Part shown: positions 1 through 52,651 of the stretch, one piece after another
Position numbering within the stretch: position 1 is the first letter of the stretch
Layout: each line of letters starts with the position of its first letter
Origin: Gemmatimonadales bacterium
Lineage (GTDB): Bacteria > Gemmatimonadota > Gemmatimonadetes > Gemmatimonadales > GWC2-71-9
Reading direction: 5' to 3'
NCBI GenBank assembly: GCA_035761145.1
Contig: DASTRQ010000171.1
Coordinates: forward strand, 1-52,651
DNA: 52,651 nt
The notes under the pieces: model-generated
What the model was told of the DNA's origin: nothing
What the model saw: the letters and a program-made list of their open reading frames with translations, nothing else
Database searches by the model: none
Made by a program: the position numbers and the translations under genes

Positions 1-192
1 GTCATCATCGGTGACACCCCCGCCGACGTGACCTGCGGGGCGGGGATCGGCGCGCGGCCGGTGGCGGTGGCCACCGGGCACTACCCGGCGGAGGCGCTCC
101 GCTCGGCGGGCGCCGCCCACGTCTTCGCCGATCTCACGGACACCGACCGCGTCCTCGAGGCCATCCTGTGGGATCGCTCGAGCTCGAACTGA
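1..192 (+). CDS. HAD-superfamily hydrolase (phosphoglycolate-phosphatase-like), C-terminal fragment; 5' end lies outside the window
   Basis: Frame 1 is open from base 1 to TGA 190-192. It reads VIIGDTPADVTCGAGIGARPVAVATGHY...AHVFADL, the GDxxxD motif region of HAD phosphatases. It is absent from the ORF track because no start codon lies in the window. Confidence 0.6.
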   Translation, partial: VIIGDTPADVTCGAGIGARPVAVATGHYPAEALRSAGAAHVFADLTDTDRVLEAILWDRSSSN

Positions 193-752
193 AGGGCGTG
201 GTGCCCGACCCCGCCGCGCTCGCCGCGCGCCTGACGGCCGCGGGAGGACGGCGCGCGTTCCGCGGGATGCTGCACGACCGCCGCTTCGACCGGGCGGGGG
301 AGCTCGCCGCCCGCGATGAGGTGCTGCGCACCCGCCGCTGGGTGCCCGACGAGGGGACCCCCCGCACCGAACTCGGGTGGAAAGGGCCTACCGCACGCTC
401 CCCCGAGGGCTACAAGTCCCGCGAGGAGCGCGAGCTCACCGTGACCGGGGGGGACGCCGAGGCGCTCCTCGCCGGGCTCGGCTATGCGCCGGTCCACGCG
501 ATCGACCGCCGCGTGGAGGTCTGGCACGTGGCCGAGGCGGTGGTGCGCGTGGAGTGGTATCCGCGGATGGACGTGCTGGTCGAGGTCGAGGGCGCCCCCG
601 GGGCGATCGAGGCCGCGATCCGCGCCAGCGGGCTTGCGCGCGCGAGCTTCAGCGACGAACCGCTCGCCGCCTTCACCGCACGCTACGATGCGGCGCACCC
701 CGGCGCGCCGAGCCTCGTGGCCAGGGAGGGATGGCGGGGAGGGCCAGCGTGA
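168..752 (+). CDS. CYTH-domain protein (CyaB/ThTPase-like)
   Basis: GTG start at 168. N-terminal LELELKG matches the ExExK CYTH signature. Size (~190 aa), alternating acidic/basic beta-strand pattern and GC3-rich codons fit. Confidence 0.65.
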   Translation: MGSLELELKGVVPDPAALAARLTAAGGRRAFRGMLHDRRFDRAGELAARDEVLRTRRWVPDEGTPRTELGWKGPTARSPEGYKSREERELTVTGGDAEALLAGLGYAPVHAIDRRVEVWHVAEAVVRVEWYPRMDVLVEVEGAPGAIEAAIRASGLARASFSDEPLAAFTARYDAAHPGAPSLVAREGWRGGPA

Positions 753-1471
753 GCGCCGCGCCCCGCCCTCGCGCGCCACGACCGGTGGTCCCCGAGCTCG
801 GGCCCGCGCTGGGACGGCTCACAAGCCTCCCCGGCGCGCGGGTGGCCGCCCCGCCACCGCCCCGCGTGGAGCTCGCCGACCTTCGCCTCGGCCTCGTGGA
901 CCGCGTCTTCGCCCTGGCGCACGACGCCCGGATGGCGCTCGATGCCGACGGCGCCGCCGAGCTCCTCTCCGCCGATCGCTGGCAACCGGTCTGGGAGCGG
1001 GCGGTCGAGGCCGCCGCGGCGCGCACCGCGGGCCGCATCGAGGATGCGCTTGCCGAGGCGGCGGCGGACGCCGCCCTCCCGGCCCGCCGGCGCCGGCGAC
1101 TCGCGCTCACCAAGGAGGAGCGCCAGCTCCTGCGCGCCCGGCTCGACGGCGCGGGGGTGCCCTTCTTCGACGCCATCGCCCACTTCGACGCAGCGTCGCC
1201 CGGCTCCGCGGAGTGGCGCGACCGGTTGCTGGCCGCGATGCACCGGCTCGAGGACGCCTGGCTCGAGGTGGAGCAGCGCGGACTGGCCGAGGAGGCGGCG
1301 TGGGGCGACGCCATCGCCCGGGTGCGCGCCTGGCGGCCTTCGCCGTGGCCGCGGCGCGTCCTGGCGGTCCTGCTCGCCGCGGCCGCCGGCTACCTTGGGC
1401 TCGTGCTCGGTGGCTTCGTGCCGACCCCCGCCCCCCTCGCCCCTCTCGTCACCTGGTGGTGGAGCCGATGA
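731..1471 (+). CDS. hypothetical protein with C-terminal transmembrane helix
   Basis: ATG 731 lies in the frame of track ORF 377..1471 and overlaps the CYTH stop. Ala/Arg/Glu-rich helical sequence ends in the hydrophobic VLAVLLAAAAGYLGLVLGGFV. ATGA overlap with acpS. The start is uncertain. Confidence 0.45.
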   Translation: MAGRASVSAAPRPRAPRPVVPELGPALGRLTSLPGARVAAPPPPRVELADLRLGLVDRVFALAHDARMALDADGAAELLSADRWQPVWERAVEAAAARTAGRIEDALAEAAADAALPARRRRRLALTKEERQLLRARLDGAGVPFFDAIAHFDAASPGSAEWRDRLLAAMHRLEDAWLEVEQRGLAEEAAWGDAIARVRAWRPSPWPRRVLAVLLAAAAGYLGLVLGGFVPTPAPLAPLVTWWWSR

Positions 1472-1857
1472 ACGTCCTCGGAGTGGGGATCGATCTCGTG
1501 GACATCCCTCGCGTCGCCGAGATGCTGGCGCGGCGCGAGTCGCAGGCGCTGCAGAAGCTGCTGACCTCCGCCGAGCGCGCCTTCGTGCTGGCCCAGCCGG
1601 TGCCGGCGCGGCACGTGGCGGCGCGCATCGCCGCCAAGGAAGCGGTGTATAAGGCGCTGCAGGCACTTCCCGACGCGCGGGCGGTGGGGTGGCAGGACAT
1701 CGAGGTGCTGCGGAGCGATCACGGCCGGCCGAGCATCCAGCTCCACGGTGTGGCGGCGACGCTCGCGGAGCGGCACGGGCCGCTCGTCATCGAGCTGTCG
1801 CTCAGTCATTCGGAGATGACGGCGGGGGCGGTGGCGATGGTGGGGGTAGCGCGGTAG
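1468..1857 (+). CDS. acpS: holo-[acyl-carrier-protein] synthase
   Basis: MNVLGVGIDLVDIPRV... and AAKEAVYKAL... are typical AcpS N-terminal and core motifs. ~129 aa. ATGA overlap with the upstream ORF. Confidence 0.9.
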   Translation: MNVLGVGIDLVDIPRVAEMLARRESQALQKLLTSAERAFVLAQPVPARHVAARIAAKEAVYKALQALPDARAVGWQDIEVLRSDHGRPSIQLHGVAATLAERHGPLVIELSLSHSEMTAGAVAMVGVAR

Positions 1858-1931
1858 CGTTTCATTGTTGCAACGTGAAACGGGTTGGGTGGCTTCGCGT
1901 ACGGGGGGCATCATCCTCACCGAGGTCACCG

Positions 1932-2336
1932 ATGTCGCAGTCCAGACTCGCCCGGGCACTCCTGGCGTTCCTCACCTTGGCGGCGGCGCTCCCGCTCCTC
2001 GCCCAGACCGCGGCCCCCGCCGCGACGCCTGCGTTCCCCTACGGCCGCTATACCCTGCAGGCGATCGATCCCGCCCACGCCCCGCCGGCTGGGCTCGTCC
2101 TGGAGTTCACCGCGAGCGCGCTCAAGGTGAGCAGCGGAGGGCAGGAGGTGGAGAGCCACGGGATGGCGGTGGATGGAGCCACCTGGGAGGTCTTCGACCT
2201 CGACGGCCGCTGCACCGAACCGGGCGACTACCACTGGCACCTGGATGGCAGAGTGCTCTGGATGGAGCTGGTCAGCGACCCCTGTGAGGACCGGGCCCGG
2301 AGCATCACCTCCATGCGATTCCTCCCCGCCGAATAG
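1932..2336 (+). CDS. secreted hypothetical protein
   Basis: ATG 1932 is followed by a signal-peptide-like LARALLAFLTLAAALPLLAQTAA. GC3-rich frame. A terminator hairpin follows. Confidence 0.55.
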   Translation: MSQSRLARALLAFLTLAAALPLLAQTAAPAATPAFPYGRYTLQAIDPAHAPPAGLVLEFTASALKVSSGGQEVESHGMAVDGATWEVFDLDGRCTEPGDYHWHLDGRVLWMELVSDPCEDRARSITSMRFLPAE

Positions 2337-2361
2337 AGCACGCTCGGCGACCGTCACGTGA

Positions 2362-2392
2362 GGCGCCCCGCTCAGGAGAGGGGGCGCTTTTG
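2362..2392 (+). terminator. intrinsic terminator after the 1932-2336 gene
   Basis: GCGCCCC (2363-2369) pairs with GGGGCGC (2381-2387) and is followed by TTTT (2388-2391). Confidence 0.6.
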
Positions 2393-2467
2393 CTCGTCCG
2401 GCCCGCCGCTGGAAATCCCTACCGTTGTGCTCTACTTTACCACCTGTCTTTCCCAATTCGGTTGAAA

Positions 2468-4621
2468 ATGCTTCTCAATCGTGTGGTGGCACTCGGCTCG
2501 CCCATCGTCCTCGGGCTCGTTCTCGGGGCGGCGCCGCTCCGCGCGGCCGATGACGTGCCGGCCACCGTACGCCGCATCGCGGCCACCACGCAGCTCGCGG
2601 CGCAGGAATACCGGATCGGCGTGCGCGACGGCAAGGTCGTGGCCCAGGCCGAGGTGGACGAGGCGAAGCTCTTCCTGACCGAGGCGCGCCGGGCCGCGGC
2701 GCTCCTCCCCGCGCCGGGTGACCGGGAGACCATCGCGGCGCTCGACGCCCTGCTCGGGCAGGTGGGGCGCACGGTCTCGCCAGATACCCTGGCCGCGGGG
2801 GTCGCGGCGCTCGGCGCCCGCCTGGCGGCCACGTACCAGGTCACGCTCGAGGAGATGCCCGCCACCCCTCCGTCGCTGGCGCGCGGGCGGGAGCTCTATG
2901 CCCGCGAATGCGCCAGCTGTCACGGCGTCGCGGGCGCGGGGGACGGGATCGCCGCCGCTACGCTCACCCCGCCGCCCGCCGACCTCACCGCCCGCGTCGT
3001 GCTCGCCGGCACCTCGCCGCTCGACTTCTACCGTCGCATCAGCATCGGGGTCGCGGGGACCTCGATGCCCGCCTATGAGGCCCGGCTCTCGAACGACGAC
3101 CGGTGGGCGCTCGCGGCGTACGCCTCGACGCTCCGCCTGCCGGCGCCCGCGGGGGATGTCCCCGCCGACCTGAGCGGCTTCGACGCCACGGCCCGGCTGA
3201 GTGACAGCGCCCTCGCGGCCGCGGTGGCCCCGGGGACCGACGTCTCCGCGCCGGCGGCGCTGGCGCGCGTGGCTGCGGTGCGGCAGGCGGCGACGCTCGA
3301 GGGGTCGCCGGTGGACTTCGGCCCCCTCTACGACCGGGTGCGCGCGACGCTCGCCACGGCCGTGGCCCAGGCCGAGGCGGGCCGCACCGAGGCGGCGAGC
3401 GCCACGGCGTTCGACGCCTACATGGCCTTCGAGAAGGTGGAGCCGACGCTCCGGGCCAAGGATGGCGGCCTGGCCGGCCGGCTCGAGGCGCAGTTCGCGG
3501 CGCTCCGCACGCGCGCCGCCGGCGGCGCCACCCCGGCGGAGCTGCGCCAGCTGCACGGCGAGCTCCTGGCCCAGCTCGAACTGGCCGAGCGGCTCACCGC
3601 GGAGCGGCCCTCGGCGACGAACCTCTTCCTGCAGTCGCTGGGCCTGATGCTGCGCGAGGGGCTCGAGGCGATCCTCATCGTCGGCGCCGTGCTCGCCTTC
3701 CTGACGCGCACCGGCGCCACCCGGCGCCGGCGCGACGTGCACGTGGGCGTCGGCGCGGCGGTGCTCGCGAGCCTGCTCACCGCGGTGGCGCTCGAGACGA
3801 TCTTCCAGCTCTCGGGCAACCAGCGTGAGGCGCTCGAGGGGCTCACGATGGTCCTCGCCGCGGCGGTGCTCTTCTACGTGAGCTACTGGCTGCTCAGCAA
3901 GATCGAGGTGGCCCGCTGGAACAAGTTCGTGAAGGAACAGGTCCAGGACGCCCTCTCCGGCGGTTCGGCCCTGGCGCTCGCCTCGGTGGCGTTCCTCGCG
4001 GTGTACCGCGAGGGGTTCGAGACGGTGCTCTTCTACAAGGCGCTCTACCTGGCGGGGGGCGCGGGGGCGTTCGGGCCCATCACCGCGGGGATCCTGGTCG
4101 GCGGCGCGGCGCTCGCGGTGCTCTACGTGGGGATCGAGCGCTTCGGGGTGCGGCTGCCGCTCAAGCCGTTCTTCGCGGTCACGAGCGCCTTCCTGTACTA
4201 CATGGCCTTCGTCTTCGCGGGGAAGGGGATCGCCGAGCTGCAGGGGGGCGGCTACGTGAGCGTGACACCCTTCACCCCCGAGATCCGGCTCCCCGCCCTG
4301 GGGATCTACTCCACCTGGGAGACGCTCGGCGTGCAGGGCTTCCTCCTGCTCGCCTTCCTCGGGGCGATGGTGTGGACCTTCCTCATCGAGCCGCGGCGCC
4401 TCAAGGTGACGGCGGTGATGGTGCCCGAGCCCGTTCCCGCCGGCACCGCCGCGTCCGCGGCCCCCGCCCCCGCGGGGACGATGGCGCCGGCAGCGGTGCT
4501 CGACCAGGATGTGCTCCGTTCGCTGGAGCGGATGGAGGCCGACGCGGCCGAGCTCAAGGCCGAGGTGCAGCGGCTCAAGGAACTGCTGGCGCGTCGGGCG
4601 ATCGACCGGATGACGACGTAG
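2468..4621 (+). CDS. cytochrome c / FTR1-family high-affinity iron permease fusion
   Basis: Signal peptide, then the heme-binding CASCHG (CxxCH) with distal Met (GTSMPAY). The polytopic C-terminal half carries the two FTR1 REXXE motifs (REGLEAILIVG, YREGFETVLFY). Confidence 0.85.
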   Translation: MLLNRVVALGSPIVLGLVLGAAPLRAADDVPATVRRIAATTQLAAQEYRIGVRDGKVVAQAEVDEAKLFLTEARRAAALLPAPGDRETIAALDALLGQVGRTVSPDTLAAGVAALGARLAATYQVTLEEMPATPPSLARGRELYARECASCHGVAGAGDGIAAATLTPPPADLTARVVLAGTSPLDFYRRISIGVAGTSMPAYEARLSNDDRWALAAYASTLRLPAPAGDVPADLSGFDATARLSDSALAAAVAPGTDVSAPAALARVAAVRQAATLEGSPVDFGPLYDRVRATLATAVAQAEAGRTEAASATAFDAYMAFEKVEPTLRAKDGGLAGRLEAQFAALRTRAAGGATPAELRQLHGELLAQLELAERLTAERPSATNLFLQSLGLMLREGLEAILIVGAVLAFLTRTGATRRRRDVHVGVGAAVLASLLTAVALETIFQLSGNQREALEGLTMVLAAAVLFYVSYWLLSKIEVARWNKFVKEQVQDALSGGSALALASVAFLAVYREGFETVLFYKALYLAGGAGAFGPITAGILVGGAALAVLYVGIERFGVRLPLKPFFAVTSAFLYYMAFVFAGKGIAELQGGGYVSVTPFTPEIRLPALGIYSTWETLGVQGFLLLAFLGAMVWTFLIEPRRLKVTAVMVPEPVPAGTAASAAPAPAGTMAPAAVLDQDVLRSLERMEADAAELKAEVQRLKELLARRAIDRMTT

Positions 4622-4661
4622 CGCAGGGGCGCAGGGGCGCAGGGTCGCAGGGTCGCAGGGG
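4622..4661. repeat. five tandem 8-mers (CGCAGGGK)5, G-tract rich
   Basis: The sequence reads cgcagggg cgcagggg cgcagggt cgcagggt cgcagggg directly after the FTR1 stop. A complementary CTGCGACCCTGC lies at 4676-4687. Confidence 0.95.
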
Positions 4662-4693
4662 GTGGGAGGCGGGCACTGCGACCCTGCAATGCT

Positions 4694-4787
4694 GTCATCC
4701 CGAGCGCAGCGAGGGATCTTGGAGGCGCGGCTCTGATCGGAGTCCGTCCTGCAAGATCCCTCGTTCGCTGCGCTCCCTCGGGGTGAC
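4694..4787. repeat. imperfect inverted repeat (REP/MITE-like palindromic element)
   Basis: Left arm GTCATCCCGAGCGCAGCGAGGGATCTTG (4694-4721). Right arm CAAGATCCCTCGTTCGCTGCGCTCCCTCGGGGTGAC (4752-4787). A 30-nt spacer separates them. Confidence 0.9.
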
Positions 4788-4817
4788 CGGGTCGCGCCTC
4801 TGCGTCCCTGCAGAAAT

Positions 4818-4844
4818 GAAAAGGTCCGCCGTAGCGGACCTTTT
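4818..4844. terminator. bidirectional intrinsic terminator hairpin
   Basis: GAAAA-GGTCCGC(4823-4829)-cgta-GCGGACC(4834-4840)-TTTT. A U-run is available on both strands (TTTTCGAA on +, TTTTCATTT on -). Confidence 0.75.
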
Positions 4845-4953
4845 CGAAGGAGGTGACTGGTAGCCCCCTGAGCTTTGACGGAGACGAGCAGAAGTGCCCG
4901 CTCCAACCCTTCTTCTACCAGCCACTTTGCCGTGGGCCGAACCGCGCCCTCAC
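4818..4953 (-). ncRNA. candidate ~135-nt small RNA (unclassified), predicted sigma-54 dependent
   Basis: Bounded by a -24/-12 promoter match and the intrinsic terminator. No credible ORF. Nested stems at 4857-4863/4915-4921 and 4880-4904. Anti-SD-like UCACCUCCUUC just 5' of the terminator. Ends are predicted, not observed. Confidence 0.45.
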
Positions 4954-4964
4954 TATCTCTATGG

Positions 4965-4979
4965 GCAAAGTTGGTGCCA
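4965..4979 (-). promoter_or_regulatory. sigma-54 (-24/-12) promoter match TGGCAC-N5-TTGC
   Basis: The minus strand reads GTGGCACCAACTTTGCCC. TGGCAC is the reverse complement of 4974-4979 and TTGC of 4965-4968, with an exact 5-nt spacer, in non-coding DNA. Confidence 0.5.
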
Positions 4980-5071
4980 CGGGTGAAGTGGAGGTGAAGT
5001 CGCTGTCTAACGTCTTTGTTCACATCGACTTAAGTGATGATCTCCGAGTGGTACCGCGACGGGCGGTTTGG

Positions 5072-5153
5072 TGTCAGATATTTGACAATTTGTAGTGCTA
5101 TTTTTGTAAAACATTGTCAAGCAACGAGTTACACGACTGTCAAAAATTTGACG
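5072..5153. promoter_or_regulatory. two enhancer-like palindromes TGTCA-N6-TGAC(A/G)
   Basis: TGTCAgatattTGACA at 5072-5087 and TGTCAaaaattTGACG at 5138-5153. Centres are 66 bp apart, ~125 and ~190 bp upstream of the predicted sRNA start. An extra TTGACAAT/ATTGTCAA inverted repeat lies at 5082-5089/5113-5120. Confidence 0.35.
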
Positions 5154-5190
5154 CTTACCATCGATCGACAGATTTTTTGACGATCCGGTC

Positions 5191-5258
5191 CCGCCCTTCG
5201 CGCTTGGCGCGCGGGGGCCCTCATCGGCGGCGGCGATCAGCGCCTCGAGGGTACGGCC
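5191..5258 (-). pseudogene. decayed duplicate of the 3' end of the GGDEF gene (frameshifted relic)
   Basis: 68 nt align with 7903-7971 with about 6 differences. The copy translates GRTLEALIAAADE and then loses frame through a 1-nt deletion, versus GRTLEALIAAADECLLRAKREGRN in the intact gene. Confidence 0.75.
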
Positions 5259-5270
5259 CGGTGTGCGCGG

Positions 5271-7682
5271 TCAGGGGTCGGAGATGACACTTTCCACGAT
5301 GCGCGTCCCAAGCCAGGTGTACCCGAGGAAGGGGAGCCCGGCGGGGGAGATCCCGAACGATCGCGGGTAGGCGCCGTTGAGGGCGACGTGGCGCAGCTCG
5401 GCCCCGGTGGTCAGGTCGAATGCGTACAGATGCAGCGTCGGCACCGGTTCGGTGCTGGTGGCCGTGAAGAACCGGCCGGCCACGGGCCCGGTGCTGATGC
5501 CGGACGTGAGGAATCCAGGATGGGATCCCAGGTCGCCGCCGGTCGACAGATCGAGCAGGTGGCCATCGGCGATCGCGCGGGTGGAGGAGAGGATCCGGGC
5601 CGGCACGCCGACGTTCAGCGCCAGCCCCACGGAGTCGAGCGAGGACTGGGCCCCCGGCGCGATCGTTCGCCGGTAGACGTTGTATCCGTTCATCAGCACG
5701 AGGGTGTCGCCGAAGAAGGCGCCGGAATGCACGCCGGAGGAGAATGTGTCGATCGCGGCGCGAGGGACGGTCCCGTCGTAGGTCCGCGACCAGTTGGCGT
5801 ATTCGTTCCCGGTCACGTTCACCGCCAGCACGAAGGTGCCGGGGTAGGCGTCCTCCGGAGCGATGAACACCGGTGTGGTCGCCTCGCCGTTGACGGTGAA
5901 CCCGTCGATCGCCCAGTCCAGCGTCCAGGCATCGAGGTCGATCCGGCAGATCTTGACCCCGCCCGCACAGATGGCATAGAGGTACTTCGACGCCCCTCCG
6001 AAGAAGAGCCGGGCGCCGTGGTCCGGGAGCGCGAGCGACTTGAGCACCTCCCCTGTCGAGGGGTCGAGTGCGACGAGCGTGGTCGGTTCGTTCGCGGCAG
6101 CCGGGTCCTTCATGGCCCCATACATCAGGTCCCGTGCCGTATCACTGGCCCAGGAGGAGGGCTCTGGCCCCGGGAGCTCCACGACGCGCCGGACCCCGGT
6201 GGTCCAGACCGGCAGGACGACCGCCGGCGAGGGGCCGGTCGTCGGCGCGGGGGCTTGCAGCGTCAGCGAGAGCAGGCGGCCGGCCTGCAGGACCGCGTCA
6301 GGCAGCTGGAATGTCGCGGACGTCGAGTCGCCCGAGAGGATCTGCAGCGTATCGACCGGGTCGGTGTCGAACGGTCCGCTGTGCAGCTCCGCCGTCGTGC
6401 CGGGGATGAAGCCATGCCCGAAGAAGGTCACGAACTGGGTCCCGCTGTCACTCCGCACCGCCTCGGGGGTGACGGAATCCGTGACCGGCACGGGGTTGGG
6501 GGTGACGAGCTGGAGTGTGACCGCGTTCGACGTCCCGCCGCCTGGTGCGGGAGTGCGGAAGGCCACGGAATACGCCCCCCCGGCCGGGACCTCCGCGGAA
6601 TCGACCTGGAAGGTGACCATGTCCGTCGAGAAGAAGGTCAACGGTCGGGCGACGCCGTTCACCAGCACCTCGCCCAGGCCGCGGAAGCCGGCGCCGTACA
6701 GGGCGTACTCGGTCGTCACGCCGGCGAGCCCCGTCCCGGGTACGATCGAATCCACGTTCGGCGCCGGGCTCAGGATGCCGATCGGCAGCGGTGCGGAGGT
6801 CCGGTCGTCCCACGTGTCGACCACCGTCACGGCCGGGGAGCCGCCCAGGAGCAGCGCGCCCTCCGTGACGACCACGCGGATGGTGTCGTAGGAGATCACC
6901 GTCGACGAGGCGACATCGAGCCCCTGGACCCGGACGACCATCCCGGCCACGAACCCCGTGCCGATGACATCGAAAGTGTCTGCTGTCGCCGAGCCGTCGA
7001 GTGTATCGGGCGCGAAGCCGGTGATGACCGGGGTCGGATCGTAGGTCTCGACCAGGCGCGCATTCGACCACCCTCCCGGCGCGTGCACGCTGAAGCTCAG
7101 CGCGCCGATCGATGCGAGACCGTCTCGAGGGAGGTCGAACTCCACCGTCGTGTCGGTCACGGTCCCGGGGGCGAGCCCGAACTCATCGCCCTGATAGGAG
7201 TACCGGACCGAATCGGCGCCGGCGAGGCCGGTGCCCTGGATGATGAAGGGAATGGGACCGGGTCCGACCATGACCGAGTCGGGCACGGTGCCAGTGATGG
7301 CCGGCACGGCTGGGGGGCTGAGGATGACGAACGACCTGGCGGCGCTGGTCCCGCCTCCCGGCTCACCGGTGAAGACCGTGACCTGGGCCGTGTCCGGGGC
7401 GGCGAGGGCCGCGGCATCCAGGGTGAAATCGACACGCCCGGCATTGACGAAGGTGGTGGGCCGGCCCACGCCGTTCCACTGGACCACGGAACCGCTCGTG
7501 AAGGAATCGCCCAGGGCGCCGACCGTGAGCCCCGGCGTGCCCGCGGTGGCCGTATCGCGCGTGAGCCCGGTGAGCACCGGGGCAGGATTCGGGCTTGGGC
7601 CACCACCGCCATCCCCACTGCCGCAGGAGAGGGCGAGGGGAATGGCGACGATGAGGCCGAGTGTGAGGGCCGGGAAGCGCAC
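5271..7682 (-). CDS. lipoprotein with five IPT/TIG-like repeats and a C-terminal beta-propeller-like domain
   Basis: GTG start with lipobox LALSCGS. There are five ~85-90-aa repeats of the IPT pattern (P-x-I/V-x-x-hydrophobic-x-P...G-x-G-F...V-x-hydrophobic-x-G...TS), then a ~330-aa beta-rich C-terminus. Noticeably more A/T-ending codons than the neighbours. Confidence 0.75.
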   Translation of the reverse strand: MRFPALTLGLIVAIPLALSCGSGDGGGGPSPNPAPVLTGLTRDTATAGTPGLTVGALGDSFTSGSVVQWNGVGRPTTFVNAGRVDFTLDAAALAAPDTAQVTVFTGEPGGGTSAARSFVILSPPAVPAITGTVPDSVMVGPGPIPFIIQGTGLAGADSVRYSYQGDEFGLAPGTVTDTTVEFDLPRDGLASIGALSFSVHAPGGWSNARLVETYDPTPVITGFAPDTLDGSATADTFDVIGTGFVAGMVVRVQGLDVASSTVISYDTIRVVVTEGALLLGGSPAVTVVDTWDDRTSAPLPIGILSPAPNVDSIVPGTGLAGVTTEYALYGAGFRGLGEVLVNGVARPLTFFSTDMVTFQVDSAEVPAGGAYSVAFRTPAPGGGTSNAVTLQLVTPNPVPVTDSVTPEAVRSDSGTQFVTFFGHGFIPGTTAELHSGPFDTDPVDTLQILSGDSTSATFQLPDAVLQAGRLLSLTLQAPAPTTGPSPAVVLPVWTTGVRRVVELPGPEPSSWASDTARDLMYGAMKDPAAANEPTTLVALDPSTGEVLKSLALPDHGARLFFGGASKYLYAICAGGVKICRIDLDAWTLDWAIDGFTVNGEATTPVFIAPEDAYPGTFVLAVNVTGNEYANWSRTYDGTVPRAAIDTFSSGVHSGAFFGDTLVLMNGYNVYRRTIAPGAQSSLDSVGLALNVGVPARILSSTRAIADGHLLDLSTGGDLGSHPGFLTSGISTGPVAGRFFTATSTEPVPTLHLYAFDLTTGAELRHVALNGAYPRSFGISPAGLPFLGYTWLGTRIVESVISDP

Positions 7683-7735
7683 GATGTGTGTGGGATGAGG
7701 AGGAGCGGTGCACGACGGATGGTCAGGAGAAACTT

Positions 7736-7766
7736 GAACGCCGCTGACGGGGTGTCAACGGCGTTC
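7736..7766. repeat. 31-nt palindrome upstream of the IPT lipoprotein gene
   Basis: GAACGCCGcTGACggggtGTCAaCGGCGTTC, 54-84 nt upstream of the GTG at 7682. Confidence 0.85.
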
Positions 7767-7854
7767 GCAGTACGTGCATCGAGGTGTCGCTCAGGCTGTC
7801 AGGATCTTTGACGGACCCCCCCTCGATCCTACGATTCGTCAAGAAATTTGACGG

Positions 7855-8979
7855 TCACTCCTCGTCGCGTGTTCCCCCGCTGAGCCGAGTGACCACGCGG
7901 TTCCGCCCTTCGCGCTTGGCGCGCAGGAGGCACTCATCGGCGGCGGCGATCAGCGCCTCGAGGGTGCGGCCATCGGCGGGGAAGGTGGCGACCCCGGCGC
8001 TGATGGTGAGGTGGCTGGGCTCGCGGTCGTCGGGGAGGTCGAGCTGGGTGGCCTCGATGGCCCGGCGGATGGCTTCGAGCTTGTTGGTGGCGCCGGCGAT
8101 CGCCGTCTCCGGGAAGAGGAGCGCGAACTCCTCGCCCCCGTAGCGGGCCAGCACGTCGGTGCGTCGCACCCGGCGCGAGAGGGTGTCCGCCACCGTGACC
8201 AGCACGGCGTCGCCGACCGGGTGACCGTGGACGTCGTTGAACGTCTTGAAGTGGTCCACGTCCACCAGGGCCACGGCGAGAGGGCGGCCGTACCGACGCG
8301 CGCGCTCGAACTCGGCGTCGGCGCGGCGGTCGAAGTAGGCCCGGTTCCCCACCGAGGTGAGCGGGTCGGTGCTGGCGGCCTGCTGGAGCTTCTGGGCGCG
8401 GTACACGAGGAGCCAGGCGAGGAGCACCGCGCTCACCATCAGGATGAGCCGGGTCACCTGGTCGGGGAAGCTGAAGGGACCCACCGCCTCCTGGCCCATC
8501 CCCGGGGCGGTCAGGTCCCAGCGCCACATCGTGTAGCCCACGAGCGCCCCGTACTGCGCGATGGCGAGCCCCCCCGCGGCGAGCACGATCCGCGCGTCGT
8601 AGCGGAGCGCCGTGGCCGCGATGGCCAGGAAGTAGACCTCGTAGGTGACCCTGCTGTTGACGCCGAAGAGCGGGAGCCCGACCGCGGTGAAGAGCGCGAG
8701 CGCCAGGGTCACCAGCGACACGTCGAGGCCGCTGCTCGCGAAGCCGATCCAGGAGCCGTAGCGCCCGCGGCGAAGCGCCATCCAGATCAGGATGGCCGCG
8801 CTGAACCCGGCCGCGGTGACCACGAAGCCGAGCCGGTAGATGGGATCGGCCGGGGCGAGGAAAAGCTTCCACGTCGGGGTGATCATCAGCAGCGTCGTGA
8901 CCACCAGGCGGGCCCACGCGACGCTCCGCTCCCCCTCCGCGCCGGCCGCCGCGAGCGCCGCCGTGGGCGGCCGCAGCAT
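7855..8979 (-). CDS. membrane-anchored diguanylate cyclase (GGDEF)
   Basis: About 6 hydrophobic helices precede a GGDEF domain with active site RYGGEEFALLF and an RxxD I-site (RRTD) five residues upstream. Confidence 0.9.
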   Translation of the reverse strand: MLRPPTAALAAAGAEGERSVAWARLVVTTLLMITPTWKLFLAPADPIYRLGFVVTAAGFSAAILIWMALRRGRYGSWIGFASSGLDVSLVTLALALFTAVGLPLFGVNSRVTYEVYFLAIAATALRYDARIVLAAGGLAIAQYGALVGYTMWRWDLTAPGMGQEAVGPFSFPDQVTRLILMVSAVLLAWLLVYRAQKLQQAASTDPLTSVGNRAYFDRRADAEFERARRYGRPLAVALVDVDHFKTFNDVHGHPVGDAVLVTVADTLSRRVRRTDVLARYGGEEFALLFPETAIAGATNKLEAIRRAIEATQLDLPDDREPSHLTISAGVATFPADGRTLEALIAAADECLLRAKREGRNRVVTRLSGGTRDEE

Positions 8980-9026
8980 CCGGGCGATGGTGGGGCGCGA
9001 GAAGCCGCCCGAGAAGCGGGTTCGGT

Positions 9027-9860
9027 TCAGGCCGCCTCCGGCGCCAGGTAGGGGCCCGGCGCCGTGGCGGGTGCCGCGCGGAGCCGGCGCATCAGCGCCG
9101 CGCCCGCGATCACGAGGAGCACGCTCATCGCCTGCGCCAGGGTGAAGGGACCGAGGATCCGGTCATCCTTGGCGCGCACGATCTCGATCAGGAAACGCTC
9201 CACCCCCGCGAACGCGAGGTAGGCGCCGAAGAGCCACCCGGTGCCGCGCCGCCGCCCCCGCCACGCCCAGAGCACCGCGAAGGCGCCGAGCATCATCGCC
9301 ACCTCGTACAGCTGGGTGGGATGCACCGCGAGCACCGTCGTGGGCGCCATGTCGGCGGGGAGGGCCACGTGGAGCTGGTCGCGCAGGTTGGCCACCGTGC
9401 TGGGGGGCATCCCCTGCGGGAACTTCATCCCCCACGGGAGCGAGGTGGGGCCGCCGTAGTCGTCATTGACGAGGAAGCACCCCACCCGGCCCAGCGCGTA
9501 CGCGGCGGCGAGCGCTGGCGCCACGAGCTGCGCCGTCCACGCGGTCGGGACCTTGAGCCGGATCCCGTTGAGCGCCACCGCCAGCGCCCCCCCCACGAAG
9601 CCGCCGTACCACACCAGCCCGCCGCGCGAGAACAGGGCGCCGGGGTCGCGGGTGAGCGCCACGTACCAGAGCTTGGCCCCGACGATCCCCCCCACCACGG
9701 CGGCGAGGGTGATGTCGGACGCATACTCCTCCCGCCACCCCCGGCGCCGGAGCTCGAGCTGGATGAGCCAGCTCCCGGTCAGGAAGCCGACCATCATCAT
9801 CAGGCCGTAGCCGGTGATCTCGAGGGGGCCGAGGTGGAGGACGAAGGGGTAGATGGTCAT
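9027..9860 (-). CDS. lgt: prolipoprotein diacylglyceryl transferase
   Basis: N-terminal GPLEITGYGLMMMVGF and the HPTQLYE signature in a polytopic protein of 277 aa. Confidence 0.9.
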   Translation of the reverse strand: MTIYPFVLHLGPLEITGYGLMMMVGFLTGSWLIQLELRRRGWREEYASDITLAAVVGGIVGAKLWYVALTRDPGALFSRGGLVWYGGFVGGALAVALNGIRLKVPTAWTAQLVAPALAAAYALGRVGCFLVNDDYGGPTSLPWGMKFPQGMPPSTVANLRDQLHVALPADMAPTTVLAVHPTQLYEVAMMLGAFAVLWAWRGRRRGTGWLFGAYLAFAGVERFLIEIVRAKDDRILGPFTLAQAMSVLLVIAGAALMRRLRAAPATAPGPYLAPEAA

Positions 9861-9861
9861 T

Positions 9862-9882
9862 GGTCGAGGGTCGAGGGTCGAG
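9862..9882. repeat. (GGTCGAG)3 heptamer array followed by GTCACCG x2
   Basis: Exact tandem heptamers fill the 24-bp tsaD-lgt spacer. Confidence 0.95.
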
Positions 9883-9884
9883 AG

Positions 9885-10946
9885 TCACCGGTCACCGCCC
9901 ACCATCCCGGGCAGAGGCAGTACGGCTTTGGGCTCCAGGTCCCAGCCGTGGCGCTCGCCCTGGGCCAGGTGCCAGAGGCCGGCGGCGCCGATCATGGCGG
10001 CGTTGTCCTGGTTGAGTCGCGGCGTGGCGGCCACCACGCGCGCCGTTCCCTCGAGGCGCCGGCCGAGCGCCGTGAGCAGGGCCTGGTTCGAGGCCACGCC
10101 GCCCCCGACCACGGCGGTCGGGTGGCCGAGCGCCTCGACCAGGTGGGCCGTCTTCTCGACCAGGACCTCGACGGCGGCGTCCTGGAACTCCCGGCAGAGG
10201 TCGGCACGGTCGGCGGCCAGGTCGGCCGAGCGCTGGACCGCACGGAGCACCGCGGTCTTGAGCCCGCTGAAAGAAAACGCATACTCGTCCGGGCCGCTGC
10301 GACCCAGCTCACCGAGCATCGGGCGGGGGAACGGGAAGCGTCCGGGGCGCCCGTCCCGGGCCAGGCGCTCGATCTTGGGTCCCCCGGGGTAGTCGAGCCC
10401 GAGGAGGGTGCCCACCTTGTCGAACGCCTCGCCCGCGGCGTCATCCTTGGTGGCGCCGACGACGCGATACCGCCCCCACTCGGGAACGTCGAGCAGGAGG
10501 GTGTGGCCGCCGCTCACCAGCAGGGCGACGAACGGCGGGCGGAGCGTCGGGTCCTCGAGCGCCGCGGCGAAGAGGTGCCCTTCGAGGTGGTGCACGCCGA
10601 GGAAGGGCTTGTCGTGGACCCAGGCGAGGGCCTTGCCGTACATCGCGCCGACGAGGAGCGCGCCGACGAGGCCGGGCCCCTGCGTCACCACGATGCCGTC
10701 GAGCCGCTCCATCGTCGTCCCCGCCTCGGCCAAGGCGCGATCCACGATATCGGGGAGGGCCACGAGGTGGGCGCGGCTCGCCAGCTCGGGGACCACGCCG
10801 CCGAAGATGCGGTGCACGTCCTGCGACAGGATGACGACGCTCGCCGCGCGCGGATCGCCGTGGTGGCGGGGACCGGCGTCGCCGCTCCCCTCGACGACGG
10901 CGGCGCTGGTCTCGTCGCAGCTCGTCTCGAGCGCCAGGACGCGCAT
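9885..10946 (-). CDS. tsaD: tRNA N6-adenosine threonylcarbamoyltransferase
   Basis: MRVLALETSCDETSAAVV, HLEGH and GGVASN motifs of the Kae1/TsaD family. Confidence 0.92.
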   Translation of the reverse strand: MRVLALETSCDETSAAVVEGSGDAGPRHHGDPRAASVVILSQDVHRIFGGVVPELASRAHLVALPDIVDRALAEAGTTMERLDGIVVTQGPGLVGALLVGAMYGKALAWVHDKPFLGVHHLEGHLFAAALEDPTLRPPFVALLVSGGHTLLLDVPEWGRYRVVGATKDDAAGEAFDKVGTLLGLDYPGGPKIERLARDGRPGRFPFPRPMLGELGRSGPDEYAFSFSGLKTAVLRAVQRSADLAADRADLCREFQDAAVEVLVEKTAHLVEALGHPTAVVGGGVASNQALLTALGRRLEGTARVVAATPRLNQDNAAMIGAAGLWHLAQGERHGWDLEPKAVLPLPGMVGGDR

Positions 10947-11599
10947 CAGGGGTGGCCGGGGAGGAGCCGGACGGCGGCGGGCCGCGCCTCGCCCGAGAGC
11001 CCCGCGGGGAGCACCACGCGGAGCGCGGCCGCCCCCGCCAGCGTGTCGGGGACGGTCACCACGACGAGGCTCTCGCGCGGCAGGGTGGTGAGCCGGCCGC
11101 GGGGGCCGCGCACGTCCACGGTCACCGTCTCGGGCACGGCATGCCAGTGCCGGGTGAGCGGGCCGGCCAGGAGCACCGGGATGCCGGGGTGCCGCACGGT
11201 GATGAGCGCCGCGGCGCCCACCCCCATCACCCGCACCGGCACGGTGGCGGGGAGCACCTCCACCACGCTCGCCTGCACCCCGCGCGGGAGGAGCACGTCG
11301 GAGGTCTCGAGCGGCAGGGAGAGCCGCCCTTCGGCGGTGTCGGTGACGGTCTTGGTGACGGTGACGGGGCGGCCGCCGAGCTTGAGGAGCTCGCGCGCGG
11401 CGCCCGCGAGGCGTACCGTGACGGTGGGGGGCGCGCCGCTCAGCTCGCGCCCCGCCGGGGGCTCGAGCTCGAGGCGGGCGCGGACGTAGCGGGTGACCGG
11501 CTCCTCGAGGGTGGCCACCACCCAGAGGAGGATGGCGAGGAGGAGCGAGGTGAGCTTGAGGGGCCAGTTCCGGGTGAGCCGGCGGAGGAGCGCGGTCAC
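10946..11599 (-). CDS. YbbR-like domain membrane protein
   Basis: GTG at 11599 overlaps the upstream stop (GTGA). An N-terminal TM (LKLTSLLLAILLWVVA) is followed by repeated beta-rich V-x-V segments typical of YbbR repeats. This is a weak family call. Confidence 0.5.
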   Translation of the reverse strand: MTALLRRLTRNWPLKLTSLLLAILLWVVATLEEPVTRYVRARLELEPPAGRELSGAPPTVTVRLAGAARELLKLGGRPVTVTKTVTDTAEGRLSLPLETSDVLLPRGVQASVVEVLPATVPVRVMGVGAAALITVRHPGIPVLLAGPLTRHWHAVPETVTVDVRGPRGRLTTLPRESLVVVTVPDTLAGAAALRVVLPAGLSGEARPAAVRLLPGHP

Positions 11600-12129
11600 G
11601 ACCCGTCGGCGAGGAGCCGGTCGAGGAGCTGGCGGTTGGCGGCGCTGTTCCAGTCGTGCGCGCCGATCTTGCGCGCCACGATGCGCCCGTCGCGGTCTAG
11701 GAGGAAGCTCTCGGGGACGCCGGTGGTCTGGTACACCCCCTGGATGGCGCCGGTCGGGTCGTGCAGGATGTCGAAGGTGAGCGCGTACTGGCGCACGAAG
11801 GCGCGCACCGGGTCGGCGCTCCCCTCGTCGATGCTCACCGCCGCGATCTTGAACCCGCGCGCGGCGTAGTCCTTGTACAGCGCCTCCATCGAGGGCATCT
11901 CGGCCCGGCAGGGCCCGCACCAGGTGGCCCAGATGTTGACGAGCGTCACGTGGCCGGCCACGAAGTCGCGGAGCGCCACGGTGTCGCCGGTGGCGAGCAC
12001 CTCGACCCGGGCGTCGGGCGCGCGGGCGCCGACCCCCACGATCCCCTCGTCATTGGCGCGGGTGAGGGCGAAGCCCCCGAGGGCGAGGGTGGCGATGACG
12101 CCGAGGGCGACGAGCCATTGCTTGGACAT
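11596..12129 (-). CDS. TlpA/ResA-like periplasmic thiol:disulfide oxidoreductase
   Basis: Signal/anchor sequence, then the thioredoxin fold with WATWCGPC. Confidence 0.85.
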   Translation of the reverse strand: MSKQWLVALGVIATLALGGFALTRANDEGIVGVGARAPDARVEVLATGDTVALRDFVAGHVTLVNIWATWCGPCRAEMPSMEALYKDYAARGFKIAAVSIDEGSADPVRAFVRQYALTFDILHDPTGAIQGVYQTTGVPESFLLDRDGRIVARKIGAHDWNSAANRQLLDRLLADGS

Positions 12130-12130
12130 C

Positions 12131-12802
12131 TCAGGCCTCCTGGCTGCAGGCGCGCCGGAGGGCGCGCAGGGCGGCCGCGGGATCGGGCTGCCCGAAGACC
12201 GCCTGGCCGGCCACGAAGGTGTCGGCCCCCGCGCGCCAGGCGTCGGTGATGGTGTCGAGCGCGATGCCGCCGTCCACCTCGAGCGCCGCGGCGCTCCGCC
12301 GGCGGTCGAGCAGGGCGCGCGCCCGCGCGATCTTGTCCGTGCTGGCGGGGATGTAGCGCTGCCCGCCGAAGCCCGGGTTGACGCTCATGATGAGCAGGAG
12401 GTCCAGGTCGCCCGCGACCTCCTCGACCACCTGGAGCGGGGTCGAGGGGTTGAGCGCGAGCCCCGCCTGCATCCCCCGCTCGCGCACCGCCACGAGGTGG
12501 CGCTGCACGTGCACCGTGGCCTCGGGGTGGAAGGTGAAGATGGCGCAGCCGAGGTCGGCGTACGGGGCGATGAAGCGCTCCGGCTCGACGACCATCAGGT
12601 GCACGTCGAGCGGGAGGTCGGTCACCTTGCGGAGCGCCGCCACGAGCGGCGCGCCGAAGGTGAGGTTGGGCACGAAGCGCCCGTCCATCACGTCCACGTG
12701 CACCAGGTCGGCGCCGCCGGCCTTGGCCTCGGCCAGCTGCTCGCGGAGGCGGCCCAGGTCGGCGCTCAGCACGCTCGGGGCGAGGCGGATCTTCGGCGTC
12801 AT
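12131..12802 (-). CDS. rpe: ribulose-phosphate 3-epimerase
   Basis: PSVLSADLG, DVMDGRFVPN and SVNPGFGGQ motifs. 223 aa. ATGA overlap with the upstream PASTA gene. Confidence 0.92.
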   Translation of the reverse strand: MTPKIRLAPSVLSADLGRLREQLAEAKAGGADLVHVDVMDGRFVPNLTFGAPLVAALRKVTDLPLDVHLMVVEPERFIAPYADLGCAIFTFHPEATVHVQRHLVAVRERGMQAGLALNPSTPLQVVEEVAGDLDLLLIMSVNPGFGGQRYIPASTDKIARARALLDRRRSAAALEVDGGIALDTITDAWRAGADTFVAGQAVFGQPDPAAALRALRRACSQEA

Positions 12803-13563
12803 TGCGGCTCTCCGGCCACGACCACGTCCACCCGGCCGTCCTTGGCGGCGAGCCCTCCCGCCGCCGGCCGCTGGCGCACGATGCGCCCCGCAGGGACGCC
12901 GGGGTTGGACTCGGTGGTGATGCGGCCGATGGTGAGCCCGGCGTCGAAGAGCCGCTCGCGCGCGTCGGGCACGGTGAGGCCGCTCACGTCGGGGATGGCG
13001 GTGCTCGCGGGGCCGGCGCTCACGACGAGGGTGATCCGGTCGTTCCGGTTCCGCGCCACGCCGCTGGCCGGCCGGGTGGCCAGCGCGGTCCCCTTGGGGG
13101 CCGCGTTGGCCACCGAATCCACCCCCTGGATGGGGAGCCCCGCGGCCTGCAGCACGCGGAGCGCCAGCGGCGCGTCCATCCCCTCGACGTCGGGCACCGC
13201 GCGGTCGGCGGGACCGTCGCTCACCATCAGGGTGACGGTGGTGGCGGTGCCGAGCTCGGTGTACGGCGGCGGGTCCTGCCACACCACCGCCCCCGCCGGG
13301 AGGCGGGGATGCGAAAGCTCCCCCTCGCGCTTCACCCGGAAGCCGGCGTCGGTGAGAGTCTGCTCCGCCTGCGCCACCGGCATCTCGAGCACCCGCGGGA
13401 CCGCCCGGGTCTCGTCGAAGAGCGGGGCGGGGTAGAGCCAGAGCGCCGCGACCAGGTACCCGGCCAGGGTGGCCAGGAAGACGAGCGACACCTGCAGCAG
13501 CAGGCGCCGGCCGGTGACGGTGCGGGTGATGCCGCTCCAGGGGAATCGGGGCACGCCGGTCAT
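12799..13563 (-). CDS. membrane-anchored protein with three PASTA domains, no kinase or transpeptidase domain
   Basis: ATG 13563 is preceded by GGGAGGG. One TM (LLLQVSLVFLATLAGYLVAALWL) is followed by three ~65-aa PASTA-like repeats, each beginning V/I-P-x-V/L-x-G and ending in a beta strand plus G-P. Confidence 0.75.
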   Translation of the reverse strand: MTGVPRFPWSGITRTVTGRRLLLQVSLVFLATLAGYLVAALWLYPAPLFDETRAVPRVLEMPVAQAEQTLTDAGFRVKREGELSHPRLPAGAVVWQDPPPYTELGTATTVTLMVSDGPADRAVPDVEGMDAPLALRVLQAAGLPIQGVDSVANAAPKGTALATRPASGVARNRNDRITLVVSAGPASTAIPDVSGLTVPDARERLFDAGLTIGRITTESNPGVPAGRIVRQRPAAGGLAAKDGRVDVVVAGEPQ

Positions 13564-13637
13564 CCCTCCCTGACGTTGGATGCCGCTCCAGTGCGAGCCG
13601 GCCGGGGTGCCCGGGGTCTCGGGGGTCTCGGGCGCGG

Positions 13638-14921
13638 TCACGCGACCCTCCGCAGCCGGGCGCAGAAGGCGCCGTCGGTCCCGTGCACGTGGGGCAGGAG
13701 CGCGAGGTCGCCGGCGGCGGTGCGGCCGGCGAGTTCGGGGCCCGGCTCGCGCCGGAATCCGGGATGGTCGGCGAGGAAGCGCTCCACTTGTCCCTCGTTC
13801 TCCTCGGGTTCGATGGAACAGGTGGCGTACACCAGCAGCCCGCCGGGGCGCACCACCGTGGCCGCGCCGTGGAGCAGGGCCCGCTGCCGGGACACCACCA
13901 GCTCGAGCGCCCGCGGGTCCACCTTCCAGCGCGCGTCGGGATGGCGGGCGAAGGTGCCGGTGCCGAGGCAGGGGGCGTCGAGCAGGACCACGTCGCACGG
14001 TCGCACGGGCGGGGCGGCGGCATCGGCGGCGATGGGATGCTCCCTGCCGCTCCCGGCGCGGGCCAGGTTCTGCGTTAGGCGCCGCACCCGCGCCACGTTC
14101 CGGTCTCCCGCGATCACGCGGCCGGTGGCGCCGGCGGCGCGCCCGAGGGCGATGGTCTTGCCGCCGGGGGCGGCGCAGGCGTCATAGACCGTGGCCCCCT
14201 CGGGGACGTCGGCGTATCGGGCCACGAGCGCCTGCGCGGGATCCTGGACCACGAACCCTCCTTCCGCGAAGCCGGGGAGCGCCGTCGGCGTCCGGCCTTC
14301 GACCACGAGGCCCGCGCCGTAAGGGGCGGCGCGGACGTGGAGCCCCTCCTGGCGGAACGCCGCCTCGAGCTGGGCGGCGGACCAGCGCGCCGGCTGGACC
14401 ACGAGCGGGGGCGGGGTGTCGTTCCAGAGGAGGAGCTCCTTCGTCCCCTCGACCCCGAAACGCGCGTCCCACCGGAGCACGAGCCACGCCGGGTGCGACC
14501 GTCGCGATCCCGCCTCGCTCCCGGCAGGGGCCCCGCGCTCGGCCAGGCGCCGCAGCACCGCGTTGACGAAGCGCGCCGCGCGCTCCCCCGCCACTCGCTT
14601 GGCCAGCTCGGTGCTCGTGGAGACCGCCGCGTGGGCGGGCACCTTGTCGAGCTCGAGGAGCTGGTAGGCGCCGAGCCGGAGGACGTCGCGGAGCTTCGGG
14701 GCCACGCTCTCCCACCCGTGCTCGGTGAGCGGGGCGAGGGCGGTGTCGAGGTCGCCGCGCCGCCGCAGCACGCCGGCCGCCAGTTCGTGTGCCAGGCGGC
14801 GGTCCCGCTCGTCCAGCCCGTCCACCGCGCGGTCGCGCGCGGCGTCGAACGGGGCCCCGCGCGCCACCGAGGCCAGGATGCCGTACGCGGCGCGGCGTGC
14901 CGCGCTGTCGGGTCCGCTCAG
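13638..14921 (-). CDS. rsmB: 16S rRNA (cytosine967-C5)-methyltransferase
   Basis: NusB-like N-terminus (ARRAAYGILASV...) and methyltransferase motifs CAAPGGKT, DAPCLGTG, VYATCS. The only in-frame start candidate upstream of the conserved N-terminal helix and near the thiG stop is CTG 14921-14919 (CTGA overlap). Confidence 0.85.
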   Translation of the reverse strand: MSGPDSAARRAAYGILASVARGAPFDAARDRAVDGLDERDRRLAHELAAGVLRRRGDLDTALAPLTEHGWESVAPKLRDVLRLGAYQLLELDKVPAHAAVSTSTELAKRVAGERAARFVNAVLRRLAERGAPAGSEAGSRRSHPAWLVLRWDARFGVEGTKELLLWNDTPPPLVVQPARWSAAQLEAAFRQEGLHVRAAPYGAGLVVEGRTPTALPGFAEGGFVVQDPAQALVARYADVPEGATVYDACAAPGGKTIALGRAAGATGRVIAGDRNVARVRRLTQNLARAGSGREHPIAADAAAPPVRPCDVVLLDAPCLGTGTFARHPDARWKVDPRALELVVSRQRALLHGAATVVRPGGLLVYATCSIEPEENEGQVERFLADHPGFRREPGPELAGRTAAGDLALLPHVHGTDGAFCARLRRVA

Positions 14922-15715
14922 CCGAGCATCCCCCGCGTGGGGCTCGAGGGGACGGCCACCTCGCGCCGGGGCATCCGCCCCGCGAGGTACGCCGCGCGCC
15001 CCGCCTGCACGCCCCAGCGCATCGCCCACGCCATCGCCACCGGGTCGGCCGCCTCGGCGAGCGCGGTGTTCATCAGGATCCCGTCCACGCCCTGCTCCAT
15101 CGTGACGCACGCGTCGGAGGCGGTACCCACGCCCGCGTCCACGATCACCGGGACCGACAGCCGCGCCTTGATCGTGCGGATCGAGTACGGGTTGAGGAGC
15201 CCGAGTCCGCTGCCGATCGGTGAGGCGAGCGGCATCACCGCGACCGCCCCCGCCTCCTCGAGCCGGAGCGCGGTGATGAGGTCGTCGTTGGTGTACGCCA
15301 TCACCTTGAACCCCTCGGCCGCGAGGGTGCGCGTGGCCGCGAGGAGGCCCTGCGTGTCGGGCAGGAGGGTCTGCTGGTCGCCGATGACCTCGAGCTTCAC
15401 GAACTCGTTGAACCCCGCCTCGCGCGCGAGCCGCGCGTAACGGACCGCCTCGTCGGCGCTGTAGCAGCCGGCGGTGTTGGCGAGCAGGAAGAAGCGCTCG
15501 GGGTCGAGGTGATGCAGGATCCCCTCGGCCTTGGTACGGTCGAGGTCCACCCGCCGCACCGCCACGGTCACGACCTCGGCGCCCGAGGCGTCGAGCGCGG
15601 CCACCATCTCGGCGTTGGAGCGGTACTTCCCGGTCCCCACGAGGAGGCGGGAAGTGAACGAGCGACCCCCGATCACCAGGGGGGTGTCGAGGGTGGAAGC
15701 GGTCATGGTACCCAT
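14918..15715 (-). CDS. thiG: thiazole synthase
   Basis: FTSRLLVGTGKY..., TVAVRR..., and the ...PIGSG...NP... pattern of ThiG. 265 aa. Confidence 0.9.
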   Translation of the reverse strand: MGTMTASTLDTPLVIGGRSFTSRLLVGTGKYRSNAEMVAALDASGAEVVTVAVRRVDLDRTKAEGILHHLDPERFFLLANTAGCYSADEAVRYARLAREAGFNEFVKLEVIGDQQTLLPDTQGLLAATRTLAAEGFKVMAYTNDDLITALRLEEAGAVAVMPLASPIGSGLGLLNPYSIRTIKARLSVPVIVDAGVGTASDACVTMEQGVDGILMNTALAEAADPVAMAWAMRWGVQAGRAAYLAGRMPRREVAVPSSPTRGMLG

Positions 15716-15773
15716 ATCCTAAATGTAACAGGGACGGGGCCTTGCGCTGGGCCGCGAGGGGGCGGCCCGAGGG

Positions 15774-15977
15774 TCACCCCCCGCCCACGAAATGCACGAT
15801 CTCGAGGGTGTCCCCGGCCTGGACGGGGGTGGTGCCCAGCGCCGTCCGGCGGACGATGACGCGGTTCCGTTCGACCACGACCATCCGCGGGTCGAGCTCG
15901 AGGGACTGGAGGAGGGATTCGAGGGTGAGTCCCTCGGCCACGCTCCGGACGGCGCCGTTCACGGTGATCTCGATCAT
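15774..15977 (-). CDS. thiS: sulfur-carrier protein ThiS
   Basis: 67 aa starting MIEITVNG and ending in the obligatory C-terminal GG (HFVGGG). ATGA overlap with thiE. Confidence 0.85.
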   Translation of the reverse strand: MIEITVNGAVRSVAEGLTLESLLQSLELDPRMVVVERNRVIVRRTALGTTPVQAGDTLEIVHFVGGG

Positions 15978-16594
15978 GCGACCTCGCAGGCGTCGAGCAT
16001 CGCTCGGCCGGCGGCGTAGGGGTCCTCGGCCTCCCAGAGGGCGCGGATGGCGGCGACACCCCACGCCCCCGCGCCGCGGCACGCCGCGACGCGCTCCGGG
16101 GTGATGCCGCCGATCGCCACGACCGGCCGGCCCAGCGCCGCGGCCCGGCTGATGAGCTCGAGCCCCGCGGCGGGCCGGCCGGGGTGCGAGTCGGTGGGAT
16201 AGATGGCGCCCACCAGGAGGAAGTCGGCGCCTTCGTCCACCGCGGTGCGCGCCTCCGCCTCGCTGTGCACCGACCGCCCGACCCACCCGGGGCCGAGGAC
16301 GCGCCGCGCGTCGGCGGGGGCGAGGTCGCCGCCGCCGAGCTGGACGCCGTGGGCGCCGAGGGCGCGCGCCAGGTCGGGGCGGCCGTTCACGAACACCGCC
16401 GCCTCGGGGGGCGTGGCGAGCGCCACGAAGCGCCGTCCCTGGGTGGCGAGGGCGCTGGTCGTGGCGGCGTGGTCGCGGAGGTGGAGCGCCAGCGCCGGGC
16501 CGAGGGCGGCGAGCGCCGCCGCCTTGCGGCCGAGGTCGGGGTCGGCGAGCACGCGCGCGTCGGTGACGGCGTGGAGGCGGGGGAGGGGTCTCAC
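15974..16594 (-). CDS. thiE: thiamine-phosphate synthase
   Basis: LHAVTD..., LHLRD..., VGRSVHS... and AIGGI are TMP-synthase motifs. The GTG start overlaps the fmt stop (GTGA). Confidence 0.85.
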   Translation of the reverse strand: MRPLPRLHAVTDARVLADPDLGRKAAALAALGPALALHLRDHAATTSALATQGRRFVALATPPEAAVFVNGRPDLARALGAHGVQLGGGDLAPADARRVLGPGWVGRSVHSEAEARTAVDEGADFLLVGAIYPTDSHPGRPAAGLELISRAAALGRPVVAIGGITPERVAACRGAGAWGVAAIRALWEAEDPYAAGRAMLDACEVA

Positions 16595-17514
16595 CCGAAC
16601 CTCGGCAGCGGCGCGCCGCGGCGCCCCGCGCTCCAGGCGGTGGCGGTCATCCGCGCCTTCCCCGCGGGGGTGAGCGCGCGGAGGGCCACCGCCCCGGTGC
16701 CGCAGGCGATCACGATGCGGTCGCCGGCGCTCAGGACCTGGCCGGGCGCGCCACTCCCCTCGGCGGGGGTGACGGCATAGAGCTTGACCGGCTGCCCCTG
16801 CAGCAGCGTCCAGGCGCCGGGTTCCGGGTCGAAGGCGCGGATGGTGCGCGCGACCTGCGCCGCCTCGGCGGTCCAGTCCACGTGGGCCAGCTCGCGCCCG
16901 ATCTTGGGGGCGAGGGTGGCGGCCGCGTGGTCCTGCGGCCGGGGGCGCGCCGCGCCGGCGCCGAGCAGGGTGAGCGCGTCCACCAGCGCCTGCGCCCCGA
17001 GCTCGGCGAGCCGCGCGGTGAGCTCGCCGGCGGTCTCGTCGGGGGCGATGGGGGTGCGGGCGACGTGGAGCACCGGGCCGCTGTCGAGCCCCGCCTCCAT
17101 CTGCATGATCGAGACGCCGCTGACCTCGTCGCCGTTCAGGATGGCCCAGTTGATGGGCGCGGCGCCCCGGAGCTTCGGAAGGAGGGAGGCGTGCACGTTG
17201 ACCATCCCGAGCCGCGGCACCGCGAGGATCTCGGGGCGCAGGATGTGCCCGTACGCCACCACGACGCCGACGTCGGGGCGGTGGTGCTCGAGCGCGCGGC
17301 GGAAGACGTCGCCGGCGGGGCGTTCAGGCTGGAGGACCTCGAGGCCGGCGGCCTGCGCCGCGACCTTGACCGGCGGGGGGACGAGCGTGGAGCGGGAGCG
17401 GCCCTGGGGCCGGTCGGGTTGGGTGACGACCAGCGTCACCTCGAAGCGCTCGCGCAGGAGCGCCTGCAGCGACGGGACCGCGAACTCGGGGGTGCCGAAG
17501 AAGACGACCCGCAT
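16591..17514 (-). CDS. fmt: methionyl-tRNA formyltransferase
   Basis: MRVVFFGTPEFAV and HASLLPKLRGAAPI motifs. 307 aa. Confidence 0.92.
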   Translation of the reverse strand: MRVVFFGTPEFAVPSLQALLRERFEVTLVVTQPDRPQGRSRSTLVPPPVKVAAQAAGLEVLQPERPAGDVFRRALEHHRPDVGVVVAYGHILRPEILAVPRLGMVNVHASLLPKLRGAAPINWAILNGDEVSGVSIMQMEAGLDSGPVLHVARTPIAPDETAGELTARLAELGAQALVDALTLLGAGAARPRPQDHAAATLAPKIGRELAHVDWTAEAAQVARTIRAFDPEPGAWTLLQGQPVKLYAVTPAEGSGAPGQVLSAGDRIVIACGTGAVALRALTPAGKARMTATAWSAGRRGAPLPRFG

Positions 17515-18052
17515 CACTCCGGCCGGGCGGCCGGCTCGGCGGGGCGCGCCTGCACGGTGCCGGCGTCGGGGTGCTCGCGCTTGTACTTGGCGACGAGCAT
17601 CTGCCGCTTCATCGGCCCGAGGTGGTCGATGAAGAGGATGCCGTCGAGGTGGTCGATCTCGTGCTGCAGGGCGCGCGCGAGGAGCCCTTCGGCCTCGATG
17701 CGGATGGGCTGGCCCTCCTCGTCGAGCGCCTCGACCACCACGCGCGCGGGACGCCCCACCTCGGCGAAGAGGTCGGGGATGGAAAGGCACCCCTCCTCCT
17801 CGGCCTCGCGGGGGCCCGAGGTGCTCACCACCTTCGGGTTGATGATGGCGAAGCGCTGGTCGTCGGCGTCCACGACGGCCACGCGGGTGGCGACGCCCAC
17901 CTGGTTGGCGGCGAGCCCGACGCCCTTGTTGGCGTCCATCGTCTCGAAGAGGTCGGCCACGAACCGGCGCACCTCGTCGTCCACGCGCGCCACCTCCGGG
18001 CTCCGCTGGCGGAGCACGGGCGAGCCGAGGAGGTGGAGCGCGCGGACGGCCA

Positions 18053-18053
<1 letters not shown>
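17514..18053 (-). CDS. def: peptide deformylase
   Basis: GVGLAANQVG, EGCLS and QHEIDH metal-binding motifs. Confidence 0.93.
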
Positions 18054-19533
<1,480 letters not shown>

Positions 19534-19565
19534 TTAAGGGGGGCGGGCATCCCATGCACCGAAAG

Positions 19566-20028
19566 CCTTCGGCCTCAACTGGGAAGGACGAAGGGACGAC
19601 GTCACGGATGAAACGCCATGTGGTCCCAAGGCGAGATCCCGCCTTGAGACCACACCACCATCGTCCGTGCGTCCGCCCATCCGTGTCATCCGTGTTGAGG
19701 ACAGGCCAAGGGGTGTTGGGGTGCCCGCTTCCCAAGGGGGTGTCACTTCGCCCTCAACACGGATGTCACGGACCAACGAAGGCACGGAGAACTGACTGTG
19801 TGGTCCCAATGCGAGATCCCGCCTTGAGACCACACCACCATCGTCCGTGCGGCCGTCGATCCGTGCGATCCGTGTTGCGGGCCCGCCGATGGGGTGTTGG
19901 GGGGCTCGCTTCCCAAGGGATCACCGTTTCGGCCTCAACACGGAGGCCACGAACGGACGAAGGCACGGATGGAATGCTCTGTCCCACCGTTCCTTCGTCC
20001 TTCTCAGTTGATGTACCACTGGGGCGAT
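19566..20028. repeat. about 2.5 tandem copies of a ~180-bp nested palindromic repeat
   Basis: TTCGSCCTCAAC unit starts at 19568, 19747 and 19928 (periods 179 and 181 bp). Near-identical 34-nt central hairpins GTGGTCCCAAKGCGAGATCCCGCCTTGAGACCAC at 19620-19653 and 19800-19833, flanked by complementary CCTCAACACGGA.../...TCCGTGTTGAGG arms. Confidence 0.9.
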
Positions 20029-21069
20029 CTAGATGATCACCATCGCATCGCCATAGCTGTAGAACCGGTACCGCGCCTCGACCGCGTGCCGATAGGCCGC
20101 CATCGTGGTCTCGTACCCGGCGAACGCTGCCACGAGCATCAGCAGGGTGGAGCGGGGGAGGTGGAAATTGGTGATCAGGTGGTCGACCACCCGGAAGGCG
20201 TACGGGGGGCGGATGAAGATGTTCGTCTCCCGCCCCCCCGAAAGCACGCCACCCTTCCCGTCGGCGCTCGCTTCGAGGGTCCGCACCACCGTCGTCCCCA
20301 CCGCCCAGACCTTGGCCCCGCGCGCGCGGGCCTCCGCGATGGCCCGGCTCGTCGCCTCGGGGATCTCGAAGCGTTCCACGTGCATATGATGATCGGCCGG
20401 GTCTTCGGCCTCCACCGGCTTGAACGTCCCCGCACCCACCTCGAGATCGACGGTGGCGAACCGCACCCCGCGCCCCTTGAGCGCCTCGAGCGTCTGTGCG
20501 GTGAAATGCAGCCCGGCGGTCGGTGCCGCGACGCTCCCCTCGCGCTCGGCGTACACGGTCTGGTAGCGCTCCTCGTCGGCCGCGGTGGGGTCGCGCTCGA
20601 TGTACGGCGGCAGCGGCAGCCGGCCGTACGCCGCGATCGCCGCCTCGGCGCCGAGCCCCACGAAGCGCACCACGCGCGTCCCCTCGGCCAGGACCTCGAG
20701 CGTCTCGACCTCGCTGTCGGGGCCCAGGCGGATCCGCTTGCCGGGGCGGAGGGCGCTGCCGGGCCTCCCCATCGCCTCCCAGCTCCCGTCGGCGCGGGGA
20801 TGCAGCAGCAGCACCTCCGCCGGCGCGCCCGACGCCCGGGTGCCGAGGAGCCGCGCGTGACGCACCTTGGTGGTGTTGAGGACGAGGAGATCGCCGGCCG
20901 GGATCAGGTCGACGATCCGGTGGAACGCGCTGTCCTCGAGCGTGCCGCGTCCCTGCGCTCCTGCGTCCCTGCGGATCACCAGCAGCCGCGACGCCCCCCG
21001 TTCCGCGCTCGGCGTCTGGGCGACGAGGTCGGGGGGGAGGGTGTAGTCGTAGTCCGAGGTTCTCAGCAT
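20029..21069 (-). CDS. queA: S-adenosylmethionine:tRNA ribosyltransferase-isomerase
   Basis: YDYTLPPDLVAQ, AAPTAGLHFT and VGTT..R motifs. 346 aa. Confidence 0.92.
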   Translation of the reverse strand: MLRTSDYDYTLPPDLVAQTPSAERGASRLLVIRRDAGAQGRGTLEDSAFHRIVDLIPAGDLLVLNTTKVRHARLLGTRASGAPAEVLLLHPRADGSWEAMGRPGSALRPGKRIRLGPDSEVETLEVLAEGTRVVRFVGLGAEAAIAAYGRLPLPPYIERDPTAADEERYQTVYAEREGSVAAPTAGLHFTAQTLEALKGRGVRFATVDLEVGAGTFKPVEAEDPADHHMHVERFEIPEATSRAIAEARARGAKVWAVGTTVVRTLEASADGKGGVLSGGRETNIFIRPPYAFRVVDHLITNFHLPRSTLLMLVAAFAGYETTMAAYRHAVEARYRFYSYGDAMVII

Positions 21070-21088
21070 CGATCGTTGCGGCTCAACG

Positions 21089-21253
21089 TTTCGGCCTCAA
21101 CACGGAGGACATGGATGGACGGAGACACGAATGAAGAATACGTGGTCACAGGGCGAGATCTCACCTTGAGACCACAAGAGTGTCGTTCGTGCCTTCGTTG
21201 ATCCGTGGCCTCCCTGTTGAGGCCAAGCCCGTCATTGCAGTGATGCCCGCTTA
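21089..21253. repeat. fourth, diverged copy of the ~180-bp palindromic repeat
   Basis: TTCGGCCTCAACACGGAGG at 21090, central hairpin at 21142-21175, 3' arm CCCTGTTGAGGCC. The tail TGCCCGCTTAC abuts the ruvB stop codon. Confidence 0.85.
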
Positions 21254-22279
21254 CTTGAACAGCCCGTCCTGCCCTCCCGTCGGCGGTGGCGTCATCCCGA
21301 ACCGCTTGTACGCCTGCGCCGTGGCCACGCGGCCGCGCTGGGTGCGCTCCAGGAACCCCTGCTGGATGAGGTACGGCTCGTACACGTCCTCGAGGGTGCC
21401 GGCGTCCTCGCCCACCGCCACCGCGACGGTGCCGAGCCCGACCGGCCCGCCGCCGAACTTCTCGATGATGGTGGTGAGGATGCGGGCATCCATGTCGTCC
21501 AGGCCGAACTCGTCCACGTTGAGCCGGGCGAGCGCCTCGGCCGCCACCGGCGCGGTGATGGCACCGCCAGCGCGCACCTCGGCGTAGTCGCGCACCCGGC
21601 GCAGCAGCCGGTTGGCCACCCGCGGGGTGCCGCGGCTCCGCCGAGCGATCTCGGCGGCGCCGGCGGGCTCGATCGGCACGTTGAGGAGCGCGGCGGACCG
21701 GGTCACGATGGTGGCGAGGTCGTGCTCGGGGTAGAACGAGAGCCGCTCCACGATCCCGAAGCGCGCGCGCATCGGGGGGGTGAGGAGCCCGAAGCGCGTG
21801 GTGGCGCCGACGAGGGTGAAACGCTCGACCGCCATCGGCACGGTCTGGGCGTTGGGCCCGTCGGCGATGCGCACGTCCACCCGGAAATCCTCCATCGCGG
21901 GGTAGAGGAACTCCTCGAGCTGCGGGCGCAGGCGGTGGATCTCGTCGATGAAGAGGATGTCGCCGGGGCCGAGCGAGGTAAGGAGCCCCACCAGGTCGCC
22001 GGGGCGCTCGAGCACGGGGCCCGAGGTGGTGCGGAGCTGCACGCCCATCTCGCGCGCCAGGAGCATCGCGAGGGTGGTCTTGCCGAGGCCCGGGGGGCCG
22101 AAGAAGAGCAGGTGGTCGAGCGTCTCGCCGCGCTTCTTCGCCGCCTCCACCGCGATCGCCAGCGACTGGCGCACCTGCGCCTGCCCCACGAACTCGTCCA
22201 GCCGCGACGGCCGGAGCGCGGCGTCGCTGGTGGTCTCCTCGGGGAGCGCGTCGGGGGTGGTGATCTGGAGGCGGGACAT
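21251..22279 (-). CDS. ruvB: Holliday junction branch-migration helicase RuvB
   Basis: Walker [18 protein letters not shown], and a winged-helix C-terminus. Confidence 0.95.
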
Positions 22280-22288
22280 GGTCCTAAA

Positions 22289-22369
22289 GGTAAGCGGTGA
22301 GCGGTGAGCGGTGGGCGGGTGGAGCGGGAGGGGTCCCTCCCAAGCGCCCGCTCACTGCTGACCGCTCAC
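22289..22369. repeat. (GGTRRGC)4 heptamers plus complementary GCTCAC-rich arm (long hairpin)
   Basis: ggtaagc ggtgagc ggtgagc ggtgggc at 22289-22316. Central GGGAGGGGTCCCTCCC. The complementary CCGCTCACTGCTGACCGCTCAC at 22348-22369 recurs at 39573-39594. Confidence 0.9.
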
Positions 22370-22378
22370 GGCTCACTC

Positions 22379-22552
22379 TCAGCTCGCCAGCCGCGACTCC
22401 CACCGCACCGGCCGGGGGGCGGGGTGCACGACGTGCTTCGCCTTGCAGTTGACGCAGCGGTCGCTGGCCTCGGTGGCCTCGGCGGGCACGAGCTTGCGGT
22501 TGGTGGCGCCGCAGCGGGTGCAGGTCCATTCGGCGGTGGTGGCGGGGCGCAT
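22379..22552 (-). CDS. small zinc-ribbon protein (57 aa), not in the ORF track
   Basis: Hand translation: MRPATTAEWTCTRCGATNRKLVPAEATEASDRCVNCKAKHVVHPAPRPVRWESRLAS. Two CxxC pairs. Almost every codon ends in G/C, as in the flanking genes. ATG at 22552-22550, TGA at 22381-22379. Confidence 0.6.
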   Translation of the reverse strand: MRPATTAEWTCTRCGATNRKLVPAEATEASDRCVNCKAKHVVHPAPRPVRWESRLAS

Positions 22553-22555
22553 AGG

Positions 22556-22576
22556 GGTCGAGGGTCGAGGGTCGAG
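22556..22576. repeat. (GGTCGAG)3 heptamer array
   Basis: Fills the spacer between the ruvA stop (22579) and the small ORF start (22552). With flanking Gs it reads GGGG-tcga-GGG-tcga-GGG-tcga-GGG (22554-22578). Confidence 0.95.
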
Positions 22577-22578
22577 GG

Positions 22579-23166
22579 TCAGCGCTTGGCGAGCCGCTGG
22601 AGGGCGCGCTTCACGAGGGCGGTGGTCTCGTCCGGCGTGCCGGCGGTGAGCTCCGCGCGCACCGCCGTCTCCGCGTCGCGCGGGGGGTAGCCCAGGCTCA
22701 CGAGCGCCTTGATCGCGGCCTCGCCGGCGGGGAGGGGCGTCGCGGGGAGCTCGAGCGCCAGGTCGGCGAAGCGGTCGTGCAGCTCGATGACCATCTTCTC
22801 CGCCTTCTTCTTGCCGATGCCGCTCACCGTGGCGAGCGTGGCGACGTCCTTCCCCTGGAGGCTCTTCACCGTGCGCGCGGGCCCCAGGTGCGAGAGGATG
22901 GCGATGGCGAGCCGGGGCCCCACGCCGCTCGCGCCGAGGAGGCGCTGGAAGACGCTCCGCTCGGCGGGATCGTCGAAGCCGTAGAGCGCCCAGCCGTCCT
23001 CCTTCACCACGAGCTCGGTGAAGAGGTGCACCCGTTCCCCGGCGCGGGGCAGCCGCTCGTGCACGCCGAGGGGCACGGTGACGGCGTAGCCCACCCCTCC
23101 CGCGGTCTCGACGACCACGGTCTCGGTGTCGCGCGCGGTGAGGGTGCCGGTGACGGAGGCGATCAT
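22579..23166 (-). CDS. ruvA: Holliday junction DNA helicase RuvA
   Basis: MIASVTGTL..., GVGYAV..., helix-hairpin-helix GVGPRLA and GIGKKKAE. ATGA overlap with ruvC. Confidence 0.92.
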   Translation of the reverse strand: MIASVTGTLTARDTETVVVETAGGVGYAVTVPLGVHERLPRAGERVHLFTELVVKEDGWALYGFDDPAERSVFQRLLGASGVGPRLAIAILSHLGPARTVKSLQGKDVATLATVSGIGKKKAEKMVIELHDRFADLALELPATPLPAGEAAIKALVSLGYPPRDAETAVRAELTAGTPDETTALVKRALQRLAKR

Positions 23167-23651
23167 CGCGCGATCCGGGCGGAGAGCAGGTGGGTGAGGG
23201 CGATGGCCACGGCGTCGGCGGCGTCGGCGGGGCGGGGCGGGGCGCTGAGGCGGAGGAGCTGGGCCACCGCGTACCCCACCTGCGGCTTGAGCGCCGCGCC
23301 CCGCCCCACGACCGCCTTCTTCACCGCGGCGGGGCTGTACTCGTGCACGGGTGCGCCGGCGGTGGCGGCGGCCAGGAGCACCACGCCGCGCGCGTGCGAC
23401 AGGATGATGGCGCTCCGCACGTTCTTCCCGTAGAAGACGCCTTCCACGGCCACGGCGTCGGGGCGGTGCCGCTCGAGGAGCTCGACGACCCCTTCGTGCA
23501 CCGCGGCCAGCCGGTCGGCCAGGGCGCGGGTGGCCGGAGTGCGCACCACCCCGCATTCGAGCAATCGCGCGCTCCCGGTCACCCGCGGGGTGCCGCTCAC
23601 GACGCCGAACCCGAGCACCGCGGTGCCCGGGTCGATGCCGAGGATCTTCAG
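23163..23651 (-). CDS. ruvC: crossover junction endodeoxyribonuclease RuvC
   Basis: (L/M)KILGIDPG..., VAVEGVFY and DAADAVAIAL catalytic motifs. The only plausible start is CTG 23651-23649, which overlaps the yebC TGA (CTGA). Confidence 0.88.
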   Translation of the reverse strand: MKILGIDPGTAVLGFGVVSGTPRVTGSARLLECGVVRTPATRALADRLAAVHEGVVELLERHRPDAVAVEGVFYGKNVRSAIILSHARGVVLLAAATAGAPVHEYSPAAVKKAVVGRGAALKPQVGYAVAQLLRLSAPPRPADAADAVAIALTHLLSARIAR

Positions 23652-24400
23652 GCCTCGGCCTCCGCCATCGCGTCGGCGTCCATCTCGAAGTTGGAGAAGA
23701 CCTTGGCCACGTCGTCGAGCTCCTCGAGCGCGTCGAGGAGCTTCATGAGCTGGGCGGCGTCCTTCCCTTCCACCTTGATGGTGTTCCGGGGCACCATCGC
23801 CACCTCGGCCGACTCGGAGTCGTACCCCTTGGCCTTGAGCGCCGCGAGCACGTTGTGCAGCTCGAACGGGGCGGTGGCGACCAGGTACTGGTCGCCGTCG
23901 CGGCTGAAGTCCTCGGCGCCCGCCTCGAGGGCGGCCTCGAGGGCCCGCTCCTCGTTCGTCACCTTGCCGGCGTCGAGGGTGATCTGCCCCTTGCGGTCGA
24001 ACAGCCAGGCCACCGAATTGGTGGCGCCAAGGGTGCCCCCGTTCCGGCTGAAGGCGTGGCGCACGTCGGCCACGGTGCGGGTGGGGTTGTCGCTGGTGGC
24101 CTCGACGTAGATGGCGACGCCGGCCGGGCCGTAGCCCTCGTAGGCCAGCTCGACGATCTGCTCCCCCTCGAGCTCGCCGGTGCCTTTCTTGACGGCGCGC
24201 TCGATGTTCGCGTTCGGCATGTTCGCCTCGCGCGCGGTGTCGATCGCCAGGCGCAGGCGGGGGTTGCCGTCGGGGTCGCCGCCGCCCGCCTTGGCGGCGA
24301 CGGTGATCTCGCGGATGAGCTTGGTCCAGGCGGAGGCGCGGCGGCTGTCGGTGACCGCCTTCTTCCGCTTGATCTGCTTCCATTTACTATGGCCGGCCAT
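23648..24400 (-). CDS. yebC: YebC/PmpR-family transcriptional regulator
   Basis: MAGHSKWKQIKRKK N-terminus is diagnostic. 250 aa. Confidence 0.93.
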   Translation of the reverse strand: MAGHSKWKQIKRKKAVTDSRRASAWTKLIREITVAAKAGGGDPDGNPRLRLAIDTAREANMPNANIERAVKKGTGELEGEQIVELAYEGYGPAGVAIYVEATSDNPTRTVADVRHAFSRNGGTLGATNSVAWLFDRKGQITLDAGKVTNEERALEAALEAGAEDFSRDGDQYLVATAPFELHNVLAALKAKGYDSESAEVAMVPRNTIKVEGKDAAQLMKLLDALEELDDVAKVFSNFEMDADAMAEAEA

Positions 24401-24490
24401 GACGCACCTCTCCGGGTCGAGCCGCGGGTCCCCACGGACCCGCAAACGCCCCGAAACTAAGGCCCCCTCCCGGGCCCGGCAACGCGGCGG

Positions 24491-24520
24491 TTGACGCCCC
24501 GGCGTCCCCGCCCTTAGGCT
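24491..24520 (+). promoter_or_regulatory. possible sigma-70-type promoter for the lipoprotein gene
   Basis: TTGACG (24491-24496), an 18-nt spacer, then TAGGCT (24515-24520), ending ~10 nt before ATG 24531. The -10 is weak and the leader very short. Confidence 0.25.
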
Positions 24521-24530
24521 TCCCGCCCTT

Positions 24531-25007
24531 ATGCGCCTCTCCACCCCGCTCGCCCTGCTCCTCGCCGCCGGCCTCGTCGCCGGCTGCGGCACCGACCGGC
24601 CCAAGCTCCCGAGCCTGCCGGCCGCGTTCGCCACCCTCCCGCTGCCGCCCAGCCCCGAGTTCCTGGGGCAGTCGGGGAGCGAGGACGCGCTGATGTTCAC
24701 CTTCCGCACGCCGGTGCCGGCCGACACGATCGCCGACTACTACAAGCGGCTCTTCGCGCGCGACTCGTCGTACAAGGTGCTCGGCGTGACGCCGGGCGCG
24801 CCGGGGGAGTGGGCGTTCTACGTGGAGTTCCGCGAGCGCCCGCTCTGGGTGCGTGTGCGCCCCGAGGCGGGGGGCGAAGGCGCGGTGGTGGAGCTCACCG
24901 GCGCGGTGATCGACCGCGCGGACAGCACCAGCCGGAGCGCGACCGCCGACTCGGCCGCGCTCGACTCCGCCCGCGCCCCGCGCGAGCGGGCGCCCGGCCA
25001 CCCCTGA
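24531..25007 (+). CDS. lipoprotein, function unknown
   Basis: Signal peptide with lipobox LVAGCG. 158 aa. Confidence 0.7.
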   Translation: MRLSTPLALLLAAGLVAGCGTDRPKLPSLPAAFATLPLPPSPEFLGQSGSEDALMFTFRTPVPADTIADYYKRLFARDSSYKVLGVTPGAPGEWAFYVEFRERPLWVRVRPEAGGEGAVVELTGAVIDRADSTSRSATADSAALDSARAPRERAPGHP

Positions 25008-25013
25008 CCGCCG

Positions 25014-25886
25014 TCAGCGGTCGGGGTCGAGCATGTCCTCGAACCTGAGCCAGCGGCGGTAGAAGTACAGGTCCACGAAGCCGGTGGGGCCGTTGCGGTT
25101 CTTGGTCACCAGCAGTTCCGTGGCCCCCTCCATTCCCCCGCCCGGCCGGTACATCTCTTCGCGGTACACCGCCAGCACCACGTCGGCGTGCTGCTTCACC
25201 TGTCCCCGTCCCCCCAGGTCGTCCAGGGTGGGACGGGGATCGTCGCGCGCGGGGTCGTGCCCCGGGAGCTGGGCCACGGCGAGCACCGCCACGTCCTCCG
25301 CGAGCGCGAGCCCCTTGAGCGCGCGCGCCGCGTGGGCGGCGGCGTCCTCGGGGGCGCCGGCGACGGGCGGCGGCACGAGCTGGAGGTAGTCCACCACCAC
25401 GAGCGCGGGGCGCGGCACCACGCGGAGCGCCTCCTCGACCTCCGCGAAGTCCCGCCCCACCAGCGGCCGCACCACGAGGGGCATCGCGCGCAGGCGCACC
25501 GCCGCGGCGCCGACCGCCGCGCGGCGCTCGTCGTCGAGCCGGCCGGTGCGGAGCTCGTCCACGGTGGCCCGCCCCTCGATGGCGAGGGCGCGCTCCATCA
25601 GGCGTTCCTCGCTCATCTCCCCCGAGAGGAAGAGCACCGGCGTCCCCGCGAGCGCGGCGCGGATCCCGATGCCCAGCGCGAGCGCGCTCTTGCCGCTGCC
25701 GATGTCGCCGCCGAGCAGCACGAGGTCGCGCCGGCGCAGCCCGCCGCCGAGGAGGCGGTCCACCGACGCGAAGCCGGTCCGGACGGTGTCCGTGCGCGGC
25801 TCGCCCTCGAGCACGGCGTCGACCTGGCGGACGACGGTCTCGATGGAAGGCCGGAGCCGGCGGGTGGGCTTCTGGGGCATGCCCAA
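25014..25886 (-). CDS. DnaB C-terminal-domain-only (RecA-fold) ATPase paralogue
   Basis: TGFASVDRLLGGGL, Walker A GDIGSGKS, Walker B VVVDYLQL and C-terminal TKNRNGPTG match the DnaB helicase C-domain. The ~170-aa N-terminal domain is missing. The track start is TTG 25886; an ATG lies at 25880. Confidence 0.75.
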   Translation of the reverse strand: MGMPQKPTRRLRPSIETVVRQVDAVLEGEPRTDTVRTGFASVDRLLGGGLRRRDLVLLGGDIGSGKSALALGIGIRAALAGTPVLFLSGEMSEERLMERALAIEGRATVDELRTGRLDDERRAAVGAAAVRLRAMPLVVRPLVGRDFAEVEEALRVVPRPALVVVDYLQLVPPPVAGAPEDAAAHAARALKGLALAEDVAVLAVAQLPGHDPARDDPRPTLDDLGGRGQVKQHADVVLAVYREEMYRPGGGMEGATELLVTKNRNGPTGFVDLYFYRRWLRFEDMLDPDR

Positions 25887-25888
25887 AG

Positions 25889-26260
25889 CTACCGCGCTCG
25901 CGCCGCTTTCGCCGCCAGCGCCAGGGCGTCCCCGGTCTCGGGACCCAGGGCGTCGCGGGCGGGCGCGGTGAGCTGGTGCAGGGCGGCGGCGGCGGCCTCG
26001 GGGGTCCCCTGGGCCAGTTCGGCGAGCGCCGCGATGAGCGCGCGCCGCACGGGGGCGGGGACCGTGAGGGTGGCGAGCCGGCGCTCGAGCGCCTCGAGGC
26101 GCCGCTGGCGCGACTTGGGCGCCGCGGGGGTCTCCTGGGCCAGGTCCTCCGCCACCCGTGTCACCAGCCAGAGGGCGAAGACCCCCTCGCGCCGCGGACC
26201 TCGCGCGGTGCGCGCCAGCTGCTCCGCGAGGCGGGTGGTGGCGGGGGACCAGAGCGTCAT
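25889..26260 (-). CDS. hypothetical Ala-rich helical protein
   Basis: ATG 26260 overlaps the GT9 stop (ATGA). GC3-rich frame. I recognise no motif. Confidence 0.5.
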   Translation of the reverse strand: MTLWSPATTRLAEQLARTARGPRREGVFALWLVTRVAEDLAQETPAAPKSRQRRLEALERRLATLTVPAPVRRALIAALAELAQGTPEAAAAALHQLTAPARDALGPETGDALALAAKAARAR

Positions 26261-27285
26261 CGGGTGAGCCGCACCAGCGCGTCCTCGACCTCGGCGGGCG
26301 CGATGTCGCGGAGGCAGCGGTGGTGCCCTTCGGGGCAGACGGGGCCGCCGAACGGCGTGCAGGGGCGGCAGGGCAGGTCGCGCTCCAGCACGGTGGCCCG
26401 CGCGTGGTACGGGTAGAAGCCGAACGGCGCCACGGTGGGTCCCATCAGCGTCACGATCGGCGTGCCCACCGCGGTCGCCATGTGCATCACGCCGGTGTCG
26501 CCCACCACGAGCGCCCCGGCGCGCTGGAGGAGCGCGCCCGTCTCCTGCAGGGCGAACTCCCCGGCGGAGTTCTCGGCGGCGGCGTCGGGGTGCGCGGCGC
26601 GGGCCGCGGCCACGATGGCGTCCCCCACCTCGCGCTCGGCGCGGCCCCCGGTCACCACCAGCGCGCGGCCCGCGGCGGCGAGCCGCGCGGCGAGGGCGGT
26701 CCAGTACTCGGGGGGCCAGCGCTTGGTGAAGTGCGCCGCGCCGGGCCCGAGCAGGGTGAAGGGCCGCCCCGCGAGCCCGCGCGCGGCGAGCCACGCGTCC
26801 ACCCGCGCCACCGCCTCGGGGGCCACGAAGAATTCGAGCCCGCCATCGTCGGGGCGCACGTCGAGCCCCTCGGCCGCGTCGAAGAAGCGCTCCGGCTCGG
26901 GCACCGCGTCGCGATAGACGTTCCGCTTGAGGCGGATCAGCACCTCGCGCGCGAACCGGCGCTTGGAGTACTCGCGCCACCGCCCCGGGACGAGCCAGTG
27001 CAGCGCGCGCGAACGGAGCCCGCCGTGGAGGTCGAGGAGGTGGGTGAACCGCCGCGCGCGGAGCGCGCGGGCCAGCGGGAGGAGCGGCTCGTCGTCGCGG
27101 TAGGTGATGACCTCCGACAGCCGGGGCGAGGCGCTCACCAGCGGCGCGAACTGCGCCTTGGTGAGGAAGGCGATGTGCGCCGCGGGGTGCCGCGCGCGGA
27201 GCGCCCGCACCAGCGCGCTCGTGAGCAGGATGTCGCCCATCGAGCTGAAGCGGACGAGGAGGATGCGGGGGGCGGCGGGGGGCAC
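26257..27285 (-). CDS. glycosyltransferase family 9 (LPS heptosyltransferase-like)
   Basis: RILLVRFSSMGDILLTSALVRAL and GDTGVMHMA are typical of the RfaF/RfaC family. GTG start. Confidence 0.85.
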   Translation of the reverse strand: MPPAAPRILLVRFSSMGDILLTSALVRALRARHPAAHIAFLTKAQFAPLVSASPRLSEVITYRDDEPLLPLARALRARRFTHLLDLHGGLRSRALHWLVPGRWREYSKRRFAREVLIRLKRNVYRDAVPEPERFFDAAEGLDVRPDDGGLEFFVAPEAVARVDAWLAARGLAGRPFTLLGPGAAHFTKRWPPEYWTALAARLAAAGRALVVTGGRAEREVGDAIVAAARAAHPDAAAENSAGEFALQETGALLQRAGALVVGDTGVMHMATAVGTPIVTLMGPTVAPFGFYPYHARATVLERDLPCRPCTPFGGPVCPEGHHRCLRDIAPAEVEDALVRLTR

Positions 27286-27449
27286 GGGGGTAATGTACGC
27301 GGTCCGATGCCCGAAGTCCGAGGTCCGAGGTGCGGAGTCCGGGGTGTCGGGATGCCGGCCTCCCTGTGTCCCGGACTTCGCCCTTCGGACGCTTCCCCTC
27401 CGCTCCCCTGCCTCCTGTGCCGAACACCCCGCCCCCCCTAACTTCCAGC

Positions 27450-29024
27450 ATGGCCCGCCCCAAGCGCATCCTCTGGGTGGATGACGAGGTCGACTCGCTC
27501 ACCTCCCAGATCCTCTTCCTCGAGCAGCAGGGATTCGAGGTGGAGCGCGCCGCGCACGGCGACGACGCGCTGGTGCTGCTGCAGCGGCTCGACGTGGGCG
27601 TGGTGCTGCTCGACGAGCAGATGCCGGGGCGGCGGGGGCTCGAGCTCTTCCGGGACATCCGCGCGCACGACCCCGCGATGCCGGTGGTGATGGTCACCAA
27701 GAGCGAGGAGCCCGAGGTGCTCAAGGACGCCATCGGCGCCGAGGTGAGCGACTACCTGGTGAAGCCGGTGCACCCGCGGCAGGTGCTCACGGTGGTGACG
27801 CGGCTGCTCGAAGGGGACCGGATCCGGCAGCAGCGCCTCTCGCGCGATTTCGCGACGCGCTTCCGCGAGCTCGAGGCGCGCCGGGGCGAGGCGCTGCAGT
27901 GGCGGGAGTGGGTGGAGCTCACGGCCGAGCTGGCGCAGTGGGAGGCGCGGCTGGGCGAGGCGGACGAACCGGGGCTCCAGTCGGCGCTCGAGGGGCTGCA
28001 GGAGGCGCTCCGTCCCGACTTCGCGCGGTTCATCGCGCGGGAGTACCCGCGCTGGCTGGCCGACGACGCCGCCGACCGTCCCCCCCTCTCGGTGGATGTG
28101 GGGGCGGAATTCCTGCGCCCCGTGCTCGACGCGCACGGCAAGGCGCTGCTGGTGGTGGTGGACTGCCTGCGGCTCGACCAGTGGGAGGTCCTCCACCCGC
28201 TGCTCGCGCCGCGGTTCGAGGTCGAGACGGCGCACTATTTCTCGATCCTCCCCACCGCCACCCCCTTCGCGCGGAACGCGATCTTCTCGGGGCTCTTCCC
28301 GCTGGAGCTCCGCCGGCGGCATCCCGCGTGGTGGGGGGACCCGGCCGACGAATCGAGCCTCAACGCGCACGAGGCGGCGCTCCTGGCCGAGCAGCTGCAG
28401 ACCCTCACCGGCCGCGCGGTCCCGGTGCGCTACGAGAAGGTCTTCAGCGCCGGCGACGGCGAGGCGCTCCTCAAGCGGCTGCCGGCGCACCTGGCGCAGG
28501 AGGGGGTGACGGCGCTGGTCTTCAACTTCGTGGACCAGCTGGTGCACGGGCGCACCGAGCACAGCACCCTGCTCGAGGTCGCGCGCGACGCCGGTGCCAT
28601 CCGCCGGCTCACCCGCGCCTGGTTCGAGCGTTCGGCGCTGCTCGAGGCGCTCAAGGAGGCGGAGCGCCGCGACGTGCCGGTGCTCCTCACCACCGACCAC
28701 GGCTCCATCCACTGCTTCACCCCGGCCACCGTCTTCGCCCGGCACGACGTGACCAGCAACCTGCGCTACAAGTTCGGCGAGGACCTCCGCGCGGAGGATC
28801 CCGAGGCCGCCATCAGCGTCACCGACCTCGCGGCCTGGGGGCTCCCGGCGCGCGGGCCGCGCGAGCGGCTCCTGCTGGCCACCGGGGACCGGTTCTTCGT
28901 GTATCCCACCAAGCTGCGGGAGTACCAGGCGCGCTATCGCGGCGCGTTCCTCCACGGCGGGGTGACGCCCGAGGAGGTGGTGCTCCCCATCGCCCTGCTC
29001 ACGCCGCGCCGGGGGCGTCCGTGA
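27450..29024 (+). CDS. PorX-like response regulator: CheY receiver fused to PglZ (alkaline-phosphatase-fold) domain
   Basis: Receiver residues are present: DDE, LLDEQMPG (phospho-Asp), VMVTKS, YLVKP. PglZ motifs are present: VVVDCLR, ILPTATPFARN, TTDHGS, LHGG. Confidence 0.8.
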   Translation: MARPKRILWVDDEVDSLTSQILFLEQQGFEVERAAHGDDALVLLQRLDVGVVLLDEQMPGRRGLELFRDIRAHDPAMPVVMVTKSEEPEVLKDAIGAEVSDYLVKPVHPRQVLTVVTRLLEGDRIRQQRLSRDFATRFRELEARRGEALQWREWVELTAELAQWEARLGEADEPGLQSALEGLQEALRPDFARFIAREYPRWLADDAADRPPLSVDVGAEFLRPVLDAHGKALLVVVDCLRLDQWEVLHPLLAPRFEVETAHYFSILPTATPFARNAIFSGLFPLELRRRHPAWWGDPADESSLNAHEAALLAEQLQTLTGRAVPVRYEKVFSAGDGEALLKRLPAHLAQEGVTALVFNFVDQLVHGRTEHSTLLEVARDAGAIRRLTRAWFERSALLEALKEAERRDVPVLLTTDHGSIHCFTPATVFARHDVTSNLRYKFGEDLRAEDPEAAISVTDLAAWGLPARGPRERLLLATGDRFFVYPTKLREYQARYRGAFLHGGVTPEEVVLPIALLTPRRGRP

Positions 29025-30832
29025 ACACCTGGCGCCGGCTCATCGGCCAGCTGCGGCCCTACCGGGGCCGGTACGCGCTGGCCGTGCTCCTCTACGCCGC
29101 CGGGTCGGTGCTCGACGGCGCGGTGGTGGTGCTCATCATCCCCCTCCTCAAGTACCTCTTCGGCGAGGCGGGCGCGCTCGGCGGCGGGCACTCGGGGCTG
29201 GAGCGCTTCACCGAATGGCTGCTCCACCCGGTGCTGGCCGGCACCACCCCCGAGCAGGCGGTGCTCCGGGTGGTGGGGCTGCTGGTGGTCTCGCTGGTGG
29301 TGAAGAACGCCACCACCTACGCGGCGGGGCAGCTCTCGGTGGCGGTGCAGGAGGGGGTGGTGCGTGACCTCCGCACCTCGCTCTTCGCCCACCTGATGAC
29401 GCTCGACCTCCAGCTCTTCCAGCGGATGCGCGGGGGCCAGCTGCTGCAGCGCGTCATCACCGACGTGGACCAGAGCAAGACGGTCGTCAGCACCACCCTG
29501 GCGCGGCTGCTGCAGAACCTGTTCGAGATCATCGTGGCGGTGACGATCCTCCTTGCCGCCTCGTGGCGCCTCACGCTCCTGGCGTTCATCGGCGCGCCGC
29601 TGCTGGTGCTCGGGATGCAGTTCCTCGTGAAGCGCCTGCGGCGGCAGTCGCGCGCCCGCGCCGACGAGTGGGGCGAGATCACGAGCTACGTCGCCGAGCG
29701 CCTCGGCGCGATGAAGCTGATCCGGAGCTACGGCGCCGAGGCCCAGGAGCGCCAGCGCTTCCAGGCGCAGGCCAGCACCTACCGCCGCCGGGTGATCCGC
29801 ACCCAGCGCTACGCCTCGATGACGAGCCCGGTGAGCGAGCTCTTCGGCGGGATGGTGCTGGTGCTCATCCTCTGGGGCGGCACCCGGGCGGTGTTCGCGC
29901 ACCAGGGGCTCACGCCGCAGACGCTCATCTCGTTCCTCATCACCGCGCTCCGGATGCTCTCGCCGATCAAGTCGATCAGCCAGTTCCCGGCCACGATCGC
30001 CGTGGGGCTCGCGAGCGCCGACCGGGTGTACCAGCTGCTCGACACCCCGGGGAGCGAGGCCGACGCGCCGGGGGCGCGGCCGGCGAGCTTCGGCCGCGAG
30101 ATCGCCTTCGAGGACGTGCGCTTCCGCTACGGCGAGGACCGCGACGTGCTGCACGGCGTGAGCTTCACCGTGCGCCGGGGCGAGGTGGTGGCGCTGGTCG
30201 GGCCGTCGGGCTCGGGGAAGACCACGCTGGTGGAGATGCTCCCCCGCCTCCACGACCCCACCGGCGGGCGCGTCACCCTCGACGGCGTGCCGCTCACCGC
30301 GCTCGAGCGGCGGTCGGTGCGGGCCCTCATCGGGCTGGTGAGCCAGGACACGGTGCTGCTCAACGACACGGTGCGCAACAACATCACCTTCGGCCACGCC
30401 GGCGCCACCGACGCCCAGGTCGAGGCCGCGGCCCGCGCCGCCAACGCGCACGAGTTCATCGCCCAGCTCCCCGACGGGTACGCCACCGCGCTCGGCGAGC
30501 GCGGCACCCGGCTCTCCGGGGGGCAGCGCCAGCGCATCGCCATCGCGCGCGCCCTCCTGCGCGACCCGCCGATCCTCCTCCTCGACGAGGCCACGAGCGC
30601 CCTCGACACGGAGTCCGAGCGGCTGGTGCAGGAGGCCATCGACCGGCTGATGCGCGACCGCACGGTGCTCGTGATCGCCCACCGGCTGGCCACGGTGCGC
30701 GACGCCGACCGGATCCTCGTCCTCCACGAGGGCCGCATCGTGGAGCAGGGGGACCACGAGGCGCTGTACGCCGCGGGGGGGCTGTACCGCCGGCTCTACG
30801 ACCTGCAGTTCCGCGAGGAGCCCGCGGCGTGA
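29021..30832 (+). CDS. ABC exporter, fused permease/ATPase (MsbA-like)
   Basis: Six-TM exporter domain plus Walker A GPSGSGKTT, signature LSGGQRQR and Walker B ILLLDEATSALD. The GTG start overlaps the upstream TGA (GTGA). Confidence 0.85.
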   Translation: MNTWRRLIGQLRPYRGRYALAVLLYAAGSVLDGAVVVLIIPLLKYLFGEAGALGGGHSGLERFTEWLLHPVLAGTTPEQAVLRVVGLLVVSLVVKNATTYAAGQLSVAVQEGVVRDLRTSLFAHLMTLDLQLFQRMRGGQLLQRVITDVDQSKTVVSTTLARLLQNLFEIIVAVTILLAASWRLTLLAFIGAPLLVLGMQFLVKRLRRQSRARADEWGEITSYVAERLGAMKLIRSYGAEAQERQRFQAQASTYRRRVIRTQRYASMTSPVSELFGGMVLVLILWGGTRAVFAHQGLTPQTLISFLITALRMLSPIKSISQFPATIAVGLASADRVYQLLDTPGSEADAPGARPASFGREIAFEDVRFRYGEDRDVLHGVSFTVRRGEVVALVGPSGSGKTTLVEMLPRLHDPTGGRVTLDGVPLTALERRSVRALIGLVSQDTVLLNDTVRNNITFGHAGATDAQVEAAARAANAHEFIAQLPDGYATALGERGTRLSGGQRQRIAIARALLRDPPILLLDEATSALDTESERLVQEAIDRLMRDRTVLVIAHRLATVRDADRILVLHEGRIVEQGDHEALYAAGGLYRRLYDLQFREEPAA

Positions 30833-31821
30833 GCCCCCCGCCGCCGTTCGCCGGCCGCACGGTGGTCCTCGTGGGCCGCGTCGACGACGGGGCCCACGCG
30901 CACACCCCCCTCAAGCGCCGCGCCCTCGAGCGGCTCGGCTGCGCCGTGGCCATGGTCGAGCCGCGCCCGCGCGGGCTCCTGGCCCGGTTCCGCGGCGGCG
31001 ACCTCGTCGCCCGCGTGGGCGAGGCGCTCCGCGACCGTCGTCCCGACCTCGTGCTCGTGCTCGGCGCCGACGGCCCCGCCCCCGCCGCGGTGGACGAGCT
31101 GCGCCAGGTGCACGCCTGCCCCTGGGCGCTCTGGTGGCCCAGCGACGCGGGGCGGCACCCGACCTGGGACCTCGTGCGCGCGGTGGACCACACCTGGGTC
31201 ACCGGGCGCGACCTGGTCGGCAAGGTGCCGGGGGTGCGCTTCCTCCCCCACGCCGCCGACCCGTCGGTGCACCGTCCCCTCCGGTCGCGCGACGAGTTCC
31301 GCGCCAACGTCGTCTTCGCGGGCGAGGCCACCCCGCGGCGCGAGGCGATGGTGGCCGCGGTGCTCGAGTTCGGCGTGGCGGTGTGGGGGCGCGGGTGGCG
31401 GCAGACCCGCCTGCGCGACTACTGCCGCGGCGAGGCGGTGAGCGGCGAGGACTACCTGCGCGCCTACGCCGGCGCCACCGTGGCGCTCAACATCCACCGC
31501 GAGGGCCCCGACGGGACGACGCCGGGGGCGAGCGGGTGCAACGCGCGCACGTTCGAGCTCGCCGCGATGGGGCTGGCGCAGGCGGTGGACGCGCGCGAGG
31601 ACCTCCCCGCGCTCTTCACCCCCGGCGAGGAGCTCCTGGTGTACGAGGATCCGGAGGGGCTCCGGGCGCTGGTGCGCGAGCTCGTGGCCGACCACGCCCG
31701 CGCCGAGGCGCTGGGGCAGGGCGCGCGCCGCCGCGCGCTCGGCGAGCACACCTACATCCACCGGCTCACCACGCTCCTCGAGGCGGCGCTCCCGGCCCGC
31801 GCGGACGACCCGGCGGAGTAG
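30829..31821 (+). CDS. CgeB-family (Glyco_trans_1_2-like) glycosyltransferase
   Basis: NVVFAGEA..., ALNIH..., CNARTFELAAMG..., LVYEDPEGL... resemble the CgeB/DUF3880 architecture. GTGA overlap with the exporter. Confidence 0.6.
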   Translation: MSPPPPFAGRTVVLVGRVDDGAHAHTPLKRRALERLGCAVAMVEPRPRGLLARFRGGDLVARVGEALRDRRPDLVLVLGADGPAPAAVDELRQVHACPWALWWPSDAGRHPTWDLVRAVDHTWVTGRDLVGKVPGVRFLPHAADPSVHRPLRSRDEFRANVVFAGEATPRREAMVAAVLEFGVAVWGRGWRQTRLRDYCRGEAVSGEDYLRAYAGATVALNIHREGPDGTTPGASGCNARTFELAAMGLAQAVDAREDLPALFTPGEELLVYEDPEGLRALVRELVADHARAEALGQGARRRALGEHTYIHRLTTLLEAALPARADDPAE

Positions 31822-31824
31822 CGC

Positions 31825-32775
31825 TCAGCGCCCCGCGTCGTCGGGGCCGTCCAGCAGGCGCCCCGCGGGGAGGACGCCGTCGCGCAGGTACGCGGTCAGC
31901 ATCCGCAGGTGCCCGGCGGCCATCACCCGGTAATGGAAGTGGCGCATCACGCGGTCCCGGCACGCCTCGGGTTCGGCGCGCGCCGCCGCGTCCGCCGCGG
32001 CCACCAGCTCGTCGAGCGTCTCCCCCAGGCGGCCCACGTCGGGGGTGACGATCTCGGGGAGCGCGCCGCGGCGGGTGCCCAGCACGGGCGTGCCGCTCGC
32101 CAGCGCCTCGATGAGCGTGAGGCCGAAGGGTTCGTCCCAGAGCGCCGGCATCCAGAGGAGCCGCGCGCCGGCGAGGAGCTCGGCCTTGCGCGCCCCGCCC
32201 ACGCTCCCCACGAATCGGAGCCCGCGCCGGAGGCTGGGGCGCCACCCGCCCGCCACGACGAGCCGGCGCCCGCTCCGCCGGCAGCCCTGCACCGCCCAGC
32301 GCCACCCCTTGATGGCGTGGAGCCGGCCGAGGAAGAGATCGTAGCCCTCCTTGACGGCGCGGAAGGTGAGCTCCGCGGGGTCGAGCCCGTTGTGGACGTA
32401 CGCCACCGCGCCGTGGCGGCGCGCGTGGTCGGCCGAGAGGTACACCGTGTTGGGGGGGCGCACCACGCCGGGCCGCGAGTTGCCGTGGAGATGGAACACC
32501 CACGGGAGCCCCGGATCCCGGCGCAGCGGGGCCGAGGCGAGCAGGACGTCGAGCCCGGCGGGGAGGAGGGGGCGGAGGTCGAAGTCGGGGGCCTGCGCGG
32601 CGCGGGGCTCCACCTCGACCACGCGCGCCCACGGCAGGCGCGATCCGCGCCCCGCGACGACGGTCACCGCGTGGCCCAGCTCCGCCAGGCCGCGCGAGAG
32701 CCACGTCACCACGCGCTCGGTGCCCCCGTACTCGGCGGGGGGAAGCTGGCCCCAGTGGTAGAGCGCGATGTGCAT
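31825..32775 (-). CDS. glycosyltransferase family 4
   Basis: YGGTERVV N-terminus and EPFGLTLIEALASGTPVL (the E-x7-E region). Confidence 0.8.
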   Translation of the reverse strand: MHIALYHWGQLPPAEYGGTERVVTWLSRGLAELGHAVTVVAGRGSRLPWARVVEVEPRAAQAPDFDLRPLLPAGLDVLLASAPLRRDPGLPWVFHLHGNSRPGVVRPPNTVYLSADHARRHGAVAYVHNGLDPAELTFRAVKEGYDLFLGRLHAIKGWRWAVQGCRRSGRRLVVAGGWRPSLRRGLRFVGSVGGARKAELLAGARLLWMPALWDEPFGLTLIEALASGTPVLGTRRGALPEIVTPDVGRLGETLDELVAAADAAARAEPEACRDRVMRHFHYRVMAAGHLRMLTAYLRDGVLPAGRLLDGPDDAGR

Positions 32776-32823
32776 CGGGTGGCGCCGGGTTAGTTTTGAC
32801 GGGTCACGAAGGCCAGGGGCCGG

Positions 32824-33684
32824 ATGCCGAAGATCTCAGGGTTCACGATCGTCCGTAACGCGGTGAAGCTGATGTTCCCCCTCGAGGCGAGCATCCGCTC
32901 GCTGCTGACCGTGTGCGACGAGGTGGTCGTCAACGTGGGCCGCTCCGAGGACGAGACGCTCGAGGTGGTGCGGGGGATCGGCGACCCGCGCATCCGGATC
33001 ATCGAGACCGTGTGGGCCACCGACAAGCAGAACTACGTCCTGGGCGACGAGACCCTGCGCGCGATGCGCGCCTGCACCCATCCGTGGGGCATCTACATCC
33101 AGGCCGACGAGGTGCTGCACGAGCGGGGGGCCGAGGAGCTCCGGCGCGTCATCCAGGCGGTGGACGCCGACCCGGTGGTCGAGGGGCTGCTGGTGAAGTA
33201 TCACCACTTCTACGGCGGCTTCGACGTGGTGGCCACCCACCGCCGCTGGTACCGGCGCGAGGTGCGGGCGGTGCGGCTCGACCCCGCGCTCGACATCCGT
33301 CCCTACCAGGGGGCGCAGGGGTTCCGGGTGGGGCCGGAGCACCGGAAGATCCGCGCCCGGCTCACCACCGCCGAGATGTTCCACTACGGGTGGTGCCGCC
33401 CCACCGCCGCGCTCCGCGCCAAGCGCGAGAACGACAAGGTGATGTATCCCTGGCGTCCCCACAGCGACGACATCCCGCTGCTGCGCTGGATCCCCGGGCT
33501 CAAGCCCTTCCCCGGCCAGCATCCCGCGGTGGCGGCGCCGTACGTGGCGCGGTACCGCGACCAGATCCACCCGGTGGGGCCCCGGTTCTGGACCTGGAAG
33601 TTCGCCCGGATCTACGCCTCCGGCTGGGTGGAGAAGCTCACCGGCTGGCGGCCCTTCGAGTTCCGCAACTACCGCATCGTCTAG
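32824..33684 (+). CDS. glycosyltransferase family 2-like protein
   Basis: The N-terminal ISGFTIVRNA...DEVVVNVGRSEDETLEVV pattern fits a GT-A fold. ADE may serve as the DxD-like motif. Confidence 0.6.
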   Translation: MPKISGFTIVRNAVKLMFPLEASIRSLLTVCDEVVVNVGRSEDETLEVVRGIGDPRIRIIETVWATDKQNYVLGDETLRAMRACTHPWGIYIQADEVLHERGAEELRRVIQAVDADPVVEGLLVKYHHFYGGFDVVATHRRWYRREVRAVRLDPALDIRPYQGAQGFRVGPEHRKIRARLTTAEMFHYGWCRPTAALRAKRENDKVMYPWRPHSDDIPLLRWIPGLKPFPGQHPAVAAPYVARYRDQIHPVGPRFWTWKFARIYASGWVEKLTGWRPFEFRNYRIV

Positions 33685-34295
33685 GCCGGCCGCTCCACCG
33701 AGAACACCCACACCGACGCGCTGTGCTGGGGCCAGGGGAGGAGGTTCCGCCACGGCTTCCGGTACAGCCGCTTCAGGGTGACCCGCCCCCACGGCTCGAG
33801 CGCGCGCCGGAGGAGCGGTTCGTCGTACTCGCGCTTGTGGTCGGGGTCCCAGAACCAGCGCCCCACCGGCGTCGTACCGACCAGGCGCCCGCCGGGACGC
33901 ACGTACCGCATCAGCTCGCCCGCGAAGGCGCGGTCGTCGGGGACGTGCTCGATCACCTCGTTGGTGAACACCACGTCGAAGGTCTCCCCCGCCGGCGGGT
34001 CGGTCAGGAACCTGGGCCCCGCGGCGGCGCCCCGGAACCGTTCGGCCTGCGCGATCGCCGCGGGGGCCACGTCGTACCCGGTGGCCTCGGCGCCGGCCCG
34101 CTGCAGCGCGATGGTGAAGACGCCGTCCATGCAGCCCCAGTCGAGCACCCGGCGCCCGCGGACCGGCACGGTGCGGAGCAGGTGGCGGTGCCGCCAGAGG
34201 AGCCGGGCGATGCGCCGCTCGAGGTCCAGCGCGTCGGCGCCATAGCGCGCCACGGTGGCGCGGTACTGCCGGTCGTACTCCGCCCGGTCGGTCAT
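33681..34295 (-). CDS. class I SAM-dependent methyltransferase
   Basis: Motif I VLDWGCMDG and the acidic loop YDV... post-I, followed by FTNEVIEHV. Confidence 0.8.
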   Translation of the reverse strand: MTDRAEYDRQYRATVARYGADALDLERRIARLLWRHRHLLRTVPVRGRRVLDWGCMDGVFTIALQRAGAEATGYDVAPAAIAQAERFRGAAAGPRFLTDPPAGETFDVVFTNEVIEHVPDDRAFAGELMRYVRPGGRLVGTTPVGRWFWDPDHKREYDEPLLRRALEPWGRVTLKRLYRKPWRNLLPWPQHSASVWVFSVERPA

Positions 34296-35275
34296 CCCCC
34301 CTCCGGTGATGGGTATTCGCGCCCCGCGAGGAGGAGCGCCATGCGCGCTGCATAGGTGTGGTGCGCCAGCGCGTGCGCCCGTCCCGCCTCCGCGAGCCGC
34401 GCCCGCTGGTCGGGATCGGCCAGGAGCTCGCGGACGATGGCCACGCACTCCTCGGTGCTCCGGTACCAGCGGCAGTGCGCCCGGTCGCGCGCGAAGGTCT
34501 CGATGCCCGGCACCAGCGGGCCCAGGTAGCATCCCCCGCACCCGAGGATCTTCCACATCCGGTTGCTGGCGGAGGCCTCGTCGTGCGCCTGTTCCGGCAG
34601 CGCGTTGGCGCCGAGCGCGATGGCCGCGCTCGCGACGACGCGGGCGAACTCCCGCCCGTGCACCGGTCCCCCCGCCACCGGGAGGTCCGCCGGCGCGTCC
34701 TGCCACCCGGGGCCCCTGATCTGCAGGCGCGCCACGGCGCCCACGGCGCGCAGCACCTCCCAGCGGTACGGGTAGGGCCCGCTTCCCACGAACGAGACGT
34801 CGCACCGGTATTCCGTGCGCGGCGGCGCGGGGCGGTCGCGTCCGGGATCCATCCCCTGCGGCAGGAACCGCACCCGGCGCACCCCCTCCGCCCGGTACCG
34901 CTCGCGCTGGCCGCGGTAGGTGAGGTAGAACTCGTCCACCAGGCGCGCGAGCTCGAGGGTGCCGGGGTGCGGGGCGGGGTCGAAGAACCAGAACACGCTC
35001 CGCCGCCCGGCGAAGAGCCGCCGGAGTCGCGCCTCGCCGAGCCGCCACGCGTGCCGGGTCACGAGCACCGTGTCCGGCTCGAAGCTCGCGGCGCGCCACT
35101 CGGCGGCGCGCGCGCCGAGCGGCCCGAGGCGGCGGCGCCACCCCACGACGTCCACCAGCCGCACCGCGTGCCCCAGGTCCCGGGCCGCGCGCGCGATGGC
35201 GTCCTCCGTCTTGCGGGCGCCGCCGGCGCCGAGGATCACGAGTCGGCGCGCGGGCGCGGGTCCGGGAGCGTCCAT
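34292..35275 (-). CDS. CgeB-family (Glyco_trans_1_2-like) glycosyltransferase
   Basis: DVSFVGS..., SNRMWKILGCGG..., and an ADPDQRARLAEAGR...HTY tail. Paralogous in pattern to 30829-31821. ATGA overlap with the methyltransferase. Confidence 0.6.
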   Translation of the reverse strand: MDAPGPAPARRLVILGAGGARKTEDAIARAARDLGHAVRLVDVVGWRRRLGPLGARAAEWRAASFEPDTVLVTRHAWRLGEARLRRLFAGRRSVFWFFDPAPHPGTLELARLVDEFYLTYRGQRERYRAEGVRRVRFLPQGMDPGRDRPAPPRTEYRCDVSFVGSGPYPYRWEVLRAVGAVARLQIRGPGWQDAPADLPVAGGPVHGREFARVVASAAIALGANALPEQAHDEASASNRMWKILGCGGCYLGPLVPGIETFARDRAHCRWYRSTEECVAIVRELLADPDQRARLAEAGRAHALAHHTYAARMALLLAGREYPSPEGG

Positions 35276-35295
35276 ACGCCACTAAGTTACCACCC

Positions 35296-36399
35296 ATGTC
35301 GCCGCGACCACTACGCGCCCTGCTGATCACCGCCGCCACCGGCTGGCGGGGGTCTTCCGCCAGCTTCGCCAAGATCGCGCGCGGGCTCCTCGACCGCGGC
35401 CACGGCGTGCGGCTGGTGGCGGGGGGCGCGCCGCTCGCGGAGCGCTTCCGCGCGCTCGGTCTCGACGCCAGCGAGCTCCGCCTCAAGAACACCGGGCTCC
35501 GTGAGGTGCGCGCCCTGCGTGCCATCGTCCGCGCGCAGGGGACCACGGCGGTCCTCGCGGACACCCCGCGCGACCTGCGCGTCTCGCTCCTGGCGGGGTG
35601 GTTCCGCCTCCCGGTGGTGTACCGCTACAACCTCAACTACCGCCGGCCGCGCACCGACCTGGGCGACCGGATCTTCCTGGCCGGGGCGGCGGGCTTCGCC
35701 TACCAGAGCGCCTTCATCGAAGGGGAGGCGGTGCGCCACCAGCCCTTCCTGGCCCGGCGGCGGCATTGGCGGGTGCCCAACGGATACGACCTCGACGGCG
35801 AGCTCGCCCCCCGGCCCGGCGCGGGAGCGGCGCTCCGTGCGCGGCTCGACCTGCCCGCCGACGTCCCGATCGTCCTCACCGGTTCCGCGCTGGCCGAGAA
35901 CAAGGGGCACGACGTGGTCTTCGCGGCGCTCGCGCGGCTGGCCGGCGAGGGGCTGCGGTTCGTCTACGTCCTCCCGGGGCAGGGGAAGCGCGAGGCCGAG
36001 CTCCGCGCCCTGGCGCAGCGCCTGGCGGTGCCGACGCACTTCCTTGGCTTCGTGGAGCCCGCGGCGATGCCCGAGGTGATGGCCGCCGCCGACATCGTGG
36101 CGCACCCCGCCACCACCGAGATCTTCCCCAACGTGGTGGCCGAGGCGATGGCGCTCGAGCGCGCGGTGGTGGCGGCGGATGCCGGCGGGATCCCCGAGGT
36201 GGTGGGGGACGAGGGGGCGGGCGTGCTCGTGCCGGGGACCGACGTGGCGGCGTGGAGCGGCGCGCTCCGGGCCCTCCTGGTGGACCCCGCCCGCCGCGCC
36301 GCGATGGGACAGGCGGCGCGCCGGCGCCTGGCGCGCGAGTTCCCCCTCGCGCGGATGCAGCAGGGTTACGCCGAGCTCCTCACGGAGATCTCCCGATGA
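35296..36399 (+). CDS. glycosyltransferase family 4
   Basis: GW(R)GS N-terminal loop and EIFPNVVAEAMALERAVVAADAGGIPEVV. Confidence 0.8.
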   Translation: MSPRPLRALLITAATGWRGSSASFAKIARGLLDRGHGVRLVAGGAPLAERFRALGLDASELRLKNTGLREVRALRAIVRAQGTTAVLADTPRDLRVSLLAGWFRLPVVYRYNLNYRRPRTDLGDRIFLAGAAGFAYQSAFIEGEAVRHQPFLARRRHWRVPNGYDLDGELAPRPGAGAALRARLDLPADVPIVLTGSALAENKGHDVVFAALARLAGEGLRFVYVLPGQGKREAELRALAQRLAVPTHFLGFVEPAAMPEVMAAADIVAHPATTEIFPNVVAEAMALERAVVAADAGGIPEVVGDEGAGVLVPGTDVAAWSGALRALLVDPARRAAMGQAARRRLAREFPLARMQQGYAELLTEISR

Positions 36400-37595
36400 C
36401 GCTGGCCCCCCACCTCCTCCTGGCCTACGACTTCCCCCCGATCGGCGGCGGCATCGCGCGGTGGATGGGGGAGATGGCGCGCTGGTATCCGGAGCGCTCC
36501 CTCATCGTCTCGACGGGGACGTTGGACGGCGCCGCGGCGGCCGACGCGCGACTCCCGGTGCCGGTGGACCGGGTGGGCGTGCCGGCGCGGCGGCTCCGCA
36601 CCCTGCCGGGGCTGGTGCGCTGGTCGCTGCGCGTGGAGCGGCTCGCGCGGGGCAGGGGCGTGAGCTTCGCGTGGTGCGGCAATTTCCGTCCGGCGGCCTA
36701 CCCCGCGCGCTGGCTCCTGCGCCGCCGCGGCGTGCCGTACGGCGTGGTCCTCCACGGCGGCGACCTCCTCATCCTCGAGACCCAGGCGCGCCGGAGCGTG
36801 CGGAAGCGCGCCGTGGCCCGCCGGCTCCTGGGGGACGCCGCCGTGCTCGTCACCAACAGCGGCTTCACCCGCGAGCTGGCGCTCCGGACCCTGGCGGGGC
36901 TCGACCTTCCCCCCGCCCCCGAGCGCGCCGTCGTGGTGCCCCTCGGCACCGACCCGGCGCGCTTCTCGCCGCGGGTGGATCCGGCGCCGGCGCGCGAGCG
37001 GTTCGGCCTGGGCGACGGGCCGCTCCTCCTCACCGTGGCGCGCCTCACGCCGCACAAGGGGATCGACACGGCGCTCCGCGCGCTGGCGCTCCTCGCGGGG
37101 GAGCATCCCGCCCTGCGCTACGCGGTGGCCGGCGACGGCAACGACGGCCCCCGCCTCCGGGCGCTGGCCGCCGAGCTCGGCGTGGCCGACCGGGTGCACT
37201 GGCTGGGGCCGGTGGGGGACGACGTGCTGCCGTCCCTGTACCGCGCGGCGACGGCGTACCTTGGCCTCTCGCGGCGCGAGGGGGTGGACGTCGAGGGATT
37301 CGGGATCTCCCTCGTGGAGGCGTCGGGGTGCGGCGTTCCGGTGGTGGGGGGGCGGAGCGGGGGGATCCCCGACGCGGTGCGCGACGGCGAGACCGGCTTC
37401 CTGGTGGCGCCGGACGATCCCGCCGCCGCGGCCGAGGCGGTGCGGCTCCTCCTGGCCGACCCGGCGCTGGCCCACCGGCTGGGCGACGGCGGACGGCGCG
37501 CCGTGGAGACGCACTACCACTGGGCCCGGGTGGCGGCCGACCTGCGGCGGCTGGGCGACGCCGCGGCTACGGCGACTCGGGGGAGCGGGCGCTGA
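36396..37595 (+). CDS. glycosyltransferase family 4
   Basis: FPPIGGGIAR N-terminus, PHKGID, EGFGISLVEASGCGVPVVGGRSGGIPDAV. ATGA overlap with the upstream GT4. Confidence 0.85.
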   Translation: MTLAPHLLLAYDFPPIGGGIARWMGEMARWYPERSLIVSTGTLDGAAAADARLPVPVDRVGVPARRLRTLPGLVRWSLRVERLARGRGVSFAWCGNFRPAAYPARWLLRRRGVPYGVVLHGGDLLILETQARRSVRKRAVARRLLGDAAVLVTNSGFTRELALRTLAGLDLPPAPERAVVVPLGTDPARFSPRVDPAPARERFGLGDGPLLLTVARLTPHKGIDTALRALALLAGEHPALRYAVAGDGNDGPRLRALAAELGVADRVHWLGPVGDDVLPSLYRAATAYLGLSRREGVDVEGFGISLVEASGCGVPVVGGRSGGIPDAVRDGETGFLVAPDDPAAAAEAVRLLLADPALAHRLGDGGRRAVETHYHWARVAADLRRLGDAAATATRGSGR

Positions 37596-38667
37596 TGGCC
37601 CAGGTGGGGCAGTGGCGCACGTACTGGCCGTCGAGCGGCGACCAGCGCTGACGGGGGACGAGCACCCGCGCCTTGTCCCCTTCCATCGCGAAGACATCGG
37701 GGGCCCACATCACGCAGGCGCCGCATCCCACGCAGCGGTGCGGGTCCACCGCCACCTCGACGGTGCGCCGGGGGTAGATCCCTTCCGCGCCCGCGGGGAA
37801 GGACGGCGGGATCCGCTCGAAGGCGTCGAGCGTGCTGCGGTACCCCTCCTCGATGAGCTCCCGCGTGTGCGTGAACGAGAACATCGAGATGTGCTCCACG
37901 CGCGGGTGGACGAAGAGGAGCGGCGGGGTGCGCCAGTGCTCCAGCCGCTCGCGGAGCATCGCGTGCATCACCAGCTCGAGCCCGCGCGCGTAGGTGGCGG
38001 CGAACCCCTCGTGCTCGAAGCCGCCGCGCAGGGTGCTCGTGGCCCCCACGTGCACCGCGAGCACCGGCCCCGGCACCAGCGCCGACGCCACCCGGACGGG
38101 AAGGTTCTCGATCACCGCCCCGTCCACGCAGAGCCGGCCGTCGATGTCGCGCGGCGGGAAGAGCCCGGGGAGCGCGCACGAGGCGAAGACCGCGTCGGCC
38201 ACGCGCACGTGGTCGAGCCCCGGCCGGCCCCAGAGCACCTGGGCGCCGGTGTCGAGGTCCACGGTGGCCACCACGAGCGGGCGGTCGAGGTCCCGGAAGG
38301 TCCGGTCCCCCACCAGCGAATGGATGAGCGTGTCGAGCGGCTCGGCGCGGTAGACGGCGGGCGCCGCCATCCGCTTGAGCGCCATGTCGGCGTGGGCGAT
38401 GCGGAAGACGTCCTTCCGCCGCACCGCCATCGCGGCCGCCCGGAGCGATCGCGCGTCATGCCCCGCCGCCCACGCCGCGGCGATGAGCGAGCCCATCGAG
38501 CACCCCACGACGAGGTCGGGGGTCATCCCCATCTCCTCGAGCGCGTGGAAGACCCCGATGTGGGCCATCCCCTTGAGGCCGCCGCCGCCCAGCACCAGCG
38601 AAAAGGGTCCGTCGAAGCGCACCGCTTGTCCACGCGTCAGAGACGGGGGTAACGTACCGACCTCCAT
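37567..38667 (-). CDS. patatin-like phospholipase fused to a C-terminal single-cluster ferredoxin domain
   Basis: Patatin motifs GGGGLKG, GCSMG (GxSxG) and DGAV. C-terminal CVGCGACVMWAPDVF...HCPTWAI matches the CxxCxxC...CP ferredoxin pattern. The first 15 codons are GC3-poor, so GTG 38622 is the likelier start. Confidence 0.75.
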   Translation of the reverse strand: MEVGTLPPSLTRGQAVRFDGPFSLVLGGGGLKGMAHIGVFHALEEMGMTPDLVVGCSMGSLIAAAWAAGHDARSLRAAAMAVRRKDVFRIAHADMALKRMAAPAVYRAEPLDTLIHSLVGDRTFRDLDRPLVVATVDLDTGAQVLWGRPGLDHVRVADAVFASCALPGLFPPRDIDGRLCVDGAVIENLPVRVASALVPGPVLAVHVGATSTLRGGFEHEGFAATYARGLELVMHAMLRERLEHWRTPPLLFVHPRVEHISMFSFTHTRELIEEGYRSTLDAFERIPPSFPAGAEGIYPRRTVEVAVDPHRCVGCGACVMWAPDVFAMEGDKARVLVPRQRWSPLDGQYVRHCPTWAISARSPESP

Positions 38668-39523
38668 GCCTCCCGTGCCACCCTCCCCGCGCCCCGCCGG
38701 CCGCCTGCGCCACGACCCGCTCTTCCGCGTCGGGCTCGCGCTGGTGGTGCTCGTCGTGGCCGCCGGGCTCCTGGCCCCCTGGCTCAGCCCCGCCGACCCG
38801 ATCGCCGGCGACCTCCGCCACGCCTACCTCCTCCCGCCCAGCGCGGCCCACTGGCTCGGCACCGACAGCCAGGGCCGCGACGTGCTGAGCCGCGTGCTCT
38901 ACGGCGCCCGGATCTCGCTCGTGGTGGGGCTCGTCTCCCAGAGCGTGGCGCTGGTGCTCGGCGTGACGCTGGGCCTCGTGGCCGGCTACTACGGCCGCTG
39001 GGTGGACGCGCTCATCATGCGCCTCGCGGACGTCACCCTCGCCTTCCCGACGCTCCTCCTGCTCATCGCCGTGGCGGCCGCGGTGCGGCCCTCGCTCACG
39101 ATCACTTTCGTGCTCATCGGCGTGGTGGGCTGGGCGGGGATGGCGCGCCTGGTGCGCGGGCAGGTGCTCCTCCTGCGCGGCAGCGACTACGTCCAGGCCG
39201 CGCGCGCCCTCGGCGTCCCCGACGCGCGGATCCTCGCGCGCCACCTGCTGCCCAACGTGCGCGCCCAAGTGATCGTCGCCGCCACGCTCGGCATCGCCGG
39301 CGCGATGATGGCCGAGGCCGCGCTCTCCTTCCTGGGGCTCGGCGCCCAGCCGCCCACGCCGAGCTGGGGCGCCATGGTGGCCGACGGCCGCGACCTCCTC
39401 CGCGTCGCGCCGTGGGTGAGCTTCGCCCCCGGCCTCGCCATCGGGCTCGCGGTGCTCGGCTTCAACCTGGTGGGCGACGGCCTGCGGGAGGCGTACGATC
39501 CCAAGCTGGGTGGTGACCGGTGA
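38666..39523 (+). CDS. ABC transporter permease, OppC/DppC family
   Basis: HWLGTDSQGRDVLSRVLYGARISL and the PPTPSWG / FNLVGDGLREAYDPKL motifs are typical of DppC. Confidence 0.85.
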   Translation: MPPVPPSPRPAGRLRHDPLFRVGLALVVLVVAAGLLAPWLSPADPIAGDLRHAYLLPPSAAHWLGTDSQGRDVLSRVLYGARISLVVGLVSQSVALVLGVTLGLVAGYYGRWVDALIMRLADVTLAFPTLLLLIAVAAAVRPSLTITFVLIGVVGWAGMARLVRGQVLLLRGSDYVQAARALGVPDARILARHLLPNVRAQVIVAATLGIAGAMMAEAALSFLGLGAQPPTPSWGAMVADGRDLLRVAPWVSFAPGLAIGLAVLGFNLVGDGLREAYDPKLGGDR

Positions 39524-39598
39524 CCGTCCCCGCGTCACGGGCCGCGGGTCGCGGGTCGTGAGACCCCGTTCACCGCTCACTGCTCACCGCTCACCCTG

Positions 39599-40732
39599 AT
39601 GCCCTACGACATCCACGCCCTGCGCGCCGCCGAGTTCCCCTGGGCCGACCGGCGGATCTACCTCGATCACGCCTCGCTCGGGCCGCTCCCCGCGCGCACC
39701 CTCCGCGCGGTCAACGAGTTCAACACGCGCCGCGCCGTCCCCTTCCAGGTGGCGCCGGAGGATTTCAGCACCATCACCGGGGACGCCCGCGCGGGCGCGG
39801 CACGCCTGGTGAACGCCGCGCCGGACGAGATCGGCCTGGTGCAGACCACCTCGCTCGGCCTCGCGCTCGCCGCGCACGCGCTCCCCTTCCGCGAGGGGGA
39901 CATCATCGTGGTGAGCGACCGGGAGTTCCCGTCCAACGTGTATCCCTGGAAGCTGCTGCGCGACAAGGGAGTGAGCGTGGACATCGTCCCCTGCACGCCG
40001 GAGGGGTGGCCCGACGAGGAGCGCCTGCTCCAGCGGCTCGCCGACCCCCAGGTGCGCGGCGTGGCGCTCTCGGCGGTGCAGTTCGCCACCGGCTACCGCG
40101 CCGACCTGTCGCGCTTCTCGGCCGAGACGCGGCGGCGGCGGAAGTACCTGGTGGTGGACGCCATCCAGGCGGTCGGGGTGCATCCCATCGACGTGCGGGC
40201 GACGCCCGTGGACATCCTGGTCTGCGCGGCGCAGAAATGGCTCCTCGGGCCCTGGGGCGCGGGGTTCCTCTACGCCCGGAAGGACCTCATCCCGGACCTC
40301 GCGCCGGGCGTGGCGAGCTGGCTCGGCTACGCCGAGAGCGACGACCTCACCCGGCTCACGTCGTACAGCGGGGAGTACCGCCCCGATGCCCGGCGCTTCG
40401 AGCTCTCAGGGCACGCGCTGCAGGACCTCGTCGGCTTCACCGCCTCGGCCGGCCTCCTGCTCGAGCTCGGCATCCCCGCCATCGCCGCGCATTTGCGGGC
40501 GCTCCACGCGCCGGTCATCGCCGCGGCGCGCGCCAAGGGGATCCCGGTGGCCACGCCCGAGGACGACCGGCGCGCCGGCACCCTCTCGCTCAGGCCCGCC
40601 GCTCCCGCCCGGCTCCACGCCCGCCTGCGCGAGGGCGGCGTGCATTGCTCGGTGCGCGAGGGAGTGGTGCGGCTCAGCCCGCACTGCTACATCACGGTGG
40701 AGGAGATGGAGCGGGTGGCGGGGATGCTGTAG
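39599..40732 (+). CDS. class V aminotransferase / cysteine-desulfurase-like PLP enzyme
   Basis: IYLDHASLGP, VVDAIQAVG, and AAQKWLLGP (the PLP-lysine context). Confidence 0.8.
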   Translation: MPYDIHALRAAEFPWADRRIYLDHASLGPLPARTLRAVNEFNTRRAVPFQVAPEDFSTITGDARAGAARLVNAAPDEIGLVQTTSLGLALAAHALPFREGDIIVVSDREFPSNVYPWKLLRDKGVSVDIVPCTPEGWPDEERLLQRLADPQVRGVALSAVQFATGYRADLSRFSAETRRRRKYLVVDAIQAVGVHPIDVRATPVDILVCAAQKWLLGPWGAGFLYARKDLIPDLAPGVASWLGYAESDDLTRLTSYSGEYRPDARRFELSGHALQDLVGFTASAGLLLELGIPAIAAHLRALHAPVIAAARAKGIPVATPEDDRRAGTLSLRPAAPARLHARLREGGVHCSVREGVVRLSPHCYITVEEMERVAGML

Positions 40733-40739
40733 CGGGGGC

Positions 40740-40767
40740 GGTGACCGGTGACCGGTGACCGGTCACC
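40740..40767. repeat. (GGTGACC)3 + GGTCACC heptamer array
   Basis: Exact tandem heptamers lie between the convergent aminotransferase and tyrS genes. GGTGACCGGTCACC is a perfect 14-nt palindrome. Confidence 0.95.
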
Positions 40768-40769
40768 CC

Positions 40770-42038
40770 TCACCCCACGACCACCATCGCGTAGTTCTTC
40801 TTCCCCTTGGCCAGCAGCACGAAGCGCTGGCCGCGCAGGTCGGCGGGGCCGAGGAGTCGGGCGGGGTCGTCGAGCTTCTCGCCGTTGACGGAGAAGCCCT
40901 TCTGCTCGATGCCGCGACGCGCCTCCCCCTTGGAGGCCGCGAGCCCCGCCTGGACCAGGACGTCGGCGAGCGCGACGCCGGCGGTGAGCTGCTCCCGCGC
41001 CAGGCGCAGGGTGGGGATCTCGTCCACCAGCTCGGCGAACGCCTCGTGGGCGGAGTGCGCCGCGACCGCGCCGCCGAAGAGGAGCCCGCTCGCCTCGACC
41101 ACGCGGTCGGCGGTGGCGGGGCCGTGCACGAGGGCGGTCACCTCCCAGGCGAGCTTCCGCTGGCCGGCGCGCTTGCCCGGGTCGGCGGCGTGCGCGGCCA
41201 CGAGCGCCGCGATCTCCTCGAGCGGCAGGAAGGTGAACAGCTTGAGCAGCCGCTCGACGTCGGCGTCCTCCTGGTTGAGCCAGAACTGGTAGAACTTGTA
41301 CGGGCTCGTCCGCGCGGGGTCGAGCCAGATGTTCTGCCCCTCGCTCTTGCCGAACTTGCTCCCGCTGCTCGTGGTGAGGAGCGGGAAGACGAGCCCGTGC
41401 GCCTGGGCCCCCTCGCGCCGGTGGATGAGCTCCACGCCGGCGGTGATGTTGCCCCACTGGTCGGTGCCGCCCATCTGCAGCTCGCACCGCTCGGTGCGGT
41501 ACAGGTGCCAGAAGTCGTGCGCCTGCACCAGCATGTAGGCGAACTCGGTGAACGAGATCCCCGACTCCATCCGCGCCTTCACCGACTCCTTCTGGAGCAT
41601 GTAGTTCACGGTGAAGTGCTTCCCGGTGTCGCGCAGGAAGTCCATCAGGGTGAGGGGCCCGAGCCAGGCGGCGTTGTCGGCCAGGAGCGCGGCGGTGGGG
41701 CCCTCGAAGCTCACGAAGCGCCGCAGCTGATCGGCGATGCGCCGGGTGTTGGCGGCCACCTCCTCCGCGGAGAGCATCGGCCGCTCGGCGCGCTTGCCGC
41801 TCGGGTCGCCCACGAGCCCGGTCCCGCCCCCTACCAGCACCACCGGGCGCCCGCCGAGGCGCTGGAGCCACGCCAGCCCCATCACCGGCACGAGGCTCCC
41901 CACGTGGAGGGAGTCGGCGGTGGGGTCGAAGCCGACGTAGCCGGTGATCGGGCGGCCGGTGGCCAGCCGGGCCTCGAGATGGGGGGTCATGTCGGCCACG
42001 AAGCCGCGGGCCGCGAGTTCGGAGAGGAAGCGGTGCAT
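40770..42038 (-). CDS. tyrS: tyrosine--tRNA ligase
   Basis: [14 protein letters not shown] (HIGH-type), KFGKS (KMSKS-type), and a C-terminal S4 domain. Confidence 0.93.
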
Positions 42039-42097
42039 GACGGGAAGTTAGACGGCCGGGCCGCTGGGCGGCTAGGCGGCAAGCCGGTGGCGTGACG

Positions 42098-42125
42098 CTC
42101 GACCCTCGACCCTCGACCCTCGATT
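42098..42125. repeat. (CTCGACC)3-4 heptamer array (complement of GGTCGAG), then CCGCCGAC repeats
   Basis: ctcgacc ctcgacc ctcgacc ctcgatt, followed by cccgaccccgcccgccgac...cccgccgacccgccgac up to 42168. Confidence 0.95.
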
Positions 42126-42180
42126 CCCGACCCCGCCCGCCGACTGGCCGTCCCGCCGACCCGCCGACTAGTATTGAAGC

Positions 42181-44337
42181 ATGCTTCGCACTCTCTCCCG
42201 CTGGTGGCACACGCCCAGGATCCGCAGCTGGACCGTGACCCTGGTGGTGGCCGGCCTTGGCTTCGGCGGCGCCGCCGTGGGCGGGGCCTGGCATCGGGCG
42301 TGCCTCAACAACGCCTGCCCGTCGGTGGTGGGGGTCATCGAGTACGACCCCGACCAGGCCTCCAAGGTCTACGCCGCCGATGGCCGGCTCATCACCGACT
42401 TCGGGCTCCAGCGGCGCACGGTGGTGCCGCTCAGCCAGATGTCGCCGGCCGTCATCGCGGCGTTCATCTCGGTCGAGGACAAGCGCTTCTACCGCCACCA
42501 CGGCATCGACTGGATCCGGGTGGCGGGGGCCATCAAGTCGAAGCTCCTGCTGGGCCGCCTCACCGGCGCCTCGACCATCACGATGCAGCTGGCGGGGAAC
42601 CTCTGGCCCGAGGCGATCGACCGGCGCGACCGCTCCCCCCGCCGCAAGATCCGCGAGGCGGAGGTGGCGCTCGAGCTCGAGCGCCAGTTCTCCAAGGACA
42701 AGATCCTGGAGCTCTACCTCAACCAGATCGACCTGGGCAACCGCGCCTTCGGCGTGGAGGCGGCGGCGCAGCGCTACTTCGGCAAGGACGCGCGGGACCT
42801 GAACGTGGCCGAGGCGGCGATGCTCGCCGCCCTCCCGAAGGCGCCCTCGACGTACAACCCGCGCCGCAACCAGCGCGCCGCCGTGCGCCGGCGCAACCTG
42901 GTCATCGAGCTGATGCGGGACAACGGCGTCCTCACGCCCGAGGAGGCGGAGCGCTGGAAGGCCTACCCGCTGGTGCTCTCGAGCCGCTCGGACTTCAGCG
43001 AGGTGGCGCCCTACTTCACCGAGTACGTGCGCCAGCTGATGTCGGCACGGTTCGGTCCCGAGCTCTACACCAGCGGGCTCCGCATCTACACCACGCTCGA
43101 CCTCGACGTGCAGCAGGCGGCGGAGCGGGCGCTCGAGGCGCAGCTCCTGGCCATCGAGGGGGGCACCTACGGCGCCTACCCGCACCAGACCTACGCGCAG
43201 TACCTGCAGGAACGGGCCGACCACGACGACCAGGAGCCCCCCGCCTTCTCGCCGTACCTGCAGGGGCTCGTGGTCTCCATCGAACCCTCGACCGGGTACA
43301 TCCGCGCGATGGTGGGGGGGCGCGACTTCGAGGACAGCAAGTTCAACCGCGCCATCCAGGCGCGGCGCCAGCCCGGTTCCACCTTCAAGCCGTTCGTGTA
43401 CAGCGCCGCGCTCCGCGCCGGCCACCCGCTCTCCGAGATCCTGGTGGACGAGCCGCTCAGCGTCCCCAACATGACGCCCACCGGCGAGCCGTGGGAGCCG
43501 CAGAACTACGACAACCAGTTCCGCGGCCCCCTCTCGCTCCGCCAGGCGCTCACGACGAGCAACAACATCGTGACGATCCGCCTGGGGATGGAGGAGCTGG
43601 GCGAGCAGGCGGTGATCGACGAGGCCACGCGCTTCGGCATCACCACGCCGATCCCCGCGCTCCCCTCCATCCACATCGGCTCCGCCGACGTCCAGCCGCT
43701 CGAGATGGTGGCCGCCTTCACCACCTTCCCGAACCTGGGGACCCGGTCGGTGCCCCTCGCCATCCTGCGCGTGGAGGACCGGCAGGGGAACATCCTCTGG
43801 CAGCCCCAGCCCCGCACGGTGCCGGTGATGCCGAAGAACCAGGCGTGGCTCCTTGGCGACGTGCTGCGCGACGTGGTGCGCACCCGCGGCGGCACCGCCT
43901 ACTCCGCCACGACCGCCGCCGGGTTCACCATCCCCGCCGGCGGCAAGACCGGCACCACCGACGACGGCACCGACGTCTGGTTCATCGGGTTCACCCCCGA
44001 TCTCGTCACCGGCTTCTGGATGGGGCTCGACAAGCCGGAGCGCATCAAGTACAACGCCGCCGGCGGCGTGCTCGCCGCCCCCGCGTGGACCGCGATGATG
44101 AAGGAGATCTACGAGCGCCGCTCGGTGCCCACCGACCCGTGGCCGCGCCCCGACTCGCTCGTCATCGCCGAGATCGACCGGAGCAACGGCTACCTCGCCT
44201 GGCCCACCTGCCCGCGCGATCTCCACTTCGTCGAGTCCTACCTCCCGGGCACGGAACCCAAGGAGTACTGTCCCGTCCACGGCTTCAACCCGCTCGGCGG
44301 CTCCCCCCTCCAGGGGACCGCCCCGCCCCCGCCCTGA
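42181..44337 (+). CDS. mrcA: penicillin-binding protein 1A (bifunctional transglycosylase/transpeptidase)
   Basis: GT51 motifs EDKRFYRHHGID and RKIREAEVALELE. Transpeptidase motifs STFKP (SxxK), TSNN (SxN) and KTGTT. Confidence 0.92.
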   Translation: MLRTLSRWWHTPRIRSWTVTLVVAGLGFGGAAVGGAWHRACLNNACPSVVGVIEYDPDQASKVYAADGRLITDFGLQRRTVVPLSQMSPAVIAAFISVEDKRFYRHHGIDWIRVAGAIKSKLLLGRLTGASTITMQLAGNLWPEAIDRRDRSPRRKIREAEVALELERQFSKDKILELYLNQIDLGNRAFGVEAAAQRYFGKDARDLNVAEAAMLAALPKAPSTYNPRRNQRAAVRRRNLVIELMRDNGVLTPEEAERWKAYPLVLSSRSDFSEVAPYFTEYVRQLMSARFGPELYTSGLRIYTTLDLDVQQAAERALEAQLLAIEGGTYGAYPHQTYAQYLQERADHDDQEPPAFSPYLQGLVVSIEPSTGYIRAMVGGRDFEDSKFNRAIQARRQPGSTFKPFVYSAALRAGHPLSEILVDEPLSVPNMTPTGEPWEPQNYDNQFRGPLSLRQALTTSNNIVTIRLGMEELGEQAVIDEATRFGITTPIPALPSIHIGSADVQPLEMVAAFTTFPNLGTRSVPLAILRVEDRQGNILWQPQPRTVPVMPKNQAWLLGDVLRDVVRTRGGTAYSATTAAGFTIPAGGKTGTTDDGTDVWFIGFTPDLVTGFWMGLDKPERIKYNAAGGVLAAPAWTAMMKEIYERRSVPTDPWPRPDSLVIAEIDRSNGYLAWPTCPRDLHFVESYLPGTEPKEYCPVHGFNPLGGSPLQGTAPPPP

Positions 44338-44341
44338 GCGC

Positions 44342-45568
44342 GTGACGGCGCTCCGCCTCGCGGCCGACTGGGTCGTGACGATGGACGGCGCTCCCCTCCG
44401 CGGGGGCGCCGTCGTCGTCGATGCCGCCGGACGGATCGCCGCGGTCGAGCCCGGCACCGCGCCGGAGGCGCCCCCGGGCCCCCCCGCCCGCCAGACCGTG
44501 CTCCTTCCCGGTCTCGTCAACGCGCATACCCACCTTGAGCTCACCGGGCTGGGCGGCACCGTGACCGAGGACGATTTCGTCGCCTGGATCGGTCACCTGA
44601 TCCGGCTCCTGGGGGAGCGCGACCGCGCGGAGTATCTCGCCGCCGCGCGGCAGGGGATCCGCGACAACTGGGCCATCGGCGTCACCACCGTCGCCGACTG
44701 CGGCGCCACGGGCACCGTGATCGAGGCGCTGGCCGAGCTCGGCGCCAGCGGGATCGCGTACCACGAGGTGTTCGGCCCCGATCCCGCCGCCGCCGACGCC
44801 CAGCTCGCCGCCTGGCAGGCGCGCCTCGCCGAGCTGCGCCGGTTCGAGGGGCCGCGCGTCCGGCTCGGCGCTTCCCCCCACGCCCCCTACTCGGTCAGCG
44901 CCCCGCTGTACCGCCGCGCCGCCGCCCACGCGCGCGCCGAGGGGCTCCCCCTCGCCGTCCACATCGCCGAGACGCCGCTCGAGGACGACCTGCTGCTGCG
45001 CGGGGCGGGGGGCTTCGCCGAGCGATTGCGGGCGCGCGGCCTCGCCCTCGCGCCGGCCGGGGTGGGGCCGCTCGCCCTCCTCGAGCGCGAGGAGGTGCTC
45101 GGCCCCGACCTGCTCGCCATCCACTGCTGCACCGCGAGCGGCGAGGACCTCGATCGCCTGGCGCGCCACGGCGCCGCGGTGGCGCACTGCCCCCGGTCCA
45201 ACCGCCGCCATCACGGCCTGGCCGCCCCGATCGGCGCGATGCTCGCCTCGGGGCTCCGCGTCGGGGTGGGGACCGATTCGGAAGCGAGCGTGCACCCCCT
45301 GGACCTGCGCGCCGAGGCGCGCGCCGCGCGGGAGCTCGCAGGCCTCGACGCCCAGGAGGCGCTTGCGCTCATCACCCTCGGCGCCGCCCGCGCCATCGGC
45401 CTCGGCGACGAGGTGGGCGCCCTGGTGACCGGGCGCTGGGCCGACCTCGTGGCCGTCGCCATCCCCGCGAGCGAAACGCCGGAGCAGGTGTACGAGGCGG
45501 TGCTGACCGTGGGCGAGGTCGAGGCGACCTGGGTGGGAGGGCGGGAGGTCCACCGCCGCTCCGCTTGA
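44342..45568 (+). CDS. metal-dependent amidohydrolase (chlorohydrolase/nucleoside-deaminase-like subfamily)
   Basis: LPGLVNAHTHLE, SPHAPYS, HIAET and GTDS motifs. GTG start. Substrate cannot be assigned. Confidence 0.75.
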   Translation: MTALRLAADWVVTMDGAPLRGGAVVVDAAGRIAAVEPGTAPEAPPGPPARQTVLLPGLVNAHTHLELTGLGGTVTEDDFVAWIGHLIRLLGERDRAEYLAAARQGIRDNWAIGVTTVADCGATGTVIEALAELGASGIAYHEVFGPDPAAADAQLAAWQARLAELRRFEGPRVRLGASPHAPYSVSAPLYRRAAAHARAEGLPLAVHIAETPLEDDLLLRGAGGFAERLRARGLALAPAGVGPLALLEREEVLGPDLLAIHCCTASGEDLDRLARHGAAVAHCPRSNRRHHGLAAPIGAMLASGLRVGVGTDSEASVHPLDLRAEARAARELAGLDAQEALALITLGAARAIGLGDEVGALVTGRWADLVAVAIPASETPEQVYEAVLTVGEVEATWVGGREVHRRSA

Positions 45569-45596
45569 TTATTCGGCGGAGTGGATGACTATTCAG
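45567..45596. promoter_or_regulatory. possible ARG-box-like half-site pair upstream of argR
   Basis: GATTATTCGG (45567-45576) and GACTATTCAG (45587-45596) are direct 10-mers 20 bp apart in a locally AT-rich patch just before ATG 45602. Confidence 0.3.
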
Positions 45597-45601
45597 TCAC
45601 G

Positions 45602-46054
45602 ATGAAGCCCCGCCGCCAGGCCCTGATCCTCAAGCTCATCGCCGAGACGCGCATCGAGAACCAGGATGCGCTCAAGGCGGCGCTGGCGCGCGAGGGGGTG
45701 GAGGCTACGCAGGCCACCCTGAGCCGCGACCTCCGGGAGCTCGGCCTGGTGAAGCTGGCCGATCCCTCGGGGGGGAGTTTCTACGCGCGGGCGGGGGACC
45801 AGGCGGTGGCGGCGCCGCGGCCTCAGCTCGCGCGGCTGGTGCAGGGGCTGCTGCTGGAGGTGGACGGGGTGGGGCCCTTCGTGGTGCTGCGCACCGCGCC
45901 GGGCGGGGCGGGGGCGCTCTCCGCCGCGCTCGACCAGGCGGCGTGGGAGGAGGTCGTGGGGACCATCGCGGGGGACGACACCATCCTTGTCATCACCCGG
46001 TCGGAGAAGGCGCGGAGGGTGGTGGGGGAGAGGATGAAGGTGTTGGCGGGGTAG
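45602..46054 (+). CDS. argR: arginine repressor
   Basis: R-x-x-I-x-x-L-I, TQATLSRDLRELG (winged helix) and GTIAGDDTILVI (arginine-binding core). The track start GTG 45581 would put the box inside the CDS. Confidence 0.88.
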   Translation: MKPRRQALILKLIAETRIENQDALKAALAREGVEATQATLSRDLRELGLVKLADPSGGSFYARAGDQAVAAPRPQLARLVQGLLLEVDGVGPFVVLRTAPGGAGALSAALDQAAWEEVVGTIAGDDTILVITRSEKARRVVGERMKVLAG

Positions 46055-46142
46055 CCGCCACCCCCTTGCCCCCCGAAACCCCGCCGAATTAGGCTAAATG
46101 GGTCTGCCGCCACCGTTTGGCGGCCTACGGGAGGTGTGGTCC

Positions 46143-46691
46143 GTGCGCTGTCTCGCCCTCAACGCGTCCTTCGAACCGCTGACGATGGTCCCCGTCCGGC
46201 GGGCCCTTCGGCTGGTCATCGAGGGGAAGGCGGAGATCGTCGAGGCCGAGCGCGGGGAGTATGTCCGAAGTGCGAGCCTGATGGTCCCACGGCCCGCCAT
46301 CATCCGCCTCGTCAAGTTCGTGCACGTCCCCCGCCGCTTCCGTCGCCAGGTCACCAACACCTTCCTCTTCGCCCGCGACGACTACCGCTGCATGTACTGC
46401 GGGCGGACGCCGAACGAGTTCAGGCACCGCGAGTGCCTCACCCGCGACCACCTGATCCCCATCAGCCGCGGCGGCGGGAACGAGTGGACCAACGTCGTGA
46501 CGGCGTGCAGCACCTGCAACACCCGCAAGGGGAACCGCCTCCCGGACGAGTGCGGGATGCACCCCCTCAAGGCGCCGGTGGAGCCCCACTTCGTGCACCT
46601 CGCCTGGGCGGTGCGCAAGCTCACCCGCCTCCAGGCCAAGTACATCCGGGCGTTCTACGGCGAGGAAGCGCTGCGGGCGCTGGGGGGATGA
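46143..46691 (+). CDS. HNH endonuclease family protein
   Basis: GGGAGGTG lies 7-8 nt before GTG 46143. The N-terminus (M)RCLALNASFEPL is typical of this family. HNH core DHLIPISRGG...NVVTACSTCNTRKGN has CxxC pairs CMYCG and CSTCN. Confidence 0.85.
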   Translation: MRCLALNASFEPLTMVPVRRALRLVIEGKAEIVEAERGEYVRSASLMVPRPAIIRLVKFVHVPRRFRRQVTNTFLFARDDYRCMYCGRTPNEFRHRECLTRDHLIPISRGGGNEWTNVVTACSTCNTRKGNRLPDECGMHPLKAPVEPHFVHLAWAVRKLTRLQAKYIRAFYGEEALRALGG

Positions 46692-46720
46692 CCGGCGGGG
46701 GGGTGAGCGGCAGGCGGCGA

Positions 46721-46747
46721 GGGGGGCTCCGATCCACGGAGCCCCCC
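46721..46747. terminator. bidirectional terminator hairpin between convergent genes
   Basis: GGGGGGCTCCG-atcca-CGGAGCCCCCC gives an 11-bp perfect stem. The T/A runs are short. Confidence 0.6.
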
Positions 46748-46748
46748 T

Positions 46749-47396
46749 TCACCGTACCACGAACTTGGGCGACCTCGCTTCCAGCCGGAGGCTCGGCAGT
46801 CCCGCCACCGAGAGGAGGGTGCGGCGGATCGCCTTGGTGATGGCGCCGCCGATCGGTTCGCTGCCGGTCGTGGCGGGGGCCACCTCGCCCGAGAGGAACT
46901 GCTCGAGGTCGGCGATGTCGGTGTCCGAGAGGGTGGAGACCTCGAGCGTCACGGCGTAGTAGTACTCGCCGGGGTCGCGCGGGCCGACGCGGACCTCGCG
47001 CGGCACCGCGAGCCCCTCCGCCAGCGCGCGCAGGTCGGCGAAGCGGGAGATCCGGTTGGTGAAGCGGAACACCTCGCCCACCTGGTACTGGTCGAGGAGG
47101 GGCTCGTGGCGGATCACGACGTCCCACTCGGTCTGCCGCACGAAGGCGTCGAGGAGGCTCCGCGAGCGCCAGACCTCCACCTTGTAATGCAGCCGCACCG
47201 GGAAGCCCGAGGCGAGCATCGCCGTGACGCGGGGGTCGCGCACCACGTCGCGCGTGACGAGGCGCGCGTGCTCCGTGCGGCCGCTCGAGTCGGGGGTGAG
47301 CGAGACCTCGAGGCGCACGCGCGCCTCCTCCTGCGCGCTGAGCGGCGCCGCGGCGCCCGCCGCCGCGAGGGCGAGGAGCAGCAGGGTCCGTCGCAC
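46749..47396 (-). CDS. DUF4390-like periplasmic protein
   Basis: The GTG start shares one base with the upstream TAG. Signal peptide LLLLALAAAGAAAPLSAQ. Beta-rich ~190-aa body (RLHYKVEVWR..., YYYAVTLEVS...). The family call is from memory of the DUF4390 pattern and context. Confidence 0.55.
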   Translation of the reverse strand: MRRTLLLLALAAAGAAAPLSAQEEARVRLEVSLTPDSSGRTEHARLVTRDVVRDPRVTAMLASGFPVRLHYKVEVWRSRSLLDAFVRQTEWDVVIRHEPLLDQYQVGEVFRFTNRISRFADLRALAEGLAVPREVRVGPRDPGEYYYAVTLEVSTLSDTDIADLEQFLSGEVAPATTGSEPIGGAITKAIRRTLLSVAGLPSLRLEARSPKFVVR

Positions 47397-49153
47397 TAGA
47401 AGCGGCGCTGCAGGCGGAGGAAGAACCGCACCGGCTCGCCGCCGGTGAGCGACTTGCTCAGGTAGGCGCCGAGCCCGCCGGCGTCGAGCCCGATGCCGAC
47501 CTCGGAAAGCCACTCGTCAAGGGCGGGGATCCGGTCGTTGGGCACGCGGCCCGGGCCGTCCCCCGTGAGCCACCCCTTGCCGGCGTCGCCGTGGACCACG
47601 ACGTCCACCTGGTCGATCCCGATGGCCTGCTCCACGCCGCTCCGCTCCCGGTAGCGGTACAGCAGCCCCAGGTCGAGCCGGGTGCGGAACTCCGCCTGCA
47701 CCACCAGCGAGCGGTCGCAGAGCGCGGGGAGCGCCGGGTCGGCCGGCGCCCCTTCGCCGCACCGGTCGGCGCGGAAGCCGTAGCCGGGGAGGGGGTCGGG
47801 CCCCCCCACCGAGACCCGCTCCTGCAGGGGGAGGGGATCGCCGCCGAGCCAGCCGCCCCCCGCGGCGCGCAGGTGGAGCCGCATCGCGGGGGTGAGCCGG
47901 GTGTAGCTCCGCGCGTCGAACCAGAAGCGCTGGAAGGCGTACGACCCGTCGGTGGGGATGGGGCCGCGCACGGTGGCCGGCAGGTCCACCGGCCCCACGT
48001 CGCGCGAACTGGAGCGCTCCCAGGTGGCGCGGATCCACGTGCCCGACGTGGGGAGGTGCCGGTCGTTCCGGGTGTCGTAGGCCACGCCCAGGTGGAAGGT
48101 CCGGTACCGTCCGTCGTCCACCAGCGGGTTGGGCCGCCACGGTTCCTGCGCGCGGAAGAGGGTCCAGGGGTCGTTGGCCGGGAGCGAACGCTGCCGCTCG
48201 GTGCGCCACCCCGCCTCGAGCCGGGTGGAGCTTCCCACCCAGTTGTAGGCGTAGAAGGCGACCCCTTCGTTCAGGTAATAGTCGCGGTAGTCGCGGTGCA
48301 GCAGCAGGCTCGACCACCCGACCTCGCTCCGGCCCAGCGGCTCCGCCTCGATGGCCTGCACGGTCTGCGAGGCGCGCACCCCCGCGCCCCAGCCGTGATG
48401 GTTGGAGGTCCCCTGCGAATAGTCGAACCTGCCGTCATACCCCACCTGCTCGCCCAGCTCGGTCGGGTCGCCGGTGGTGCGGATGATGCCGAGCACGCCG
48501 AGCGAGGCGCGCCGGTCGGGCCCGATGGGATAGCTGAAGCGCGGACCGAAGGTGATCGGGAGCCCCTCCACCCGGTTGTAGGTGCCGCCGGTGGAGAAGA
48601 AGAGGGTGGTGCGCACCTTCCCCGTCTGGAACGAGCGCTGCGCCCCGCCGAAGTCGAGCAGGCCGCGTCGCCTCGGTCGCGGGACGAGCCGCCCCTCCGC
48701 GTCCCGCATCACCGGGGCGACGGTCGGGTAGGCCTCGAGCCGTCCCGCGATGGCCGTGGTGTCACCCACCACGCCGCCGCCCACCACCAGGACCTCACCC
48801 GTGATGCGCCCCCCGGCCAGGAGCTCGAGGTCGCCGTTCACCACCAGCACCGGCCCCGACAGCTCCCCCGCGACCCGGAGCGGCCCCCGCCAGACCGCCA
48901 CCGGCCCGCGCAGCAGCGCGCCCGCCGGGAGGACGACCTCGCCGTCGAGCCGCGTGGTGGCGGGGTCGTTGAACCGCCCCAGCACGCGCTCCAGCACCTC
49001 GCTCGGCAGGCCGCTCCGCTCCGCGGTCGGCGCCGCCGGCGCGTCGGGGTCGATCACGATCACCGAGTCCTGGGCGGACGCCCGGGAGGCGATGCCGACG
49101 AGGAGGAGCGCGACGAGGTGACCGGTGACCAATGTCCGGTGACAGGGCGTCAT
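47396..49153 (-). CDS. outer-membrane beta-barrel (Omp85/surface-antigen-type) with bactofilin-like N-terminal region
   Basis: ATG 49153 has AAGGA upstream. Signal peptide ...GIASRASAQ. A repetitive G-x-V/L beta-helix-like stretch (VLPAGALLRGPVAVWRGPLRVAGELSGPVLVVNGDLELLAGGRITGEVLVVGGGVVGD). A long alternating barrel with an LPGYGF loop motif and terminal F (LQRRF). Confidence 0.65.
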   Translation of the reverse strand: MTPCHRTLVTGHLVALLLVGIASRASAQDSVIVIDPDAPAAPTAERSGLPSEVLERVLGRFNDPATTRLDGEVVLPAGALLRGPVAVWRGPLRVAGELSGPVLVVNGDLELLAGGRITGEVLVVGGGVVGDTTAIAGRLEAYPTVAPVMRDAEGRLVPRPRRRGLLDFGGAQRSFQTGKVRTTLFFSTGGTYNRVEGLPITFGPRFSYPIGPDRRASLGVLGIIRTTGDPTELGEQVGYDGRFDYSQGTSNHHGWGAGVRASQTVQAIEAEPLGRSEVGWSSLLLHRDYRDYYLNEGVAFYAYNWVGSSTRLEAGWRTERQRSLPANDPWTLFRAQEPWRPNPLVDDGRYRTFHLGVAYDTRNDRHLPTSGTWIRATWERSSSRDVGPVDLPATVRGPIPTDGSYAFQRFWFDARSYTRLTPAMRLHLRAAGGGWLGGDPLPLQERVSVGGPDPLPGYGFRADRCGEGAPADPALPALCDRSLVVQAEFRTRLDLGLLYRYRERSGVEQAIGIDQVDVVVHGDAGKGWLTGDGPGRVPNDRIPALDEWLSEVGIGLDAGGLGAYLSKSLTGGEPVRFFLRLQRRF

Positions 49154-49205
49154 GCCGACTGTCCTTTGGTGGATCGTACGGGCGATCATCATCGGGATCT
49201 CCCAC

Positions 49206-49229
49206 GGGGCGTGGGTCGCGGGTCGCGGG
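49206..49229. repeat. (GGGTCGC) heptamers / four G-tracts
   Basis: GGGGcgtGGGtcgcGGGtcgcGGG in the regulator-to-barrel spacer, followed by GTCACYW repeats. Confidence 0.9.
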
Positions 49230-49262
49230 TCACTTGTCACCAGTCACCACTTACCGACCTCC

Positions 49263-50609
<1,347 letters not shown>

Positions 50610-50611
50610 CG

Positions 50612-51841
50612 TCACCCCCGGCCCCCCGCCCCCGGCCCGGAGGGCGAGGACGCCACGGGAAGGCTGAAGTGGAACACCGCTCCGCCGCCCGGATTCTCCT
50701 CTACCCGTACCGTCCCGCCGTGCGCCTCGATCGTCTGCTTCACCAGCGCCAGCCCCAGCCCGGTGCCGTCCTTCTTGGTGGTGACGTACGGCTGGAAGAT
50801 CCGCTCCCGGTCGCTGGGACGGATGCCGGGCCCGCGATCGGCGACGCGCACCTCCACCCCGTCCTCCCGCGGCGCCACGCTCACCGCGATCTCGCCGCGT
50901 CCCTCCTGCGCCTCGGCCGCGTTGCGGAGCACGTTGCTGAACGCGCGCCGGAGCGGATCCAGGTGGCCGACGACATGCGGCGTGCCCGGGGCCACGGCGC
51001 AGCGCACCGTCACCTCCGGCGGGAGCGAGGTGCGCGCCAGCTCCTCGAGCAGCTCGCCGAGGTCCACCTCGGCCGCCGGGCCCTCGGGGAGGCGGCCGTA
51101 GTCGCTGAACTCGCGCGCCAGCTGCTCCAGCCGGCCCGACTCGGCGCGCAGCACCTCGAGCGCCTCGCGCTGCGCCGGGGTGGCGGTGGCGCCGAGCTGC
51201 GCCACGGCGAAGCGCATCGGGGTGAGGGGGTTCTTCATCTCGTGCGCCACCCGGCGCGCCACCTCGCGGAAGGCGCGGAGCCGCGCCGCCTCGAGCTCGC
51301 GCTCGCGCCCCGATTCGAGCTCGTCGGCCATCCCGCGCAGCGCCTCGCGCAGCACCCCGAACTCGGGGGCGCCGCGCCGCGGCGGCTCGGTGGGGAGCGC
51401 CTCCCGCCGGGCGATGTAGCCGGTCCACTCCACCAGCTCGCCGATGGGGCGGCTCAATTGGCGGCTGAGGTGCCCGGCGATCCGCGCGCCGGCATACACG
51501 ATGATCGCCCCCAGCAGGAGCAGGAACGCCGTGGCCGCGGTGCCGATGTAGGCGCTGTACGCGCTGACCTGCTGCGCCCGCGTGAGCGCCGTGCTGAGCG
51601 CCACCCGGTGCTCCGCCAGCGCGCGCTTCTCGAGGCTCGAGAGCCGCGTGGTGTCGATCGTCTCGATCAGCGCGCGCCCCGTCGTCCCCGCCGTCCCCAC
51701 CGCGAGGCGCATCGCCTCGGCCGTCGAACCGCTCTGGATGGTGAGCGCCCAGCTCACCAGCACCGCCGCGGTCGGCAGCACGCCGAGCGCGAGGAGCGCC
51801 CAGAGGATCCGCTGGCGGAAGGTGAGGGGGCGGGGAAGCAT
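50612..51841 (-). CDS. sensor histidine kinase (two TM, HAMP, HisKA, HATPase)
   Basis: H-box HEMKNPLTPM, N-box NVLRNAAEA, and G-boxes DRGPGI and GTGLGLA. ATG 51841 precedes the first TM. Confidence 0.88.
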   Translation of the reverse strand: MLPRPLTFRQRILWALLALGVLPTAAVLVSWALTIQSGSTAEAMRLAVGTAGTTGRALIETIDTTRLSSLEKRALAEHRVALSTALTRAQQVSAYSAYIGTAATAFLLLLGAIIVYAGARIAGHLSRQLSRPIGELVEWTGYIARREALPTEPPRRGAPEFGVLREALRGMADELESGRERELEAARLRAFREVARRVAHEMKNPLTPMRFAVAQLGATATPAQREALEVLRAESGRLEQLAREFSDYGRLPEGPAAEVDLGELLEELARTSLPPEVTVRCAVAPGTPHVVGHLDPLRRAFSNVLRNAAEAQEGRGEIAVSVAPREDGVEVRVADRGPGIRPSDRERIFQPYVTTKKDGTGLGLALVKQTIEAHGGTVRVEENPGGGAVFHFSLPVASSPSGPGAGGRG

Positions 51842-52032
51842 CCCTGAATGTAGCGTGGGGCGTGTCAGTTGAACACAGGTGGTGGGGGTCTTGGTCCGGA
51901 CGCCTGGGGGTGGGGCTGCGCCGGCCGGGCGGGCCAAATCTTTGGGATCGAGTGGGTTAGGCGGCAGGCCCCAGCCTGAAGGCGCCCCTATAGGAACCCC
52001 GCCTTCACTCCCCTATCTTTACCCCCGCCCAG

Positions 52033-52651
52033 ATGCCACCGAAGCCCTTGTCCGACCTGCACTTCGCGCGCCTGTTCGCCCAGCGGGTCGCCGACCATCC
52101 CGACCGCGAATTCCTCGTGGTCGGCGATCGGCGTTCCACCTGGCGTCAGGTGGAGCGGGAGGCGGGGGCGTTGGCGGCGGCCATGGCCGCTCGCGGCCTT
52201 GGGCCGGGGGACCGTCTGGCCCTGGTCCTCCCGAACTGGGGGGAGGCGGTGGTGGCGATCCTCGCCGCGGCCCGGCTGGGCGCGGTGGTGGTCCCGCTCG
52301 ACCCCGCCTCGAGCTTCCACGAGCTGCGCTATCTCCTCCGCCACGGCGAGGTCCGGGCGGCGGTGGTGGCGGAGCGGTGGAACGGCCAGGAGCTGCTCGA
52401 GGATTTCGACGAGTTGATGCCCGAGCTCCCCGACCTCGCCTTCCTGGTGACGGTGGGCCCCGAGGAGCTCTGGCACGACGACCGGATCCTCCAGTACGAG
52501 GATCTCGTGGCCCGGGGCGGGGGCGACGCCCCCGTGGCCGAGCTCGATCCCGCGGCCGCCCCGCTGGCGCTGCTCTACACGAGCGGCACCACGGGGAAGC
52601 CCAAGGGCGTGGTGCTGAGCCACGCCGCGGTGCTCGGCTCGGCCGTGGCCA
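52033..52651 (+). CDS. AMP-dependent acyl-CoA synthetase/ligase, N-terminal part (3' end outside window)
   Basis: Hand translation from ATG 52033: MPPKPLSDLHFARLFAQRVADHPDREFLV...LLYTSGTTGKPKGVVLSHAAV. LYTSGTTGKPKGV is the AMP-binding signature. It is missing from the ORF track because no stop lies in the window. Confidence 0.85.
   Translation, partial: MPPKPLSDLHFARLFAQRVADHPDREFLVVGDRRSTWRQVEREAGALAAAMAARGLGPGDRLALVLPNWGEAVVAILAAARLGAVVVPLDPASSFHELRYLLRHGEVRAAVVAERWNGQELLEDFDELMPELPDLAFLVTVGPEELWHDDRILQYEDLVARGGGDAPVAELDPAAAPLALLYTSGTTGKPKGVVLSHAAVLGSAVA

Follow-up and report, generated by a model that had tools for sequence, protein, structure and literature searches.

A predicted sigma-54-driven small RNA family of Gemmatimonadales resembling GlmY/GlmZ in gene layout

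Among the described small RNAs (sRNAs) whose genes are driven by sigma-54 promoters, the closest counterparts of the locus considered here include GlmY and GlmZ of Enterobacteriaceae, which are controlled by the NtrC-type response regulator GlrR (QseF) at palindromic sites far upstream, carry IHF sites in the enhancer-promoter interval and share a layout of three stem-loops, with GlmY acting as a protein decoy. The GlrR consensus has been given as TGTCN10GACA, and in some lineages the sigma-54 promoter of these genes is swapped for a sigma-70 promoter (PMC3045617). The Qrr RNAs of Vibrio (activated by LuxO, or by SypG in V. fischeri) are likewise dependent on sigma-54 and an enhancer-binding protein (bEBP), are about 100 nt long and terminator-ended with a highly conserved core, and are encoded in conserved synteny with their activator. 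They act through a conserved single-stranded seed and Hfq. CrcZ, about 400 nt long with A-rich CA motifs, is encoded downstream of its activator locus and sequesters a protein through these repeated motifs. Two bEBPs can feed one Qrr promoter (PMC10162802), and CrcZ and CrcY of Pseudomonas depend on sigma-54 and the bEBP CbrB (PMC6296734, PMC8871633). In Desulfovibrio vulgaris, predicted sigma-54 ncRNA genes were assigned to enhancer-binding proteins by comparative genomics, one of them linked to envelope stress (PMC4641369). For Gemmatimonadota, no described regulatory RNA, whether sRNA or RNA motif, was found in the literature. This phylum is abundant in soil and little cultured.

The stretch of DNA analysed here (the window; 52,651 nt) holds on its minus strand, at 4953-4814, what is probably an independent gene for a structured sRNA of about 135-140 nt, belonging to a family conserved across Gemmatimonadales. 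As with GlmY and GlmZ, a sigma-54 promoter is predicted to drive an sRNA gene, an NtrC-type response regulator is the candidate occupant of palindromic sites far upstream, conserved elements lie between enhancer and promoter, the promoter has been exchanged for a sigma-70 type in part of the family, the RNA is laid out as three stem-loops, and a decoy role similar to that of GlmY is proposed. The likeness is one of gene layout only. There is no similarity in sequence or structure, the Rfam GlmY and GlmZ models being blank even at E ≤ 10; the phylum is different; two enhancer sites of the form YGTC-N8/9-GACR are present instead of three; the spacer is shorter; and the response regulator proposed as activator is an orphan encoded several kb from the RNA, whereas GlmY and GlmZ have an adjacent kinase/regulator operon. 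The link to glmS and RapZ belongs to the enterobacterial system. With Qrr the locus shares conserved synteny with its (candidate) bEBP, but the invariant bases lie in a helix-closed internal loop and no Rfam Qrr match was obtained. Variants with tandem modules recall the repeat logic of CrcZ, although the present RNA, with about 135 nt, one (rarely two) structured purine-loop modules and no Rfam similarity, is otherwise unlike it. The D. vulgaris ncRNAs come from unrelated organisms, and their sequence relationship to this RNA was compared via Rfam only.

A cmscan of the whole window returned no match at gathering thresholds, and Rfam 15, which covers GlmY, GlmZ, Qrr, CrcZ, RsmX/Y/Z, IstR, 6S, SRP and riboswitches, has no matching family. 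The best sub-threshold scores at the locus (E ≤ 10) were 22.3 bits for rsmX against 56 and 18 bits for istR against 45, the rsmX alignment resting mainly on the terminator hairpin. As all Rfam matches at E ≤ 10 were terminator-driven or spurious, membership of a known RNA family was rejected; the same search with the consensus-like homolog L066 gave nothing meaningful at E ≤ 10, and a tRNA/tmRNA search found none. The predicted RNA would constitute a hitherto undescribed family within a familiar type of sRNA.

The preliminary description of this DNA had read the interval as a separate sRNA gene on the minus strand, ended by a terminator of its own and preceded by a sigma-54 promoter and enhancer-like palindromes, a prediction that comparative conservation now supports. 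All of the features listed there are present in the sequence, with coordinate slips of 1 nt and a closing stem of 11 bp rather than 7 bp. Taken on their own, these features are weak evidence for the predicted gene; it is the comparison with relatives that makes the case. Homologs were detected with an nhmmer profile together with regex anchors. The same minus-strand RNA was found by nhmmer between lgt and the convergent FTR1 gene in 57 of the 80 FTR1-anchored Gemmatimonadota genome loci, and a pattern scan revealed it in at least 120 metagenome contigs, so that genomes and metagenomes together provide at least about 180 conserved loci. Among the matches listed, metagenome loci with enough flanking sequence had lgt upstream of the RNA in 80 of 81 cases and FTR1 downstream in 60 of 61. 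The downstream neighbour, rraA or FTR1, is convergent to the RNA in essentially all loci; RraA as an obligatory neighbour was rejected, being adjacent in just about half of the loci (80/154). No relics were detected by profile search in any of the seven RNA-less loci in which lgt adjoins FTR1, nor by direct reading of the lgt-FTR1 spacer in two of these seven (L006 and L062).

The sigma-54 promoter, TGGCAC-N5-TTGC with the -24 GG and -12 GC elements (TGGCACCAACTTTGC, 4965-4979, minus strand), is the sole exact match in the window; the 18-mer reported earlier to contain it lies at 4980-4963, a slip of 1 nt. Since four motif matches occur in the window against 2.3 expected when up to one mismatch is allowed, the motif alone is not significant. 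Its position in relatives is more informative: in 43 of 58 genome homologs, TGGCA[CT]-N5-[TCG]TGC precedes the RNA core by 62-69 nt. Among the matches listed, 85 of 106 metagenome homologs have it in the 110 nt ahead of the core, for the most part 57-74 nt away. Across 1.27 Mb, 45 of 52 sigma-54 motif matches stand in front of the RNA. The -24 and -12 elements are retained at a constant distance, with a variable spacer between them. In one clade a sigma-70 promoter, TTGACA-N17-TAGnnT, replaces the sigma-54 promoter, and in nearly all loci the RNA has its own promoter of one type or the other. From sigma-54 promoter geometry, the transcription start is predicted at 4953 (minus strand), 12 nt past the -12 C, and in nearly all of 123 distinct leaders the 5' hairpin begins within a few nucleotides of the predicted +1.

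Upstream of the promoter, the two copies of TGTCA-N6-TGAC that had been reported were recovered at 5072-5087 (on both strands) and 5138-5153, 66 bp apart. Three matches to this pattern occur in the window against 0.16 expected, a number reached in none of 100 shuffles. Both can be read on the minus strand as GTC-N8-GAC palindromes and represent candidate enhancer (bEBP) sites some 110-190 nt upstream of the predicted start: a distal one, CGTCAAATTTTTGACA (5138-5153), centred about 192 nt upstream, and a proximal one, TGTCAAATATCTGACA (5072-5087), centred about 126 nt upstream. Homologs carry two YGTC-N8/9-GACR palindromes at fixed positions with 66-nt spacing; the distal site appears as YGTC-N9-GACR about 155-164 nt upstream of TGGCAC, and in 63 of the 114 distinct upstream regions the proximal one begins 90-99 nt ahead of TGGCAC. 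Between the enhancer sites lies a GTAAC-N17-TTTAC element (5106-5132, minus strand), the counterpart of TAAG-N15-22-TTAG in other clades. This element is about 10 times as frequent as in shuffled sequence, and its positions peak 130-139 nt ahead of TGGCAC. The enhancer-promoter interval contains a further palindromic element, TTAAGTC-N12-GACGTTAG (5007-5033, minus strand), whose positional peak lies 40-49 nt upstream of TGGCAC and which might bind a second regulator or a protein that bends DNA.

As for the activator, the preliminary description had noted a GAFTGA-containing bEBP at 49263-50609, with any link to this promoter marked as pure speculation. Such a protein is indeed encoded there, next to a histidine kinase (49263-51937 for the pair), but a better candidate exists elsewhere: the protein in the window is just 41% identical to the bEBP that is a conserved neighbour of the RNA and is paired with its own kinase, and it is the weaker candidate. 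The likely activator is instead a syntenic NtrC-type response regulator (REC-AAA+-HTH_8 with the sigma-54 contact loop GAFTDA), whose gene in relatives precedes FTR1 by about 3 kb; on this synteny, extrapolated from L001 and L003, the candidate would be encoded immediately beyond the left end of the window. Co-variation supports this assignment. GAFTDA, replaced once by GAYTDA, is present in all 33 genome loci and, among the matches listed, all five metagenome loci in which the bEBP occurs together with a single-module RNA behind a sigma-54 promoter. Both variants are listed as compatible with activation in D. vulgaris (PMC4641369). Degraded loops occur in all eight sigma-70 loci, in the tandem clade with its different enhancer sites, and in three out of the four RNA-less loci; counting against the link, L020 retains GAFTDA and has no RNA at this position. 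Within 10 kb of the syntenic bEBP, no sigma-54 motif other than the sRNA promoter recurs. No co-variation between the HTH and the enhancer sites was observed, as the HTH is invariant across clades even where the enhancer sites differ or the promoter is of the sigma-70 type. The bEBP must therefore have other roles, and this invariance makes the HTH test uninformative and leaves the loop state as the informative character. No rpoN gene was seen within the 52,651-nt window. Taken together, the identity of the predicted sRNA gene and its transcriptional control appear very likely to be assigned correctly.

The 144-nt transcript has a predicted fold of -67.8 kcal/mol (z = -4.5). Alignment of relatives, as had been proposed, revealed covarying helices next to conserved promoter elements: across the 56 sequences, canonical pairs make up 98.2% of paired cells, and compensatory changes are seen at 21 pairs, a result that none of 500 shuffles reach, while controls with pairing partners slid by 1-3 columns were merely 36-47% paired. 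G-U pairs fix the orientation and thereby the minus strand. The 5' hairpin P1 (GGGC-N8-GCCC, 4934-4949) is weak in this window; in most homologs it comprises 6-11 bp of freely varying sequence. An A-rich single-stranded linker follows (ACGGCAAA, 4926-4933; consensus GAAAAG), in which AAAG is nearly invariant. The conserved P2-P3 module spans 4853-4925 according to RNAalifold and pair counts. The supposed 7-bp closing stem proved to be part of the 11-bp helix P2 (4915-4925 with 4853-4863), whereas the inner hairpin, P3 (4880-4904), was located as described. P2 is 100% paired with compensatory changes in 6 of its 11 pairs, and 99.1% canonical across 138 distinct cores; P3 is 98.9% paired. Between them, a purine-rich 5x6 internal loop places AAGAA (4910-4914) opposite AGGGGG (4864-4869), followed by P2b, GGGU (4906-4909) with GCUC (4870-4873), and a 3' bulge GUCAAA (4874-4879). 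This internal loop and its flanking pairs form the invariant part of the RNA and may represent a new protein- or ligand-binding RNA motif. Invariant nucleotides, some at paired positions, cluster in the P2-P3 module, whereas P1 and the terminator are free to vary; some lineages carry two modules within one transcript.

At the 3' end, the claimed terminator GGTCCGC-TACG-GCGGACC is present and forms, together with A4/U4 flanks, a 12-bp bidirectional hairpin (4819-4844) followed by TTTTCATTT (4814-4822). The whole intrinsic terminator, AAAAGGUCCGC-UACG-GCGGACCUUUU plus U-tract (4814-4844, minus strand), covaries in its helix, with compensatory changes in 12 of 13 pairs in homologs. Being bidirectional, it might also end the convergent FTR1 transcript. 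A simple terminator scan did not pick up the hairpin at 4819-4844, in our reading because the U-run is absorbed into the extended stem.

The sRNA would act in trans as a post-transcriptional regulator with the P2-P3 module as its functional unit, since invariant nucleotides concentrate there and two modules occur per transcript in some lineages. With slightly less than even confidence, we favour a partner, most likely a protein, that recognises or is titrated by the internal-loop module, as for GlmY or CrcZ; the preference for protein binding stems from how conservation is distributed along the RNA and from the tandem modules. A search of all loci for complements of the invariant loops gave a single recurrent match, CCCTTCTTC inside FTR1; as this sequence codes for Pro-Phe-Phe, with variation at the third codon position, it is codon-driven, and it was rejected as a conserved pairing site. 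Ranked second, and in our view possible but rather doubtful, is a mainly antisense action of the same sRNA, in which a C/U tract, UCACCUCCUUC, would pair with GGAGG Shine-Dalgarno sequences and block translation of target mRNAs. The preliminary description had put forward this tract, which is present at 4856-4846 (1 nt off) and is spelled by the pyrimidine-rich linker CUCCUUCG (4845-4852, minus strand) together with the 3' end of P2. It is unpaired in the minimum-energy fold, here and in the closest relatives, which also carry it, and in tandem-module RNAs it is repeated together with the module. Other bacterial sRNAs, such as RsaE/RoxS and mycobacterial 6C, use C-rich anti-SD seeds. Across the family, pyrimidines make up 74% of the 8 nt that follow P2, and 34 of 56 homologs have ACCUC, but CCUCC is found in just 10 of 56, so that the linker is conserved in composition only and pyrimidine richness alone is general. 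The tract belongs to the least conserved parts of the RNA and is not its conserved functional core. Half of the motif (CAC) is locked within P2, the invariant nucleotides lie elsewhere, and a generic anti-SD sequence would lack target specificity. By comparison across homologs, the anti-SD tract is lineage-specific.

Three further readings do not involve a trans-acting sRNA. An invariant internal loop between covarying helices followed by a terminator resembles an aptamer with its expression platform, and a riboswitch-like attenuator acting in cis would have the module bind a metabolite and control that terminator. This is very unlikely: the next genes are convergent in essentially all loci and none follows in the same orientation, the RNA has a regulated promoter to itself, Rfam riboswitch families gave no match, and P3 and terminator show no co-evolving pairing (-10.98 kcal/mol for own partners against -10.84 ± 0.10 when permuted). 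Still less probable is a small protein-coding gene, or a 3' UTR/terminator region of lgt or FTR1. Mechanical ORFs do overlap the interval, for example 4853-5095 (plus strand) and 4695-4925 (minus strand), but single-nucleotide indels between clades break the frame inside the core (alignment columns 54 and 60), compensatory double substitutions keep helices rather than codons, a candidate GTG start is GTC in the sigma-70 clade, and nearly every locus has the promoter described above. No ORF is conserved. A chance co-occurrence of motifs in an AT-rich spacer would fit the number of near-matches to the sigma-54 motif, which is not above expectation; it is contradicted by the element's conservation in at least about 180 loci, by covariation, by a constant promoter distance and by enhancer sites that keep their positions, and we regard it as barely conceivable.

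For the trans-acting sRNA, we suggest as a speculative extension, more doubtful than partner binding itself, that an orphan NtrC-type regulator conserved order-wide has this RNA as its main and perhaps sole sigma-54 output, with the internal-loop module serving as protein decoy or binding site or as ligand site in a circuit of envelope and lipoprotein homeostasis. If true, this would be a one-regulator/one-sRNA circuit like GlrR-GlmY, LuxO-Qrr and CbrB-CrcZ; the neighbours lgt, TamB, NlpC/P60 and a lipid kinase would tie it to envelope and lipoprotein homeostasis, and the repeated decay of the GAFTGA loop, accompanying the sigma-70 switch, changed enhancers or RNA loss, would record the co-evolution of an activator with its single RNA target. 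The locus forms a complete predicted regulatory module of enhancer sites, sigma-54 promoter, sRNA and candidate activator, and carries knowledge gained on GlmY and GlmZ of enterobacteria over to a distant phylum. With clear covariation among about 140 distinct core sequences, the RNA family is fit for submission to Rfam, and the same co-variation approach could link enhancer-binding proteins with their targets by comparative genomics alone.

The non-coding island in which the predicted gene lies, given earlier as about 650 bp, measures 649 bp (4622-5270), and the reported drop in GC content was confirmed: GC is 40-48% between 4950 and 5200 and about 70% in the flanking DNA. The gap also contains a relic of a GGDEF pseudogene at 5185-5258, and its part at 4621-4811 carries palindromes and is rich in repeats.

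Analysis of the window placed the predicted small RNA (sRNA) within a 649-bp gap between two gene stop codons, bordered on the left by a plus-strand cytochrome-c/FTR1 fusion gene (2468-4621, stop at 4621) and on the right by a minus-strand IPT/TIG-domain gene (stop at 5271), with the GC content falling from ~70% to 40-48% over 4950-5200. The preliminary description had interpreted this interval as a sigma-54-dependent sRNA gene with its own terminator, a reading that our results support except for the weight placed on an anti-Shine-Dalgarno (anti-SD) tract. All four features on which it drew were found on the minus strand, two of the positions being displaced by one nucleotide and the observation otherwise standing. 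The sigma-54 motif TGGCAC-N5-TTGC lies at 4979-4965 as the sole exact match in 52.6 kb; since allowing one mismatch yields 4 matches in the window against 2.3 expected, the motif by itself proves nothing. The two TGTCA-N6-TGAC palindromes are located at 5072-5087 and 5138-5153, 66 bp apart, with 3 matches (both strands counted) compared to 0.16 expected. The terminator was recovered as a hairpin at 4819-4844 with a 7-bp GC-rich core, reaching 12 bp with its A4/U4 flanks and followed by UUUUCAUUU; a generic terminator scan did not call it, in our reading because the lengthened stem takes up the U-run. Folding of the predicted transcript (-67.8 kcal/mol, z = -4.5) reproduced the hairpin at 4880-4904, while the closing stem proved longer than described, comprising 11 bp (4915-4925 with 4853-4863).

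A protein search with FTR1 provided 80 loci (52-77% protein identity), nearly all from Gemmatimonadota/Gemmatimonadales metagenome-assembled genomes, and nhmmer with window 4812-5200 (minus strand) returned a match in 57 of them, in every case immediately beyond the 3' end of FTR1 and in convergent orientation. A profile built on the RNA core recovered the same locus set, with two copies in four loci. In seven of the 23 matchless loci (L006, L020, L033, L034, L045, L062 and L079; L numbers denote related loci) lgt adjoins FTR1 with no sRNA in between, and many of the remaining ones end too near FTR1 to judge its presence. A pattern derived from two invariant strands located the sRNA in at least 120 further metagenome contigs; among the matches listed, those with enough flank carried lgt upstream in 80/81 and FTR1 downstream in 60/61 cases. 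The conserved gene order in relatives runs rsmB, rpe, ahpC/TSA, tsaD, lgt and then the sRNA, and convergent on it are an optional rraA, FTR1, PPTase, HAD hydrolase, NlpC/P60, an NtrC-type sigma-54 enhancer-binding protein (bEBP), a YegS-like lipid kinase and TamB. The window differs by a GGDEF gene and the IPT gene (~4.1 kb together) inserted between lgt (9027-9860) and the sRNA. Overall, the sRNA constitutes a well-supported new family spanning an order within a little-studied phylum.

The alignment revealed a 5' hairpin of variable sequence (P1), an A-rich linker with a conserved GAAAAG, a 10-11-bp helix (P2), an internal loop of AAGAA facing AGGGGG, the 4-bp P2b (GGGU/ACUC; GAGU/ACUC in one clade), a 3' bulge (GUAAA), the hairpin P3, a pyrimidine-rich linker and, as the last element at the 3' end, the terminator. 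RNAalifold predicted P2, P2b, P3 and the terminator with double compensatory changes in 21 of 36 pairs and 98.2% canonical pair cells, values reached by none of 500 column shuffles, and sliding the partners by 1-3 columns left only 36-47% paired. P2 is 99.1% canonical in 138 distinct cores (metagenome matches listed included), with several pair types at most positions, and the frequent G-U pairs (e.g. 44/56 at one P2 position) fix the strand of the RNA. We believe that a GGAG/CUCC stem with a bulged U represents P3 better; clades with GAAG/CUUC match the 5'-strand G-to-A change by C-to-U. Invariant nucleotides comprise GAAGAAG(G/A)GU, part of GGAGC, CA in the P3 loop and CUCAGGGGGC. Nearly all of 123 distinct leaders form a 6-11-bp hairpin from the predicted +1 despite widely different sequences, which fits the start inferred from the promoter. 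A conserved ORF was ruled out, as the core contains one-nucleotide indels and the sole candidate start codon is lost in one clade.

The promoter motif, generalized to TGGCA[CT]-N5-[TCG]TGC, precedes the core anchor by 62-69 nt in 43/58 genome homologs, with a freely varying spacer, and is present in 85/106 metagenome loci with enough upstream sequence among the matches listed; most metagenome loci without it carry near-variants (CGGCAC, TGA -12 element) or a sigma-70 promoter. Across 1.27 Mb of related DNA the sigma-54 motif occurs 52 times, 45 of them before the sRNA. YGTC-N9-GACR palindromes begin ~90-99 and ~155-164 nt upstream of TGGCAC; in the window and its nearest relatives they are of the N8 type, at 108 and 174 nt, with the 66-nt spacing unchanged. 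Each enhancer site is followed at fixed positions by a looser palindromic element, TAAG-N15-22-TTAG, ~10-fold enriched over shuffles, which we guess to be a putative site for a DNA-bending protein or a second regulator. The Rfam narK RNA model gave a weak match (11.2 bits) in locus L066 (12680-12726), aligned only to the GGCAC...CTTGCT promoter, and may thus partly encode a sigma-54 promoter.

One variant clade lacks the sigma-54 motif and instead carries TTGACA-N17-TAGnnT, a sigma-70-type promoter, straight after lgt, with GUCCCAGGAC/GUUCUGGGAC as P2. In locus L060, two complete sRNA genes follow one another (12080-12640), both equipped with a sigma-70-type promoter and a terminator of their own. 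A tandem-module clade combines two modules in one transcript with a sigma-54 promoter and quite different palindromes (CCGGAA...TTCCGG). Two P2-P3 modules per transcript under one promoter were observed in loci L004, L009 and L065, and also in L085, L107, L116, L123, L124, L142, L153, L160 and L195.

Essentially all loci reaching ~3 kb upstream of FTR1 encode an NtrC-type response regulator (REC, AAA+, HTH_8) there, for which NCBIfam gave no named equivalog. By synteny, this bEBP would lie just past the left edge of the window. Its identity between species reaches 98%, even though their FTR1 proteins are only ~55-60% identical to that of the window. The window's own bEBP (49263-50609), with a canonical GAFTGA, is a paralog of this syntenic bEBP at 41% identity; a histidine kinase (50612-51937) immediately upstream completes a classical two-component pair. 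The syntenic bEBP has the same DNA-binding helix in all loci, so that this helix is uninformative; the informative element is the sigma-54 contact loop, which reads GHEKGAFTDA (one GAYTDA) in all 33 genome loci pairing the bEBP with a single-module sigma-54-type sRNA, including L003 from the window's clade. The loop is destroyed in 8/8 sigma-70-type loci (e.g. REGNGSEPSA, VEGEAGAGHD), reads TERASETEG in the tandem clade with different enhancer sites and has lost its Thr in three sRNA-less loci (GAFPEA, GAFAEA, GAHAEA); the only exception is L020, sRNA-less yet retaining GAFTDA. Metagenome contigs spanning both features, among the matches listed, showed intact loops in 5/5 sigma-54 loci and degraded ones in one tandem and one sigma-70 locus. 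In Desulfovibrio vulgaris, loops reading GAFTDA or GAYTDA count as activation-compatible (PMC4641369); a Dickeya paper left activation by such loops undecided. In a neighbour-joining tree of the bEBP, degraded loops fall into several separate lineages, with L006/L045 nested inside the intact crown group, which in our reading would reflect at least two or three independent events. Co-variation and synteny make the syntenic bEBP the leading candidate for activating the sRNA promoter. Loop-destroyed orthologs presumably cease to work with sigma-54; those of L058, L059, L060, L067, L069, L073, L074, L077, L008, L065, L006, L034 and L045 keep REC, AAA+ and the invariant HTH. That such orthologs are still maintained implies a sigma-54-independent function.

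As no co-oriented gene lies downstream, the sRNA should act in trans; a conserved local target was sought in the loci and none was found. The anti-SD tract is present in the window and its closest relatives, where the pyrimidine-rich linker could pair with ribosome-binding sites. Across the family, CCUCC occurs in 10/56 and ACCUC in 34/56 homologs, with pyrimidine richness (74%) alone conserved, whereas constraint is concentrated in the P2-P3 module, whose 5x6 internal loop sets two purine strands opposite each other and in which certain paired positions never vary. P1 and the terminator drift freely, and the module is present twice per transcript in some lineages. Such a pattern is commoner in RNAs whose fold is what a partner recognises than in sRNAs that simply pair through a seed; the partner may be a protein, bound or titrated as by GlmY, CrcZ or 6S, or a ligand. 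We therefore tentatively favour binding or titration of a putative partner at the P2-P3 module, ranked ahead of anti-SD pairing by the linker, which we consider less likely; a riboswitch-like switch is unlikely.

Rfam 15 yielded no model at or near threshold for the sRNA and no literature on Gemmatimonadota sRNAs was found; it is therefore classified as a new RNA family among sigma-54/bEBP-controlled sRNAs, outside the GlmY/GlmZ, Qrr, CrcZ and Desulfovibrio ncRNA families. In its logic the system most resembles GlmY/GlmZ with GlrR, which features sigma-54 promoters, TGTCN10GACA activator sites, conserved sites in between and sigma-70 replacement in some lineages (PMC3045617), all with counterparts in the present family. 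Qrr/LuxO, CrcZ/CbrB and the predicted Desulfovibrio sigma-54 ncRNAs represent circuits of the same kind. With its predicted activator, the new family offers an instructive pattern of promoter/activator co-evolution.

Several further observations concern the surrounding genes. The FTR1 iron permease (2468-4621) bears an N-terminal cytochrome-c domain (CXXCH; Pfam Cytochrome_CBB3 and Cytochrom_C), and its relatives align along almost the entire protein, including the N-terminal region. An rraA-family gene (RNase E regulator or aldolase), absent from the window, lies between FTR1 and the sRNA and convergent with the latter in 80/154 loci (e.g. L066 12055-12537). Just downstream of the IPT gene, 5185-5258 is a relic with a 1-nt deletion, nearly identical to 7885-7958 at the 3' end of the GGDEF gene (7855-8979), and in both copies a CGTCAAATTT..GAC palindrome comes next. 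This duplication of the GGDEF 3' end and enhancer-like site on either side of the IPT gene suggests an insertion of that gene at this place. No sigma-54 motif adjoins the two GTC-N9-GAC palindromes (7837-7853, 7797-7813) that lie upstream of it. Straight after the FTR1 stop, 4621-4811 holds an 8-nt tandem repeat (GCGCAGGG/TCGCAGGG, overlapping copies to 4660) and then nested long inverted repeats, including CCCGAGCGCAGCGAGGGATC and its partner (4699-4791); this stretch looks like a REP-type extragenic palindrome, and the unit occurs once in the window.

Follow-up and report, generated by a model that had tools for sequence, protein, structure and literature searches.

In Escherichia coli K-12, the pseudogene icdC, a C-terminal fragment of icd, lies beyond the DNA inserted at e14 (PMC13626634). 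Orphan 3' gene ends are also described at Rhs and T6SS loci, where they form by C-terminal displacement or homology-facilitated illegitimate recombination (PMC5361080), a documented mechanism (PMC3240628) whose one-sided exchange is rarer than ordinary double crossover by orders of magnitude (PMC5361080). More generally, illegitimate recombination is known to leave gene fragments behind as scars, a by-product of the plasticity of bacterial genomes, and a scar alone matters little. Here, we describe a locus of an uncultured Gemmatimonadota species in which a frameshifted copy of the 3' end of a GGDEF gene lies behind an IPT lipoprotein gene. We find that this repeat is real, present in two copies, carried by independent assemblies, absent from the relatives tested, and younger than the gene order in which it lies.

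Layout of the locus and extent of the repeat

The window, i.e. the whole stretch of 52,651 nt that was analyzed, carries an intact GGDEF diguanylate cyclase gene on its minus strand (7855–8979; 374 aa, with GGEEF and RxxD motifs present). Next to it lie the IPT leader and island' (7683–7854, minus strand), with two operator-like palindromes at 7797–7812 (TGTCAGGATCTTTGAC) and 7838–7852 (GTCAAGAAATTTGAC, 2 nt from the GGDEF stop codon), and then the IPT/TIG-repeat lipoprotein gene itself (5271–7682, minus strand; 803 aa, signal peptide ending LALSC). As originally predicted, a single gene plus its upstream region sits between the copies: the bracketed stretch 5259–7902 holds one long ORF, which matches IPT/TIG alone in Pfam and has no integrase or transposase family match. 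The inverted pairs found include no terminal inverted repeats, and window positions 1–14000 contain no tRNA or tmRNA.

Pairwise alignment and a repeat finder both place the left copy (5178–5258) against 7890–7971 over 82 columns, with 7 substitutions and a 1-nt gap (~90% identity). Identity falls abruptly at both edges of a core of 68–70 nt, in which the left and right copies are 94–96% identical. Specifically, 65 of 69 positions agree between 5191–5258 and 7903–7971 (94%), which upholds the prediction of a near copy with a frame-breaking 1-nt deletion but reduces its substitutions from about 6 to 3 (5215, 5219, and 5253). The longest exact run is 33 nt (5220–5252, identical to 7933–7965), and the similarity is highly significant, the core reaching a local alignment score of 122 against a mean of 16 and a maximum of 28 in shuffles (z = 42). 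A search of the whole genome (metagenome-assembled, 77% complete, 241 contigs, 2.1 Mb, GC-rich) gives E = 6.2e-25 and exactly two copies; no third copy of the GGDEF tail was found in these 2.1 Mb, where the next matches have E of at least 0.002 over 21–42 nt. A dispersed REP- or MITE-like element was rejected on this copy number.

The source copy (7903–7971, minus strand) contains the codons for GRTLEALIAAADECLLRAKREGR, the end of the GGDEF domain in the intact gene, and encodes its last conserved residues, DGRTLEALIAAADECLLRAKREGRNRVV (Pfam GGDEF, 2.6e-46). The left copy, 2.7 kb away, is an orphan frameshifted pseudo-fragment (5189–5258, minus strand) that reads GRTLEALIAAADEGP and then runs out of frame, the 1-nt deletion lying at ~5213; it has no start codon. 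Its homology was predicted to end about 12 nt from the IPT stop codon (TCA, 5271–5273), and the last matching base is indeed 5258, leaving a 12-nt trailer (5259–5270, minus strand) between that stop codon and the junction 5258/5259, here J2.

A degenerate repeat of ~120 bp had also been proposed, with the similarity resuming farther out at palindromes at 5139–5152 and 7838–7852. Both palindromes lie at these positions, and their surroundings align significantly (38 nt, ~79% identity, z = 6.9, 0 of 500 shuffles reaching the score). However, the stretch from palindrome to core (5154–5190 vs 7854–7902) is at chance level, with 849 of 1,000 shuffles reaching the score, so that the proposed repeat resolves into two separate similarities, each significant, rather than a continuous one. 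The palindrome similarity is an older conserved operator-like motif, separate from the tail copy, and is also found in relatives without that copy and at a third locus of the same genome.

The left spacer was likewise rejected as a copy of the right-hand C-terminal extension (the same 849 of 1,000 shuffles). Positions 5169–5193 have their orthologue in the spacer that follows the GGDEF stop codon in G003, a genome of the same genus (0 of 1,000 shuffles reach the score). The 11 nt directly left of the core (5178–5188, strand unassigned) belong to this island spacer, and 7 of 11 are identical to 7890–7900.

Independent assemblies exclude an assembly artifact. An ENA contig from another sample (L060; 8,671 nt) is 98.7% identical, covers window positions 4819–13468, and includes both copies, both junctions, and the identical 1-nt deletion, and a JGI contig repeats the gene order (lgt-GGDEF-IPT-634 nt-FTR1). 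Contigs from three different runs contain the junction 5258/5259, and the IPT gene is present in all five independent contigs that cover the GGDEF–IPT junction. Among three single-run Logan contigs with the IPT gene, two end inside the two copies (L057 at 5223/7962 and L058 at 5229/7927), which is the behavior of k-mer assemblers at a 33-nt exact repeat, and the third (L059) stops just short of both. That two of three k-mer assemblies stop there, and that the left copy yields spurious ORFs, calls for caution among annotators and assemblers.

The same contigs reveal variation among strains. Site 5253 is polymorphic, with G, as in the source copy, in L060 and L058, and A in the window and L057; together with 5154, this makes 2 of ~105 positions in or beside the copy that vary among strains differing by ~0.2% across the IPT gene. 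A divergent patch at ~8700–10800, against a background of ~0–1% per 250-nt bin elsewhere, marks recombination tracts that end inside GGDEF in this population. No conspecific genome or contig without the tail copy was found.

Age of the gene order and of the repeat

The original prediction held that the GGDEF gene once abutted the AT-rich island, and this arrangement does exist: the GGDEF stop codon adjoins the island, with IPT absent, in two genomes of the same genus (G003 and G008) and in three metagenome contigs (L066, L070, and L069). The GGDEF-IPT-island order is nevertheless older than the repeat and is also found in three other lineages, M1, M2, and M3. In M1 (G005-like; L061) and M2 (L063), the order is GGDEF-island'-IPT-island-sRNA, and neither has a tail repeat, their flanks sharing palindrome-level similarity at most; M3 (L067/L068) shares this order, its flanks having been compared by eye alone. 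The layout of leader and island' is kept in all three, and in other species the boundary of the IPT module lies directly after the GGDEF stop codon, outside the gene, whereas the repeat here is a gene end.

IPT orthologues are 57–61% identical (M1 61%, M2 57%) and neighboring genes are similarly diverged (GGDEF 66%, FTR1 73%, tsaD 77%, and lgt 82%); as such, the gene order predates these species, while the two copies of the repeat are nearly identical. Presence of IPT also flips between close relatives, for example between G005 (present) and G008 (absent), which are 91% identical, and between G007 (present) and G002 (absent), at 88%. Within one species, IPT-plus (L067/L068) and IPT-minus (L069) haplotypes even share an identical GGDEF protein. 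Together, the diverged orthologues without a repeat and the two kinds of haplotype indicate that the gene order dates far back and has often been lost, and that the repeat is young and species-specific. The proposal that the repeat marks the insertion of IPT is therefore not borne out, since the arrangement occurs in M1 and M2 without it. The scar serves instead as a dated marker, young and lineage-specific on an old GGDEF–IPT order, with which strains of this uncultured species can be typed.

Its context is of more interest, i.e. the slot with lgt on one side and, on the other, an sRNA that is conserved across the family and apparently sigma-54-dependent. The sRNA region (4815–4979, minus strand) has a sigma-54-type -24/-12 element (4979–4962, TGGCAC-N5-TTGC), a structured sRNA, and a terminator hairpin (4817–4846), and it matches no Rfam family. 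The AT-rich island beside it (5072–5152, strand unassigned), with palindromes TGTCAGATATTTGACA (5072–5087) and GTCAAAAATTTGAC (5139–5152), is kept in all seven genus members examined, including those that lack GGDEF as well as IPT, and is probably the upstream activator site of the sRNA promoter. The slot gains and loses the GGDEF gene and the IPT lipoprotein gene, even within one species.

Origin of the gene-end copy

The core repeat is best read as a scar of illegitimate recombination, as first proposed. We hold with moderate confidence that 5189–5258 is a young, non-functional orphan copy of ~23 codons of the GGDEF 3' end, produced by illegitimate recombination at the level of microhomology. 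The core differs from its source by one clustered lesion and one strain-polymorphic site alone, and the recombination tracts that end inside GGDEF count in favor of this reading too. We infer both the recombination route and the absence of function, the latter being probable as judged from three or four near-identical strains.

The event would have occurred in the lineage of this species, with the order lgt-GGDEF-island'-IPT-island-sRNA already in place. At J2, GGDEF codon G331 would have been fused to a position 12 nt beyond the IPT stop codon; at J1 (~5189), the REGR codons would have been joined to the island spacer at a candidate, imperfect 8-nt microhomology (CGGnACCG on the minus strand, within 5178–5188; CGGGACCG vs CGGAACCG, 7 of 8 identical). 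A replicative double template switch is the most likely route; equivalently, the 2,713-bp unit 5259–7971 may have been tandemly duplicated and one copy then imprecisely collapsed. By either route, the 70-nt patch would have taken the place of earlier sequence behind the IPT gene, where relatives have a hairpin, and later changes would comprise the clustered lesion at 5213–5219 (the 1-nt deletion and 2 substitutions) and the polymorphic substitution at 5253. Against this reading, templated patches of such size are, to our knowledge, poorly documented in bacteria. A stop codon lies 2 nt from a palindrome at both copies, a layout that a simple 70-nt patch leaves unexplained.

An unlikely alternative, the tenable form of the original proposal, is C-terminal displacement or homology-facilitated illegitimate recombination, in which an immediate ancestor that had lost IPT, with GGDEF at the island as in G003, took in DNA from an IPT-plus relative by a homologous crossover inside GGDEF and an illegitimate joint at 5258/5259. 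A new gene end, island', and IPT would thereby have entered, and the old gene end would have been pushed downstream and have decayed there. An orphan GGDEF 3' fragment downstream of the IPT module, in the same orientation, is what such a displacement should leave, and the documented orphan ends at Rhs and T6SS loci give it precedent. It also agrees with the commonness of IPT-minus haplotypes, which coexist with IPT-plus ones within a species, and with the recombination tracts of this population, which terminate inside GGDEF. Moreover, the left spacer resembles in type the sequence that follows the GGDEF stop codon in IPT-minus G003, as far as the position of that stop codon, and the frame-restored left copy (...RAKREGRDRIV) ends in a plausible domain end, GRDRIV, similar to the true GRNRVV. 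From this likeness in sequence, homology might reach 5178, as expected of an old displaced gene end.

In the restored frame, translation gives GRDRIVKKSVDRW up to a stop codon, yet 5169–5193 is orthologous to an intergenic spacer in G003, and the last 7 restored codons are AT-rich like the island, unlike coding DNA (GC3 of 88–97% in neighboring genes). Displacement further demands more steps, i.e. IPT loss, one-sided recombination, and later removal, between core and spacer, of the former C-terminal extension with its stop codon, and it takes special pleading to set a near-identical core beside unalignable neighboring sequence. No IPT-minus genome of this species was found among the strain-level contigs or in one metagenome scan.

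It is improbable that the duplication is old, dating from the first entry of the IPT module, with the left copy kept near-identical by repeated gene conversion. The palindrome regions flanking IPT do resemble an old duplication or shared motif in all IPT-plus species, and site 5253 matches the source copy in 2 of 4 strain contigs, but a tail copy behind IPT is untraceable in M1 and M2, and conversion would need to act persistently on 70 nt flanked by non-homologous sequences. Both assemblies that span the frameshift lesion, the window and L060, carry it, so that it has not been converted away.

We give very little credence to a functional copy, be it a 3'-UTR element common to the GGDEF and IPT mRNAs or a direct-repeat recombination switch. 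Each copy is located at the 3' end of an mRNA read from the minus strand, a run of 33 identical nt is enough for rare RecA-dependent recombination, and IPT presence is highly dynamic in the genus. A recombinase-independent switch, in which the copies recombine and the IPT gene and regulatory island leave as a circle, is conceivable though most improbable; if true, the last ~15 diguanylate cyclase residues would be swapped for a frameshifted tail, and the cell would lose a surface lipoprotein and alter its c-di-GMP signaling in one step, beside a sigma-54-dependent sRNA. Alternatively, gene conversion could maintain the copy as a shared 3'-UTR element. Against any such role, the copy is missing from all orthologous loci tested in other species, the 2 variable positions noted above lie in or beside it, it pairs with the neighboring sRNA no better than shuffled sequence does, and no terminator-like structure was found at it. 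The predicted deletion product would frameshift the GGDEF domain end, and every contig across the GGDEF–IPT junction carries IPT.

Chance or artifact, for which an incomplete, fragmented, GC-rich metagenome assembly gives some cause, is refuted by the alignment statistics by independent contigs from other samples that span both copies, and by the junction 5258/5259, which an assembler could not produce unless reads cover it and which contigs of three different runs contain.

Comparison with known systems

As in a transposon or IS target-site duplication, direct repeats lie on either side of a segment, but here they span 68–81 nt at 90–94% identity, vs exact repeats of 2–14 bp, and number two in the genome. 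The original prediction had set this reading aside, and we reject it as well, with neither a transposase or integrase family nor terminal inverted repeats to support it.

The likeness to icd/icdC at e14 is closer, i.e. a short, directly oriented C-terminal pseudogene fragment lies on the far side of bracketed DNA, and if gene and fragment recombined, the gene would end in a chimeric sequence (PMC13626634). However, e14 is a prophage with an integrase and a defined attachment site, whereas here one lipoprotein gene is bracketed without a recombinase; the locus had this IPT gene ancestrally, and the fragment arose after the gene order. An integrase island of the e14/icd type was thus rejected, given no recombinase gene in 5259–7902 and IPT without the repeat in M1 and M2.

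Orphan 3' ends of Rhs, CDI, and T6SS effectors similarly place a displaced gene end downstream of a newer module, through one homologous and one illegitimate junction and no dedicated recombinase (PMC5361080, PMC3240628). Those systems are toxin–immunity arrays with serial displacement, in contrast to the single 70-nt fragment of a signaling gene found here, which forms no array and is near-identical to the resident gene end rather than an older divergent allele.

Tandem-duplication and template-switch scars share with this locus a novel junction (5258/5259) that joins points 2.7 kb apart in direct order, the copy being identical to a nearby template apart from later mutations, with a candidate microhomology at one junction. 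The 2,713-bp unit, the near-identical local template, and the 33-nt exact run are all as expected of such scars. The locus differs from them in retaining a 70-nt remnant rather than a full second unit, the intermediate not being observed.

Composition of the repeat

The IPT/TIG lipoprotein gene (5271-7682, minus strand; Pfam match and ORF listing) and the GGDEF diguanylate cyclase gene (7855-8979, minus strand; Pfam GGDEF, 2.6e-46) are each associated with one copy of a short repeat. Specifically, alignment and a repeat finder place 5178-5258 against 7890-7971; the two differ by 7 substitutions and a gap of 1 nt, and the core includes an identical run of 33 nt (5220-5252). The core scores 42 standard deviations over shuffled sequence, the match has E = 6e-25 in a search of the whole 2.1-Mb genome, and no third copy of the tail repeat is found in that genome. 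The right copy codes for DGRTLEALIAAADECLLRAKREGRNRVV..., i.e. the end of the GGDEF domain, and the left copy translates as GRTLEALIAAADEGP, with the frame lost thereafter; the left-specific sequence cluster is GCGCGGGGGCCCTC and the right-specific cluster is GCGCAGGAGGCACTC. The homology extends as far as position 5258 and leaves 12 nt up to the stop codon of IPT.

Similarity further out has a different structure. The palindrome regions 5132-5168 and 7831-7868 resemble each other above chance (z = 6.9), and the stretches between palindrome and core do not, with 849 of 1000 shuffles scoring as well. A single duplication of 120-190 nt, comprising palindromes, C-terminal extension, and core, is therefore rejected, given that its middle is at chance level. 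This is further ruled out by the left spacer (5169-5193), which is orthologous to an intergenic spacer in the same-genus genome G003: it matches the sequence after the GGDEF stop there, at equal offset from the palindrome, and none of 1000 shuffles reaches the score. The original prediction had located and described the repeat correctly, with too many substitutions (about 6, against 3 plus a 1-nt deletion between 5191-5258 and 7903-7971). Its degenerate repeat of ~120 bp is not one unit, and consists of a young copy of 68-70 nt and an older, conserved operator-like motif.

We tested the assembly using independent assemblies from other samples. L060, a contig assembled with SPAdes from a separate sample (8,671 nt, 98.7% identical), covers positions 4819-13468 and holds both copies, both junctions, and the identical 1-nt deletion. 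The IPT gene is also present in three single-run Logan contigs (L057, L058, and L059), and all three contain the 5258|5259 junction. L057 and L058 end within the two copies (5223/7962 and 5229/7927, respectively), as expected of a k = 31 graph at an exact repeat of 33 nt, and L059 ends slightly short of both. A 6,050-nt JGI contig carries lgt-GGDEF-IPT-634 nt-FTR1, and lgt-GGDEF-IPT is seen in a fourth sample. At site 5253 the window and L057 have A, whereas L060 and L058 share the G of the source copy; site 5154 likewise varies between strains. The tail repeat is not an assembly artefact. A metagenome scan with a 39-nt pattern gave no match to any form of the repeat (left copy, right copy, deletion, or circle product) in a collection that may exclude near-identical records, and an exact look-up of the window's GGDEF and FTR1 products returned no record.

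The comparison with L060 also reveals a 2-kb patch (~8700-10800) with ~2-5% difference per 250-nt bin, compared with 3 or fewer differences per 250 nt outside it. The patch takes in lgt, tsaD, and the N-terminal half of GGDEF, and resembles an import by recombination, one end of which falls within GGDEF. Between lgt and tsaD, a GGTCGAG heptamer array (9859-9885) is ~21 nt longer and of other composition in L060, which indicates repeat-number variation of an intergenic microsatellite.

Gene content between lgt and the island

The same-genus genomes form two clades, and the window's genome is sister to (G003,(G005,G008)) when the longest branch is taken as the root. The slot between lgt and the conserved, non-coding island (AT-rich and palindrome-bearing) is empty in G001 and G002, holds GGDEF only in G003 and G008, a distant IPT-like gene only in G007 (28% identity), and both GGDEF and IPT in G005 and the window. 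A protein search recovers closer IPT orthologues, with 61% and 57% identity. The order lgt-GGDEF-palindromes-IPT-island-sRNA-FTR1 is common to two other lineages, M1 (G005-like, complete locus on L061) and M2 (L063). Identities between the window and M1 (IPT 61%, GGDEF 66%, FTR1 73%, tsaD 77%, and lgt 82%) mark IPT as a vertically inherited gene that evolves somewhat fast. A recent foreign import of IPT is rejected, as orthologues with 57-61% identity hold the same position; its GC3 (88% vs 93-97% in the neighbors) is mildly atypical.

In M1 and M2, the sequence behind IPT does not resemble the GGDEF tail of the respective lineage, and the palindromes alone match. These diverged relatives share the order and lack the tail copy: the gene order is therefore old, and the tail copy, 94-96% identical to its source, is young and confined to this species. 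The expectation that GGDEF would abut the island in some relatives is borne out by G003 and G008. The accompanying proposal, that the repeat marks the insertion of IPT, does not hold given that the order is older than the repeat.

A third species, M3, is polymorphic in JGI metagenome contigs, with IPT present in L067 and L068 and absent in L069; the GGDEF protein is identical among these contigs, and the flanks agree at 97%. The indel spans the GGDEF stop codon to ~14 nt beyond the IPT stop, and two more lineages are without IPT (L066 and L070). Judged from these sequences, IPT is often lost (or regained). Without IPT, as in L069, GGDEF makes use of the terminator hairpin that both forms share.

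A second palindrome region in every IPT cassette was also considered, and is rejected since the distant IPT-like gene of G007 lies directly after lgt. This lipoprotein gene begins a few dozen nucleotides past the end of lgt (L048, 6880-7000); no palindrome island separates the two, and it is apparently co-transcribed with lgt, the gene of a lipoprotein-modifying enzyme.

The sRNA and operator-like sites

The island is part of a minus-strand small RNA gene, with a structured sRNA of ~135 nt within 4815-4979. A sigma-54-type -24/-12 element ahead of it, TGGCA(C/T)-N5-(T/G)TGC, does not vary among 15 sequences that represent 10 genera of the family and in which the sRNA is conserved as well (comparison sequences include L035, L036, L040-L047, L048, and L054-L056). 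The sRNA forms a long stem in which 12 pairs covary; a terminator comes after it, and one single-stranded tract reads CCUCC. Neither island nor sRNA has an Rfam match at gathering score, with sub-threshold hits only. The genome encodes six strong sigma-54 activators (PF00158), one at 49692-50189. The sigma-54 DNA-binding domain (PF04552) is not found in the 77%-complete assembly, and rpoN probably lies in the missing 23%.

The motif TGTCA-N5-7-TTGAC occurs 6 times in the 2.1-Mb genome, and 3 of these are at this locus. M1, M2, and M3 have the same type of site directly after the GGDEF stop, ahead of IPT, and all genus members have it in the island, even those that lack GGDEF or IPT. Contig C71 (9030-9130) represents a third locus in the genome with the same motif set; alignment beyond the motif set gave no match. 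The sites (TGTCA-N6-TGACA or GTCAA-N-TTTGAC), often with AACGAGTTAC before them (5072-5152, 7797-7852, and C71), precede the sRNA promoter and the IPT gene, and are also present on C71. Together they may define a small regulon under a single DNA-binding protein, which could be a sigma-54 activator.

Origin of the tail copy

Two novel junctions need explanation, one at 5258|5259 and one at ~5189; on the minus strand the latter reads CGGGACCG, and its source reads CGGAACCG. The simplest account would require no donor DNA. It could involve a double template switch in replication or, alternatively, a tandem duplication in which 5259-7971, a unit of 2,713 bp, was doubled and then collapsed imprecisely. 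In both cases, 70 nt copied from the GGDEF tail would replace the original sequence behind IPT, where relatives (M1, M2, and M3) have a hairpin and the window has none.

The main rival is a viable form of the original prediction, in which an IPT-less ancestor regained the module by one-sided homologous recombination, displacing the old gene end. Such homology-facilitated recombination is documented (PMC3240628), and orphan 3' ends are a known outcome of it (PMC5361080), but here it would take more steps, including an extra deletion of the old extension and stop. An old copy kept similar through gene conversion is unlikely, as sister lineages are without it. A function for the tail copy is not supported: it is not conserved elsewhere, varies among strains, shows no specific pairing with the neighboring sRNA (rejected because duplex energies are no better than shuffled), and forms no terminator, nor does any hairpin have a U-run after it. 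Insertion by an integrase or transposase failed the defining tests.

The repeat is confirmed, and the original interpretation of it is supported in part. We favor replacement without donor DNA, with the tail copy read as a young recombination scar of an ordinary kind, in a slot whose content is unusually dynamic. Its closest textbook look-alike is e14 icd/icdC (PMC13626634), yet the two are not the same thing.

Follow-up and report, generated by a model that had tools for sequence, protein, structure and literature searches.

A Gemmatimonadales PorX orthologue in a predicted operon with an MsbA-like ABC exporter, a gene pairing conserved across the class

Results

Organization of the porX locus

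The window analysed here is the whole 52,651-nucleotide stretch of contig DASTRQ010000171.1, which comes from a Gemmatimonadales MAG, a soil-type bacterium. The locus under study is headed by porX (27450..29024, plus strand), whose open reading frame translates to a 524-aa protein with a CheY-like receiver and a PglZ phosphodiesterase domain of the alkaline-phosphatase superfamily. On the same strand follow the genes for a 603-aa MsbA-like ABC exporter half-transporter with a TMD and an NBD (29021..30832) and for a CgeB-like glycosyltransferase of the Glyco_trans_1_2 type (30829..31821; PF13524, E 2e-32). Read directly in the sequence, the porX TGA overlaps the exporter GTG at 29021-24 (ccGTGAac) and the exporter TGA overlaps the GTG of the cgeB-like gene at 30829-32 (gcGTGAgc), just as the earlier note had described. 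Relatives share the exporter N-terminus, with conservation starting at residue 1-6, and a consensus scan of this 74% GC DNA found no terminator-like site between the three genes.

Divergent from porX lies a GT9 gene (26257..27285, minus strand; Glyco_transf_9, E 7e-29) resembling LPS core heptosyltransferases. Among NCBIfam models it fits heptosyltransferase II best, with 118.9 bits where the cut-off is 134.6; its position upstream of porX is kept in family f1. The 164 bp between the two genes (27286..27449) presumably serve both GT9 and porX-ABC-cgeB as promoter region, though a promoter there is one that we infer, no match to the sigma-70 consensus being present in 27286..27449. Next to GT9 is a conserved hypothetical gene of ~130 aa (25889..26281, minus strand) with no Pfam or NCBIfam match. 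In most loci of relatives, tblastn places a homologue next to GT9 or immediately next to porX, and the position of the gene upstream of porX holds order-wide.

Downstream of the cgeB-like gene are a GT4 glycosyltransferase (31825..32775, minus; Glyco_trans_1_4 and Glycos_transf_1), a possible GT2-like protein (32824..33684, plus) with a weak Glycos_transf_2 match below cut-off (E 0.004) and no NCBIfam match, a SAM-dependent methyltransferase (33681..~34343, minus; Methyltransf_23/11/12) whose start is approximate and taken from the GC3 profile, a second CgeB-like glycosyltransferase (34292..35275, minus; PF13524, E 4e-25) and two further GT4 glycosyltransferases, at 35296..36399 (plus; Glycos_transf_1, E 9e-31) and ~36363..37595 (plus; Glycos_transf_1, E 4e-40; start approximate). 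The window contains no T9SS gene, and annotation with general models found none for PorY, SigP or PorL. No kinase gene adjoins porX; the one kinase that the window encodes (50612-51904) has a sigma-54 regulator of its own as partner.

The window gene belongs to the PorX family

The porX product has a Response_reg domain at residues 7-116 (E 4e-25) and a PglZ domain at 231-422 (E 1e-17). It matches the NCBIfam equivalog T9SS_RR_PorX (NF052313) over model positions 2-513 of 513 with 510.1 bits, for a cut-off of 300 bits. Solved PorX structures (PDB 8ted and 7pv7) align with residues 3-520 at E 1e-105 and ~37-40% identity from end to end. The receiver pocket (D11, D12, D55, T83 and K105) is present and 91-100% conserved among 54 family representatives. 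In the PglZ domain, the motifs VVVDCLR (235-241), TATPFARN (269-276), NFVDQLVHGR (359-368), TTDHGS (414-419) and LHGG (501-504) accompany a complete Thr nucleophile and metal set (D238, T271, D362, H366, D416, H417 and H502), so that 12 of 12 key receiver and metal/nucleophile residues are accounted for. The residues mutated in the biochemical study of PorX (PMC9757075) also have counterparts in the protein when HMMER aligns it with solved PorX. The comparison with PorX models and structures that the earlier note had proposed therefore upholds its description of a PorX-like protein of which both halves look active.

In a PorX tree that largely follows phyla, 13 Gemmatimonadota sequences form one clade (support 100/100) with the window protein inside it, and porX is a single-copy core gene inherited vertically. 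On these alignments and models, the window gene is a true PorX orthologue and, by family, an ordinary PorX.

The exporter resembles the lipid A flippase MsbA

The domains of the downstream gene product (ABC_membrane, E 5e-38; ABC_tran, E 9e-36) are those of a half-transporter with the ABC exporter fold. Its best NCBIfam model is TIGR02203 MsbA_lipidA at 522.7 bits, and PDB structures of MsbA match it at E 1e-92 to 1e-102. We call it MsbA-like rather than MsbA because this score falls under the equivalog cut-off of 602. Among the four paralogues in the genome it scores highest with MsbA_lipidA (the others reach 500, 444 and 377, and one exporter paralogue is located beside sprA), which makes it the strongest lipid A flippase candidate that this genome has.

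A full-length exporter orthologue is present in 40 of 41 relatives, including those without PorX. It was not found in one genome (G013, 88% complete), and it is absent beside porX in G013 and G089. In three PorX-less genomes (G010, G025 and G039) the exporter orthologue still occupies the same locus. Retention after a clean loss of porX argues that the exporter works without PorX, and the gene appears housekeeping-like.

The porX-exporter pair is conserved across the class

The pairing of porX with a downstream exporter is not peculiar to this genome, an outcome that the earlier note had left to a neighbourhood survey. Where downstream sequence was available, the pair occurred in 27 of 28 relatives' loci; it was also found in 12/12 Gemmatimonadota loci from public genomes, in all four further families of the class and in 14 of 15 SprA-less genomes. 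The survey extended to other FCB phyla gave the opposite answer, with the pair in 0 of 68 PorX loci, and in seven loci of basal Gemmatimonadota families (f10-f12) the exporter was missing behind porX in six and distant in one. The pairing is class-wide rather than phylum-wide, and nearly every genome of the class has it.

Between families that retain the pair, PorX proteins are ~50% identical and the surroundings have been reshuffled; across the class porX has just one near-invariant partner, the exporter. The glycosyltransferase cluster described in the earlier note has the composition claimed for it, the GT2 match being weak, but this embedding is a family-level feature only, because in other families dnaB-like or patatin genes surround the pair. 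In the basal families GT9-like genes of LPS-core type flank porX, and sprA adjoins lptF-lptG in 16 of 16 Gemmatimonadota. We found no paper describing PorX with MsbA, or PorX in Gemmatimonadetes, in such an arrangement. The conserved wiring of porX to a putative LPS export gene is lineage-specific, and any function of it is putative.

porX is retained without the type IX translocon

The earlier note had reasoned from a lack of T9SS genes near porX. This argument is not supported at the level of the genome, which encodes SprA above cut-off on another contig, together with a PorV-family protein on that contig (123 bits against the PorV_fam cut-off of 90). This broader model was used in place of the PorV equivalog NF033710, for which every match lay below cut-off. 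SprA is above cut-off in 224 of 301 genomes of the phylum. The 301 genomes comprise 221 with PorX and SprA, 56 with PorX alone, 3 with SprA alone and 21 with neither, a table for which the Fisher test was not corrected for phylogeny. PorX loss tracks SprA loss, with 21 of the 24 PorX losses in SprA-less genomes.

The SprA-less fraction of PorX-bearing genomes (56/277) has no SprA even at E 0.001, and a bona fide PorV is missing in 16 of the 17 such genomes tested. In SprA-less genomes porX is intact, with 12/12 key residues, and its dN/dS of 0.05-0.10 within one SprA-less genus indicates purifying selection. Thus porX is kept under selection where SprA and PorV are gone.

The models for GldM (TIGR03517 and PF12081) had no match in any Gemmatimonadota; they are insensitive outside Bacteroidota and were equally silent in lineages that encode 66-121 CTD cargo proteins, which leaves this absence uninformative. 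Genomes of the class have scarcely any recognisable type-A CTD cargo (0-2 per genome, with one marginal match in the window's genome), so that a classical secretion role in the class is at most putative.

Discussion

To our knowledge, PorX has been studied almost exclusively in Bacteroidota, as a type IX secretion switch. We favour, at a probability of about 75%, the reading that the window encodes a Gemmatimonadales PorX orthologue that is operonic with an MsbA-like exporter and acts in envelope-biogenesis signalling. By homology with the proteins of P. gingivalis and F. johnsoniae, a kinase encoded elsewhere would phosphorylate the receiver on Asp55, upon which the protein would dimerise and its two-zinc PglZ phosphodiesterase would be switched on to cleave small oligonucleotides. 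As the first gene of the predicted operon, porX would be followed by the exporter and, in this family, by LPS-core-type glycosyltransferases. Given the 4-nt stop/start overlaps, regulator and exporter would therefore be made together from one mRNA. The output of PorX probably feeds into type IX secretion in genomes that have this system, and PorX would be co-expressed with LPS export and may act on it, while the basic function of the exporter appears independent of PorX. Adjacency of the porX and exporter genes is in itself no proof of a link at the protein level.

The retention of porX and its pairing with the exporter hint at a link to outer-membrane lipid export, and from the genomic pattern we infer, as the earlier note had suggested, a possible new role for PorX in envelope glycolipid export. 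This role gains some weight because porX is under selection in genera without SprA and PorV, and is weakened somewhat by genomes that retain the exporter after porX has gone.

If regulation of lipid A/LPS export were the primary task of PorX in class Gemmatimonadetes, with T9SS control secondary or absent, PorX might target the MsbA-like exporter directly or work together with it, with phosphorylation or oligonucleotides as the gate. Such a division of labour would suit the many PorX-bearing genomes without SprA and, in nearly all of those tested, without a bona fide PorV; these keep an intact porX adjoining the exporter under strong purifying selection. The exporter's standing as sole near-invariant partner, the LPS-core-like GT9 genes around porX in basal families and the near absence of classical CTD cargo point the same way. 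However, the exporter outlives clean porX loss, porX persists without an adjoining exporter in two genomes, and the concentration of PorX losses in SprA-less genomes argues that it is the T9SS that makes PorX indispensable. We consider this primary role improbable. A still broader proposal, that PorX in the class is chiefly an outer-membrane-lipid regulator and that T9SS and LPS transport were already coupled in the ancestry of the FCB superphylum, draws on the gene pairs porX-msbA, porX-GT9 and sprA-lptFG, which all point there. PorX would then be a phosphorylation- and oligonucleotide-controlled partner of the MsbA-like exporter that selection retains even after loss of the SprA/PorV pore, and we regard this proposal as fairly improbable.

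Conversely, the adjacency might be a historical accident at the base of the class, preserved by operon inertia (a shared promoter and overlapping codons) without any functional tie, PorX doing no more than it does in Bacteroidota. The absence of the pair from the loci of other phyla and from six of the seven basal loci fits such an origin, as do the single losses of either gene and the differing remaining neighbours among families. Yet the pair has outlasted reshuffling across families whose PorX proteins have diverged to ~50% identity, there are three separate T9SS-LPS gene links rather than one, and selection on porX in genera without SprA and PorV would be left unexplained. We find an accident somewhat doubtful. 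The PglZ domain itself, and a weak match to BREX_PglZ_3, could instead suggest a BREX/Pgl-type phage-defence protein rather than a signalling protein. This identity was ruled out by family scores and gene context: the match, at 81 bits, is far below the cut-off of 250, a receiver domain is present in the protein, which also matches the PorX equivalog over its full length, BREX genes (brxC, pglX and others) are absent from the whole window, and defence is difficult to square with a single-copy, vertically inherited core gene. We consider its probability negligible.

A class in which porX is joined to an exporter and remains selected after loss of the pore offers a natural experiment for separating PorX function from secretion. 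In P. gingivalis, the T9SS has been linked to lipid A and A-LPS (PMC12704123, PMC8545088). If the link in Gemmatimonadetes is functional, a two-component/oligonucleotide signal would be tied to LPS export, which would accord with two T9SS-LPS dependencies known from Porphyromonas, namely anchoring by A-LPS and the activity of LpxE. If it is not functional, the locus is no more than an ordinary PorX in a well-conserved operon.

BREX PglZ (BrxZ), a phosphatase/nuclease, shares the alkaline-phosphatase-superfamily fold and metal site of the PglZ domain, but has no receiver domain and is found in multi-gene defence islands. MsbA of E. coli and other bacteria (TIGR02203) has the same TMD-NBD order and homodimeric-type exporter architecture, the full model length is matched, and the window exporter sits among LPS-core-type transferase genes. 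The window exporter differs from MsbA in a ~60-aa N-terminal extension that aligns poorly to most MsbA structures, in its score under the equivalog cut-off and in having three paralogues in the genome, and its substrate is a prediction.

The closest likeness is to PorX of P. gingivalis (PGN_1019; 7PV7/7PVA/7PVK) and PorXFj of F. johnsoniae (8TED, 8P6F), which match the window protein in architecture and length and have the same phospho-acceptor pocket; T271, D362 and H366 of the window protein correspond to T272, D361 and H365 of P. gingivalis PorX. The earlier note was right that no T9SS or kinase gene accompanies porX in the window, but this is no departure from PorX. An orphan gene is normal for this family, because porX (PGN_1019) and porY (PGN_2001) of P. 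gingivalis, which act in the PorXY-SigP cascade (PMC4800418), are also unlinked. As with these two proteins, the window gene belongs to an FCB-group genome with SprA and a PorV-family protein. PorX is reported to bind PorL (PMC5005315). For the window porX, neither a GldL/M-type motor partner nor SigP was found, and the class is nearly devoid of type-A CTD cargo. Unlike the genes of these two proteins, the window porX heads a predicted operon with an MsbA-like exporter, an arrangement seen in none of the loci from other phyla, and its Gemmatimonadota orthologues are under selection in relatives that have lost SprA and PorV.

Results

The response-regulator gene porX (27450-29024, + strand) encodes a protein of 524 residues that begins MARPKRILWVDDE and carries a receiver domain at residues 7-116 and a PglZ domain at residues 231-422 (Pfam), in a window of 74% GC whose closest protein relatives are labelled Gemmatimonadales. 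Its TGA (29022-29024) overlaps the GTG (29021-29023) that opens a 603-residue ABC exporter with ABC_membrane and ABC_tran domains, and the exporter TGA (30830-30832) overlaps the GTG (30829) of a CgeB-like Glyco_trans_1_2 gene. A scan of the window DNA found no terminator-like hairpin between the three genes. Surrounding the block are one divergent GT9, three GT4, a further CgeB-like and one methyltransferase gene, together with a weak GT2-like ORF. Housekeeping genes border the cluster at both ends, with dnaB-like, yebC, ruvCAB, queA and tgt at one end and patatin, oppC, tyrS and PBP1 at the opposite end, and domain annotation found no type IX secretion (T9SS) gene and no kinase for PorX within the window. 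The earlier note had described both overlaps, the glycosyltransferase and methyltransferase setting and the lack of a nearby kinase or T9SS gene; its overall observation was confirmed in every detail save the GT2-like call, which falls below threshold.

Several other features of the window deserve mention. A conserved protein of about 130 residues without a family match (25889-26281, - strand) is found order-wide upstream of the porX locus. The gene at 37567-38667 (- strand) encodes a patatin-like phospholipase with a single-cluster 4Fe-4S ferredoxin domain fused at its C-terminus, and a homologue also follows the porX-ABC pair at two other Gemmatimonadota loci, directly (L034) or about 2 kb downstream (L035). 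A one-strand run (46749-51904, - strand) encodes a DUF4390 protein, an Omp85-like protein, a sigma-54 response regulator and a histidine kinase, the last two forming a two-component system of their own with no relation to porX. A large IPT/TIG-domain protein adjoins a GGDEF diguanylate cyclase (5271-9117, - strand), a neighbour of interest only in that pGpG, a c-di-GMP breakdown product, is bound in the PorX active site, although cleavage was demonstrated for oligoadenylates (PMC9757075).

Solved PorX structures from F. johnsoniae (8TED, 8P6F) and P. gingivalis (7PV7, 7PVK) match residues 3-520 at E ~1e-105, and the NCBI equivalog model T9SS_RR_PorX scores 510 bits against a cut-off of 300, so the earlier PorX-like label is upheld by the family model and by the match to proteins of solved structure. 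Aligned with 53 full-length representatives of the family, the protein has every residue of the receiver pocket (D11, D12, D55, T83 and K105) and of the alkaline-phosphatase-type set (D238, T271, D362, H366, D416, H417 and H502), in line with the previous view that both halves keep their active-site residues. T271, D362 and H366 are the counterparts of P. gingivalis T272, D361 and H365, and mutants of these P. gingivalis residues are inactive (PMC9757075). In a maximum-likelihood tree of 76 PorX sequences, all 13 Gemmatimonadota form one clade (support 100/100) and the remainder largely tracks phyla, which indicates that the window porX is a PorX orthologue and more than a look-alike. A BREX-type PglZ identity was ruled out (81 bits against a cut-off of 250; no BREX genes).

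The best NCBIfam family for the exporter (29021-30832, + strand) is MsbA_lipidA, covered over the full model length at 522.7 bits, under the cut-off of 602. Three other exporter paralogues in the genome score lower on this model (500, 444 and 377) and fit MsbA_rel or SmdA best. We regard the exporter as MsbA-like and as the genome's best flippase candidate.

Among 41 same-order relatives, the exporter immediately follows porX in 27 of the 28 loci having downstream sequence. In a public-genome sample of 80 PorX loci, the pair is present in all 12 from Gemmatimonadota, Longimicrobiales among them, and in none of the 68 from other phyla (Bacteroidota, Ignavibacteriota, Latescibacterota, Eisenbacteria, Calditrichota, Balneolota, Rhodothermota, Zixibacteria, KSB1, Cloacimonadota and Poribacteria). 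This neighbourhood survey answers the earlier concern that the coupling might be unique to this genome: it is not. Four more families of the class carry the pair, about 3 kb separating the two genes in one of them. The pair is absent from 6 of 7 loci in the deep-branching families f10-f12, where porX lies among GT9-like genes, which makes the pairing a feature of the class and not of the whole phylum. Glycosyltransferase embedding is narrower than the pair, which in families f2 and f3 is flanked by dnaB-like and patatin genes.

The exporter orthologue is retained at full length, at the same locus, in three PorX-less genomes (G010, G025 and G039) from which porX is cleanly excised, indicating that the exporter works without PorX. 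In two genera (G013, locus L009; G089, locus L184), the CgeB-like gene directly follows porX and the exporter is missing between them; a full-length exporter orthologue was not found elsewhere in the G013 genome (88% complete). Judged from these gene contents, any PorX-exporter link is regulatory or accessory, not obligatory.

SprA, the type IX translocon, passes its cut-off on contigs C123 and C149 of the window's genome, and 32 of 41 relatives also have it above cut-off. On C123, the contig with sprA, a PorV/PorQ-family outer-membrane protein (locus L114, 3968-5140, - strand) scores 123 bits against a cut-off of 90. The gene for this protein and a paralogous ABC exporter (C123, L113, 16029-17801, + strand; best family MsbA_rel, 630 bits) sit 9-14 kb from sprA, with the same layout by coordinates in several relatives. 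Across 301 phylum genomes, of which 299 reach 90% completeness and one is the window's own MAG (77% complete), 221 have both PorX and SprA, 56 PorX only, 3 SprA only and 21 neither (odds ratio 27.6, Fisher p 4e-11, not corrected for phylogeny). The pore is present in three quarters of phylum genomes, and by these counts genomes with SprA have hardly ever lost PorX, as is predicted for a type IX regulator.

The 56 genomes with PorX only are real: they gave no SprA match even at E 0.001, they include whole genera and single-contig genomes, and bona fide PorV is absent in 16 of 17 tested, versus present in 10 of 10 SprA-positive genomes of the class. All 12 key residues of PorX are intact in 15 such genomes, the exporter still lies behind porX in 14, and in the SprA-less genus g87 porX dN/dS is 0.05-0.10 at dS 0.16-0.78. 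Together, these observations indicate that selection maintains PorX without the pore. Recognisable type-A CTD (TIGR04183) cargo, which bears a C-terminal secretion signal, is almost missing from the window's class (0-2 matches per genome in 24 genomes, some of them SprA-positive) but plentiful in the basal genomes G048 (f12) and G050 (f11), with 66 and 121 matches; by this measure, the class must recognise cargo in another way or to a lesser extent. GldM models gave zero matches, an absence that is uninformative because they also fail in the cargo-rich f11 and f12 genomes.

In the window's genome, sprA (C123, L113, 1233-7295, - strand) divergently adjoins the inner-membrane LPS export permease genes lptF (7254-8906, + strand) and lptG (8795-9997, + strand), with an M28 peptidase gene on its other side. 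The sprA-lptF-lptG arrangement recurs in 16 of 16 Gemmatimonadota sampled from seven families, 14 of them with the M28 gene beside sprA. A further 8 FCB genomes from outside the phylum also have it (Latescibacterota, Eisenbacteria, Chlorobi/Ignavibacteria-like and others), against 0 of 6 Flavobacteriia/Sphingobacteriia.

Discussion

Our analysis points to an ordinary PorX by family, predicted to be a phospho-switched zinc phosphodiesterase and adaptor, that in this class is probably co-transcribed and translationally coupled with LPS export genes (probability roughly 0.75). The strongest case for a PorX role beyond secretion comes from pore-less genera that still have porX, and the strongest case against a tight porX-exporter module from genomes that keep the exporter without porX. 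From sequence, we consider it unlikely that the coupling reflects an action of PorX on LPS export, while inherited gene order offers a tentative, rather doubtful account of it. Both readings fall inside the identification of the protein as PorX and are not exclusive of it.

Three separate T9SS-LPS gene adjacencies are present: porX with the MsbA-like gene in the class, porX with GT9 in the basal families, and sprA with lptFG, a second link independent of the porX-exporter pair. Our literature search found no paper connecting PorX with MsbA. In P. gingivalis, A-LPS anchors type IX cargo (PMC8545088), and the lipid A phosphatase LpxE requires a working T9SS (PMC12704123).
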